DNA from: Heptranchias perlo
Lineage: Eukaryota
DNA length: 64,000 nucleotides
Reading direction: 5' to 3'
NCBI RefSeq assembly: GCF_035084215.1
Contig: NC_090326.1
Coordinates: 27,032,001 to 27,096,000 of the forward strand
Part shown: positions 1 through 64,000 of the stretch, in pieces
Position numbering within the stretch: the first letter of the stretch is position 1
Layout: every line of letters starts with the position of its first letter
The notes under the pieces: model-generated
Database searches by the model: none
What the model saw: the letters and a program-made list of their open reading frames with translations, nothing else
Told to the model about the DNA's origin: nothing
Made by a program: the position numbers and the translations under genes

Positions 1-80
1 GCAGCCTCTATTTGTCCTCCTCACTGCTTACTTTCCCACCTAGCTTTGTATCGTCAGCAAACTTGGATACATTACACTCG
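1..80 (-). mobile_element. CR1 LINE reverse transcriptase fragment, continuing beyond the window edge
   Basis: Minus strand reads [25 protein letters not shown], the CR1 FADD motif region. Confidence 0.9.
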
Positions 81-397
81 TTGGGTGAGGACGACTCATT
101 GTCTAGGCTCGTGCATGAAGTATCTCAAATTGGCTCAACTGCTTGGTCAAGAAGAGGAGGGAATATTAAAGTATAAGAAGGTCTTGATAGTTCTTACAAT
201 TGTTCTTGCTTCTTGGAGGAGTTCTCAATCCAAGTCGCAGGCACACTACAACAGCAGGGTTTGTCATTGCAGAGAAATTCTGTGCAGGTGAGCTTCCTTT
301 GAAGGCCTCATAAAGCTTGCACTGAAAAACTGAGCAACAGCAGCCCTGCCATGTTAAGCTGTCTGGTTAATCTGTGCTGCAGCAGTCTGGGCAGAAT

Positions 398-556
398 GGG
401 GGCAATTTTGACTTTAGCCGATAGTGTAAAACGGGTGATATCAGATCAGCCGCCTGTTGTACGTCTGGCTTCAATAGAAATGAAAATCGGGAGAGGTGAA
501 TAACGGGCGGCTGATCCGATATTTTACACTACTGCCCAAAGTCAAAATGACCCCCC
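398..556. mobile_element. Short palindromic MITE (Harbinger/Tourist-like)
   Basis: TIRs GGGGGCAATTTTGACTTT...AAAGTCAAAATGACCCCCC, internal inverted symmetry, 3-bp TSD AAT at 395-397 and 557-559. A related copy lies at 14944-15106. Confidence 0.8.
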
Positions 557-1124
557 AATGTCATGCTTCCCAGCAATCTCCCCCCGCCCCCACCCCCGCC
601 ACCCTCCCCCACCCCTTGCTGCTTATTTCCACTGGGGGCGCTCAATGTGTTCTATTCAGTTGTGCAAAGTGTTTGCATCACTGATTAAATATGCACAGCA
701 TTCTTTAAAACTTTTCATTTAAGACAAAATTTAACGGAATGCCTAGACAAGGGTCCAATAAGATATACAATCGCTGCAGCAATATAAGTGTTACTTCCAC
801 ACATATCAGGCTCTCCTTTTTAGAACAGAAGAATTTCACCAGGGAGATTTACACAGCGCAATTAAACTAATGAGGTTATTTTCAAACCAGATGGATTAGA
901 TGTGTTTAAACGTAAGTTAAACTGTCAATATGGACATTATAAACTTATGGTCTATGAGGGTCAGTTTAATATAATTAACAGTTGCTTAAAATATGCTCTG
1001 GATAGTATTTCTATGTCACTCCAAGATGGGATAACTCACTTCTCAGAGACCTTGGTCACTGAATTCCCCTAAAGCACATCAAACGTTCTGCTGAATAAGC
1101 TCCTTGGATGCATCAGTCAATAAA

Positions 1125-1400
1125 GGCCTCAGCCAGTTATTTAGAGAACAAGAAGTCACTGGATTCGATCCCTGATCCGTACTGAGTTAGTCAAGGCAGC
1201 AGTAGGGCACCATAATCAGCCTTAGCACCTCTGAGCTGCGCGCTAAAGAATAAACAGCCAGGGTTCCCACTTCTGATGACCATCCAGTGACCCTCCCCCG
1301 CTAATGGAGAGTGCGTGGGTGTTGGGCGGGCACAGGGTTGGGATTGGACATAATGCACCTTTATTTGAATGGTCTGCTCGCACTTGAAGCAGTGATTTCC
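1125..1400 (+). mobile_element. Degenerate tRNA-derived SINE, second family
   Basis: B-box-like GGATTCGATCCC followed by TGAGTTAG...CAGCCAGGGTTCC. Similar blocks at about 21170-21470, 56330-56500 and 62290-62400. Confidence 0.55.
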
Positions 1401-1747
1401 CTCTTGTTGACGGGGTAGCGGAAGAGAGAGATTTCTTCCAGCCACTTTGACCCCGCCATAACCCTGACCCATTGTCCTGAGTCGGGCCTCATCAGCCACG
1501 AGAGGTAGGGGTCCCAGTGGGAATCCCGCCAATGCTGTGGAGGAAGGTTCCGGTGGTGCTGTGGCGAGACTGGCACTTTAAAGGGTGCGGAAGAGCCCCA
1601 AAGGGAAGAGTGGGAGTTTTTCAAAAGGCCTTTGATAAGTGTATCCCAGCAGGAGTCAGGAGAGAAGGGGAGAAAAGAAATGGGTACCAAATCAGCAATA
1701 AATTGACAGCCCCCCCCCTCTTTGTGGCCCGCTGCACATCGTGTATT

Positions 1748-2122
1748 CATATCCCCCCATGGTCTTGCCCCTCCCTATCTCTGTAACCTCCTCCAGTTCT
1801 ACAACCCTCTGAGATCTCTGTGCTCCTCCAATTCTGGCCTCTTGCGCATTCCTGATTTCCTTCGCTCCACCATTGGCGGCTGTGCCTTCAGCCATCTAGG
1901 CCCTAAGCTCCGGAATTCCCTCCCTAAACCTCTCCATCCCTCTACCTCTCTCTCCTCCTTTAAGATGCTCCTTAAAACCTACCTCTTTGACCAACCTTTT
2001 GGTCACCTGTCCTAATATCTCCTTATGTGGTTCGGTGTCAAATTTTGTTTGATAATCGCTCCTGTGAAGAGCCTTTGGACGTTTTACTATGTTAAAGGTG
2101 CTATATAAATGCAAGTTGTTGT
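1748..2122 (+). mobile_element. L2 LINE 3' end
   Basis: Translates to GLAPPYL..LRS..GGCAFSHLGPKLRNSLP..SLSSFK..LKTYLF (L2 ORF2 C-terminus). Tail AAAGGTGCTATATAAATGCAAG(TTG)n. Confidence 0.9.
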
Positions 2123-2302
2123 AGTCAGAGTTGGGGCAAATTTCCTGGGAGCTGCGCCCGCTCCCTCGTCTGATGTGCGGTGGAAACCCCCGGTGAAGTT
2201 ACAATGACGGATTGGGAGCTGCTCCGAGGAAATTCCTGGCCAACATATCCCAATGATGGGAGGAAGAGCAAAATACCTCGTTTGCACAACAGTCAGGTTA
2301 TA

Positions 2303-2960
2303 GAATCATTGAATCATAGAATGATACAGCATAGAAGGAGGCCAATTGACCCATCGTGCCTCTACCAACTCTTTGAAAGAGCTATCCATTTAGTCCCACT
2401 CCCCCGCTCTTTCCCCATAGCCCTGCAAATATTTCCCCTTCAATTATTTATCCAATTCCCTTTTGAAAGTTATTATTGAATCTGCTTCCACCATCCTTTC
2501 AGGCAGTGCATTCCAGATCATTACAACTCACTGCATAAAAATCCTTTCCTCATCTCCCCTCTAGTTAGGGGTAGGCCATTTAGGACTGAGATGAGGAGAA
2601 ATTTCTTCACTCAGAGGATGGTGACTCTTTGGAATTCTCTACCCCAGAGGGCTGTGGAGGCTCAGTCATCGAGTATATTCAAAACAGATATCGATAGATT
2701 TCTAGATATTAAGGGCATCAAGGGATATGGGGATAGTGCAGGGAAATGGCGTTGAGGTAGAAGATCAGCCATGATCTTGTTGAATGGTGGAGCAGGCCTG
2801 AGGGGCCGGATGGCCTACTCCTGCTCCTATTTCTTATCTTCTTATGTTCTTAGTTCTTTTGCCAATTATCTTAAATCTGTGCCCCTGGGTTTCCGAGCCT
2901 CCTGCCAGTGGAAACAGTTTCTCCCTATTTACTCTATCAAAACCCCTCATAATTTTGAAT
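2303..2960 (-). mobile_element. CR1 3' fragment, interrupted by another CR1
   Basis: FKIMRGFDRVNREKLFPL...GHRFKI on the minus strand; TTCTATGA-type tail near 2300-2320. Confidence 0.85.
2567..2850 (+). mobile_element. CR1 3' end nested in the opposite-strand CR1
   Basis: RNFFTQR..LWNSLPQRAVEA, GGCCTACTCCTGCTCC 3' UTR, (TTCTTATG)n tail; 5-bp duplication TAGTT at 2562-2566 and 2851-2855. Confidence 0.85.
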
Positions 2961-2992
2961 AAAGTTGTATAATATATTTGGTGATGAAATAC

Positions 2993-3046
2993 CTTGTGAG
3001 CTTTGCACTGTTCCAAATATCTGTCACGGCACAAGCAAAATGCCAC
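2993..3046 (-). CDS. Predicted coding exon 6 of the unnamed secreted Cys-rich protein (phase 2 to 2; [M]WHFACAVTDIWNSAKLT)
   Basis: Acceptor ctttatatcatcag|G, donor AAG|gtattt, 80-bp upstream intron, frame continuous with exon 5. An in-frame alternative acceptor lies 18 nt upstream. Confidence 0.6.
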
Positions 3047-3126
3047 CTGATGATATAAAGTGTGCTGCGAGATATTTTACTAGACGGCACCACCCCTTTA
3101 AAAGTTTAGATTTTACAATGACTCAC

Positions 3127-3163
3127 ATTTCCAACATCTGTTGTTCAATGCACTTCTTTATGT
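3127..3163 (-). CDS. Predicted coding exon 5 (phase 1 to 2; [D]IKKCIEQQMLE)
   Basis: Acceptor gtaatcttgcag|A, donor AT|gtgagt; phase matches exon 4. Confidence 0.7.
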
Positions 3164-3613
3164 CTGCAAGATTACACATAAATGCTGACCATGAAATATT
3201 ACACGTCACAGGTGGATAATGAAGCTGCAGGTGCAACACGTTCAGTACATAAACACCCAGCGTCACACGCTGTGCTCATTCGAGGTGGAAGGAAGGACTT
3301 GGTACAGAATCTCCATGCACATTAACACCCGTGTCACATATGGTGTATATTAGGAGTGGAGCAAACGAACTGATATACCATGTTAAGTCACAAGCTCAGA
3401 GGCTAATAAATTATACTGTGTGCGCATAGCTCACGAATGTTTAACTTGTTCAGATTAAACCCCTTTGCCCGATATTTTAGCAGAAGTGTTTTAGGTTAAC
3501 ACCTCTGCTGAAATAGCGGTCAAGGGAATGCTAAGCGTTTGTACGCCATTATCGAACAGCGTAATCTCAATGTCAGAGGGTGATGCACTGTGTTTGTTAG
3601 AGAAGGAACAAAC

Positions 3614-3678
3614 CATCTGGTACATTGTGCTCTGTACATGTAAATACATTGCTGTGCATCGCAAAGGAAGTATTACAC
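3614..3678 (-). CDS. Predicted coding exon 4 (phase 2 to 1; [M]CNTSFAMHSNVFTCTEHNVPD)
   Basis: Acceptor catatttttacctgcag|G, donor ATG|gtttgt; phases match exons 3 and 5; NTS sequon. Confidence 0.72.
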
Positions 3679-4715
3679 CTGCAGGTAAAAATATGAACTG
3701 TTAAGGGCAGTTTCCGCTGAAACGTGTTTCTTTTTAATTATCGGGCTATCCCCCATGGAATTGCTCACTGTGAGTCAGAAGATGCACTGTTTTATAACAA
3801 GAGGGATGTTGTCAACAAAGTGTGACGGGAAAGTGTTACTGGAAGTAAGTGTGACACTTACAGAAAGTGCACACTACATACAACACACCATGGGAAGTCA
3901 AGAATAAGTGTTGTCTTCAGCTGAAGTGGAGTTGAGGGCAGGAGATAATTGGATCAGGGTGCAAAGATGCCATTTTAAAGTCATATATACTGTGTTTATT
4001 TTTATATAATACTTTGATTTTATATGATAATTTACAGGTACAATTTAGGAAGAAGAGTGAATTGAGCAGTTTAGACTGAGGAACAAAATTAAGGTGCTAT
4101 AGCAACACTATTGGTGGGAGTGTGTAACTACAGCATGATACGTTTACATAGGTAGGTTCCATTATAAAATGTAGACGGAGGAATTTATAATAGGAAAAGT
4201 TGACAATAGGAATCAAAAATTTTGCCATTGGGAGATGCGCACAGGCATAAGATTTTTAATATATTATACATAGGTGTTGTAACTGCTTTTTCTAACTTGT
4301 TTCACTTACTAGTATTGCTACTTTGTACAGTAGCATAAACTAAACAGAAGGTCTTGTTCAAAAATCAGTGTCTTGTATCACAGGGAATTCCTTGGATTAA
4401 ACAATGTTAAATTGCCAATGCTTGTCGCATTTACGCAAACTGTACCTTGTCCTTGGCAGGAAGCTTTTGTTCTCCTGACATGCTTGTTTCCATTGAAACT
4501 ATGCTATCTTCTTGGACAGAAATTGGGGAGTTTGCTTCCTTATCTCACCGCTGTTCACAGCTGCATCATTTTTTTTACTCTAACAGAATTACAGCCCAGG
4601 GTCTTGGGACTGCTGTGCTCTTTCCCTGCACCAGCTTTGGACCTCACCCGCTACCTCCGGCCCCCACCCTTTTTCTCTCATCTACACACGTTCCAATGAT
4701 TCCCAGATCCTCCAG

Positions 4716-5150
4716 TACCTGTGGCTCAGTTGGTAGCATTCTCACCTCTGAGGCAGAAGTTTGTGCTCAAAATCTAGGCTAAGACTTCAGTGCAGTACTG
4801 AGGGAGTACTGCACAGTCGGAGGTGCCATCTTTCGGATGAGACATTAAACCGAGGCCACCTGTCAACTCTCTCAGGTGGGTGTAAAAGATCCCATGGCAC
4901 TAATTCAAAGAAGAGCAGGGGCGTTCTCCTGGTATCTTGGCCAGCATTTATCCCACATCCAACACCCAAAAATCAGATTATCTGATCATTATCACATTGC
5001 TGTTTGTGGGACCTCTCCGTGTGCAATTTGGCTGCCGTGTTTCCTACATTACAACAGTGACTACACTTCAAGACTACTTCATTGGCTGTAAAGCGCTTTG
5101 GGACACCCTGAGGTCATGAAAGGTGCTAAATAAATGCAAGTTCTTTCTTT
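4716..5150 (+). mobile_element. DeuSINE (SacSINE1/AmnSINE1-like), near full length
   Basis: A-box TGGCTCAGTTGG, Deu core GAGGGAGT.CTGCAC.GTCGGAGGTGCC.TCTTTCGGATGAGAC...AAAAGATCCCATGGCACTA, L2-type tail ending (TTTC)n. Confidence 0.88.
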
Positions 5151-5423
5151 CACCTCTGCTGTGGCTTCAAGTCCATTTCAACACCAACAGGGAAAACAAG
5201 CCAACCTGGGCACGATGCCTTAACTCTGGATCCATCACTCCCTTTCAGACCCAGGCCTCTCTCCCAAGGAAGATCCCAGTACCCCTCATTCACTCCTAGC
5301 CCACTTTGCAATCTTACATCCCCTCTCAGCCTAAGCCCCCGCTCCCTCCCAGCCGATTCCTTAGTGCCAGTTTCTTTCAGAGTTCTGCATGTGGTAGTAT
5401 TTCCTGGATAACCTCTATCCAGG

Positions 5424-5592
5424 TGGACAGGTTTAGGGAGGGAATTCCAGAGCTTAGGGCCTAGGCGGCTGAAGGCATGGTTGCCAAAGGTGGAGCGATG
5501 AAAATTGGGGATGCGCAAGAGGCCAGAATTGGAGGAGTGCAGAGATCTTGGAGGGCTGTACGGCTGGAGTAGGTTACAGAGATAGGGAGGGG
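5424..5592 (-). mobile_element. L2 LINE fragment
   Basis: RIPNFHRSTFGNHAFSRLGPKLWNSLP; similar to 1748-2122. Confidence 0.8.
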
Positions 5593-5726
5593 CTCCAGAT
5601 GACTCCAGAACAGCCTTATCTTCTAGTCCTTGTGGAAAAACAACATTCTTATAAATTGTAAATCAAAACGATTTCTGAAAATTCTTTTTAAATGACTGGT
5701 CTCCTGATCTATCTCTTTGTCGACTG

Positions 5727-5925
5727 AAATGTGACCCCCTAGTCCAGCCTCATCACCCAGCAGGTGCTGGGAGTGCCAGGGACCAACGTTAAATGTGACC
5801 CCCTAGTCCAGCCTCATCACCCAGCAGGTGCTGGGAGTGCCAGGGACCAACGTTAAATGTGACCCCCTAGTCCAGCCTCATCACCCAGCAGGTGCTGGGA
5901 GTGCCAGGGACCAACGTTAAATGTG
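5727..5925. repeat. Tandem triplication of a 64-bp unit
   Basis: AAATGTGACCCCCTAGTCC...GGGACCAACGTT starts at 5727, 5791 and 5855, with a partial copy at 5919. Confidence 0.95.
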
Positions 5926-5933
5926 GAAACATA

Positions 5934-6117
5934 GGGGATAATTTTCAACCGCCGTCTGGGCAGTAACCTGGCAGACCGGATTGCCCATTCATTGTAGAAC
6001 CTTCCGGAATTCCATCATATTGATTTCAATGGGATGAAAATCGGGCAGGATCTACGGAGACTGTGCATTCCATTCTGCCAGGTTACCACTGAAACGGCAA
6101 GGTTGAAGATTACCCCC
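5934..6117. mobile_element. Short palindromic MITE
   Basis: TIRs GGGGATAATTTTCAACC...GGTTGAAGATTACCCC; internal GTAACCTGGCAGA/TCTGCCAGGTTAC. Confidence 0.7.
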
Positions 6118-6526
6118 TTTATGTTTCAGCAGCTGCCCTTGGAAATGGCATGAAGATCACATTCCCATACCCTTCCCTCTCCCAAACATGCTAATTGATG
6201 CCAACATTATTGGTTTACATAATCGGCACTCGCTGACTAATTGGAGACTAGTTGATAGTGATCAATTGCCATGATTAGTCAACAACTCCATTATCATTGC
6301 ATCATGCAGCTACCAGGATGGTAGAAAGCGAACTAGATGGACCGAGGTCTTTTTTGTCTAGCAGTCCCTATGACACATCACCCATTGGCCATTCTTCATC
6401 CCCAAGCCCAAATAGTGAGCATCAGCGAACAATATGACCATTGGAAGTAGGACAGCTGAGCCTGAACCAGTCCTAAACTGATCTCCACACATTGGCACTT
6501 TCTAGCAAGGTCAGTGAATCAACATC

Positions 6527-7225
6527 AACAACAAGAACTTGCATTTATATAGCACCTTTAACGTAGTAAAATGTCCCAAGGCGCTTCACTGGAGCGTTAT
6601 CAAACAAAATTGGGCACCGAGCCACATAAGGAGATAATAGGGCAGGTTGGTCACAGAGGTAGGTTTTAAGGAGAGACTTAAAGGAGGAGAGTGAGGTTGA
6701 GAGGCAGAGAAGTTTACAGAGGGAATTCCAGAACTTAGGGCTTAGGCAGCTGAAGGCGCGGCCGCCAAGGATGGAGAGATTAAAATCAGGGATGCGCAAG
6801 AGACAAGAATTGGAGGAGTGCAGAGATCTCGGAGGGTTGTAGGGCTGGAGGAGGTTACAGAGATAGGGAGGGCGAGGCCATGGAGGGAATTGAAAACCAG
6901 GATAAGAATTTTAAAATCGAGTTTTGCCGGACTGGGAGCCCATGTAGATCAGTGAGCACAGGGATGATGGGTGAACGAGATTTGGTGTGGGTTAAGATAC
7001 GGGCAGCAGAATTTTGGATGAACTCAGGTTTATGGAGGATGGAAGATGGGAGCAAGAGAGCACTGGAATAGTCAATTCTAGAGGTAACAAAGGCATGGAT
7101 GAGGGTTTCAGCAGCAGATGAGCTGAGGCGGGGCGGAGACGGGCCATGTTACAGCGGTGGAAGTAGGGGGTCTTGGTGATGAAGCGGATATGTGGTCAGA
7201 AGCTCATCTCAGGGTCAAATAGTAC
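6527..7225 (-). mobile_element. L2 LINE 3' portion
   Basis: IQNSAARILT..KSRSPIIPVLTDLH.LPV and GGRAFSCLSPKFWNSL; 3' tail at about 6530. Confidence 0.9.
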
Positions 7226-7400
7226 ACTGCGCATTACAATGTTTTAAACTCCTGTCTTTGTTAAACAGACAAGAGATCCACTATCTAATGGTAGAAAGCG
7301 CTCAGTAACACAATACCTACCTCCCTCATCTTTAAGTTATGATACAACAGTTACAGTATGTCCTGACTTTTTCAATGTGTGGACATGATTTGCTACTCAC

Positions 7401-7624
7401 ATTGCATGATAACCTCCACTGTCATAGAGAGTGAGCAGATAGCTACATTTCTGATTTACTGCCAACATTGGCACAAGCATCCCTCGGGACAACTGAGACT
7501 TTTCCGAACAATGTTTGAACATTTCTTCATGTAGATATTGAAAAGTTGTCGGAGCCAAAAGCTTAAGATTGGGCATTAATTTGTGCCAATTCCTGACTGC
7601 ATTCATCAGCAACAGATCTAAACC
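7401..7624 (-). CDS. Predicted coding exon 3 (phase 0 to 2; GLDLLLMNAVRNWHKL...LYDSGGYHA)
   Basis: 224 nt open only in this frame, acceptor gttcctgatcgtgcag|G, donor AAT|gtgagt, non-repetitive sequence. Confidence 0.78.
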
Positions 7625-7956
7625 CTGCACGATCAGGAACTGACAACGGATCACACCCACACCCAGGCCCAGCCAATCCAAAAATCAAAACAAGTGGTTG
7701 GCTGACAGGTCAGCCATGATTTGGCATCTGGTAACATTAGCAGTATAATTATAAATTGCACTTTAGTAATGACATTCAGCAAGTAAGAGAATGGGAAAAT
7801 GGTCTCAGATTTGGAGACATCATTCGATCACTATCCACTTTCATTCATTTGAGGAAATCTTATGGTCCTATCAATGGTAAATTGTCAGCATTTGTATGGT
7901 TGCAAAGCATGGAACAAACAAAAACAAGGTGTGTGGGTGTAAATGTCAGCTACTGC

Positions 7957-8418
7957 TGTGTCAGCTTGGTTCAGTTGGTAGCACTCTCATCTCTGAGTCA
8001 GAATGTTATGTGTTCAAGTCCCACTCCATAGACTTGAGCACAACATCCAGGCTGACACTCTCGTGCAGTACTGAGGGAGTGCTGCACCGTTGGAGGTGCC
8101 GCCTTTCGGATGAGACGTTAAACCAAGACCCCGTCTGCCCTCTTAGGTGGACGTAAAAGATCCCATATCACTATTTCAAAGAAGACCACGGAACCTCTTC
8201 TCGGTTTTCTGGCCAACATTTATCCCTCAACCAAATTTACTAAAACAGATGATTTGGTCATTACCTCATTGCTGTTTGTGGGACCTTGCTGTGCACAAAT
8301 TGCCTGCCATGTTTCCTACGTTACAACAGTGAATACACTTCAAAAGTACTTCATTGGCTGTAAAGGACGTCCTGAGGTCATGAAAGGCACTATAGAAATT
8401 CAAGTTCTTTTTTTTTCT
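7957..8418 (+). mobile_element. DeuSINE, full length
   Basis: tRNA-like head (TTCAGTTGGTAGC, GTTCAAGTCC), Deu core, L2-type tail. Confidence 0.88.
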
Positions 8419-8734
8419 TGACAGCAGAACAACAGAAATGGGGAGAGCTTGCAGTTAACATTTTTCAATTTATTTTGATTACACCTCTGTCAAGCGCTTT
8501 GGGATGTTCTTCTATGTTAAAGGTGATATATGAATGAAGGTTGTTGTTGTTCAAGCAGAAATATTTTAATATCTTAACTGTTAGACCCTCATAAAAGATG
8601 CTTTGGTTAGATGAGGAGATTGGAGGGGCCTGGTTATAATATCTGTTGTTCAGTAGAGACAACGTGAACCATAATTAGTCTGCAGGGCAAACTACCAAAG
8701 AGGATGAACTGGCAAACCATAAGAAAAGCTCGAA

Positions 8735-9677
8735 ACAGTGGAGGTCCAAAGAGACTTAGGGGTTCATGTACATAGATCATTAAAATATCATGGACAGGTA
8801 CAGAAAATAAACAAAAAGGCTAATGGAATGCTGGCCTTTATATCTAGAGGACTGGAATACCAGGGGGTAGAAGTTATGCTACAACTATACAAAGCCCTGG
8901 TTAGACCACACCTGGGGTACTGTGTTCAGTTCTGGGCAATGCACCTTGGGAAGGATATATTGGCCTTGGAGGGGGTGCAGCATCAATTTACGAGAATGAT
9001 ACCTGGACTCCAAGGTTTAAATTACGAGGAGAGATTACACAAACTCGGGTTGAATTCCCCGGAATTTAGAAGATTAAGGGATGATTTGATCAAAGTTTTC
9101 AAGATATTAAGGAGAACTGATAGGATAGAGAGAGAGAAAAACTATTTCTGCTGGTTGGGGAATCTAGTGTTAATTGTATCCATATGATTTATATCAATTA
9201 GTGTTAATTGTACTCAGGTGGTGCGTATCAATTGGAGACTCTCGTATCCATTTATATGAGAACTTACCAAGGGTGTGGAGTGGGTAATGTGGAGCTCTGT
9301 GAATAAAGGCTTGGAAGCAACTGAAGACCAGGATCTAGTATTCTATCCTTCACCACCTGGCTATCCAATTTATTACATCTAGGACTAGGGGGCATAGCCT
9401 AAAAATTGGAGCCAGGGCTTTCAGGAGTGAAGTTAGGAAACACTTCTACATGCGAAGGGTGGTAGAAGTTCGGAACTCTCTTCTGCAAACGACAGTTGAT
9501 GCTAGCTCAATTGTTAATTTTAAATCTGAGATTGATAGATTTTTGTTAACTAAAGTTATTAAGGGTTATGGGGCTAAGGCGGGTATATGGAGTTAGGTCA
9601 CAGATCAGCCATGATCTCATTGAATGGTGGAACAGGCTCAAGGGGCTAAATGGCCTACTCCTGTTCCTATGTTCCTA
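8735..9677 (+). mobile_element. CR1 LINE 3' portion, interrupted by a solo LTR
   Basis: QRDLGVHV..KANGMLAFISRG..LYKALVRPHL.YCVQFW; 3' UTR GGCCTACTCCTGTTCC with (TTCCTATG)n tail. Confidence 0.92.
9168..9377 (+). mobile_element. Solo LTR (210 bp) of an LTR retroelement
   Basis: TG...CA termini, 5-bp TSD TCTAG at 9163-9167 and 9378-9382, internal TATA-like TTTATAT and AATAAA; it cleanly splits the CR1. Confidence 0.8.
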
Positions 9678-9957
9678 TTCTGTCACTGTTAAGTAGTGGT
9701 CCTGGTGATAGGCCTATATTCAGAGCTGTTTGTTTTTATTTTCATTTGCAAACTTTTTCTGAAACTGTTAAACCCATACTTAGTGAGTTTTGTTGAGGCT
9801 GGCTTGCCTGTTACACTTGGAAGTTAACCTGTCTGTGTATCACCAGCACTTTGTTTTTATGTCAAATGTCCAGCAATTGCAATTTTTCCTTTCTGGTTTA
9901 TTAGTCTGCTCCGCCTGTAGCTTTGTTTCAATATAGAAATCTTGAGATGGATTTCAT

Positions 9958-10182
9958 GGGGGGTGATTTTAAACCCCAAGAATGGGTGGGTTGGCGGGTG
10001 GGTGGGAGTTGAAAATTGTTGTTTTTTGGGTCGCAACCCAGAAAACAACTATTTTATTTCCGGGTTTAACGTCGGCGCGGGAAGGCAAAGTCCGAAAATT
10101 TTGCGGTCGCGACCCAAAAAAACTATTTTCAACTCCCACCCGCCCCCAACCCACCCGTTCTTGGAGTTTAAGATCACCCCCC
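9958..10182. mobile_element. Fold-back MITE (Harbinger-type)
   Basis: About 90-bp inverted arms GGGGGGTGATTTTAAAC...GTTTAAGATCACCCCCC; 3-bp TSD CAT. Confidence 0.85.
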
Positions 10183-11164
10183 CATGTGTCCTTTTTCAGT
10201 ACCCACAGAGGCAAGGCAGTGTCTATCTTGGGTTCAAAAACAACATCTCTGTACCTGCTGTTTAATCCGGTGCAGATTGCCACGGGCCTCAGTACACAGT
10301 CAGCGACAATAAAATAGCTGAGTATGTTTGCTCAGAGATGCAAGACCATTATTTTTTTTGTTGTTGGGCAACCAAATTTAGTAAGTGGGTAGCATTAGTG
10401 ACTACCAGCAAACAATACTTATTCAGTCAATTTTATTAAGAATGAAGACAACGCAATTATATATGCACAAATACACAGTCAATTCCTACCAAGAGCAAAT
10501 TCAATTTCTTATATAACTAAGCTGCCAAAATGGAAACACTATTGAGGCAGTCTTCAAAATGAACTGTCTGCTTTATTCCTTGTCACGCATCTGCATTGGT
10601 AGCTCAAACGAATTACACAGGAATTCCTTCATGCAACCACTCATCATTTTTGACAGGAGAAAATTCAGAGCAGCCAGCCATATGTGCAGTATGAATGAAC
10701 AGAAGAGTTCACGTAGGTTTTACCAGTTCTACCTTCAGACCTCATCTGACCCACCACACAATCTTTCTGCTCACTCCCTCTGCTGCCCAATGCCTTGGCA
10801 GGAGTCCATTCAGAAACAGATTTAACTATCTTGTCCTAAAGCCGTACTAATACCCTCTCACTACAATAAGCGCCTGCAATTATAACTACCCCTGTCCACC
10901 CCTTTTGCTGATTTGACGTACCAGCAATCCGAATAATCTATCACTATTATGACCGAAATTTAAGCTGGTTTTTGATCAGCTTAAAATATCTGACTCAAAT
11001 CACCCTCACATTTAAATCACAGATTCATGCACAGGGACACCTAGAAAGAATACTGGGGAGACATGCTGAGCAGCCATGAAGTCTGACTTAAATCCCACGC
11101 TTTTGCCAACCTGATGAGTAGCAAAAATACAAGTAGGAGGTGTTTCCCTTCCCGCCTGGACTCA

Positions 11165-12190
11165 TCATACATCTGTCCACACCATATCTCACATCTGTCC
11201 ACACCATATCATACATCTGTCCACACCATATCTCACATCTGTCCACACCATATCTCACATCTGTCCACACCATATCATACATCTGTCCACACCATATCTC
11301 ACATCTGTCCATAACATATCACATATCTGACCATACCATATCATACATCTGTCCACACCATATCTCACATCTGTCCACACCATATCTCACATCTGTCCAC
11401 ACCATATCATACATCTGTCCACACCATATCTCACATCTGTCCATAACATATCACATATCTGACCATACCATATCATACATCTGTCCATAACATATCATAT
11501 ATCTGTCAATACCACATCATACATCTGTCCATACTATATCATACATCTGTCTATACAATATCATACATCTGTCCATAACATCACATATCTGTCAATACCA
11601 CATCATACATCTATCCATAATATATCATACATCTGTCTATAAAATATCATACATCTGTCCATAACATCATATATCTGTCAATACCACATCATACATATTT
11701 TCCATACTATATCATACATCTGTCTATACAATATCATACATCTGTCCATAACATCATATATCTGTCAATACCACATCATACATATTTTCCATACTATATC
11801 ATACATCTGTCTATACAATATCATACATCTGTCCATAACATCATATATGTCAATACCATATCATACATCTCTCCATACCATATCTCACATCTGTCCACAC
11901 CATATCTCACATCTGTCCACACCATATCATACATCTGTCCATACCATATCTCACATCTGTCCACACCATATCATACATCTGTCCATACCATATCTCACAT
12001 CTGTCCATACCATAATCATACATCTGTCTGTACCATATTGTACATCTGTCCATATGATATCATACATCTGTCCATACTATACCATAAACCTGTCCATACC
12101 TTATCATACACCTGTTGATACCATATTATGCGCCTGTCGATACTATACACCTGTCCATACCATACCATACATTTGTCCATACGATACATC
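11165..12190. repeat. 22-bp minisatellite (ACATCTGTCCACACCATATCTC and variants), about 1 kb
   Basis: Direct tandem repetition, with divergence increasing toward the 3' end. Confidence 0.95.
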
Positions 12191-12827
12191 ACATTATGAA
12201 AAGATCTTGATATAAATAGTGATTTTAAATGGGAACTAGGTAATTATTGTCGGCCATAGATAGGTTCTAGTGAAATTGCTGGAGTTGAATTCATTCCGAT
12301 TCAATTGAAGCAAGGTCACAGGTGAGTGAACAACATTGAGGAGTAAAATGAACCCAAACACACAGGAAGGTTTGGTTGTCTTTGTGGGTGAGGGTGAGAA
12401 GAATTCATGTTTTGTGGATTGGGTCAATGGGCCCAAAAATTTACTTTCTTCATTGCGTGACATGAGGAATTAGGATGATGAGTCTGAAGACTAAAGTTCA
12501 TGTTTAAAAGCTTAAATTAATGATGAACCTAAAAATGTGAACACTGTGCATGAAGGTGTCTGCCTCTCCTAGTGGACCCGCAATAATGGGTGTTCCAGAA
12601 TGTCTCCATTTACTTTAATGGGGACCAACACTTCAGATTGACCTGGGAGCCAATGCAACCTGGAGCAACCCAATATTGGGAAAACACCCCAACAGGTGTG
12701 TACTGCGGCATACTTAGTCAATCATGTACTTTGCCAGATTTGGAGGCTCCAGATCATCTCCCAGGCCGGTGCGAAGTATCGGCCCCACTGAAATGAATGG
12801 AGCCATGCCAGGAAACAAAATAATTAC

Positions 12828-12956
12828 CTCCCTGTCACTAATATTACCAGAACAACCCAGCAGAGGCGAGCAACCTATCGTGATTGGTCTCGGCCAGGCA
12901 GCGGACCCAATGGTATTTTTTGATAGATCGCAAATATATCTGTTTCCATATTTCTT
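12828..12956 (-). CDS. Predicted coding exon 2 (phase 0 to 0; KKYGNRYICDLSKNTIGSAAWPRPITIGCSPLLGCSGNISDRE)
   Basis: Strong acceptor cctgtttttttctttgtctag|A, donor GAG|gtaatt, 129 nt open in phase 0; NIS sequon. Confidence 0.8.
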
Positions 12957-14689
12957 CTAGACAAAGAAAAAAACAGGGGAGTATTTTGAATAGGCAGTAC
13001 ATCCCCTATACTTTGCTTCAATTTTAAGTAAGTATTAGTGCAGATTATGGTTGAAGTACCTTTTAAAATGATGAAATGCACTGGTCGTCAACTTTAGAAC
13101 TACATTCAGAATACTGGGGTAGATTTTAAACTTGCTGCCCAGGTATAAAACTGGAAAAGAAGATTGGGCAGGGTGTAAAACGGGCTGTCCATTCACTAGC
13201 TCCCATTTTCCATTACTGCCCAAGACAAATCTCAATGCCTCCCCTCCCCCACCCCCCGACTCAATATATAGCGCTAATGAAATTAATAGAACTCAAAGCC
13301 TTACTGTATTCATCTGCATGTACCATAAGCCAAGAATTAGGTAAACGTTCCTGAATGCACAAACCATTATTTTTCATAAACCATTTCATAAATAAGTGTC
13401 TTGTGAGTCACTGTACCTTAAAGGCACTGCCCCTTTAAGGTCGAGAACCAGCAGCATACCATTTGGTGACATCACCATTTTGCTGTGACCCCCATAAGCA
13501 TGAAGTGGAAATTTCATTCAATTCCCACAGTCTCAGGACCACACAAGCGTTGCAATATGAATTACATTATAAGTTTTTAATGTGCATTGTATTATGAGTG
13601 GCAGTAACTAGAGACTGCATTTGGTACCATAAACAATAAGTGTCTGATACATGAAAGAATTTTAAGATTTCACATATGTCTATCAAAATGCCTTCCAAAC
13701 CAAACACACTGTCCTTAAGTTCTGCACCATCTGCGAATCAGGATTCCAGTTATGGAAAAAAAGGAGTATGGAATCTCTTGTTAATCATAATTACTTCTGT
13801 AAACAATTACTGCACAAGGTTGTGACACTGTTCTTCTCTGGGTCAGGCCCAAAACTGTAGCTATTGATCCAAAGCCATTATAAAGTCTGAAAATGTCAGT
13901 GTCCAGGTCCCACTGCGGCTTTTATTTAAAACACAGAATGCTCTCCTTCCATGTCCCACCAGCACTAATTCATTTTAGGTTCTCTCTTCCCCGCCACCCC
14001 CCCACTCCCAACTTTTCCAATTTTCCTCCCCCTCCCCAGCAAGAGCCAACTCGTGCTGTAGCAGACTCCAGCAGCCCTCTGATATAACCCCCAAGTAGTC
14101 ATTAGTACCAGAAGATGGTCATACCATGGAGGAGCCATCTCCAGTTCTCAGCCAACAACCTCAGGTCACACTTTTTAGCAGTGGCAGCAAAATATCAAAG
14201 AGTGGGAACCCTGACCAGTTCTGTCCCTTACTAGCCCAAGGGGTGGTGGAGCTGAAGCCAGTTCTAACACTTCCCACCAGCAACTTGAAGTCGGCACTCC
14301 CAGCACAGAGAGCATACTGGACCTTCCTTATCTATGCAGCTCAGTATGACATCTTGCCATGCACTTACAAATTGGGCCATTGGGAGAAGCTATTTGTTTT
14401 TGAATCATTTAAATTTGTATGCAATAATAATAATTTTTTAAAACTTCATTTCACAACGGGAGGTTGCTTTCTTCCCAAAAAGCAACCACCAACTTCTCGA
14501 AGGGAGATAATTGACAGAGTTTTGTCACCAGATGACGATGTCAAGGTGCCAGCTACTCTTGGCTGAGACCCAGGGAAAACTAGGCGGTCCGTGCCTTCGA
14601 AATACTTATCCAGGGACTTTCAATCAGTAGAGTGCAGGGTGACCACCAACATGCAGAAATAAGACTTCTTCTGCTTAATTGCTAGCGCG

Positions 14690-14730
14690 CACACACACTC
14701 ACACACACGCACACACACACACACACACAC
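14690..14730. repeat. (CA)n microsatellite
   Basis: Direct observation. Confidence 0.95.
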
Positions 14731-14943
14731 TGATGTTTTTCATGCGTTTCATCCAGTAGTCACTGGCACACCGACATCATCATCTGATGACAGTGTGCTG
14801 TGAAGAATCGTGCCAAGGCTCTCGAAGATGCAATTAATGAAGTGCAAAATATCTACTTGGAAATGTTTTAGCTCTTGAGATGCTCCATCAACAAGCAACC
14901 CACTTCTCAAAAAGTAATTGCCCTGCAGTACCTATAACCCATC

Positions 14944-15106
14944 GGGGAGTAATTTTGACTTTGGGCGATAGTGTAAAACGAGCAGTATCGGCCTGTTATT
15001 TCAGACGCCTGTTATACATCATTCCCAATTTTCATTTTCATTGAAGTTGGACGGCTGAATCAAGATCGTCTGTTTCACACCATCACCCAAAGTCAAAATT
15101 ATCCCC
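14944..15106. mobile_element. Short palindromic MITE, same family as 398-556
   Basis: TIRs TAATTTTGACTTTGGGCGATAGTGTAAAAC / CACCCAAAGTCAAAATTATCCCC. Confidence 0.75.
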
Positions 15107-15499
15107 ACTGTTCTGCCGTTCTTTCGCCGAATGGTTTAATTCACCCAAAGTTAAAGGAATCACATCGGTTTTAAATTCCTCAACTTGATAGATTTATCAA
15201 AATTAGACCTCTGTTAAAAAGTAGAAGAATCTGCAAGAAATTGCTAACAAATTATTCGTCTTGTCATTAGCACTTTGATGATTGCTACAATTCTAAAGAT
15301 GGATTAACGAACCTTTAGTGAAAAAGACAGGAGAAAAGAGTCAATGCGGAAGCCATGCAGCATTCCACCACTGCATAGTTCAACTTGAAACGTGGGTGTT
15401 TTATTGCCAGTTACGACTCGTACTTACCTAAATGTTTACAGCTGCAACCGAAACATAAACAGCTATCACTGCCAACAGTGCTCGCACAGGCTCCAGCGC

Positions 15500-15714
15500 A
15501 GCCTAACCTGCTGATAGAACTCTGCCCACCCCCACCCCATGCTCATTGGCCTCCATGCCTGTCCGTCAAATCTTTGCCTCCTCTCATTGGTGCATCGGTG
15601 CTGCTCATCAACTCTACTTCCTTTTTTTCCTCCCGGATTGTTCACAGCAGCGTCCGGGAGATCTCCCCTCAATTCAGGGAGACTCCGGGATAATCCAGGA
15701 GGGTTGGCAACCCT
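15500..15714 (-). mobile_element. Degenerate hAT-type MITE
   Basis: Ends GGATAATCCAGGAGGGTTGGCAACCCT, the reverse complement of the start of the element at 16500; the other end is eroded. Confidence 0.6.
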
Positions 15715-16011
15715 GCCTTCGCCTCCCATTGGTTTTCAACACTTTATCGGTGCATTTGAGAAGCATTTTAGAGATCGAGGCAAAAACATTTTCTCACTGC
15801 GCACTTTTGAGCTGTTCCTTCCCATCTCCGTAGCAACCCATAAGGCCCTGCTTATCTGAAATCAACTTTTAAAATGTTAACTAGTTATTTTAGCTTTTCT
15901 CGCAGCAGACAGACAAAATGCTGCAATTTTCCTGTGACACATTAATTCACTCCAGCACCCTCTGAATTATTTCTCCGCATCATTCACTGTATCGATTACA
16001 TCAGCTTCAGT

Positions 16012-16155
16012 AACAACAACAACTTGCATTTATATAGCACCTTTAACGTAGTAAAATGTCCCAAGGCGCTTCACAGGAGCGTTTGACACCGAGCCACATA
16101 AGGATACATTAGGACAGGTGATCAAAAGCTTAGTCAAAGAGGTAGGTTTTAAGGA
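16012..16155 (-). mobile_element. L2 3' tail fragment
   Basis: (CAA)n CTTGCATTTATATAGCACCTTTAACG, as at 6530. Confidence 0.8.
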
Positions 16156-16499
16156 AGATGTAGTCAGGTTTCAGAGGTGTAGCTTAAGATTTCAAACTCT
16201 GTCACCTAAAAGCAAAATAAAAATTACTCAAAATTGTGGTCAGGGGGCTTATTACATTTAAATGTAAAAACGTCCTTAATTTTATATACGAGGTATACGC
16301 ACAAGAAACATTTTGTAATAATTATAGAAATAAATGAATTTTCATTAAAGAGAAGTGAAAGTCTAGGAGGATTACCTTTTGTTGTAGTATTCCCCATTTG
16401 ATTGAAAAAAAATAATAGCCCGAGCAGTTTTTTTTTATTCAGTAAAAACATCAAGAATTCTGTATCCTCAGCCCATCAGGTGGCTTCTAGGTGTCAGAC

Positions 16500-18433
16500 T
16501 AGGGTTGCCAACCCTCCAGGATTGTCCTGGACAATCCAGAAATTAAAGATTAATCTCCTGGACACTCCTGCGAGCAATCCAGGAGAAAAATCATCGGAGC
16601 AGTAAAACAAATTGTATGCTTTTTCATTTTCTTTCAACACTTACATTTATTAGTTATAAAACTATTGGAGATGGATGTTAGGGAACTTGGGAAAATAAAT
16701 AGTGATGTACATATTACAGAGAGGGGGTGCTGGAAGTCTTAACGCGCATCAAGGTAGATAAATCTCCGGGACCTGATGAAATGTATCCCAGGACGTTATG
16801 GGAGGTTAGGGAGGAAATTGCGGGTCCCCTAGCAGAGATATTTAAATCATCGACAGCTACAGGTGAGGTGCCTGAAGATTGGAGGGTAGCAAATGTTGTG
16901 CCTTTGTTTAAGAAGGGCGGCAGGGAAAAGCCTGGGAACTACAGACCGGTGAGCCTGACATCTGTAGTGGGTAAGTTGTTAGAGGGTATTCTGAGAGACA
17001 GGATCTACAGGCATTTGGAGAGGCAGGGACTGATTAGGAACAGTCAGCATGGTTTTGTGAGAGGAAAATCATGTCTCACGAATTTGATTGAGTTTTTTGA
17101 AGGGGTAACCAAGAAGATAGATGAGGGCTGTGCAGTAGACGTGGTCTACATGGACTTTAGCAAAGCCTTTGACAAGGTACCGCATGGTAGGTTGTTAGAT
17201 AAGGTTAAATCTCACGGGATCCAAGGTGAGGTAGCCAATTGGATACAAAATTGGCTTGACGACAGAAGACAGAGGGTGGTTGTAGAGGGTTGTTTTTCAA
17301 ACTGGAGGCCTGTGACCAGCGGTGTGCCTCAGGGATCGGTGCTGGGTCCGCTGTTACTTGTTATTTATATTAATGATTTGGATGAGAATTTAGGAGGCAT
17401 GGTTAGTAAGTTTGCAGATGACATCAAGATTGGTGGCATTGTGGACAGTGAAGAAGGTTATCTCGGATTGCAACGGGATCTTGATAAATTGGGCCAGTGG
17501 GCCGATGAATGGCAGATGGAGTTTAATTTAGATAAATGTGAGGTGATACATTTTGGTAGATCGAATCGGGCCAGGACCTACTCCGTTAATGGTAGGGTGT
17601 TGGGGAGAGTTATAGAACAAAGAGATCTGGGAGTACAGGTTCATAGCTCCTTGAAAGTGGAGTCACAGGTGGATAGGGTGGTGAAGAAGGCATTCGGCAT
17701 GCTTGGTTTCATTGGTCAGAACATTGAATACAGGAGTTGGGATGTCTTGTTGAAGTTGTACAAGACATCAGTAAGGCCACACTTGGAATACTGTGTACAG
17801 TTCTGGTCACCCTATTATTGAAAGGATATTATTAAACTAGAAAGAGTGCAGAAAAGATTTACTAGGATGCTACCGGGACTTGATGGTTTGACTTATAGGG
17901 AGAGGTTGGATAGACTGAGACTTTTTTCCCTGGAGAGTAGGAAGTTTAGGGGTGATCTTATAGAAGTCTATAAAATAATGAGGGGCATAGATAAGGTAGA
18001 TAGTCAAAATCTTTTCCCAAAGGTAGGGGAGTCTATAACGAGAGGGCATAGATTTAAGGTGAGAGGGGAGAGATACAAAGGGTCCAGAGGGGCAATTTTT
18101 TCACTCAAAGGGTGGTGAGTGTCTGGAACGAGCTGCCAGAGGCAGTAGTAGAGGCGGGTACAATTTTGTCTTTTAAAAAGCATTTGGACAGTTACATGGG
18201 TAAGATGGGTATAGAGGGATATGGGCCAAGTGCAGGCAATTGGGACTAGCTTAGTGGTATAAACTGGGCGACATGGACATGTTGGGCCGAAGGGCCTGTT
18301 TCCATGTTGTAAACTTCTATGATTCTATGATTCTATGGGGGAGAAAAGGCTGTTTGAGTGGTGGGGCGGTTGGAGGTGGGAGGTCATGTGATGAAATCTC
18401 CAGGAATACATCCAACCAGAGCTGGCAAACCTA
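16500..18433 (+). mobile_element. Non-autonomous hAT-type MITE containing a CR1 insertion
   Basis: TIRs TAGGGTTGCCAAC...GCTGGCAAACCTA; perfect 8-bp TSD TGTCAGAC at 16492-16499 and 18434-18441. Confidence 0.88.
16670..18336 (+). mobile_element. 5'-truncated CR1 LINE with a nearly intact RT domain
   Basis: ORF 16727-17821: [39 protein letters not shown]; tail (TTCTATGA)n. Confidence 0.97.
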
Positions 18434-19139
18434 TGTCAGACACCACTAAAGTGGCCAAGCAGAAAAGGAGATCCCACTCGAGGGCGTCCAGGCCAAAAAA
18501 AAATTCAGGCTATTATTTTATTCCATAAAATGGGGGAAATACTTTGAACAAAAAACATCCTCCCCAAACATGCCTTTCACTTTAATATCAGCTTTATGCC
18601 TGAGGAATCGGTCATGTTTCTTTTCTGTCAGCTGTTTTAATTGTTTCTGATCATATTTTTTGATGGGGTTGGATTATTTTTGAAAGGGGGTAATCTTACT
18701 GAAATATTTACAATACAGGCCAAGTCATGCCTGCAAATAACCATTACATCATATCGCCCATATCTCTTTAGCTGTTCACTGGTCCAGTCATGTTTTCAGA
18801 AGTGAATTTCACTGCACTTAGATCATCGCTTTCACAAAAGGGTTAATTAGTCCATGACCTTTTGAAATACCTTCCCTGATAGAGTGAGAGTGTTTTCTCT
18901 ATATTCTAATATAGAATAAAACAAAGGCAAATGGTTCAAGCTACAGTGCTCGGTAAAAGATGCAGCGACAGTGTTTTAATACTGAATATATAGCAAGTCA
19001 ATTAGAGGTGGTAAATTCAGATAAGAATGCAAGGATAAAGGAAATCAGTAGGACCCATGAAGTGAGATTTCAACTCTTCTGCATTTCTACTGTGTTACGA
19101 ATTGCACCCAATTTGAAAAATAGTTCCTTACCATTCAAT

Positions 19140-19360
19140 CCTAACATAGTAGAAATCTGGAACTCTTTCCCCCAAATGGCTGTGAATGCTGGGGCAATTG
19201 GAGCTTTCAAGACTGAGATTGATAGATTTTTGTTGGGTAAGGGTATCAAGGGATAGGGAGCAAAGGTGCATCAATGGAATTGAGGTGCATATCGACCATG
19301 ATCTAATTGAATGGCGGAGCAGGCCCAAGGGGCTGAATGGCCTACTCCTGTTCCTAATGT
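19140..19360 (+). mobile_element. CR1 3' end
   Basis: VEIWNSFPQ.AV.AG.I..FKTEIDRFL; 3' UTR GGCCTACTCCTG. Confidence 0.85.
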
Positions 19361-19716
19361 AACTACGTTACTACACAGAGTATGAGAAAAGACTGATCAT
19401 AGTGTCGGAGCACTGCACAGAACACTCAACAGATTGTTAATAAGGTGTCGTCCCACAGCTGAGTTCTGCTTCAATTCAAAAGTTGCTACATGAATATGCA
19501 GAGGCTATATTCACTTTCACATACGTGCGCTTAGTCATAAAATACTTGACCATTTACAGGTGGTCAACACTTGGCAGTCTGGCCTCCACATTATAGCATG
19601 GCGGATATTTCCTGCATACAAGGTAATGTTAACTGCAAAGAACACCCGATTAAAACAAAATGACTTGCTGCCATCTTAGTTAAGGATACTGCATCAGGCT
19701 TCAGGAGCTTTTGTAA

Positions 19717-19946
19717 GTGTCAGCTTGGCCGTGGTTTTAGCACTCTTGCTTCTGAGTCAAGTGGTCACAGGTTCAAGCCACACTCCTAGAATAGAGCACA
19801 AAATTCACACTATCATTTCAGTGCAGTACTGAGGGAGTACTGCATTGTTGGAGGCAATGTCCTTCAGATGACAGGTTAAACCCAAGATGCTGTCCGTCTG
19901 CTCATTCAAGTGGATCGTAACCATTCCTGGCACTACTCAAAGAAGT
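19717..19946 (+). mobile_element. DeuSINE 5' half, diverged
   Basis: GGTTCAAGCC B-box and CAGTGCAGTACTGAGGGAGT core. Confidence 0.75.
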
Positions 19947-19959
19947 AGTACAGAACAGA

Positions 19960-20220
19960 TTTTTTTTTTAATATTCATTCTTGGGATTTAGGCCTCGCTG
20001 GCAAGGCCGGCATTTATTACCCATCTCTAGTTACCCTGAGAAGGTGGTGGTGAGCCGCCTTCTTGAACCGCTGCAGTCCATGTGGTGAAGGTTCTCCCAC
20101 AGCGCTGTTAGGTAGGGTGTCCCAGGATTTTGACCCAGCGATAATGAAGGAATGGCGATATATTTCCAAGTCGGGATAGTGTGTGAGTTGAAGGTGAACT
20201 TGGAGGTGATGGTCATTGCT
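19960..20220 (-). mobile_element. 3' end of the CR1-group LINE family seen at 44662-47885
   Basis: THYPDLEIYRHSFIIAGSKSWDTLP; GAATGAAT plus A-tail. Confidence 0.85.
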
Positions 20221-20771
20221 GTTTCTGGAACCTTTTTTTTTCTTGCACAAAATGGCTGCCTATGTAACAAAGTGCTTCAAAGTATTTCACAAATGTCAAT
20301 ATTTGTTAATCCAGGTGTGGCATATACAATAGTACTAGTAACAGCAGCAGAGAAAATCTGATTTACAGACGTTATTGCATGTACATTATGGTTAGCTTTT
20401 TAAAAAAAAAACAGCACCTGAAATACTTTGCTTAGGAATCACACATCACAAAGTCTGTTCTTTCATGGAGTGTTTTGAGACATTTCCACAAGACGTGATT
20501 TGGTACAATAGAAATGTTACCCTTTCTTCAAATCTGCAACTGTGCAATGCAGCCTTAAATATATGTGGCGGTTTTATATCACACTCCTATTCTGCTGAAA
20601 AACGAATTAGGCAACTTCAAATGTTAGCATTCAAAAAATATACTACATCAAAATAGTTTGATCGGGCTGCCTGTACCAACCATTAGCATCTTTATCTGTG
20701 CTGCATGACAAAGCATTCTTGATGAGACAAGTCAAGACTGCGATGAACAGCCCGATAGCAACAGTCCCTTG

Positions 20772-20823
20772 GTTTTCAAATAAAACTGTTGGACTATAAC
20801 CTGGTGTTGTAAGACTCCTTACA
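20772..20823 (+). mobile_element. Short terminal fragment of a Penelope-like element
   Basis: CAAATAAAACTGTTGGACTATAACCTGGTGTTGTAAGA.TCCTTACA is nearly identical to 63632-63678. Confidence 0.75.
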
Positions 20824-21169
20824 CTTCTCTCTGCTGACGTTCCAACTACTGCAATTGCATCTGCCACACCTGGATCAACAAACTTTGGCATCTGTATCAG
20901 TTAAGTGACCCATTAGTCATTTTGAGAAACACAGAGGGTCCGCTGTTGTACATGTGCTGTGATTGGCTCTTTTTAGTTACTTTTCTATTGCCACAAATGT
21001 TTTTCTTAGGAATTGCACGTCACATAACATCATCTGCTCTTTCGTCTTCATTACCAGTTTGTGACTATCAAAATAAAAAGCAAGCCTATCTCAGCTCTTT
21101 TTCCGGGAAAAGAAGAATGTCAGCTTCTTAGTTCTTATCGTGAAGATGATACAATGAAGGTAAAGAGTC

Positions 21170-21470
21170 AGCCCATAAGCTCAGTGCGTAAATGCTCCGT
21201 TGTGTGATACTAGACCTCACAAACCTGGAAGGCCTAAGATTCAATCCTTGAATCTATGTTGAGTTAGTTGGATCACTGTGTGAACACTAAATTTGCCCTC
21301 AGTGCCCCTGGGCTAGGGAGGGGGGGAAAGCAATTTGACTCAGGTCCCTGTTCCCAGCCGCTGCTGGAAAGTGCGCGTGTATGGATGTTAGCTGAAGGAA
21401 AGATCAAGCTTGGTGATGATTGCAATGCCCCCTCCAGTCAAATAGCCAATGTCACTCATTGTTTAGGCTC
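21170..21470 (+). mobile_element. tRNA-derived SINE, second family, diverged
   Basis: AGCTCAGTG A-box, GATTCAATCC B-box-like, CCTCAGTGCCCCTGGGCTAGGGAGG; similar to 1125-1400. Confidence 0.55.
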
Positions 21471-21472
21471 CG

Positions 21473-21825
21473 AGAATCATAAAATCTTACAGCACAGAAG
21501 GAGGCCATTCGGCCTATCGTGCCAATGCTAGCTCTTTGAAAGAGCTATCCAATTTAGATTCACACCCCATTTTTCCCCATAATCCTACAAATTAGTCCTC
21601 TTCAAGTGCATGTCCAATTGCCTTTTGAAAGTTCCTATAGAATCTGCTTCCACCACCCTTTCAGGTAATGAGTTCCAGATCTTAACAACCTTCTTTGTGA
21701 AAAAATTTCTCCTCATTTCTCCTCTTGTTCTTGTGCCAATTATTTTAAATCTATGGCCTTTGGTTACCGACCCACTTACAAGAGGAAACAGTTTCTCCCT
21801 ACTTGCTCTATCAAAACCTACATGA
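21473..21825 (-). mobile_element. CR1 3' end
   Basis: GFDRASREKLFPL..GHRFKI..RRNFFTKKVVKIWNSLPERVVEA. Confidence 0.88.
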
Positions 21826-21889
21826 ATAATTACACTTCGTACCAGAGGATAAGTGCTGACCAGATACCAGAATGAGTCATCACATTCCA

Positions 21890-22170
21890 GACACGTAATC
21901 TCCACCACTGAGAAGGTCAAGGGCAGCAGGTGCATGGGAACACCATCACCTCCAAGTTCCCCTCCAAGTCACACACCATCCCGACTTGGAAATATATCAC
22001 CGTTCCATCATCATCGCTGGGTCTAAATCCTGGAACCCCCAACCTAACAGCGCTGTGGGAGAACCTTCACCACACAAACTGCAGTGGTTCAAGAAGGCGG
22101 CTCACCACCACCTTCTCAAGGGCAATTAGGGATAAGCAATAAATGCTGGCCTTATCCCCAGAATGAATTA
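21890..22170 (+). mobile_element. 3' end of the CR1-group LINE family seen at 44662-47885
   Basis: CCCTCCAAGTCACACACCATCCCGACTTGGAAATATATC...GCAATAAATGCTGGCC. Confidence 0.85.
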
Positions 22171-22934
22171 AAGAAAAGAAAGGAGGAAAAGAAATTGGAA
22201 ATGATGAAGGAGCTTGATAACATGTTCAGTCTTAAAGGACCGTTGTTAACAAAGGAAAGCATTTGGCAATCACATTAACATAGAACCATTATTGTATACA
22301 ACACAGGAGACATCCGGCTCTTTTTTAGAACAATCCAATTATAATCCCACTACCCTGCTCTCTCTCTCCATTGTCCTGTACCTGGCTCGCCTTTCAGTAT
22401 TAATTCATTTTTCCTTTAAACAGTGCAATAGTCTCTACCTCAACTACAAAGCATTCCACGCTCCAACAACTGTCTTCTCAAAGAAAATTCTCCCAATCTC
22501 TCTCCTCACTCTTCTTGTGATGATTTTAAATTGATGACACCTCACCATCAAAGAAAAAATGACACACAGCTCTTTTGGCTTTACTGCCTTCCCAATACAG
22601 TGACAGCCTCCCTCTACACCTATAAACAGAAATCACACGGAATTCTCCTTTAAAATATCTATGCCAATTAATATTGCTATTGGCCTGCTACTTAAGGGGG
22701 TTGAGCTTTCCAAGGATCAGGTCCCTGCCTTGAATACCAAAAAATGATAATCACCAGCTAAACAGCAGCAAACCATGGCTGCTTTAAGTGAGCCTAATGC
22801 TAACGCCATTAGTGGCTTGATTCCTGCAGCATGCTAAATCTTCCAGATGTGGCTACAGCTGCACCCAGTTGTACAAGAGACGCCTCCTGACTGGAAATAA
22901 AGAGCATCTGTGCCCCGAGTGCATGTGACCTCAC

Positions 22935-23054
22935 CTCACATTCGTAGGGTCCTTCACAAGCAGTGCTTGCCAGCGAAGCAAGAAAAATCAATCTCCAAAA
23001 TCGAAGGCTTGAAGGGAACCTCCACCTTAAGGCCACGCACAGGCGTCTATTCAT
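22935..23054 (-). CDS. Predicted first coding exon with signal peptide (MNRRLCVALRWRFPSSLRFWRLIFLASLASTACEGPYECE)
   Basis: ATG in caaaATG context (A at -3) after an in-frame stop, basic n-region plus hydrophobic LIFLASLA, donor GAG|gtgagg, phase 0 matching exon 2. Confidence 0.68.
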
Positions 23055-24139
23055 TTTGAAAATGGCATCTCCACATGGGTGGAGTTTAAAGAGAAAATTT
23101 TAAACTGTAGTTAATCTCACTACAAGATGGTTGGCCTTCCGCGAAGAGTGACTTTAAACAGGACACACCGACCCCTTTTACACTGTTGAAAGCACAGAGC
23201 AGCGGAGTTGGGAGAAAAAAACTAAAAGGTAAAAGGAAGAAGTGGAATGTTCTCAACAGAGGCCCTGATTAGAAAACCAGTCACCTCAAGGTGAGGCTTA
23301 AAGAGAGAACAAGGTGGTTTTTTAAACTTGTGGAGCAAGTGTGGTTTGAAAAGCTTTTAATCTTTGGTGTGCTCCTCTAATGAGCAAACACAATATTTAT
23401 CATTTTCCAAATTCTTGTTTTTTTAAATTTATTTTGCCCTTTAAAATGGAGTATCACGATAACATCCCCTTTTAAAACACAAAAAAATAAAGGTTTGTCA
23501 CAAACTTCCTATCTTTCAACAGTTGCTTTGTAGAATTTTGTTTAAACAGTGTGTGCTGATGATGATATCAGGGGAACAGCCTTGTATCCATCTCGTAGTT
23601 GCACATCTTATGGAAACGAGGCAAGTCTCTGTTCCTAGAACAACCAACTCAGGGTCCTCGATTTTAACCCTCTGCCCCCCACCCTCCACACACCCTCCAC
23701 CCCCAACCCCCCAGACGGGCAGGAATTGGTCCGATGAGGGGTTAAAATCTTGAAAATCAAAATCCCGCCTCCAAACCACCACATTCCCGGCCGCCGTAAT
23801 ATTAACGGTGATGATTCAGGCCATCGACAAGACTAAAAACTGTGGCAAGCCAAACTGGATAATAAGGGAGACGGAGAATTCATGGTCATGAACATTATAT
23901 CTGCAGTGGTATAGACTTTAACCATGGAGGTTTTTGTCTTTCTATAATGTTCATTTGATTTTTGGAAAATTAAAATACAAAATAATAAGTTGTTGCAGGA
24001 GACCAACGGACTCCCAGGGAAACAGCGTCAGTGGCTGAATGTGACCCTTTACTCCATTACTCTGGGTTCTTCATCAGTCTCTTGCCCGGAGATCTCCAGT
24101 TACAAAGAGGTGACTTAGGTGACTCCAAGGATTTGGTTT

Positions 24140-24545
24140 TAAAAGTCTGAGGATCTGAGGGGTGACCTAATAGAGTTCTTTAAAATTATGAAGGGGTTTG
24201 ATAGGGTAAACGTGGAGAAGATGTTTCCACTTGTGGGGGAGTCCAAAACTAGGGGTCGTTAATATAAGAGAGTCACTAATAAATCCAATAGGGAACTCAG
24301 AAGAAAGTTCTTTACCGAGAGAGTGGTGAGAATGTAGAACTCGCTACCACAGGGAGTAGTTGAGGTGAATAGCATCAATGTATTTAAGGGGAAGCTAGAT
24401 AAACATACGAGGGAGAAAGGAATAGAAGGATATGCTGATAGGGTGAGATGAACCAGGGTGGGAGGAGGCTCATGTGGAGCATAAACACTGGCATAGACGA
24501 GTTGGGCCGAATGGCCTGTTTCTGTGCTATAAATACTATGTAAAG
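24140..24545 (+). mobile_element. CR1 3' end, same subfamily as 56730-57380
   Basis: LRGDLIEFFKIMKGFDRV; 3' UTR TTGGGCCGAATGGCCTGTTTCTGTGCT. Confidence 0.88.
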
Positions 24546-24559
24546 GTCATAGGAGGAAG

Positions 24560-24880
24560 GGAAAGACTGAGAGAGACTAGGAGTTCCACAGTTTTGAGGT
24601 GCTGGGAAAGAATGAGTTAAAGCAGCAGGCAGTGTGATCAACCTTGATTTCAAACGCAGTGCAAGGCAGTAAGAAGGAAGAGTGCGGGGGATCACGTATG
24701 AGGAGCTTAACGAGAACAAGACCAGCTTTTCTGTTTAAAAGGAAAGCCGGATGAAGCAGCTGGAGGTGGAAGTTCTGCTCAATTCTGCCCTTCCCTAAGT
24801 GGATAACGTTGGGAGTGGATAGATGGGAGCAGTGTAGTGTACCCAGTGTACTTTTTACAAGGTTGCAGCAGCACATCAGG
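24560..24880 (-). mobile_element. Old LINE C-terminal remnant
   Basis: NSFFPSTSKLWNS resembles the SFFP..LWNSLP ORF2 end of CR1-group LINEs. Confidence 0.4.
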
Positions 24881-26209
24881 CTCCTTTTCCCATTGAAAGT
24901 TTCCAGTGCTCGGTAGCTACAGGAAGGGGGAGATGCCCTTCAGTGTTCCCTTTACAGTCTATCGGTGACAGTGATCTGCTGCATTTATATTCTGGGGTTG
25001 TTCCAGGAGATTGGAACAAGCTAAAGCATGTTCAAAACAGAAGCATTAAAAAGGGAGGTCACGTAGCAGCACATTAACCAATCGCCTCTGGATGACAAGC
25101 TTAAATCACAGAATCTTTTCAAGGATCCTCTCCACCCCGAACCCCATCCCCCCACCAAATAAATAAAGCTCATGTTCTCTTGCGAATATCTTCTGATTAC
25201 CTGCATGTAAACAAGATATCAAACCACTGCTGTATCCAGACTAGCAAGCCAATAACTGCCCCGTAAGAGCCTTGCACTTGCCACTCCTGCAGTTCAATAA
25301 GTATAACTGGCGATGTATGAAGGGCGCCAACAATGTCCAATACAAAAGTCATGGCAAACAGGTTATCCAGCACAGCAACACCATGCCACAAGATCTTCCC
25401 TCCACAACAAGCGTTTATCGTATTTAAATTACAGGGGGAACACTATTGTGTAATTAACCTAATCTGCATACCTAAATTACATCTAATTAACCCAATACAT
25501 TAATATGTAATGGTATAATTATACCCTCCAAATTCTGTTGGATTAACGGTTTCAGTTATAAAGCCAAGGTATTCTAATTAACCTGATTTACATATGGAAA
25601 TTCCATGTAATTAGCACAATCCATTAATGTAATCTCTAATGCCATAATCTGTTATATAACTCCTTTTTTTCTTATGTGACTTACACTTTCACATTCTAAA
25701 AAAAGTTTCCCCTCTGTCTCAATTAGCATATGCAAAATTGAATGTAAATAGCCTTATTTATTAACACTTTCTATTTTAGCAGAACAAATGTGCCCTCCAA
25801 GTTCCATAAAATAGAACATACAGAATTCTAGTCACTGGATTATAAATATATTATTTATTGGACATTGGACATGGGGAATCATGTCCAAGTGTCGTGTTCA
25901 GGTGAAGTAGGGTTAAACAGCAGTAAACAGCAGGGACCAGGTCATGCAGATGTAATTCAATCACCATTTCAAAGTCCTACAATGTGTCCTTATCTTTACA
26001 TAACACTATTATTATTCACAATTAAACAGCAACACTCATGGCAATTTGGGAATCAAAGTATTGTTGGCTGGAGTATAGGCGTTTCTCAATAGCACAGGCT
26101 GAGAAGCTTGGAGATGCTAAACTGAGGCACTACAGCTCCACCACTGGAAATTATAATGGAAAAAGTTGACAGAAGTGTAGCCAAAACAGGTCAACAAGAA
26201 GTAAGATAT

Positions 26210-26520
26210 TATAGACCGGAATTACTCAGATATAGACAGGAATTACTCAGAAATAGACAGGAATTACTCTGATATAAACTGGAATTACTCTGATATAGAC
26301 CGGAATTACTCAGATATAGACTGGAATTACTCAGATATAGACTGGAATTACTCTGATATACACAGGAATTACTCAGATATACACAGGAATTACTCGGATA
26401 TAGACCAGAATTACTCAGATATAGACAGGAATTACTCTGATATAAATTGGAATTACTCAGATATAGACTGGAATTACTCTGATATAGACCGGAATTACTC
26501 AGATATAGACAGGAAATATA
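26210..26520. repeat. 21-bp minisatellite (ATAGACCGGAATTACTCAGAT), about 14 copies
   Basis: Direct tandem repetition. Confidence 0.95.
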
Positions 26521-26722
26521 CAAACGTCCTGGCGGCTTTCTGGCAGGTAAGTAACCGGGACAATTTTAACTGCCCACCTGCCTGGTTTCCGCTGGGCAAG
26601 TATGGTTAAAGTGGTCTCCTCAGTCACGACTCCCTGTATGCAATGCCCCGGAAGATTACCATATAATTAAAGAAATTTGTGCATGAAAATTATATCTGAT
26701 CAGTACAACTGATTTATATATT

Positions 26723-27476
26723 GGGCTCGATTTTACAATGGTGGCAAGTTGGCAGCAGGGGGGTGAAGGTGCGCGTGGCAAACCCGTAAGAACAAAACTT
26801 ACCGTTTCTGATGCGATCGCATGTTGATTGCTGATGATTAACGTCCTCTCCGGGTTTTATACCCGGCAGCCAGTCTGACTGACAGGCTGGCTGCCATCGG
26901 GAGCTGCAACGCGAGGGGTGGGGGGGGAGAAAGAGAGAGAGTGAGACGTCATCCGGTGCTGGAATGGAAGATCTTGGGGCGGGGGGGAGAGAATGGAAGA
27001 TCGGGAGGGGGAGAGGGAACGATCGGGAGGACATCGCGGAGGGTGAAGAAGGTGAGACCGGAGCGGGAGACATCGGACATCAGAGCAGGGTGCAAAGGTA
27101 GGTTCATTTAGAGTTTTCACTTCCATCTACGGTTTTTTATTTAATTTATTTAGTTTATTTGGTTTCACCAGGCGTGAATCAGAAGCAGTGGGAAAGCCGC
27201 CCAGGTAAGTTAAAAATCTTTCTAATCCCTTCGTCTGTCACAGGTAAAGTGCCTTAAGTACCTCAATGAGGTACATTTGGCTCTTTAACTGTCATCCCAT
27301 CGGCTTTAATTGCCGGTGGGACTTCCGATGTTGCGTCGCCCGCGCGCACACAGGTGGGTCCCTGGGAAACTCGGAAGTCGGTGGGTTGGAGCCGGCTTCC
27401 GAACCCGAACGGGATTTCCGCAATTTTCAGAGCCCCGCCCCCAACACACCTACAATTGCCTCCTAAAATCACCCCC
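26723..27476. mobile_element. Non-autonomous PIF/Harbinger-type element, about 750 bp
   Basis: Ends GGGCTCGATTTTA...TAAAATCACCCCC, 3-bp TSD ATT, GATCGGGG-rich core; homologous in opposite-end arrangement to 43625-44500. Confidence 0.8.
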
Positions 27477-28216
27477 ATTGTCTCTGTTAGTACATTATGA
27501 GCACAATCAATCCTCCCAGACCTGGAATGACACAATACAAACTTACTGCAGCAGTGTGCTGAGAAGGACACAGCAAAAGGAAGCAGAAGCTCAGAGTTCT
27601 GGCAATGGGCAGTCACAATGCGTAATGAGAATCAGAAAGAGATCGGGCAAAGAGTGCGCCTATTGATTCCGTGATAAGCACTGGGAAGAGTTAGAAAAAT
27701 AGCACAAAGTCAGTAACCTTGCTTGCAGTATTATAAGAGCCAGTGATGACTGCTAGATCCAATTTTCAGATCTCACAACAGATGCCTGCAGTATTCCTTT
27801 AAGGTTTGGCACAGAGGTATCCGTCCTGGCGAAACAGACACCGCTGCCCCTCTCTTACTTTCCTATTGTGGGCAGTTAAACAAACTAGAGATGCCTAGTT
27901 CATTGCAAAAACCAGGATAGACCTGTCCTGTCTGCTGCTGCATTTGGTTAACCTGAAATGGCAGGAAAAGTGGCAAATTCCCACAAAAAACAAAACGGGA
28001 TCTGAATGGGGTCAAATGTCTGATTGTGGCCTCTGTGTGCGTGGTGGGTTAGTGTAGTAACTGTGTTTTTTTCTAAATAAGCTTTTATTTTACACCGTTT
28101 TCTCTGTCGATCTTTTTCTTGTAATTTATCCTTCAAAATTTTGTCTACCCAGCATCGACAACTCTGTTGCCAAAAGGGGTGGCGCACGGCCTGCTTCAGG
28201 AATACTGCTAGTGCTA

Positions 28217-30722
28217 CATAAGAACATAAGAAATAGGAGCAGGAGTAGGCCAATCGGCCCCTCGAGCCTGCTCCGCCATGCAATAAGATCATGGTTGATC
28301 TGATCCTAACCTCAAATCTAAATTCATGTCCAATTTCCTGCCCGCTCCCCGTAACCCCTAATTCCCTTTACTTCTAGGAAACTGTCTATTACTGTTTTAA
28401 ATTTATTCAATGATGTAGCTTCCACAGCTTCCTGGGGCAGCAAATTCCACAGACCTTCTGAGTGAAGAAGTTTCTCCTCATCTCAGTTTTGAAAGAGCAG
28501 CCCCTTATTCTAAGATTATGCCCCCTAGTTCGAGTTTCACCCATCCTTGGGAACATCCTTACCGCATCCACCCGATCAAGCCCCTTCACAATCTTATATG
28601 TTTCAATAAGATCGCCTCTCATTCTTCTGATCTCCAATGAGTAGAGTCCCAATCTACTCAACCTCTCCTCATATGTCCACCCCCTCATCCCCGGGATTAA
28701 CCGAGTGAACCTTCTTTGTACTGCCTCGAGAGCAAGTATGTCTTTTCTTAAGTATGGACACCAAAACTGTATGCAGTATTCCAGGTACGGTCTCACCAAT
28801 ACCTTATATAACTGCAGCAATACCTCCCTGTTTTTATATTCTATCCCCCTACCAATAAAAGCCAACATTCCGTTGGCCTTCTTGATCACCTGCTGCACCT
28901 GCGTACTAACTTTTTGATTTTCTTGCGCTAGGACCCCCAGATCCCTTTGTACTGCAGTACTTTCCAGTTTCTCACCATTAAGATAATAACTTGCTCTCTG
29001 ATTTTTCCTGCCAAAGTGCATAACCTCACATTTTCCAATATTGTATTGCATCTGCCAAATCTCCGCCCACTCACCCAGCCTGTCTATATCCCTCTGTAGG
29101 TTTTTTATGTCCTCCTCACTCTCTACTTTCCCTCCCATCTTTGTATCATCCGCAAACTTTGATATGTTACACTCGGTCCCCTCCTCCAAATCGTTAATAT
29201 AGATTGTAAAGAGTTGGGGACCCAGCACCGACCCCTGCGGAACACCACTGGCTACTGGTTGCCAGTCCGAGAATGAACCATTTATCCCAACTCTCTGCTT
29301 CCTGTTAGATAACCAATCCTCCACCCATGCCAGAATATTACCCCCAATCCAGTGATTCTTTATCTTGAGCAATAATCTTTTATGTGGCACCTTGTCGAAT
29401 GCCTTCTGGAAGTCTAAATACACTACGTCCACTGGTTCCCCTTTATCCACGCTGTACGTTATGTCCTGAAAGAACTCAAGCAAATTTGTCAGACATGACT
29501 TCCCCTTCGTAAAGCCATGCTGACTTTGTCCTATTAAATTATGTTTATCCAAATGTTCCGCTACTGTCTCCTTAATAATAGACTCCAAAATTTTACCCAC
29601 CACAGATGTTAGGCTAACTGGCCTATAATTTCCAGCCTTCTGCCTACTACCCTTTTTAAATAAGGGTGTTACATTAGCAGTTTTCCAATCTGCCGGGACC
29701 TTTGCCGAGTTCAGAGAATTTTAGAAAATTATTACCAAAGCATCCACAATCCCTACTGCCACTTCCCTCAAGACCCTAGGATGTAAGCCATCAGGTCCAG
29801 GGGATTTATCCGCCTTGAGTCCCATTAATTTACTGAGTACCAATTCCTTAGTGATTTTAATCGTATTTAGCTCCTCCCGCCCCCCCCCCCCAGAGCCCCC
29901 TGTTTGTCCAGTGTTGGGATATTCTTAGTGTCCTCTACCGTAAAGACTGAAACAAAATATTTGTTCAGCATTTTTGCCATCTCCATGTTTCCCACCATTA
30001 ATTTCCTGGTCTCATCCTCTAAGGGACCTACGTTTGCCTTAGCCACCCTTTTTCTTTTTATATAACTGAAGAAACTCTTGCTATCTGTTTTTATATTTTT
30101 TGCTAATTTATTTTCATAATCTATCTTCCCTTTCTTAATCAATCCTTTAGTTACTTTTTCCTGTCTTTTGAAGACTTCCCAATCTTCTATCCTCCCACTA
30201 AGTTTGGCTACCTTATATGTCCTTGTTTTTAGTCGGATACTATCCTTAATTTCTTTACTTAGCCACGGATTGCTGTCATTTCTTTTACACCCTTTTTTCC
30301 TCAGTGGAATATATATTTTTTGAAAGTTGTAAAATAACTCCTTGAATGAACACCACTGCTCATGTACCGTCTTACCCTTTAATCTATTTTCCCAGTCCAC
30401 TTTAATCAATTCCGCTCTCATACCATCATAGTCTCCTTTATTCAAGCTCAGTACGCTTGTTTGAGAACCAGCCTTCTCACCCTCTAATTGGATATGGAAT
30501 GTAACCATGTTATGGTCACTCATTCCAAGGGGATCCTTAACTAGGACATTATTAATTAATCCTGGCTCATTACACAGGACCAGGTCCAAGGTTGCTTGCC
30601 CCCTTGTAGGATCAGTTACATACTGCTCAAGAAATCCATCCCTAATACACTCAATAAACTCTTCCTCAAGGCTGCCCTGCCCAATTTGATTTGTCCAGTT
30701 AATATGATAGTTAAAATCCCCC
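28217..30722 (-). mobile_element. 5'-truncated CR1 LINE ORF2 (end of endonuclease, RT, C-terminus), disrupted
   Basis: ORFs 29867-30589 (DLVLCN, SDH) and 28407-29603 ([25 protein letters not shown]); (TTCTTATG)n tail. Confidence 0.97.
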
Positions 30723-31010
30723 TGTGATCAGCTTCCAGGAAGCACCTAGACCTGGAGTCCATCCTCACATTCTCCTTCCCTCCCCCCTCACAGGTAGTAG
30801 ACAACACAGCTTCAGCTCTGCAAACCTATCTGGCAGATTGGGAACGGAGCATAACCCTCCTGTACCACCCATGATATGCCAACTGGCACCTGGTCACCCC
30901 GTTGCACACAGCACCCGATGCCTGTACTTACGCAGCGTCCATGAGCAGAAACAGCTGCCCTGCTCAGAGCCAGCAGGTGAAGGAGAGCAGCTTCACTCAA
31001 TCCGGACGAT

Positions 31011-31369
31011 GCTGGCATGTTAAAATATCATCTGAGATATAATTTCATGTCCTCTCCAAAGAGGACATGAAAAGATTGCATCTGCAGTCACACTACTGTG
31101 GAATTCACTTACAAAAGGAAAATAAGAGCAAAATAGTCCACGCGAAAAGGCATTATTCTCCCAAATTTGGCACCAATAGGTTATCCAGACTGGGATGACA
31201 CAATGCCATGAGACCATAACATCATATGACCTGCTTTGGCCTGCGGAAGACTGAATGTTCTTGATTAGCTCTTGGATCCCCATCAACCTCCTTCCTTCAC
31301 TGCTAATTGTCAGGTTGGTCATGTCTGAATGCAGGCTGGCATGTTAAAATATCATCTGAGATATAATTT
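31011..31369. repeat. Perfect 35-bp direct repeat flanking a 289-bp insert
   Basis: GCTGGCATGTTAAAATATCATCTGAGATATAATTT at 31011-31045 and 31335-31369. Confidence 0.9.
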
Positions 31370-32634
31370 TGTTTTATCATATTCAATCATATTATATACA
31401 ATACCAGCCTCAATTATATTTTCTGTATCAATGGACTCAAATTGTCTTCATCCACGAAGACTGTATTTGTGTTGATAGAATACGTGAATGATATTGGAGA
31501 CTGCAGTGGAAAGACCACCATCTTTGATTTAATTATACAGTTTCTTTTCAAAAGACTAACGTGGTTATCCCTTAAAGGGATTGACCTAATTGACTTTTTT
31601 TTGATAGTCTGGATCGTGGATTAATGGGAAGCTTGATCTTTCATATTGATGGCACAAGAGGTCTTTAATCTCCTAGATGACCCAATTTTAATCAATCTCG
31701 CCTCTTGCTACACACAGCAGCTTAGCTGCTGATGATCGAAGAGACCCGTCTGTTTCAGAGCAAGCAGGAACCCTCCCTCCAAATCATTCCCAGACGAAGA
31801 GTTGAGGATCATTGATCTCAGCGAGGATTTTAATTGCAGTTTGTTTGGAGAAACGAGGCAAATTTAGAAAAGAAATGGGCCCCGAATCTCCAACGGTGAA
31901 GAATCGGTGTAAAGGGCTGAAAATAGTCATGTCTCTGGGGATCGCCTGAAAAATTTAGGGCAAGAAATCAGGAAAAATCCCATGGAAATTCCAGGCCATG
32001 ACCTATTAGGGGCCCCGCTCTTGAGGGGCAGGAGATCGTGGGCTGGGAGTGCACAATTTTTCAACATGCCCTCTCAGCATGCACCAGGAGTCAGCGCATT
32101 GGAATTTTTGCCCCTTGGTAACGGAAGCTGTGCAATCTGGAATTTTCCACTGATGTACTTATTCACAATTGCTCACAACAATTTTCGGTTATCAATGACA
32201 CCAGGTCGGGATAAAGCCTTAAAATCTAAGTTATAGACTAGGCAGGGGTGTGGGGGAAAATTAGGTTTAGTAGGGAATGTACAGATCGAAAACTCAAATG
32301 AAACAGCATAACCTAGTTTAATAAATTACAGGGGTAATGACATGATGGGTCAAAGGGCCTACTTTGCTTGAACTCTGAGCTGCCATTTACATAATGAAAG
32401 CAGACGCAGTTCACAAGTTTGACAGTTGCAGTTAGCTTCAGCTAGCCTCCCATCATTAGGCAGCAGGGATTGACCCAGTTTGGTCAGGCCCCTTGTGATG
32501 CAAATCTACAGATGACAAACTTTTGGCCTATAGAAAGCCTCAGGTACATACAGCTCTTCTATAGAAATTGTCTCCATCTGTTAGTCTGAAGCACTGATGA
32601 CTTGTTGGTTGTCAGGGAGGCTCACTATGCATGT

Positions 32635-32738
32635 GGGGGAAGATTTCAACCATTCGCTATTCAGTGCAAAATCATAAAGGTGATTTTTACATGTTTATGG
32701 TTTCAATATCAATAGCGAACAGTGAAAATCTTCTCCCA
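32635..32738. mobile_element. Tiny palindromic MITE
   Basis: GGGGGAAGATTTCA.CCATTCGCTATT...AATAGCGAACAGTGAAAATCTTCTCCC. Confidence 0.6.
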
Positions 32739-32744
32739 TGATCA

Positions 32745-33135
32745 ACACTTGAGCACAAAATAAAGGCTGACACTTCAGTGCAGTACTGATGTAGTGCTGC
32801 ACTGTTGGAGGTGCCGTCTTTCTGATGAGACGTTAAACTGAGGACCCGTTTGCCCTCTCAGGTGGACATAAAAGATTCCATGGCACTATTTTGAAGAAAA
32901 GCAGGGGAGGTCTCCCCAATGTCCCGGCCAATATTTATCCCTCAATCAACATCACTAAAACAGATTATCGAGTCATTATCACATTACTGTTTGTGGGATC
33001 TTGCTGTGTGCAAATTGACCGCCATGTTTCCTTCATTACAACACTGACTATACTTCAAAACTACTTCACTGGTTGCAAAGCGCTTTGGGACATCCTGAGG
33101 TCATGAAACGCACTGTATAAATGAAAGTCTTTCTC
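32745..33135 (+). mobile_element. DeuSINE, 5'-truncated
   Basis: Deu core and L2-type tail. Confidence 0.88.
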
Positions 33136-33159
33136 TCTTTTCTTCATAACCAGTCCTTT

Positions 33160-33465
33160 AGAATCATCGAATCATACCGCACAGAAGGAGGCCATTTGGC
33201 CTATCGTGCCTGTGCCGGCTCTTTGGAAGATCTATCCAATTAGCCCCGCTCCCCTGCTTGTTCCCCTTAGCACTACAAATTTTCCCTTTTTGAGTATTTA
33301 TCCAATTCCCTTTTGAAAGTTACTACTGAATCTGCTTCCATCACCCTTTCAAGCAATGAGTTTCAGATCATAACAACTCGCTGCCTAAAAATACTTCACC
33401 TTATCGCCCCCCCCCACCAAGTTTTTTTGCTAATTACCCTAAATCTGTGTTCTCTGGTTACAGGA
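33160..33465 (-). mobile_element. CR1 3' end
   Basis: Similar to 2303-2560 and 21473-21780. Confidence 0.85.
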
Positions 33466-34095
33466 CCGTTCCATATTGGCCACATCCACAGAAGTCCACG
33501 TTTGAATTTAGATTGATTTTCTATAATCTGACTGTTTGAGAAATGGGTAAAATATCAATAAAAGGAATTGCTGCAGTCATCTAACGGGACAGCATCACCA
33601 TGGGAACATGGCTGTGCACCATAGATAGGGCAAGGTGGAGCAGTACGACATCCTGGATTTCTACACGTACCACACGCAATGCTACTTTGCATAAAAAACT
33701 CTGGAGCCAGGGCCTACACCAAATCGAGCAACAGTAAATCACGTGCCGTAACCATGGTTACACACAGAATGGTGCACTGATGTGAACCGTCATGCAAACA
33801 GTCATCAGAAAGACCAGTGACACCACTGCATGCCAATCAATACTACTAAGTTCATTAGTCACTATTACTTTTAATGAAAAAAGGCAAACGCCCTATTTTA
33901 AAGGTTTGTGCTGCAGCAGGTTTAGCTCTGCCAATGGTGCTCAACATGGCAGCTGTACAGTAGTGGTGGGTGATTCCACTGACTGACCCTTCCCTATAAA
34001 TATTAATAAAAGAGTATCTCAATTTTACAGGCAATAGTAAAATCTTATTATGTGTGAACACTAGTCCAAATAAAAGGCACATAAAACCTTGAGAG

Positions 34096-34683
34096 TGGGG
34101 GAGGGATTCTCACTGGCTCCTCCAGGCAGGAATGGGGTGGTAGTGCCCAAAAAATCACGGGGCAAAACTTACTGCCTGGTTCCGATCCAGCCAATGCCAT
34201 CCTGAAAGGGGCCTACCACTGGGTGTCCAGAGAGCCTGCCTATTTCAGGCAGTTGGCCCCTTTACAATATGCACGTCAGGGCCCTGTGACACACAAGGCT
34301 GCCATTTGGGAAACACTGGGCAGAGCTGGCGATACAGCCGATAAAAACCTGGAGTGGTGAGCTTAAATGTATTTTTGCGGGGCTCGCAGGAGCAGATGTG
34401 CCCCTGTGGCCATCACAAGAATAACTTGGGCTGCCATTACCCCGTCCCGCCCTGGACCTACCTTGCTGCCTGCTCGGCCGGCCGGCCTCCACGCCACCCG
34501 ATATTGTGCTGGCTCAGACTCAGCAAGTTGCAGCAGGACGCCTGAAGCCCGTCGGTGTCATAGTAACGAGGCCTAGCCTTCAAAATGACCCGGGTTTCCC
34601 ACCGGCACCATCGGGCGGGATGGAAAATGAGCCATCAATCCACTAACACCAAGTTTTGAACCCGAAAGTTAAAATCTACCCCA
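34096..34683. mobile_element. Diverged non-autonomous Harbinger-type element
   Basis: GC-rich island ending GTTAAAATCTACCCC and starting GGGGGAGGGATTCTC. Confidence 0.5.
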
Positions 34684-36374
34684 ATAGGTTTTCAAAATGT
34701 CTTAATATGTGAAAGTTATGCTGCAATGCTCGCTTAGTCCTTGCATCAGTTAGCTCTAAGGAGTTGTGGCATTTTCACATTATGGATTTATCTGATAGAG
34801 AAGTTTGAAACTAAACAGTCTGGGTACGTGCTGCTGCTATTTTTATTTGTTTAACAGAAGCCTTAGAATTTGAACTCTTCAGATTCTGGACCCTTGGGAA
34901 CTGCATCAAAACCCAAAGTTTAGATTCACCTCAATGCTCATCCCTAATGAGCTGCTCTTTTTTCAGACTGCTCAGTGAGTGTTTTGGGATAAATTTTAGT
35001 TTCCTGAAATTGGCTCTTTGTAAGACGTTAAATGAGTATCATGGACTTGGCCTAGTCAAAGAAGGAGGCAACTTTTTTTTTTAAATGGTCCTTTGATTAC
35101 CTTGCTGAATCTCTATTTAAGTTGTACATGCAATATGAGAACATCATTAAAGGATGAAATTCTACACATTTACTTAAAGGATGCTTTAATTAAATTGAAG
35201 CTAACATCTATAGTGTTTAGTTGCCAGTAAACCTGGCCCATGCCTTAAAGCAGGTAGAAATTTTTTTGAAAAGAGAATTGTGCCCATTTAGACAAAAGCA
35301 GAGGAATTTCTTTTGATTAAACCAATAATCAACAAAGTATCGATTTAACTCTTACTATAAAGAAATTACTGCACTCTCGGAGGAGGTACAGATGATTTTA
35401 ATCTCATGCCAAACCAATTGTACTTCTTTCAAAGTCCATGCCTGTCGAGGTTGCCACGCTGCACGACTGGCATGCTCACACATCCCTGGACTATTGCCAG
35501 CTATAAACTATGTTCATGCATATAAAAATGTATTTTAACTCAAGATTGCCTGCCATTTAAATTTGTGACAAGGACAAAACGGCTCCACCAATTCTACCCA
35601 CTTGAGGCACCATTAATGTTTAAAGTCCTGTCTACTTAACACCAAATATGTCAAAAAAAAACCCACAGAGCACTCAGAGAGTTGGTTGGTTAATTCATTC
35701 AATCCAAGACATTTGTAAATGTGGTAACATTTTATTTCAAACCGGAGACTGAATATTTGATGCAAAAATAGCTACCTTAAAAGGGTAGCCTACAAGACAT
35801 GTTCTATATCCAGTTAGATGCACTTGTATATCTATCACCCTTGTTAGCATGATAGTCGTGTTTGGACGCTGCAGGCATTTAAACTGTATTGAACTTGTGT
35901 TAAATGATTCTCTTTTAATGCTTTCATGGAGCTACGTCACAGGAGCTCAGCTAATTGCCAGAGGTCAACTTCGGATTGCATGTGTAAACTCTGAGTTCTG
36001 TGCTCTGGTTTGGTCCCTTTTCTGTACAATTGGACTATTCTCTGGAGATGGTTTCACACTTAGAGACAAACCAGTGGCCGGACTCACATCTGTAACTACC
36101 CGCTTCCACCTGGCGCCTTAGGCGAGACTGCCAACATTGGATAAATCCCAGGTGTGTACGGTTTCCGGTCATTAGCTACAAACCCCGAGGCATTGCCTCA
36201 TGCCGAGAAACATCAACGCAGTTGAAAGCGCCAAGCTGCACCTGTCACACAAGTTGGAGGGGAGGTTCGTCTGTGCCTCAAGTCAAGTTCACTCTCCTGT
36301 CACTGCTGATGTGGCTGCCCAAGGCCACTATTTTCTTCAGTTATTGGAGTGACTGAGACACATCTAATAAAAAA

Positions 36375-36820
36375 AAGAAAGAATTTGCATTTGTATAGCG
36401 CCTTACACAACCTCAGGATAACCCAAAGCACTTTACAGCCAATGAAGTATTTCTGAAGTGTAGTCACTGTTGTAATGTAGGAAACGGGCAGCCAATTTGA
36501 TCACAGCAAGGTCCCACAAACAATAATTAAGTAAATGACCTGATCATCTGTTTTTAGGGTTGGTTGAGGGATAAATATTGGCCAGGACACCAGGGAGAAC
36601 TACCCTGCTCTTCTTCAAAATAGTGGGTTCTTCTATATCCCCGAGAGGGCAAACGGGGACTCGGTTGAATGTCTCACCAAAAGCTGGCACCTCCAATAGT
36701 GCAGCATTCCCTCAGTACTGCACTGAAGTGTCAAGCCTGGATTATGCGCTCAAGTCTCTGGCGTGGGAACCCAGAACCTTCTGAGTCAGAGGCAAGAGTG
36801 CTACCAACTGAGCCATGGCT
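36375..36820 (-). mobile_element. DeuSINE, full length
   Basis: Reverse complement of head, Deu core and tail. Confidence 0.88.
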
Positions 36821-36996
36821 GGTACTAATAGTAACTACAAGTGACATCAGCCAATCACTTCTCAAAGATCAAGTCGTAGGGCTGGTCTCACACAGCTAAC
36901 AATGGGCATTGGGTATAGTATAAAACCATTATCAACGCATTCCCCCCCTCCTGTCCTCCTCAAATGCATCCACTCAATTTGCCCATACATGCCCTT

Positions 36997-37951
36997 GGGG
37001 TAAATTTTAACTTCCAGCAAGGTAGGGAGCAGGGGGTAAGATTTCTGGGTGCGAAACCAGGAAGGTAAGTGGGCAGATCGCGATCTGTGATCGCAACCTT
37101 AATGAGGTCCATCAATTTCACTTCTGATTGACAGGCTGTCTGGTTGGCTGTCGGGCAGGAAGGCCTGCAGTAGGCCGCAGCCAGGATCAGAGAGAGGGAG
37201 GGAGGGATCATGGGCCAGAGGAGAGATTGGTGGGATGGGGTGGGGGTCAGGGAAGAAATCTGAGTGGAGGGGGGCCGGGAGAAGATCGGGGTTGAGGCTG
37301 AGGAGAAGATCGGGGGGATGGGGGCGGGGGACCTGGAAGGAGTTTGGGGGGGGGCGAGAAAGAGATTGGGGGGTTGAGGAAAAGATCAGAGTTTTGGGAC
37401 AAGATCGGGGGGGCCTGGAAGAAGATTGGAGGTCGCTGAAGGTCGGATGAAGAGTCGGAAATAGTGGGGGTCCAACATTGGTGGGGGGGGGTCCACCCTC
37501 GGGGATCGGGCCGGGGGTTGGTCGGTCGCTGGAGTCCTGTTGCACCAGGTGATCTTGTTGGGCCTGAATGAAGCACTCCTGCTCCTCCAGGCCCACAAGC
37601 AGTGCAATAAAGGCACTCACGTCATGGATCCAGCCCTTCCTGCCTGCTTTCACCTGACGTGAATGGGAAGCGATGGGAAACCCGAACTGGTAAGGTTAAA
37701 TTCATTTTATTATTCCAATACCTCAAGTATCTCAATGAGGTACATTGCACTTTTAAGTATCAGCCCACTGGCTTTAAGTGGGGGCGAGACTTCCTAGTGT
37801 CTGCACTCAGACCTGCCTGGGTTAAACCCAGAAGCAGGCGTGTTGGAGCCGGGCTGTGGTCCCGCTCTGAAAATGGAGGATTTTTACTCCCCCCACCCCC
37901 CCCCCACCCCCGCCCCTAACCCACCCGTTCTTGGGAGTTAAAATTTACCCC
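36997..37951. mobile_element. Non-autonomous PIF/Harbinger-type element, about 950 bp
   Basis: 15-bp perfect TIR GGGGTAAATTTTAAC/GTTAAAATTTACCCC; GATCGGGG-rich core; CTCAATGAGGTACAT motif shared with 27262 and 44283. Confidence 0.8.
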
Positions 37952-39616
37952 CCTGCGTTTCTCCCCCACACTACCTTCTCTAAATGTGGAGAAACGTGCA
38001 TGGAGTCTCATTCCCCAACAGATGTGGTGCAGTCTGTTGTCAGGCTGTTTGAATGAGGGAAACTCCTCTCTCCTTTTACCAGACACACGGCTATTTAACT
38101 AAGGTTCATGAATAATGGCAATGGATGAACTTCACTAACATGTCACAGGAAATTATTCTTTAATGCGCCAAGAGCTGTGAAGTTTACTACAATTTTCACT
38201 TCAGTGGAACTGCAATTTCCTCAACAGTTTGAAACTTAGCTTTCATCTGGAGCACAGACCACTTGTGCAGAAGTAATAGCTACCAACCCCTGCTCTAATG
38301 GAATTGCACTGCTTACCGCTCAAACCGTCTGTGATTCAGCAGGCTCCGAACATGCCATTTTACCAAATGAATTCCTTACACTCTAACTAGGTATCTAGAG
38401 GGGACTGTGGAGGATAGGGAGTTCATTTATTGCTCTTCCAATTTCTCCAGTCCTGCTCATGGTACTCAATAATCCGTTCCCTATTGCCCCCTTTCCACTT
38501 TTCCACATTATACTTGGTGCAGAGGCCCAGAAGGAAACATAGGACTCTGCCGGGATCCATAATACAGGATCTAGATTACAAGGCAGTATGATAAGGGCCC
38601 TTTCTTCCTTAGTTTTATTGCAGAGTTTCCGCTTGCTCTGGATGTTTAAATAGCATTGTCTCTCACACCAGCCAGAGATATGTTAGGAGGCATGAGATCG
38701 CAACCCTGAGACAGAAGGCGAGGAGTTTGTGATCATGGGAGCGTTTAGTAGGCCTCCTTGTGTAACATAACTGTATAATGTACCATTTTGAGCTACAAAT
38801 ACTGTATGAAATGTGAGATCCATGCAAATAAGGTAGGTCTAATTGAATTAGTTCAGTTTGTAGCACCGGATATTGAATCCAGCACATTTGCAGTGTAATG
38901 ATGGTTGTAATAAATGTTGCATCTTGGAGAAGGACTAGCTGGAACTAATATACGACTCAAAAGAGTGGAGAAGTGACCTCTGTCTCGGTGGACAAAGTTC
39001 ACCCGGGTCTCAGAAACTGTTAATATCGAGTCATGTTTGTCCATGATCTTTGCAATTGGCTATCTGGTCTCTGGCCATCCGTGTTTTCCATTCTGTACCC
39101 TTGAAAGCTATTTGTGATTGACGAGTTTTGTTTAATTGTGTGAGAAACCCTTTTCATCTTCCTTTGTCTCAGTTCAGACTTCAAAACAAGAGCAGGTATA
39201 TGCGTTGCCCTGCCTTAAGGATTATTTACTGAATCTCACACTCATCAGAGAGTTAAATGAGCCGAGGCGAGTGGAAACACTCATGAATATTCCATTTTGT
39301 GGATAAGCTTTTCTTCTGTGTGCCAAATGAGAAGAATGACCGAAGTTTTGCTATGTGTTTTATTTTGAAACCGGTTTATACTGGTGAGATATCAAATATC
39401 CTCTTACTGTGACCGAGTGACTTCAGCTATAGTTTTCTCTTGCTTCTGAGAAGTTTTACTTCTCAATAAAACTGATTTGTATTTTTAGCCTAAAATATAC
39501 AGTGTTATTTCTTCATCAGTTGGAGAGGTTCAGCGAATTTCTAGTATTCACCACGACACAAAGTCTTGTTCCCCGGGACACGCCACCTCCCGTACAACCA
39601 TGAAAGTTTAAGAAAA

Positions 39617-40085
39617 TAAGAACATAAGAAATAGGAGCAGGAGTAGCCCGTACGGCCTCTCGAGCCTGTTCCGCCATTCAATAAGGTCATGGCTGACCTT
39701 CAACCTCAACTCCACTTTCCCGCCCAATCCCCATATCCCTTGATTCCCTTAGATTCCAAAAATCTATCGATCTCAGCCTTGAATGTACTCAACGACTCAG
39801 CATCCACAGCCCTCTGGGGTAGAGAATTCCAAAGATTCGCAACTCTCTGAGTGAAGTAATTCCTCCTCATCTCAGTCTTAAAAGGCCGACCTCTTAACCT
39901 GAGACAATGCCCCCTAGTTCTAGACTCTCCAGCCAGGGGCAACAGTATCTCAGCATCTACCCTGACAAGCCATCTCAGAATCTTGTATGTTTCAATGAGA
40001 TCACCTCTCATTCTTCTAAACTCCAGAGAATATAGGTCCATTCTACTCAACCTCTCCTCATAGGACAACCCTCTCATCCCAGGAA
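39617..40085 (-). mobile_element. CR1 3' end
   Basis: GLSYEERL..YSLEFRRMRGDLIETYKI..RRNYFTQRVANLWNSLP. Confidence 0.93.
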
Positions 40086-40449
40086 TCCCAGGCCATTTAC
40101 AGCATAGAAAGCCATTTGGCCCAATGTATCTGCTGGCTCTTTGCTGGAACAATGCAAAATTAATCCTTCTGGCCTGCTTTCTCCCCACGGCCCAATACCT
40201 TTCTCTGTTCCAAATATTTATCTCACCTCCCCTTAAAAGGTACAGATGGTCTCGACCTCAACTATTCCCTGTGGTAAAGCAGTGTCAGATTACTTTGCCT
40301 ATAAAGCCATGTTTGAATTGCTTGCCTATCGAAGCGTACTTTATGCTGGCCATAAGAAATATATTCAGAGACTACCTGCATCATAACAAGCAGCTTGTAA
40401 TTTCTAACTTGCAGCTGTTGCGGTTGAGCCTCTAAGGGTTAATGAATAC

Positions 40450-40680
40450 CAAGCATTATCTGCCCAACAAGCATCATCTTCACTGCACTGTAGCTGCAGT
40501 ACATGCTATCGACAGGATGCACTGCAGGCACTCACCAAAGTTACTTTGTTAGAACCCTCCCCGCCCCCTCCTCGCGACCACTACCACCAAGAAGGACAAG
40601 GGCAACAATGTTGTGGGAACATCACTCCCTCCAGGTCATGCACCATCCTGACTGGGACATATATCATCGTCACTAGCCCA
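40450..40680 (+). mobile_element. Diverged fragment of the LINE family seen at 44662-47885
   Basis: CAGGATGCACTGCAG...CTACCACCAAGAAGGACAAGGGCA...CACCATCCTGACT. Confidence 0.65.
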
Positions 40681-40973
40681 GCATGGCCATCTACAATGTA
40701 TTCCAATATGGACTCAACCTCAACCATTTACTTACCTGAGAAAAGTTTCCCCTGCCCCTCAATTCAGCCCCCTACCCCCAAAAGGGAATCAAAATCTACT
40801 TATCTAGCCCCACAATTTACCTTATACGTCCTTAACTGGTTGCGTTCTTTGGTATAACAGTTCTGTATGAATAAGCAATTAACATTGGCCGGACAAAACT
40901 TTTCCCCTATCCCTATACCGAAACCATAACCACCAGTCAGAATAAAACAACATGACAAATGTCCTAAAGACCC

Positions 40974-41510
40974 GGGGCATGATTTTAACTCGGAAAAACA
41001 GGTGGGTTGGAGCGGGGTTAGGGTTAGGGTGGGACAGTAAAAATGTTAAAAATCTTAAACTCGCCCCCAACCTGCCCATTTCCAGTTTTAACGGAGGCAA
41101 GTCGAGGGACGGGCGACCAACCCGCTCTTAGGAGGCAGGTCGGTCACTAAAAGCTTTCAAGGAGGCTGCAGGCCTCCATTTTAACAGATTTTTTGTTTTT
41201 AACTCCTGGGGGCCCGGATTTCCGGGCCTTCGACTTCACGCCGTGTGAGAGGAGGCAAGAAAGCCCGAAACAGCAGGGAAGTGTATTTATAGCACAGCTT
41301 GTGGGCCCAGAGGAGTAGGAGTGCTTCCCCCAGTCCCAACAAGCCTATGTGCAGTGACCACCCCCATGATCTCTGAACCCCCCCTCACAATCTCCGACCC
41401 CCGCCTCATGATCGCCGACCGCCCCCCCCGTCATGATCTCTGATCCCACCATGATCTTTGACCCCCGCGATGACCCCCGACGCCCCCGCTGACTAACCCC
41501 CCCCCCGCAT
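40974..41510. mobile_element. Half of a Harbinger-type non-autonomous element
   Basis: GGGGCATGATTTTAAC terminus; reverse similarity to the 36997-37951 interior (CTTGTGGGCC..GAGGAG.AGGAGTGCTTC). Confidence 0.7.
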
Positions 41511-42329
41511 GACAATATGCTGTTGAAACACTGAGGAAACATAATGCTCAAGAGCAATGGTTTCAGGCTATTGTCCACAACGGCCTGTGTGTGACTGAGG
41601 TACACTGATTGCAGCACACAGAAAGAATGAATTGACACCTGCATTGTCTTGTGCAATTTTAAATCAATGGGCCAGAACATGTCACTCAGCTGTGACAAGG
41701 GAGGTTTGAACTGGAAGTCAACATCTTGTGGGACGGGAAACAAGGCTAACATAGAAAGAAAAGGGTGAGGAAGCAGAAAGAAATTGTGATACCAAGAAAA
41801 ACAAAATAAAACAAACAAAATAAGTGATGTGGGAACACGGTGAAGGAAGGAAATCAATAAATAAATAGAAAGAGTAGTTGTATAAGATTGGGGAGAGGGA
41901 TCACTTGGGGTTCCCTTATACTCGATGCTTTTTGAAGAAGTAACACAGCAAGGTGGCTGCAAAGCCTATCGTGAGCAACAGGGTCTGAAGAGTCCATCTC
42001 CTGGTACAGCCTTCGCCATCACATTCATCCCCAACCTTGCTTAGAAAAGTCACCACTATGAAAGAGTGCTTGTGCTTCTGGGAGTTCAGTCCTAAACCTT
42101 TCAACTGTATCAGCAACAATGGACTGTTGGAACTTGCCATCCATACATGGCTTTCCATCTCATTTTAAGGAAGTGGACATTTACAACGGACAGTCAATCA
42201 TTCATAATGTTCTTCCATCTGTCTGAGTGAGAGAAGAAATCTACATTTATTATCCTTATTTGGCCTTCCTCGCCATATATACAATGGATATGTAGAAATG
42301 ATTCATCTTTCATACAGAGGAATCAATTG

Positions 42330-42760
42330 AAAGAAAGACAGACTTGCAATTAAATAGCGCCTTTATGTCTCACAAAAAAAAATCACAAAACACTTCACGT
42401 TAAATAAATGAATCATATTGAAGTACGACCTCTGCTGCATGATAATCATTTTGTGCACAGCAAGATTCCAAAACATTGATGAGATAAATAGCCAGTTAAT
42501 TAGTGCTTGGTGATGTTGGTCAAGGGTGGAATATTGGCCAAGTCACCAGGAGACCACCCTGCTCTTCTTCAAATAGTGCCATAAGATCTTGAAAATCCAC
42601 CTGAATACTCACAGGTAGATTTTGTCCGAAGCAAGGCACCTCCAACAATGCAGCACTCCCTCAGTACTGTATTGGAGTATCAGTTTAGATTAAATGCTCA
42701 AGTCCTGGAGTAAGGTTTGAATCTACATTCTTCTAACTCGGAGTCAGGAGCAAACCTAAC
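42330..42760 (-). mobile_element. DeuSINE, diverged
   Basis: Reverse complement of Deu core and tail. Confidence 0.8.
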
Positions 42761-43298
42761 AGTATGCAACATTGTAACCGTATCCTCTCTGAATGTGGGC
42801 TTGGAAGACACAAATGGGTTAAGGAAGAGTTAACAAGTTTTTTTTAACCAAAATAAAAAGTTGCAATTTGACATCCTTACATGCTCCTCATCTCAATATC
42901 TGTCCTTTGAGGCAATGTTACTGTCATGTCATTGGCTCAGCTTGCTGCTCTTCTGTTTGCGCCCTTGGCAACACCTGGCTTACCCGAGAGAAAACATTGT
43001 GGCGCGCTCTTTGCCAACAGCTGTTTAACCAGCGATCGATAGCCCTGCATCTCCAAATAGGTCATTCCTTTTCAGCGTTGCTGACGCAACCTGCATTTCC
43101 ATGGCCCTGTTTGTGAACTGGGCTTTTTAAAATTCGTTGCTCTAATGAATTTCGCACTCTGCACAGCTGGATTAATGGCCTTGGCCATTAGTGGACAATT
43201 TCAGCGATGCTTTGACCACTTCAGCAATGCAGTGAACAGGCAAGCTCATAGTTGGACAACTTTCTGTCACCATAGGCAACAAGATCCTATTGGATGAA

Positions 43299-43624
43299 TA
43301 ACGTCTCATCTGAAGGACGGCACCTCTGATAGTGCAGCACTCCCTCAGTGCTGCACTGAAGTGTCAGCCTGCATTATATGCTCAAGTCTGCATCGGAGTT
43401 TGACTTTCTAGCTCAGAGGGGAGTGCAGGGGAGTTCTCCCCGGTGTCCTGGCCAATATTTATCCCTCTACCAACATTAATAAAAGCAGATTATCTAGTCA
43501 TTATCTCATTGCTGTTTGTAGGGCCTTACTGTGCGCAATTTGGCTGCTGCATTTCCGACATTACAACAGTGACTACACTTCAGGAGTTCTTAATTGGCTG
43601 TAAAGCATTTGGGGCATCCTGAGG
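43299..43624. mobile_element. DeuSINE with inverted 5' part
   Basis: 43299-43426 is the antisense 5' part and 43425-43624 the sense 3' part. Confidence 0.8.
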
Positions 43625-44500
43625 GGGAAGGAGGTGTGTAGGTGAGCGTGGCAAACCCAAATTAAAAAAAATTCACCGTTTCCGACACGATCGCGATGTA
43701 ATTGATGGTGATTAAAGTTGTTTCCGGGTTTCGCTCCTGGCAGCCCCTGATTGACAGGCTGGCTGCTGGCCGGAGCTGCAATGCCGAGGGTGGGGGTGGG
43801 GAGAGAGAGAGCACGAGGCGTCATCCAGCGTTGGAACAGAGAGTGGAGAGCGCTGAAGATCGAGGAGTTGGGGGAGAGAGGAGCGGATCAGCGGGGAGAG
43901 GGGTAGATCGTGAGGGGAGAGGGAAAGATCGGGGGGGAAGAGGGGAAGATCGGGGGGATGAGGGGAAGATTGGGGGGGAAAGGGGGAGATCGGAGAGGGG
44001 CATCGGGGAGGAGAGGCGAAGATCAGAGAGGGACATCGTGGGGGGGAGAGGGACTTCGGAGAGAGAGACATCGGATATCGGAGCAGGGTGGAAAGGTAGG
44101 ATTATTTGTTTTTTTACTTTGTGCAATGGTTTGTTATTTAATTTATTTTGTTTATTTTTGCCTGATCCTGCCCTTCATGCCTGGTTTCACCAGGCGTGAA
44201 TCGGAAGCCGTGGGAAAGTCGCCCAGGGAAGTTAAAAATCGTTTTAACTATCTACTGTGTCAGAAAAAAGCACCTTATGTACCTCAATGAGGTACATTTG
44301 ATTCTTTAACTATCATCCCGCCAGCAACTTCCAGATTAAGGAAGCGCGCACGCACACAGGCGCGTATGTGGGAAACTCGGAAGTCGGCGGGTTGGAGCCG
44401 GCTTCCTAACCAGCTTGGGATTTTCACCAATCTCACAGCCCCCCTCCCACCCCCGACACCCGCCCCCAACGCACCCGCAATTTGTTTTAAAATTGAGCCC
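43625..44500. mobile_element. Non-autonomous Harbinger-type element, left terminus lost
   Basis: Collinear with 26723-27476; ends TAAAATTGAGCCC|ATT. Confidence 0.8.
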
Positions 44501-44524
44501 ATTAAATTCAGTTATATTTTTTTA

Positions 44525-44652
44525 AATAGTCAAGGGATATGGGGAAAAAGCGGGAACAGGGTACTGAGTTAGCCATGATCATTTTGAATGGTGGAGTAGG
44601 CCCGAAGGGCCGAATGGCCTACTCTTGCTCCTATTTTCTATGTTTCTATGTT
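44525..44652 (+). mobile_element. CR1 3' tail
   Basis: CAAGGGATATGGGG...GGCCGAATGGCCTACTC...(TTTCTATG)n. Confidence 0.8.
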
Positions 44653-44661
44653 TAAGACAGA

Positions 44662-47600
44662 TTTTTTTTATTCATTCATGGAATGTGGGCGTCGCTGGCG
44701 AGGCCGGCATTTATTGCCCATCCCTAATTGCCCTTGAGAAGGTGGTGGTGAGCCGCCTTCTTGAACGGCTGCAGTCCGTGTGGTGAAGGTTCTCCCACAG
44801 TGCTGTTAGGAAGGGAGTTCCAGGATTTTGACCCAGTGACGATGAAGGAACGGCGATATATTTCCAAGTCGGGATGGTGTGTGACTTGGAGGGGAACGTG
44901 CAGGTGGTGTCATTCCCATGTGCCTGCTGCCCTTGTCCTTCTAGGTGGTAGAGGTCGTGGGTTTGGGAGGTGCTGTCAAAGAAGCCTTGGCGAGTTGCTG
45001 TAGTGCATCCTGTGGATGGTACACACTGCAGCCACTGTGCGCCGGTGGTGAAAGAGTGAATGTTTAGGGTGGTGGATGGGGTGCCAATCAAGCGGGCTGC
45101 TTTGTCCTGGATGGTGTCGAGCTTCTTGAGTGTTGTTGGAGCTGCACTCATCCAAGCAAGTGGAGAGTATTCCATCACACTCCTGAATTATGCCTTGTAG
45201 ATGGTGGAAAGGCTTTGGGGAGTCAGGAGGTGAGTCACTCGCCACAGAATACCCAGCCTCTGACCTGCTCTCGTAGCCACAGTATTTATATGGCTGGTCC
45301 AGTTAAGTTTCTGGACAATGGTGACCCCCAGGATGTTGATGGTGGGGGATTCAGCGATGGTAATGCCGTTGAATGTCAAGGGGAGGTGGTTAGACTCTCT
45401 CTTGTTGGAGATGGTCATTGCCTTGCACTTATCTGGCACGAATGTTACTTGCCACTTATGAGCCCAAGCCTGGATTTTGTCCAGGTCTTGCTGCATGCGG
45501 GCTCAGACTGCTTCGTTATTTGAGGGGTTGAGAATGGAACTGAACACTGTGCAGTGATCAGCGAACATCCCCATTTCTGACCTTATGATGGAGGGAAGGT
45601 CATTGATGAAGCAGCTGAAGATGGTTGGGCCTAGGACACTGCCCTGAGGAACTCCTGCAGCAACGTCCTGGGGCTGAGATGATTGGCCTCGAACAACCAC
45701 GACCATCTTCCTTTGTGCTAGGTATGACTCCAGCCACTGGAGAGTTTTCCCCCTGATTCCCATTGACTTCAATTTTACTCAGGCTCCTTGGTGCCACACT
45801 CGGTCAAATGCTGCCTTGATGTCAAGGGCAGTCACTCTCACCTCACCTCTGGAATTCAGCTCTTTTGTCCATGTTTGGACCAAGGCTGTAATGAGGTCTG
45901 GAGCCGAGTGGTCCTGGCGGAACCCAAACTGAGCATCGGTGAGCAGGTTATTGGTGAGTCAGTGCCGCTTGATAGCACTGTCGACGACACCTTCCATCAC
46001 TTTGCTGATGATTGAGAGTAGACTGATGGGGCGGTAATTGGCCGGATTGGATTTGTCCTGCTTTTTGTGGACAGGACATACCTGGGCAATTTTCCACATT
46101 GTCGGGTAGATGCCAGTGTTGTAGCTGTACTGGAACAGCTTGGCTAGAGGCGCAGATAGCTCTGGAGCACAAGTCTTCAGCACTACAGCTGGGATGTTGT
46201 CGGGGCCCATAGCCTTTGCTGTATCCAGTGCACTCAGCCGTTTCTTGATATCAAGTGGAGTGAATCGAATTGGCTGAAGACTGGCTTCTGTGATGGTGGG
46301 GATATCGGGAGGAGGCCGAGATAGATCATCCACTCGGCACTTCTGGCTGAAGATGGTTGCAAACGCTTCAGCCTGGTCTTTTGCACTCACATGCTGGACT
46401 CCGCCATCATTGAGGATGGGGATGTTTGCAGAGCCTCCTCCTCCTGTTAGTTGTTTAATTGTCCACCACCATTCACGACTGGATGTGGCAGGACTGCAGA
46501 GCTTTGATCTGATCTGTTGGTTGTGGAATCGCTTAGCTCTGTCTATAGCATGCTGCTTCCGCTGTTTAGCATGCATGTCGTCCTGAGTTGTAGCTTCACC
46601 AGGTTGGCACCTCATTTTTAGGTACGCCTGGTGCTGCTCCTGGCATGCTCTTCTACACTCCTCATTGAACCAGGGTTGATCCCCTGGCTTGTTGGTAATG
46701 GTAGAGTGAGGAATATACCGGGCCATGAGGTTACAGATTGTGCTGGAATACAATTTTGCTGCTGCTGATAGCCCACAGTGCCTCATGGGTGCCCAGTTTT
46801 GAGCTGCTAGATCTGTTCTGAATCTATCCCATTTGGCATGGTGGTAGTGCCACACAACACGTTGGATGGTGTCCTCAGTGCGAAGACGGGACTTCATCTC
46901 CACGAGGACTGTGCGGTGGTCACTCCTACCAATACTGTCATGGACACATGCATTTGCGACAGGTAGATTGGTGAGGACGAGGTCAAGTAAGTTTTTCCCT
47001 CGTGTTGGTTCGCTCACCACCTGCCGCAGGCCCAGTCTGGCAGTTATGTCCTTCAGGACTCGGCCAGCTCGGTCAGTGGTGGTGCTACCGAGCCACTCTT
47101 GGTGATGGACATTGAAGTCCCCCACCCAGAGTACATTTTGTGCCCTTGCTACCCTCAGTGCTTCCTCCAAGTGGTGCTCAACATGGAGGAGGACTGATTC
47201 ATCAGCTGAGGGAGGACGGTAGGTGGTAATCAGCAGGAGGTTTCCTTGCCCATGTTTGACCTGATGCCATGAGATTTCATGGGGTCCAGAGTCAATGTTG
47301 ATGACTCCCAGGGCCACTCCCTCCTGACTGTATATCACTGTACCGCCACCTTTGATGGGTCTGTCCTGCCGGTGGGACAGGACATACCCAGGGATGGTGA
47401 TGGAAGAGTCTGGGACGTTGGCTGAAAGGTATGATTCTGTGAGTATGGCTATGTCAGGCTGTTGCTTGACTAGTCTGTGGGACAGCTCTCCCAATTTTGG
47501 CACAAGTCCCCAGATGTTAGTGAGGAGGACCTTGCAGGGTCGACTGGGCTTGGTGTTTTGCCTTTGTCGTGTCCGGTGCCTAGTGGTCTGATACCGGGTG

Positions 47601-47885
47601 GTCCATCCGGTTTTATTCTTATTATGACTTTTCGTAGCGAGATCTTACAACTGAGTGTCTTGCTGGGCCATTTCAGAGGGCAATTAAGAATTAACCACAT
47701 TGCTGTGGGTCTGGAGTCACATATAGGCCAGACCGGGTAAGGACGGCAGGTTTCCTCCCCTAAAGGACATTTGTGAACCTGATGGGTTTTTACGACAATC
47801 CGGTAGTTTCATGGCTACCATTACTGATACTAGTATTTTAATTCCAGATTTTTTATTTAATTAATTGAATTTAATCAATTAATTC
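44662..47885 (-). mobile_element. Near-full-length CR1-group LINE with APE endonuclease and RT and no ORF1; disrupted
   Basis: APE motifs LTNIWG, LTESYL, GGG, YRPP, GDFN, LDL, SDH; RT motifs [28 protein letters not shown]; several stops and frameshifts; GAATGAAT(A)n 3' end. Confidence 0.93.
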
Positions 47886-49740
47886 AAGATGGGATCTTAG
47901 ATGTAGAGTTTTCACAAAGATTCCATTTTGAAGACTGCAACCCTCAAGCATCATGTGCGAGATTAAAGCTCTTCATAAGCACTCACTTAAAAACCACAGG
48001 ATGTTACAAAAATAATGACTGGCTATGAATATTAATGACAACACTTAATAATATTTGGTAGCTGGGAAAATATAACTGGCTGTGAACACCAGCCACTTCC
48101 TGCCCACTAAGGTCTCGTTTCCTCCCCACCCACAAGTGCATTCCCTAACACCCCCGGGGAGATTGCTCTGTGCCACCCACCATCTCACCATGATTACTAT
48201 TAGACTCCTCCTCCATCCTGCTCACTTGCAAGACCCAGCCTGAACATTTACCACTAACGTTTGGTATTAATAACATAAACGTCAGCAGTAATACCATCAT
48301 GTAGAGCTTTTTATATGTATATATATATGAAAACAGGAATTTGTGGCTTGCAAATCAAAAAGAAATGCCTCACAATACAAAGGCTTTGAAGCACCGCATT
48401 TCTGGCAAAATGTGTGTAAACATGCCCTAAGTGATCATTTCCGCAGGATTCGGTTTGCCTCATCACCACAGCTTCATTCAAAAAAACCCTTTGCATACCT
48501 GCATAAAGCACAACAAGGTTTCACCTTCATCCAGAACAACCGCACACACTATTTTCTCACCTCCGCCCTCTTCTTTGAGAAAAGTTTTCTTCTCCATGCC
48601 CACCCATGGAGCAAACTGGAGGAAGCCAGGTTCCCTGGACCACCAAAAGATATCGCAAGTCGTCTTTCAAAATTCTTCAGTCTTCAGTAAGAAGTCTGCT
48701 TTTGTTAACCCTTAAGGCATCAGATTCCATGGCCATATGTGTACACTCAGCGACTGATAATACAAGAACCTTATTACAGAAAATTGCCATAGATATCGGG
48801 TTTTACACTTAAAAGTCCAATAGGGCACTTTATTAACTTTGCCTGTTTCACACGGCTAAAATGTCAAGATTCACAAGGTTTTTTTCCATCTCTTTCTTTA
48901 TAACTTTGCAGCAGCTTTCAATTTCATCTTTTAACTTCAAATAAGCGTTAGCCGTGGCTCATTGGTAGCTCTCTGGCCTCTGGGTCAGAAGGTCGTAGCC
49001 ACAAGCCCGACTCCAGGGACTTGAGCACAAAATCTAGGCTGACACTCCAGTACAGTACTGAGGGAGTGCTGCACTGTCCGAGGTACCATCTTTCGGATGA
49101 AACTTTAAACTGAGGCCCTGTCTGCCTTCTCAAGCGGACGTAAAAGATCCCATGGCACTATTTCAAAGAAGAGGAGGGGAGTTCTAAAAACCAAAAATGC
49201 TGGAAATACTCAGCAAAGTCGGGTAGCATCTGTGGAGAAAGAAACAGAGTTAATGGGCTCCATTTTAGCACCCGCTATCGGGTGCGTTCCTGTCGGGGGG
49301 GCTCCGAAAATCGGGGAATCCCGGAGCGGGTCGGGAGCCCGGCTCCCGCATGTGGGACTCCCACAGGCAATTAAAGCCGGCGGGGTGCCACTTGAGAGTA
49401 TTTATCTTGTCGTTTCAGGTCATTAACAGACCTGATTAAGGGAATATTTCAGGAGGGGTGGGATTTTAGAAACAACTGGGACTGTTTCCCATACTGGGGG
49501 AAACACTCCCAGTTGAAATGGACGTGTTGCAGCTATCAGCCTGTGGCAGCTGCAAAGGTCCATTTGACAGGTGGGTGGGGGAGACCCTCACTCATCGCAG
49601 GAGGCCACTCTGTCACTTGGGACAAAGTTTGGCCTCCACCACCCTCCTCCTGACAATCAAAGTCACCAACTTGCACACTTACCCCGGGGTCCAGAGACAT
49701 GTACCTACCTTGCGGACCCCCTCAGATGTACGTCTTCCGG

Positions 49741-50217
49741 ATGGAGGCTGCCGTAGCTGCAGTCATGACCTCCTCGGAGGGCGAACAGCATCACCGGCCT
49801 CGCCGGCCAAGCCGTCCACCTCTGACACGTGGAGCTCCACAACACAGTGCTGTGACACATCCACCTGCACAGCAGGAGGGATGGCAACCGCAGAGAGAGA
49901 TGCGTCGCAGGGGGCACTACCCTCGCCACAGGGTCCACAGACCGAGGCTCAGCTTCCTGGACCTCTCTGAGCAGCAGTGCACACGGAGGCTCAGAGTCAC
50001 TCGACATGTAGTCGTGGACATCTGCAGCCTCCTTCATGCCGAGCTGCTCCCGGCTGGCCCGAGCACCATCTTCTTACCTGTTGCTGTCAAAGTCACCACT
50101 GCCCTCAACAACTTCTCCTCCGCATCTTTTCAGGGTGCCACCGGGGACATCGCCGACGTCTCTCAGTCATCTGCACAAAAGAGCCCTGCAAATACACCTA
50201 CACCCACTCTGCAGTGA
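49741..50217 (+). pseudogene. Harbinger (HARBI1-like) transposase N-terminal/HTH part, lacking the DDE domain
   Basis: RPRLSFLDLSEQQCTRRLR..LPVAVKVTTALN.FSSASFQGATGDI..VSQS. Confidence 0.85.
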
Positions 50218-50745
50218 CACAATGGGTGGCATCAGTTGTGGGTCTTCATTGTGATCCTCAGGAAAGGGCATTATTGCACAAACCAGACATGATTCGCAAA
50301 GACGTGGCAGTAGTGGTGCCAATATAATATGTGATGTGAGTTGGTCAGAAATTAAATATAGGTAAACACCATGACAAACCCTCAAACACCCTTGTGCATC
50401 CCCTTCATGCTCACGACACGTTTGCCTTACGCTTCCTACTGCACATATGTGATGCATGCCCTGTGGCTGCAGCACAGGTAGTGGCAGGTTGAGTGAGGCT
50501 GACTGTGAAAGAGATGCATGAGAGGGTGAGTATGAGATAGAGCCATGAGATTGTATGAGGATTGGGTTGAGTGGTAGTGGCGGGATGAGTACTGGCGAGG
50601 TGAGTAAGTGCAGGTAAGATGAGGATGAGGTTTGAGTGGATGTGAGGGGTGATGTGACATAGTAGTGATGGCAGTGCAGAAGGAGATGTGGGGTGGGGGC
50701 GGTGATGTGGCAGACGGAGTGTAGGGGAATGAGTAAGTGTACTCA

Positions 50746-50923
50746 CTTTGGCTGACCTACTGAGGTCATTGCAGCGCCTCCTGCACTGTATGCAGGTGGG
50801 CGATATGTTGGTGGTGCAGGTGACCTCCTCTGCCACCTCAAGCCAGGCCTTCCTTGTGGCAGAGGCAGGCCGCTTCCTCCCGCCCGCCGGGAGAAAGATC
50901 TCTGTCCTCCCCCTCCTCCTCAC
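50746..50923 (-). pseudogene. Myb/SANT-like DNA-binding protein exon of Harbinger
   Basis: RKAWLEVAEEV...T.IQCRRRCNDL (trihelix W..VA..V / QC..R.NDL), followed by donor AAA|gtgagt. Confidence 0.8.
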
Positions 50924-52012
50924 CCATCTAATGATACCTGGAGTGAGGCATCATTAAACTGGGAACAGCCTTCCCCATGGGCTGCTCCATGCTGTAATTT
51001 TTCCTATTTGTTGCAGCATCTGTCAGTGGAGGACTGCCCCTTTAAATAGAGCTCCTCCAGCTGACAGAGCTTACTGTGCATGTGCAGTCCGCCCGACGCG
51101 CAGATCAGCAGTGGGGAACACGGAAGACCAGGTAAGTGGCTCCAATTAGGCTGCAATCGCGCGTGGGGCAGACTGATTTCACCGGGCGCGTTACCCACGC
51201 GCCCAATAGCCCCCCCGCCGCGAACCCGCAGCCCTGGTAACATCGAGCCCAATGTTTCCGGTCGAAGACCTTTCGTCAGAACTGGAGAGCAGGGGAGTTC
51301 TCCCCAGTGTCCTGGCCAATATCGACCCCTCAACAACATCCCCAAATAAAATAGATTCTCTGGTCATTGCTCTTTGTGGGACCTTGCTGCGCACAAATTG
51401 GCTGCCGTGTTTCCAAATTACAACAGTGACGACACTTCAAAGTACTTCATTGTCTGTAAAGCACTCTAAAGCGTCCTGAGGTTGTGAGAGATGCTATATA
51501 AATGCAAGTCTTTCTTTTCGTTTTTTCCTTTATTTCTTATAGTTAAAAAAGACACACACTCTGGAAGATGGAGTTAAATTCACAGCCCACATGACATCAT
51601 GTATACTACTCAGTGACAACACTGCAAGGTCAGGATAATTATCTCTGCTCAACAATTAGCCCGTTCAGCTGTAAGTGGCAGTGTGGTGCACTCAATTTAT
51701 TATCTTATTCTACATCGAGGTTAAGTGCGGGTTGTTTTGGAGTGAGTCTAGAAAAACAAGTTCCAAAATCATTTCAGTCAGGTTTACGTGAGGTAGTGGC
51801 AGGATACATGGAATTGACCACATGGCATTTTGCAGCACTCTCCCATGACTTTGTAATTGCAGTCAGTTCGGAGAACCTTAAAAGGTTCCCTACAGGCTTT
51901 ACAGGTCACATTCTGTGTTTGGTTCCACATCCAGTCTATAGGAGGAGTTTTTACAGCGAAATGTGGCAATGCTTGTCCTACAGGGACATACCGACATCGC
52001 GGAAACCCACAA

Positions 52013-52502
52013 AATGTGTACAGGGTCGTTCCCACATCCCTGATTCCTCCAACATGTGTTCAGGGTCGTTCCCACATCCCTGATTCCTCCAACATGTGTA
52101 CAGGGTCGTTCCCACATCCCTGATTCCTCCAACATGTGTTCAGGGTCGTTCCCACATCCCTGATTCCCCCAACATGTGTTCAGGGTCGTTCCCACATCCC
52201 CGATTCCTCCAACATGTGTTCAGGGTCGTTCCCACATCCCCGATTCCTCCAACATGTGTTCAGGGTCGTTCCCACATCCCTGATTCCTCCAACATGTGTT
52301 CAGGGTCGTTCCCACATCCATGATTCCCCCAACATGTGTTCAGGGTCGTTCCCACATCCCTGATTCCTCCAACATGTGTTCAGGGTCGTTCCCACATCCC
52401 TGATTCCTCCAACATGTGTTCAGGGTCGTTCCCACATCCATGATTCCCCCAACATGTGTACAGGGTCGTTCCCACATCCATGATTCCCCCAACATGTGTA
52501 CA
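52013..52502. repeat. 40-bp minisatellite, about 12 near-identical copies
   Basis: AACATGTGTTCAGGGTCGTTCCCACATCCCTGATTCCTCC. Confidence 0.97.
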
Positions 52503-52516
52503 GAATTGTACCACAA

Positions 52517-53100
52517 GGGACGTAGGGACAATCTCCGGGACCCCTCCACATAGGGACAATCTCCGGGACCCTACCCCGTACAGATGAACTCAAGGACCCC
52601 ACGGTGAGACGATCTCTGGGTCCCCACCCCGTAGGAATCATCTCCGCGACCCCTCCCCGTAGGGACCATCTCCGGGACCTCTCCCCCTCGGGACCATCTC
52701 CAGGACCCCTTCCTGTAGGTACCATCTCAGGGACCTCTCCCCCTAGGGACCATCTCCGGGACCTCTCCCCCTAGGGACCATCTCCGGGACCCCTTCCCGT
52801 AGGTACCATCTCCGGGACCCCTCCCTTTAGGGACAATCTCCGGGACCCTACCCCGTAGAGATGAACTCTGGGACCCCACGGTGAGACGATCTCTGGGTCC
52901 CCACCCCATAGGAACCATCTCTGGGACCCCTCCCCCGAGAAACAATCTACAGGACCCCGCCCCGTAGGGACCATCTCTGGGACCCATTCCCGTAGGGACC
53001 ATTTCTGGGACTATCTCCGGGACCCTTCCCCCGAGAGACAATCTACAGGACCCCGCCCCATAGGGACCATCTCCGGGACCCCAACCCGTAGAGACGATCT
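52517..53100. repeat. Diverged GC-rich minisatellite, unit about 28-29 bp
   Basis: GGGACCATCTCCGGGACCCCTCCCCGTA variants. Confidence 0.9.
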
Positions 53101-53214
53101 TCACTATTTCCTTGCTCCTGTATTGTCCCCATGCTGACAGAATGAAGGACAACAGTGGGCCAGTGGTTTCAGTAATTCAGAAGATACCTGGAAAACAAAA
53201 GGCTGAAAATTCCA

Positions 53215-53590
53215 GAGAAAGAAAGCGACTCACAATGAGAGTGACTGAAAGGGAAAGAGAAAGTGACAGAAAGTGAGTGACAGAAAGTGAGTGACAGAGA
53301 GCATGCACACGAGAGAGACACAGAGAAACACATAGACAGAGACACAGAGAAAGAGAGGCACACAGGCACAAAGATAGACAAAGAGTGCGAGCAAGAGCGA
53401 GACAGAGTCAAGAGAAAGAGTAAGAGTGCGAGAGAGTGTGTAAGAGGAGAGACAGTGTGCACAAGAGTGAAAGACAGTAAGAAACAGTTCAAGAGAGCTT
53501 GCTAGAGACTGTGTGAGAGACACTTTCAAGAGAGATGGAGCAAGAGCACAAGGGAGTGAGAGAGCATGCATGCGTGAGAGCAGACAGCAA
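53215..53590. repeat. Degenerate GA/CA low-complexity tract
   Basis: Direct observation. Confidence 0.8.
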
Positions 53591-53744
53591 GAAGGAAGTT
53601 AGGTAGGTCTGGAAATTGGGATCATTGCGAGAGAAAATGATGGGGCAGAACTGAAAAGATCACAGGGCAACACCATGATGGGCACAAACCCCATGCCAGC
53701 ATTGTCTTTTGACAAATGGTCCACATCCAAAACTTCAACCTAAC

Positions 53745-54940
53745 GGCCCACCTCCTGGAAACTAACAGGTCCATCCTACCTCACCAACAAGTCCATCCCC
53801 ACCTCAGCAACAGGTCCATCCCACCTCCTGGACACCAACAAGTCCATCCCACCTCACCAACAGGTCCATCCCACCTTACCAACAGGTCCATCCCACCTTA
53901 CCAACAAGTCCATCCCCACCTCAGCAACAGGTCCATCCCACCTCCTGGACACCAACAGGTCCATCCCACCTCACCAACAGGTCCATCCCACCTTACCAAC
54001 AAGTCCATCCCCACCTCAGCAACAGGTCCATCCCACCTCCTGGACACCAACAAGTCCATCCCACCTCACCAACAGGTCCATCCCACCTCACCAACAGGTC
54101 CATCCCACCTCCTGGACACCAACAGGTCCATCCCACCTCACCAACAGGTCCATCCCCACCTCAGCAACAGGTCCATCCCACCTCCTGGACACCAACAGGT
54201 CCATCCCACCTCACCAACAGGTCCATCCCACCTTACCAACAAGTCCATCCCCACCTCAGCAACAGGTCCATCCCACCTCCTGGACACCAACAGGTCCATC
54301 CCACCTCACCAACAGGTCCATCCCACCTTACCAACAGATCCATCACACCTCTTGGACACCAACAGGTCCAGCCCACCTCACCAATAGGTCCATCCCACCT
54401 CACCAACAGGTCCATCCCATCTCACCAACAGGTCCAGCCCACCTTACCAACAGATCCATCACACCTCTTGGACACCAACAGGTCCATCCCACCTCACCAA
54501 CAGGTCCATCCCACCTCACCAACAGGTCCAGCCCACCTCACCAACAGGTCCAGCCCACCTCACCAACAGGTCCATCCCACCTCACCAACAGGTCCATCCC
54601 ACCTCACCAACAGGTCCAGCCCACCTCACCAACAGGTCCAGCCCACCTCACCAACAGGTCCATCCCACCTCACCAACAGGTCCATCCCACCTCACCAACA
54701 GGTCCATCCCACCTCACCAACAGGTCCATCCCACCTCACCAACAGGTCCATCCCACCTCACCAACAGGTCCATCCCACCTCACCAACAGGTCCATCCCAC
54801 CTCACCAATAGGTCCATCCCACCTCACCAACAGGTCCATCCCACCTCACCAACAGGTCCATCCCACCTCACCAATAGGTCCATCCCACCTCACCAACAGG
54901 TCCATCCCACCTCACCAACAGGTCCATCCCACCTCACCAG
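53745..54940. repeat. 22-bp minisatellite (CACCAACAGGTCCATCCCACCT) with 23- and 28-bp variants
   Basis: Direct tandem repetition over about 1.2 kb. Confidence 0.97.
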
Positions 54941-55294
54941 CAGTCCCAATTGTAAAGAAAATAAATGATATAGTCAAGGTCTGAAGTTACTAAAGGCAAT
55001 ATTCAGACCAGAGGACTGCTGAATGTCCAGGAGAAAGATGAGACAAGACAGTGAGGTTAGATTGGGAATGGGAGGTGGAAATAAAATGGAAACCCATAGA
55101 GAAATCAGGGTCGCAAGTGTGAACAGAATGGAGGTGTTCGGCAAAGCGGTCACCTAATCTACATCTGGTCTCTCAATGTAGAGAAGACTGCACATATAAT
55201 ATCCTAGATTGACCAGCAAATATAATATCCTAGATTGGAGGAAAAGTGATCGATCATTTTTGTCATGACATAACACAACATGATGCCTGTTAAC

Positions 55295-55330
55295 ATTATT
55301 ATTATTATGATAATTATTATTATTATTATA
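55295..55330. repeat. (ATT)n microsatellite
   Basis: Direct observation. Confidence 0.9.
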
Positions 55331-55767
55331 TGCTTTTTGTTTCGCAGCTTGTTGATATCCACTTTTTCATGAAGATGGTAGCTCTTAAAAAGATAGAACA
55401 TAAAGTGCTTAACACACAAGAATGAATCAACATACAGCATGGCCTTCAAACAAATTGGTTTACAGCTGTGTAGCAGACACAAACCTTTTACAGCCTCACA
55501 AACCTGCGTAACACGGATAATCACGGACTTTAACTAACGGATTGGTAATGTTCACTACGGATTTTCGGATTCAGCTAAGTACCAGGCTGCTTTTTATTTT
55601 CAAGTCGGTGGAGGCTGCACTTCCCCCTCCCTTCCCTGGGGAACTCTACCACAAAGGGGAAATGGGAAAAGATTTAAAGTAGTTCGGTTCCTCCAGCTTC
55701 ATGAGTTTTTTCTTAAAATCAAACTTTTATGCAATTAATGGTCGTATTAATTGTTACTTCTAGACTC

Positions 55768-56310
55768 AACTGCTCTCCTGACCGGCCTCCCACCTTATAC
55801 CCTCTGTAAACTTGGGCTCATCCAAAACTCTGCTGCCCATATCCTAACTCGCACCAAGTCCCGTTCACCCATCACCCCTGTGCTCGTTGACCTACATTGG
55901 CTCCCAGTCTGGCAATGCCTCGATCTTAAAATTCTCATCCTTGTTTTCAAATCCCTCTGTGGCCTCGTCCCTCCCTATCACTGTCACCTCCTCCAACCCT
56001 CCAAAATCTCTGTGCTCCTCCAATTCTGGCCTCTTGCGCATCCCCGATTTTTATCACTTCACCATTGGCGGCCGTGCCTTCAGCTGCCTAGGCTCTAAGC
56101 TCTGGAATTTCCTCCCTATTCCACTCTACCTCTCTCTCCTCCTTTAAGACGCTCCTTAAAACCTACCTCTTTGGCCAAGCTTTTGGTCACCTGTCCTAAT
56201 ATCTGATGTGGCTCGGTGTCAATTTTTGTCTGATTACACTCCTGTGAAGCGCTTTGGGACGTTTTACTACGTTAAAATGGTGCTATATAAATGCAAGTTG
56301 TTGTTTTTGT
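55768..56310 (+). mobile_element. L2 LINE 3' portion
   Basis: IQNSAAHILT..ITPVLVDLHWLPV..LKILILVFK; tail GCTATATAAATGCAAG(TTG)n. Confidence 0.92.
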
Positions 56311-56729
56311 TGCACAAGAGCACATGGTATTGCACCAGACACACCAAGCAGGAAACTCCCTGATCTTTCCTGGGTCAACTGATCTCAATTAGAGCAGCAG
56401 TAGCTCTGCCACAATTGGCCTCAGTGTTCCTCTGCTAACAAAGAGCAGGGGAGGCGGGGGTAAGGGGGGGGTCAGACAGGGTTCCTGTTCCTGATCCCTA
56501 TCTAGCAACTTGGATAAAAGAAACCAGAGGGCTTCGGGTGCCCATGGAACGATGCTCCAGCATGAGTCAGTGCATTCAGGAGAGCAGGGGCAAAGAAATT
56601 AGAAAAGAAAAGTTTTGGGATGTAGTAGATATCATTTTTACTGGAGGGTAAAACTGCATTGTACAGTCTTTGGATTAGATTGTTCCAGTAATGAGCCCAT
56701 ACAACCGACATCTTTTGGCCACCGTGCAG

Positions 56730-57380
56730 CAAACCAAGCACTGGTGTTCATTTCTAGAGAAATAGAACTTAAAAGCAGGGAAGTTATGTTAAACTTGTAC
56801 AAAACCTTGGTAAGACCACACTTGGAGTACTGTGCACAGTTCTAGTCTCCATATTATAAAAAGGATATAGAGGCACTGGAGAAGGTGCAAAAAAGATTTA
56901 CTCGAACAATAGCAGAACTGAGAGGTTATACCTATCAGGAAAGGCTGAACAGGCTGGGGCTCCTTTTTCTAGAAAAGAGAAGGCTGAGGGGTGACCTGAT
57001 AGAAGGCTTTGAAATTATGAAGGGGTTCGATAGAGTAGATGCAGAGAAGATGTTACCACTTATGGAGAAGTCCAAAACTAGGGTCATAAATATAAGATAG
57101 TCACCAATAAATCCAATAAGGAATTCAGGGGAAATGTCTTTACTCAGAGAGTGGTGAGAATGTAGAACGCACTACCACAAGGAGTAATTGAGACAAATAA
57201 TATAGATGCCTTTAAGGGGAAGCTAGATCAGTACAAAAGGGAGAAAGGAATAGGAGGTTATGCTGATAGGGTGAGATGAAGTAAAGTGGGAGGAGGCTTG
57301 TGTGGAGTATAAACGCCGCCATAGACCAGTTGGGCCGAATGGCCTGTTTTTATGCTGTAGTTTCGATGCAACTCGATGTA
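56730..57380 (+). mobile_element. CR1 3' portion
   Basis: LYKTLVRPHLEYCAQF, YQERLNRLGL..RRLRGDLIE. Confidence 0.92.
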
Positions 57381-58702
57381 ACTGACATCAGTCCAAAATT
57401 TGCCTTTTATTGGTTTGAAACTGTATCCCTTTAGTCCTAAGCAGAGAATGTTCTGGAGGTAGAAAAATGTGGCAGTCTTGGCAACAGACTAGATGTGGGG
57501 TAAAAAGGTCAGCTCAGGATTTAATGGAACACAGAGGTTACACACTACCGATTCAGCTTGAGCAGACAACTGGAGATGATGATGCAGACAGAATGAAAGG
57601 CATGTAGGTGTTTATGGGAGCTGAAGATGGCAGCTTTCGTTTTTAAATCGATATTGAGCTGGATGAAGCTGCGACTTAATCAGGTGGTTAAGTAATACAG
57701 CAACAGCCTTGGTCTCCAGCAAAAGAAGACCATGGAATTATATTAGAAGGTAGGATTATCCTGGCTTCCTTTGAGCAAGTGAAGTGGTCCTATTAAAGCA
57801 GGACTATTTAATAGAACACTCCACCTTAAAAGTTTCTTCTTGCTCTGTGGAAGTGGCTGGCCTCCAATTGAAATCAGGGATCCACTGTGCGGGTTATCAC
57901 AGGTACAGACTCATGTCCCATCACTCGACGGTTGTGGCATTCTGCATTGTGGCCTTTGACTAAAAAAGCTAATGCAGAACACTACTTTAAATTAAGCTAC
58001 TGCGAAGGCGGGGTTAAAATCCCATTCATGTGATAACAGGCCACTGAAATTATTTTCTAAAAAGATACATGTGAATTTGGGGCCTGACTGGCACATTTCA
58101 CACACATCAAACATTCCTGGCATGGACCAAGGATCTGTACATGCTGTACCTAAGAATTTAAATAAGAATTACAAGATGTACTTTCTCAAACGGTGCCAAG
58201 CTTTGTTTAAAAAAAACACGAAACGTTTTTAATTATTGGGTTTTACAAGGTTAATGAACAGTTCTTGGAAAATTATCAATGAATGACTCAAGGATGGAGG
58301 AGATGATTTCTTCCTCCCTTCCTCATGACATATCCTTTTACAATTACAGCCCACACAGAATAACCACATTGCATGTCTGTGAATCCAATGCTTCTGCCCA
58401 ACAATCACCAGCACTATCTGCAAACCACATCTCATGCGACGGAAAACACAGAGGGGCCGATTCTGGAAGGAGAAGGGAGACTTATATTGCTACTGGATCG
58501 ACTAGACGTTTGTGCAAACTGCACTTTTCACAAACTTGTTCTAAAATGAGATAAAGTCAGCAGCTCAATAGCAAAGGGCAGTTAGCACAATCCTCCCCTT
58601 CATGGGCTTCTCATCTCAACAGCAGCCATTCATTCTGCTTCACAGGTTACATTTGGGTTTCATCAGGTCGCTGCTGGGTTGCAAAATGGAATGGCAACCT
58701 GT

Positions 58703-59295
58703 AGAAGAGAAAGGAGGGGGAAGAGGAGGAAGGAGGGGGCAGAGGAGGAAGGAGGGGGAAGAGGAGGAAGGGGGGGGGGAAGAAGAGGAAGGAGGGGGAA
58801 GAAGAGGAAGGATGGGGTCGGAGGGGGAAGGAGGAGGAAGGAGGAGGAAGGAGAGGAAACGAAGGAAGGAGGGGGAAGAAGGAGGGAGGGGGAAGGAGGT
58901 GGAAGAGAGGAAAGGAAGGGAAGAGGAGAGGAAGAGAGGAGAAAGGTGGGGAAGAGAGGAGGATGGTGGGGAAGAGGAGGCAGAAAAGGGAAGAGGAGGA
59001 GGAAGGTGGGGAAAGAGAGGAGGAAGGAGGGGAGGAGAGGAAGGAGTTGGAAAAAGAGGAAGGAGGGAGAAGTGGGGGAAATGGAGGAAGGAGGGGGGAA
59101 AGGAAAGACTGGAAAGAAGAGGAGGAAGGGGGGAGAAGAGGATGAAGTGGAGGAAGAGGAACGAGGGGAAGAAAAGGAAGGAGGGGAAGAATACAAGGAA
59201 GGAGGGGAAGGAGGGAGAAGAGGAGGAGGAAGGAAGGGAGGAGAGGAGGAAGGAGGGGGAAGAGAGGATGAAGGAGGGGGATGGGGAGGAAGGAG
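58703..59295. repeat. Polypurine (G/A) tract, about 590 bp
   Basis: Almost only G and A on the + strand. Confidence 0.95.
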
Positions 59296-61137
59296 GTAAA
59301 ATAGAATGAGAGTAAACTAGTGAGAAACATAAAAACAGACTGTAAAAGCTCCTATAGGTATGTAAAAAGGAAAAGACTGGCAAAGACAAATGTGGTTCCC
59401 TTACAGACAGAGATGGGAAAATTTATAATGGGGAATAAGGAAATGGCAGAGAAATTAAAGAAATACTCTATGTCTGTCTTCACGGAAGAAAACACAAAAA
59501 ATCTCCCAGAAATACTAGAGAACCAAGGGTCTGACGAAAATGAGGAACTGAAGGAAATTAGTATTAGTAAAAAAAATAGTACGAGAGAAATTAATGGGAC
59601 TGAAAGTCGATAAATCCCAAGGACCTGATGATCGACATCCCAGGGTTTTGAAAGAGGTGGCTGTAGAGATAGTGGATGCATTGGTTGTCATCTTCCAAAA
59701 TTCTACAGATTCTGGAAAGGTTCCTGCAGATTGGAGGGTAGCAAATGTAACCCCACTATTTAAGAAAGGAGGGAGAGAGAAAACAGGGAACTGCAGACCT
59801 GTTAGCCTGACATCAGTAGTAGGGAAAATGCTAGAATCTATTATAAAGGATGTGATAACAAGACACTTCGAAAATAATAGGATTTGGCAGAGCCATCATT
59901 GATTTATGAAAGGGAAATCATGTTTGACAAACCTATTAGAGTTCTTTGAGGATGTAACTAGTAGAATAGATAAGGGGGAACCAGTGGATGTGGTGTATTT
60001 GGATTTTCAGAAGGCTTTCGATAAGATCCCACACAGGAAGTTGGTGAACAAAGTTAGAGCACATGGGGATAATATACCGGCATGGATTGAGAATTGGTTA
60101 ACAGACAGAAAACAGAGAGTAGGAATAAACGGGTCTTTTTCAGATTGGCAGACTGTGTCTAGTGGGGTACCGCAGGGATCAGTGCTTGGGCCCCAGCTAT
60201 TCACAATCTATAACAATGATTTGGATGAGGGGACCAAATATTTCCAAGTTTGCTGATGACACAAAACTAGGTGGGAATGTGAGTTGTGAGGAGGATGCAG
60301 AGGCTTCAAGAGGATATAGACAGGCTAAGTGAGTGGACAAGAACATAGCAGATGGAATATAATGTGGAAAAATGTGAAGTTATCCACTTTGGTCAGAAAA
60401 ACAGAAATGCAGAGCATTTTTTAAATGGTGAGAGATTGGGAAATATTGATGTTCAAAGGGACCTGGGTGTCCTTGTACATGAGTCACTGAAAGCTAACAT
60501 GCAGGTGCAGCAGGCAATTAGGAAGGCAAATGGTATGTTGGCCTTTATTACAAGAGGATTTGAGTACAGGAGTAAAGATGAATTATTGCAATTATATCGG
60601 GCCTTGGTGAGACCGCACCTGGAGTATTATATACAATTTTGGTCTCCTTACCTAAGAAAAGATATACTTGCCATAGAGGGAGTGCAACGAAGGTTCACCA
60701 GACTGATTCCTGGGATGGCGGGATTGTCATATGAGGAGAGATTGAGAAGACTCGGCCTGTATTCTCTAGAGTTTAGAAGAATGAGAGGTGATCTCATTGA
60801 AACATACAAAATTCTTACAGGTCTCGACAGGGTAGATGCAGGGAGGATGTTTCCCCTGGCTGAGGAGTCTACAACCAGGGGTCACAGTCTCAGAATAAGG
60901 GGTAGGTCATTTAGGACTGAGATGAAGAGAAATTTCTTCACTCAGAGGGTGGTGAATCTTTGGAATTCTCTACCTCAGAGGGCTGTGGAGGCTCAGTCAT
61001 CGAGTACATTCAAAACAGAGATCGATAGATTTCTACATATTAAAGGCATCAAGGGATATGGGGATGGTGCAGGAAAATGGCGGTACAGGCCCAAGGGGCC
61101 AGATGGCCTACTCCTGCTCCTGTTTCTTATGTTCTTA
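59292..61137 (+). mobile_element. 5'-truncated CR1 LINE ORF2, frameshifted
   Basis: [41 protein letters not shown]; (TTCTTATG)n tail. Confidence 0.96.
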
Positions 61138-62410
61138 TTAGGAGGGGGAAGAAAAAGAGGAGGAAGGAGGTGGAAGAAGACCAGGAAGGATGGAGAAGGG
61201 GAAAGAGGGGTGGAAGAGGTAGTAGGTGAGACACAATACTGGCACAATACAAACCAGTAAATGACAAGTTCAGGACTGATATCAGGAAGCACTTATCCAC
61301 AAAGAGCAATGAAGACCCAGAGAAGTCTTACGGGTGGGGCAATGGAGGAAAAATCTTTGGAGCCATTCATGAGGTAGTAAGATGGCATAATGGGGGAGAG
61401 TGTAGGTTTCTATGTAAGGATGTCCTGGATGGGCTGAGTGGCCTCCCTCACCTGTAGTTATATTTATGATCTTAAATGTGGCGGTAGTTGCCACTAGCAG
61501 GCTTTTAAAAAGAAACTCAAAGCATCTGCTGATGACCCCACACCAGTCCCAAGCAAGGTAGAATACGATCAGATGACAACTTCTGTGCCATTTTATTGAC
61601 ATGCTCTGGCAGCGGTGGGATGTGGGCAACATGGATTATGATCTATTTCCTTGGACTATTTTCCCATTTCTAGTAAAGTCACAGGGTCATGAAGTCCTAC
61701 AGACTGGCACAAGAGCAGTTTTTTTCACCACTTTCCACTTTCTCGGCTCCACCAAAGCTATTCATTCCAGCCTGCCTTATTGGTTCCCTGCTGTGATCCC
61801 GACGATAAAAATTCCATTAACATTCCCTTGAAGAAAAGTCATATTTTTTAAGCTGTTTCGCCAACAACAATAGCTTCTGAAGGCACTTCAGTTACGCTGT
61901 GCCAGCATCTTTGTTTCACACTAATATATATTTCTACTTCATGCCCTCAACTGCCCTGTGGCCTTAGAATTGATTGCCCATTAAAAGCATCAGGCTGTCA
62001 CGTTTACTATGATCTGTTCAAGAAAAATTACACACAAATAATTGTCTGACATTTATTTTCCCTCAAATGCATCTGGATCAATAGGATTTCATTGAAAGTC
62101 CACTGGGTTTCATTTCTCTTTAATCACCAATGTATAATAATTCTGTCAAAGGAAAGTACTGGAGAATGGATGACTGGAATGCTTAATCTACCAGCTTCTA
62201 AATGTTTTCCTGATTTGGCCCCCCTCCCTGTTTACACCAAAGGCTGTTGTAAAACAGTTTACTCCTGTATGCCTCGTGATAAAGTGTGGACCCAGGCCTT
62301 GCAAGCCAGGTTCTCAAGTTCGACTCTGATCTGTGCCAAGTTCGCAAATCTCAGCCAGGGCGCTACAATCCCCACGGCACGATTAGGTCACGGGGGGTTG
62401 GGAGGAAGGA

Positions 62411-62780
62411 AGACTCGCCTTTATATAGCATCTTTCATGACCTCAGGATGTCCCAATGAGCTCGACAGCCAATGAAGTACTTTTGAAGTGTAGTCACTGT
62501 TTTAAATAGGGAAATACAGCAGCCAATTTGCACACAGCAAGGTATCACAAATAGCTAGGAAGTATTGACCAGATAATCCGTCTTTAGTGATATTGGTTGA
62601 AGAATAAATGTTGGCCAGGAGTCCACTGCTCTTCTTCGAAATAGTGCGATGGGTTTTATCGCATTCACCCGTGAGGTTTAACGTCTCATCCAAAAGACGG
62701 CACCTCCGACAGTCTAGCACCCCCTCAGCATTGTACCGAAAGGTCAGCCTCGATTTGTGTGCTCAAGTCTCCGGAGTGGG
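62411..62780 (-). mobile_element. DeuSINE, diverged
   Basis: Reverse complement of tail and Deu core. Confidence 0.82.
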
Positions 62781-63012
62781 GAGGTAAATTAACCAGGGTT
62801 TCTACTTATTATCTGGTGACCCACCTACTCCCCATGCTGATATCTTCAGGAGAAAGGGGGGAAAAATTGTGGTGGAGGTGGGGAGTTTAAAAAGAGTTTA
62901 TTAAAAGCCTCAATACAAAGAGGCTGAATGCTGGAAATTTTTAAGGAATAAGGTGGTCTTGACATCATCAGAAACAATTCCTCTCACCTAGAGTATGGCT
63001 TAGAAATTCATG

Positions 63013-63679
63013 ATGTGGATACGTTGCAGGAAAGGATGCCTCGGAGCATGGTACATTGGTGAGACCATGCAGACACTGCAACAACGGATGAATGGACACC
63101 GCGGAACAATCGCCAGACAGGAGGGTTCCCTCCCAGTCGGAGAACACTTCAGCAGTCAAGGACATTCAGCCACCAATCTTCGGGTAAGCGTTCTCCAAGG
63201 CGGCCTTCGAGACACACGACAATGCAAAATCGTCGAGCAGAAATTGATAGCCAAGTTCCACACCCATGAGGACGGCCTCAACCGGGATCTTGGGTTCATG
63301 TCACGCTACACGTAACCCCACCAGCGGAAAAAAAAGTTATCTGTTTTTAATACAACTGGTCATTCTCTCTCTTTCTCTTCCTTTCGGATGTTTCTCTCTC
63401 TCTCTCTCTCTCTCTCTGTCTTTGGTTCTGGCCGTTTGTATATTCAGTAGTCTTGTATCAAATGTCTCTCTGTCTGAACACTATTCAATTCCTTTGATTG
63501 CCTTGATAACGGGCAGTTGGAAAGATTATCTGTAATCACCAGGCGTTGTTCTCTGACTATATATGCAGTAACTTTCAAGGAATCCCACACTCACCTGACG
63601 AAGGAGAAAGCCTCCGAAAGCTTGTGATTTCCAAATAAAACTGTTGGACTATAACCTGGTGTTGTAAGATTCCTTACAC
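63013..63679 (+). mobile_element. 5'-truncated Penelope-like element (GIY-YIG endonuclease plus terminal repeat)
   Basis: IRC..C...YIGET.QTL.QRMNGHR...VGEHF....H...E.KLI......GLN; 12-bp TSD TAGAAATTCATG at 63001-63012 and 63680-63691. Confidence 0.92.
63591..63627 (+). ncRNA. Minimal type I hammerhead ribozyme in the Penelope terminal repeat
   Basis: UCAC-CUGACGA-A-GGAG(AAAGC)CUCC-GAAA-GC-UU-GUGA; helix I UCAC/GUGA, helix II GGAG/CUCC, palindromic AGCU in place of helix III. Confidence 0.75.
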
Positions 63680-64000
63680 TAGAAATTCATGGACATCATG
63701 CCCGTTTTACAAGCACATTCCGGGCCAGATGTGCACCACCTGCCATATTGGTAAAGGCTCCAGTATAAGGCCCACGTCTGAAACTGGTGATAAGCCCTTT
63801 CCATATGCAAATGGGGGCCTAACGCCTTCCAGAAATTGGGCTGCCCTGAATGCAGCCAGTGTCAGGCCCACTGTTTTCAGGACAACCAAGTTTACTTGCA
63901 GCCTAACCAATGGTCCCTAAAGGGACCGCTGGAGGCCGCCACTAAAAAGGTACATTTGTTTTTAAATATTTACCTGAATGTGGAGTCGGGATCCGCAGCA

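Follow-up and report, generated by a model that had tools for sequence, protein, structure and literature searches.

The window analysed here, a 64,000-nt stretch of Heptranchias perlo DNA, carries on its minus strand six segments that can be spliced into a single open reading frame. Candidate coding exon 1 (22935..23054; 120 nt, 40 aa) begins with an ATG and a signal-peptide-like segment, contains Cys6, Cys33 and Cys39, and ends in phase 0. Candidate exon 2 (12828..12956; 129 nt, 43 aa; phase 0 to 0) provides Cys49, Cys69, Cys75 and the sequon N78. Candidate exon 3 (7401..7624; 224 nt, 74 aa; phase 0 to 2) carries Cys122, Cys143 and three predicted amphipathic helices. The remaining three segments are short: candidate exon 4 (3614..3678; 65 nt, phase 2 to 1) with Cys159, Cys172 and the sequon N160, a strong acceptor and a weak donor; candidate exon 5 (3127..3163; 37 nt, phase 1 to 2) with Cys184; and candidate exon 6 (2993..3046; 54 nt, phase 2 to 2), which is preceded by an 80-nt intron, has the weakest acceptor and contains Cys197. 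A second in-frame acceptor is located 3 nt downstream of that of exon 2.

Direct inspection of the sequence reproduced the structure proposed in the earlier note. All six pairs of coordinates are correct and bounded by GT-AG sites, with AG at the five internal acceptors and GT at all six donors. The junction phases accumulate as 0, 0, 2, 1, 2, the chain leaves exon 6 in phase 2, and the spliced frame spans 209 codons without a stop. The counts of 12 Cys and two sequons were likewise confirmed. Only one frame is open in exons 1, 2, 3 and 5, and two are open in exons 4 and 6. None of the six exons overlaps a repeat, as judged from repeats within the window.

We scored the splice sites with weight matrices against the 8535 AG and 6941 GT sites of the window. 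Eight of the 11 chain sites rank within the top 3%, a strength in the normal range, and the chain means on the full scale (7.7 bits for donors, 8.2 bits for acceptors) are near the expectation for real sites. The exon 1 donor belongs to the top 0.3%, and the exon 2 acceptor (top 0.2%) is the strongest minus-strand acceptor between 2900 and 24500. The weaker sites are the exon 4 donor (top 20%), the exon 6 acceptor (top 10.5%) and the exon 6 donor (top 7%).

The start codon has an A at -3, and a stop closes its frame 16 codons upstream. Ahead of the ATG lie two acceptor-like sites (23182..23221, minus strand; scores 6.6 and 3.1), which suggest that exon 1 may be preceded by an untranslated upstream exon, and no CpG island was found upstream except for repeat-borne CpG. 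At the other end, we identified three possible C-termini, all on the minus strand. Read-through of the exon 6 donor (C-terminus A, 2947..2992) would add 15 codons before a stop, giving 224 aa in total, with a repeated element starting just beyond. Its last residues, Ser-Lys-Leu, resemble a peroxisomal-type end, which conflicts with a signal peptide and was taken as a coincidence; the 32-aa read-through of exon 6 had zero Pfam matches. A weak candidate phase-2 terminal exon (C-terminus B, 308..386) has the strongest acceptor left of exon 6 and would encode an uncharged hydrophobic tail resembling a GPI signal, borderline at the threshold used. Its weakness lies in the pyrimidine tract, part of which belongs to the terminal inverted repeat of a MITE-like element located 11 nt upstream. 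Another weak candidate, a short phase-2 terminal exon (C-terminus C, 715..742), would add one Cys and so bring the mature part to an even number (12).

The coordinates, splice sites and frame thus stand as reported, and it is only partly shown that the chain exceeds chance. In an unconstrained chain search, the best real chain was equalled by 1170 of 3375 Markov nulls and was not above simulated sequence; with length priors, the six exons scored -4.7 bits, where the best null chains reached -6.6 ± 5.9. Elsewhere in the window, on other strands and in other regions, there were chains as good as or better than the six exons, including, over the whole minus strand, a chance-looking chain from 48297 that scored -1.9 versus -3.7 for the six exons. 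Its signal-like first exon (48297-48226), in phase with exon 2, was rejected as probably due to chance; it is 35 kb away and comes after a TA microsatellite. The ease with which an unconstrained start gives equally good chains in the nulls, as well as the chains elsewhere in the window, speaks for pseudo-exons, i.e., unique intronic or intergenic DNA with chance splice-like sites chosen to fit the phases and yielding no protein, an alternative we consider rather unlikely. Against it, the best six-exon chain consisted of exactly these six exons once a signal-peptide-like first exon was required, and null rates were then low (113 of 2383 nulls matching all six exons and 23 of 2383 matching exons 1-3), with the signal-peptide rule and triple thresholds fixed post hoc, after the data had been seen, and a full search space of the window about fivefold larger than that tested in this comparison. 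The compact cluster of exons 4-6, with introns of 450 nt and 80 nt, also argues against pseudo-exons. In a comparison of six strand-regions it ranked first among tight clusters of three exons; 268 of 1835 nulls equalled it, and it opens in the same phase as exon 3 closes.

The chain shows neither the codon-position bias nor the amino-acid bias that typifies coding DNA and lies within the range of random ORFs. Its codon-position chi2 was 8.8; random stop-free stretches gave 7.4 ± 4.3, and four LINE ORFs gave 14.7-24.2. With G1 minus G2 at 0.01, there was no codon-position asymmetry. The amino-acid log-odds amounted to -7.4 bits, where random ORFs gave -11 ± 7 and +11.5 would be expected for an average vertebrate protein. 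The protein had been described as Cys-rich, a label that we could not uphold: random stop-free stretches contain 8.7 ± 3.2 Cys, and 12 Cys is not above chance for this DNA (P=0.18). Such random-like statistics and Cys count are in line with pseudo-exons. They would also agree with real exons of a spliced, long non-coding transcript, of a de novo ORF of recent origin or of a gene in decay with little protein-level selection. For such exons, normal splice sites combined with neutral-looking composition are the expectation under relaxed or absent protein selection, and the lack of an annotated protein would be accounted for. We regard this as improbable, given 209 codons without a stop, where the two alternative frames contain 11 and 13, together with the signal-peptide-like start and the helical periodicity described below. 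The existence of a gene is not established by sequence alone. The claim of a gene is borne out as regards a spliceable open frame and weakened by the random-like coding statistics and by the failure to find an annotated orthologue in a database containing shark proteins.

The predicted N-terminus in exon 1 shows a basic n-region, a hydrophobic core from residue 22 and small -3/-1 residues around A32, in agreement with the signal-peptide-like start noted earlier. A home-made n/h/c-region rule classes it as signal-like with putative cleavage near residue 32 (A32/C33), and its Arg-rich, acid-free beginning could also be that of a mitochondrial presequence. Among 42 ATG-to-donor candidates, exon 1 is one of only two signal-like loci. 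The mature part would retain 11 Cys and both sequons, leaving an odd number of Cys unless a further exon supplies one, and the 209 aa contain neither an adjacent Cys-Cys pair nor a CxxC motif. The proposed amphipathic helical segments were also recovered: the helical hydrophobic moment of the mature part is above that of shuffles (P=0.010), and helical periodicity is modestly above genomic-ORF nulls: 12 of 600 equalled the chain in the 100-degree ratio, and in the absolute moment 54 of 600 did. The helical periodicity extends across the exon 4-6 junctions (moment above shuffles, 6 of 500), which counts against pseudo-exons. Single-sequence AlphaFold2 modeled exon 3 as three helices in a generic arrangement with low confidence (pLDDT 57). 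The single-exon models had pLDDT values of 57 and 52, and fold searches with such low-confidence models returned generic or zero matches.

Homology searches were run one exon at a time on fragments of 21-74 aa with accordingly limited sensitivity, exons 5 and 6 being too short to be searched singly. For exons 1-4, Pfam gave no relevant family, only Copine at E 0.16. Among PDB sequences, exons 3 and 4 had no match and exon 2 had only OsmC (E 1.6). Searching longer proteins by words gave 0 of 12 candidates for exon 3 and 0 of nine for exon 2. With HMMER, exon 3 had two borderline matches among 1.84 billion protein representatives (E 6e-4 and 1e-3; 29-34% identity; five and three matched stretches), both singleton metagenome records without an informative name and likely repeat-protein noise. 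The top ESM Atlas matches (0.75 and 0.80) were within reach of shuffled proteins, with low recognition (2003 and 1179). Hence no credible homologue was found for exons 1-4 searched singly in Pfam, PDB, the ESM Atlas and the 1.84 billion representatives, and the protein remains unrecognised, as had been proposed. The collection searched includes the NCBI proteins of H. perlo; the representatives yielded no annotated orthologue with exon 3 as query, and neither did word searches with exons 2 and 3. The missing homologue is again in line with pseudo-exons. The suggestion of a gene lost in mammals finds no support, as no homologue turned up in any species. Within the window, tblastn detected no paralogous exons and no Rfam family matched. 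Most of 24-64 kb was inspected, with Pfam run on ten chosen ORFs, and only transposon parts and no neighbouring host gene for synteny were found. Searches of the literature, main texts only, found no description of the protein, and three 8-residue exon motifs occurred in zero papers. The earlier interpretation is supported in part, for the signal-like start, the amphipathic helices and, over exons 1-4, the unrecognised status; the gene status, the Cys-richness and the loss in mammals lack such support.

An adjacent Cys-Cys pair is a conserved mark of folate receptor, JUNO and riboflavin-binding protein, and Cys-Cys together with CxxC marks the N-terminal domain of NPC1 (NPC1-N), in which the first four Cys are spaced 5/10/20. 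The first four mature Cys of the candidate are spaced 5/9/19, its only feature similar to NPC1-N. The intron positions of pocket-type domain genes disagree with those of the candidate. According to an excerpt of one source, folate receptors, JUNO, riboflavin-binding protein, HHIP-N and NPC1-N are extracellular, helical, disulfide-rich pocket domains of about 170-200 aa (PMC8660895). As a working analogy only, the candidate would share with them an extracellular, disulfide-rich, helical nature, a similar size and a possible GPI-like tail; it differs in having fewer Cys and neither Cys-Cys nor CxxC. No exon searched matched a Pfam or PDB sequence of this type: exons 1-4 searched singly against Pfam, and the PDB sequences, gave neither the folate receptor/JUNO/riboflavin-binding protein profile nor NPC1-N. 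A protein that belongs to a named family (the NPC1-N or folate-receptor clan, RNase T2 or another) and has diverged so far as to escape single-exon searches would agree with the Cys spacing and the short searchable fragments. We hold this to be quite improbable in view of the missing Pfam and PDB matches and the absent Cys-Cys and CxxC hallmarks.

The candidate also resembles short-chain four-helix cytokines in its signal-like start, amphipathic helices, sequons for N-glycans and size. The helical domains of such cytokines (IL-34, CSF1, KITLG, FLT3LG, IL-7) are split by phase-0 introns, whereas the introns of the candidate after exon 3 are in phases 2, 1, 2, 2, which disfavours a helical-cytokine ligand, and Pfam (exons 1-4) gave no matching profile. 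These cytokines have an up-up-down-down four-helix fold, with which the generic three-helix model of exon 3 was compared at low confidence. Ribonuclease T2, with two active-site segments bearing catalytic His, is similar as a secreted, Cys-containing glycoprotein of comparable size, in a loose motif order and in two phase-0 junctions. In contrast, exon 2 lacks His and thus a counterpart of the first-segment catalytic His, there is no Pfam match, and a ribonuclease T2 origin would require two intron losses. Judged by sequence comparison, the candidate does not show the full set of defining features of any named family. Uncharacterised multi-exon vertebrate gene families that have no member in eutherians are on record in an excerpt of a further source (PMC3296468). 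The candidate resembles them in being longer than 200 aa, multi-exon and without known function; those families, as far as the excerpt describes them, have homologues and ESTs in several vertebrates, unlike the candidate, for which none were found.

The explanation we prefer, tentatively and at somewhat less than even confidence, is a real shark gene, absent from annotation, that evolves fast and is restricted to its lineage. It would encode a glycoprotein of about 225-235 aa, largely helical and disulfide-bonded, which is either secreted or GPI-anchored. The N-terminus of this protein would direct the chain into the ER, with cleavage near residue 32, and the mature part would fold into a mostly helical domain pinned by disulfides, with N-glycans at N78 and N160. 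The product would be secreted with C-terminus A or C and GPI-anchored with C-terminus B. The likeliest way for it to act would be by analogy with folate receptor, JUNO, riboflavin-binding protein, HHIP-N and NPC1-N: loops on the disulfide-held helical scaffold might engage either a small hydrophobic ligand or another protein as partner, a pocket-domain model that is perhaps unlikely even if the preferred explanation is right. Expression may be limited to a rarely sequenced tissue such as the reproductive tract, which would account for the absence from annotations. Fold, ligand and tissue are all what we infer. A far more doubtful proposal is that the gene, missed by annotation, founds a new family in chondrichthyans whose members are helical and cysteine-rich and are either secreted or GPI-anchored. 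It would be a highly diverged, stand-alone relative of the NPC1-N, folate receptor and JUNO fold that serves sterol or vitamin carriage or gamete recognition in sharks with internal fertilisation.

If real, the locus would be a multi-exon gene for an extracellular protein without an annotated relative in searches covering shark proteomes, and would point to fast-evolving secreted genes missed by annotation for want of coding bias and homologues. Sharks have internal fertilisation, and their gamete-recognition and reproductive-tract proteins are, to our knowledge, poorly known, so that a new surface protein of helical, Cys-rich type would directly become a candidate for testing. Should the chain have arisen by chance, it would caution that phase-consistent chains with normal splice sites readily arise within 20 kb of shark DNA. 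Over the locus, the minus strand shows a T>A skew (z 2.1), which spans the whole window and is not locus-specific, and a G>C skew (z 2.8), both weak and fitting minus-strand transcription.

Six minus-strand segments had been proposed in an earlier note as exons of an unrecognised secreted, Cys-rich glycoprotein gene (exon 1, 22935-23054; exon 2, 12828-12956; exon 3, 7401-7624; exon 4, 3614-3678; exon 5, 3127-3163; exon 6, 2993-3046). Their description is accurate: AG precedes each internal exon, GT follows every exon, and the lengths of 120, 129, 224, 65, 37, and 54 nt give the phases 0, 0, 2, 1, 2 (final phase 2), joining into a frame of 209 stop-free codons that encodes 12 Cys and two sequons (N78 and N160). 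The model is the best signal-peptide-initiated one in the 24-kb stretch but is unproven as a gene, because it lacks both coding bias and homologues. We regard a real orphan extracellular protein gene as the leading reading, at somewhat less than an even chance.

None of the six exons overlaps the repeats within the window, of which 36% is self-repeated by self-BLAST. The exon 1 ATG is the first usable start in its frame because of an in-frame stop 16 codons upstream, and acceptor-like sites found upstream by splice-site scoring (23221 and 23182, minus) allow an untranslated first exon. Among 42 ATG-to-donor candidates, the exon 1 locus is one of two with a signal-peptide-like translation. Another ATG exon with a signal-peptide-like translation lies at 48226-48297 (minus), after a TA microsatellite; its phase-0 donor would let it replace exon 1 ahead of exon 2.

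A series of pseudo-exons arising by chance is a somewhat less likely alternative. Splice sites were scored by weight matrices, and the phase-consistent exon chains that they allow were set against those of order-3 Markov nulls under the same repeat mask (self-BLAST repeats and eight blocks masked by hand, among them 81-389, 1180-1741, and 5152-5420). At a flat penalty of 8 bits per exon, the top chain in minus 1-24000 comprised exons 1-2-3 and was equalled by 1170 of 3375 nulls; at 6 bits, it included exons 2-5 and was reached by 1776/3375. Exon and intron length priors, with stops across junctions still permitted, gave the six exons -4.7 bits versus a null best of -6.6 ± 5.9, and higher scores occurred elsewhere on the minus strand. 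When a signal-peptide-like first exon was obligatory (a rule drawn up after exon 1 had been seen), junction stops were barred and the intron prior was lengthened, the top three-exon chain was exons 1-3 (score reached by 23 of 2383 nulls) and the top six-exon chain was exactly the proposed one (113 of 2383). Since the unique sequence open to the earlier note was about five times larger, the corrected null rates become roughly 5% and 20%, respectively. Over the whole minus strand, a six-exon chain from 48297 beats the proposed chain (-1.9 vs. -3.7). Of the three-exon clusters spanning no more than 800 nt, exons 4-6 ranked first across six strand-regions; 268/1835 nulls reached their score, with thresholds set so as to admit their sites. 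Statistically, the chain has modest support, most of all in exons 1-3. Another compact cluster resembling three exons, at 27450-28213 (minus; 28213-27953, 27825-27777, and 27521-27450), scores 39.8 vs. 41.2 for exons 4-6, and its first segment has no Pfam match.

The six-exon sequence mostly does not resemble coding DNA. Its codon-position χ2 is 8.8, compared with 7.4 ± 4.3 for random stop-free stretches and 14.7-24.2 for four LINE ORFs; G1 minus G2 is 0.01, and the amino-acid log-odds are -7.4 bits (random, -11 ± 7; average vertebrate expectation, +11.5). The 12 Cys lie inside the chance range (P = 0.18). The composition is rich in Met, Cys, Trp, and Asn and poor in Val, Gly, Glu, and Gln; proteins under relaxed selection shift similarly, but so does non-coding DNA. 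These statistics would also suit real exons free of protein selection, which we consider improbable. What is shown is a spliceable open frame with a signal-like start, Cys, sequons, and helical periodicity. In favour of coding, the helical hydrophobic moment of the mature part exceeds that of its shuffles (P = 0.010), and against genomic stop-free stretches the absolute value was matched in 54/600 and the ratio to other angles in 12/600. By exon, the signal is strongest in exons 4-6 (6/500 shuffles), weaker in exon 3 (37/500), and absent from exon 2 (179/500). With about ten statistics tried, the helical results are suggestive only. Over the locus, the minus strand is weakly skewed towards T>A and G>C (z 2.1 and 2.8), but the T>A skew extends window-wide as a weak minus-strand excess (z 4.4 for 23055-64000). 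Minus-strand exon chains also outscore those of the plus strand in all three regions in the length-prior search; a single minus-strand transcription unit may enclose the entire window.

Homology was sought with single exons as queries. Exon 3 (74 aa) gave two borderline multi-stretch matches among 1.84 billion 50%-identity representatives, none at E 1e-10, both of them metagenome singletons that carry no informative name. Word searches with exons 3 and 2 found no relatives, such blanks being weak evidence, and single exons had no credible match in Pfam, among PDB sequences, or in the ESM Atlas. Judging from the score thresholds, exon 3 should have detected any annotated shark orthologue sharing more than ~40% identity with it. 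Shark coverage was gauged solely by a Harbinger-type nuclease fragment (49741-50178) with 62-80% identity to NCBI/UniRef Heptranchias perlo proteins (3 matches, 882 candidates), which indicates that the window is shark DNA and that the collection contains shark proteins. The gene is therefore unannotated in the proteomes searched, very fast evolving, or no gene. The least probable reading is a highly divergent offshoot of some named family, too distant for single-exon searches. Single-sequence AlphaFold2 models (exon 3, three helices, pLDDT 57; exon 2, a low-confidence hairpin, pLDDT 52) gave generic or empty fold searches. Literature searches turned up no description of the protein, and gene lists in supplements could bear on novelty. 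PMC3296468 reports ten gene families that lack eutherian members, of which eight are uncharacterised.

Three C-termini can be drawn within the window. Read-through of the exon 6 donor adds 15 codons to a stop at 2947 (minus), directly after which a repeated element begins. Its tail, Ser-Lys-Leu (2947-2955, minus), is a tripeptide of peroxisomal targeting type, at odds with a signal peptide and probably a coincidence. A phase-2 exon at 308-386 (minus), whose acceptor outranks all others left of exon 6, ends in an uncharged, GPI-signal-like hydrophobic tail. Such tails occur in 7/735 acceptor-frame pairs in the window (~1%), and this exon is borderline at the threshold, outside the seven. Part of its pyrimidine tract comes from an inverted repeat belonging to the MITE-like element at 398-555, which makes an old exon less likely. 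That element, also seen at 14940-15117, has terminal inverted repeats of 34 nt and an inner one of 21 nt. With a short exon at 715-742 (minus), the mature part would gain a twelfth Cys, and a C-terminal exon past the window edge is possible.

If the orphan gene is real, its product would be imported into the ER, cut near residue 32, folded oxidatively into a mostly helical domain of ~170-190 aa, glycosylated, and then secreted or GPI-anchored. Pocket-type cysteine-rich domains, as described in PMC8660895, are disulfide-stabilised helical scaffolds with folate, riboflavin, or sterols as ligands, and their diverged member JUNO serves sperm-egg fusion. The candidate is like them in size, predicted helicity, an apparent similarity of its first four Cys spacings to NPC1-N, and a possible GPI tail but fails every sequence-level membership test; it may therefore work like such a domain, binding a ligand or partner at a cell surface or in a secretion, rather than be one. 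Expression restricted to reproductive tissue, our guess, would account for its fast divergence as well as for its lack of annotation. Orphan secreted proteins are already known as a kind, and the interest of this one hinges on confirmation.

No second host gene was found in the window, and hence no synteny; Rfam gave 0 matches. The list of ORFs of at least 100 aa includes none of the six exons and mainly holds LINE, Harbinger, GIY-YIG, and simple-repeat frames, its long repetitive ORFs stemming from tandem and simple-sequence arrays (11137-12200, 26205-26560, 52040-53100, 53713-54990, 58640-59310, and 5750-5930). By sequence match, a Harbinger-type DNA transposon remnant spans 49186-51283, with a plus-strand nuclease fragment (49654-50217, 80% identity to Heptranchias perlo putative nuclease HARBI1) and a minus-strand ORF (50411-50950) that has no Pfam match and that we take to be Myb/SANT-like. 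LINE fragments at 28407-30727 (minus) and at 16706-17821, 59305-61260, and 8723-9187 (plus) are presumably CR1-like, with RVT_1 confirmed by Pfam at 28410-29720. A second LINE type has a 561-codon endonuclease-RT frame at 44711-47700 (minus) matching Exo_endo_phos. A GIY-YIG fragment at 62988-63400 (E 0.009) is probably a Penelope-like element, and a terminal motif similar to its own was seen near 20800 (about 20780-20830).
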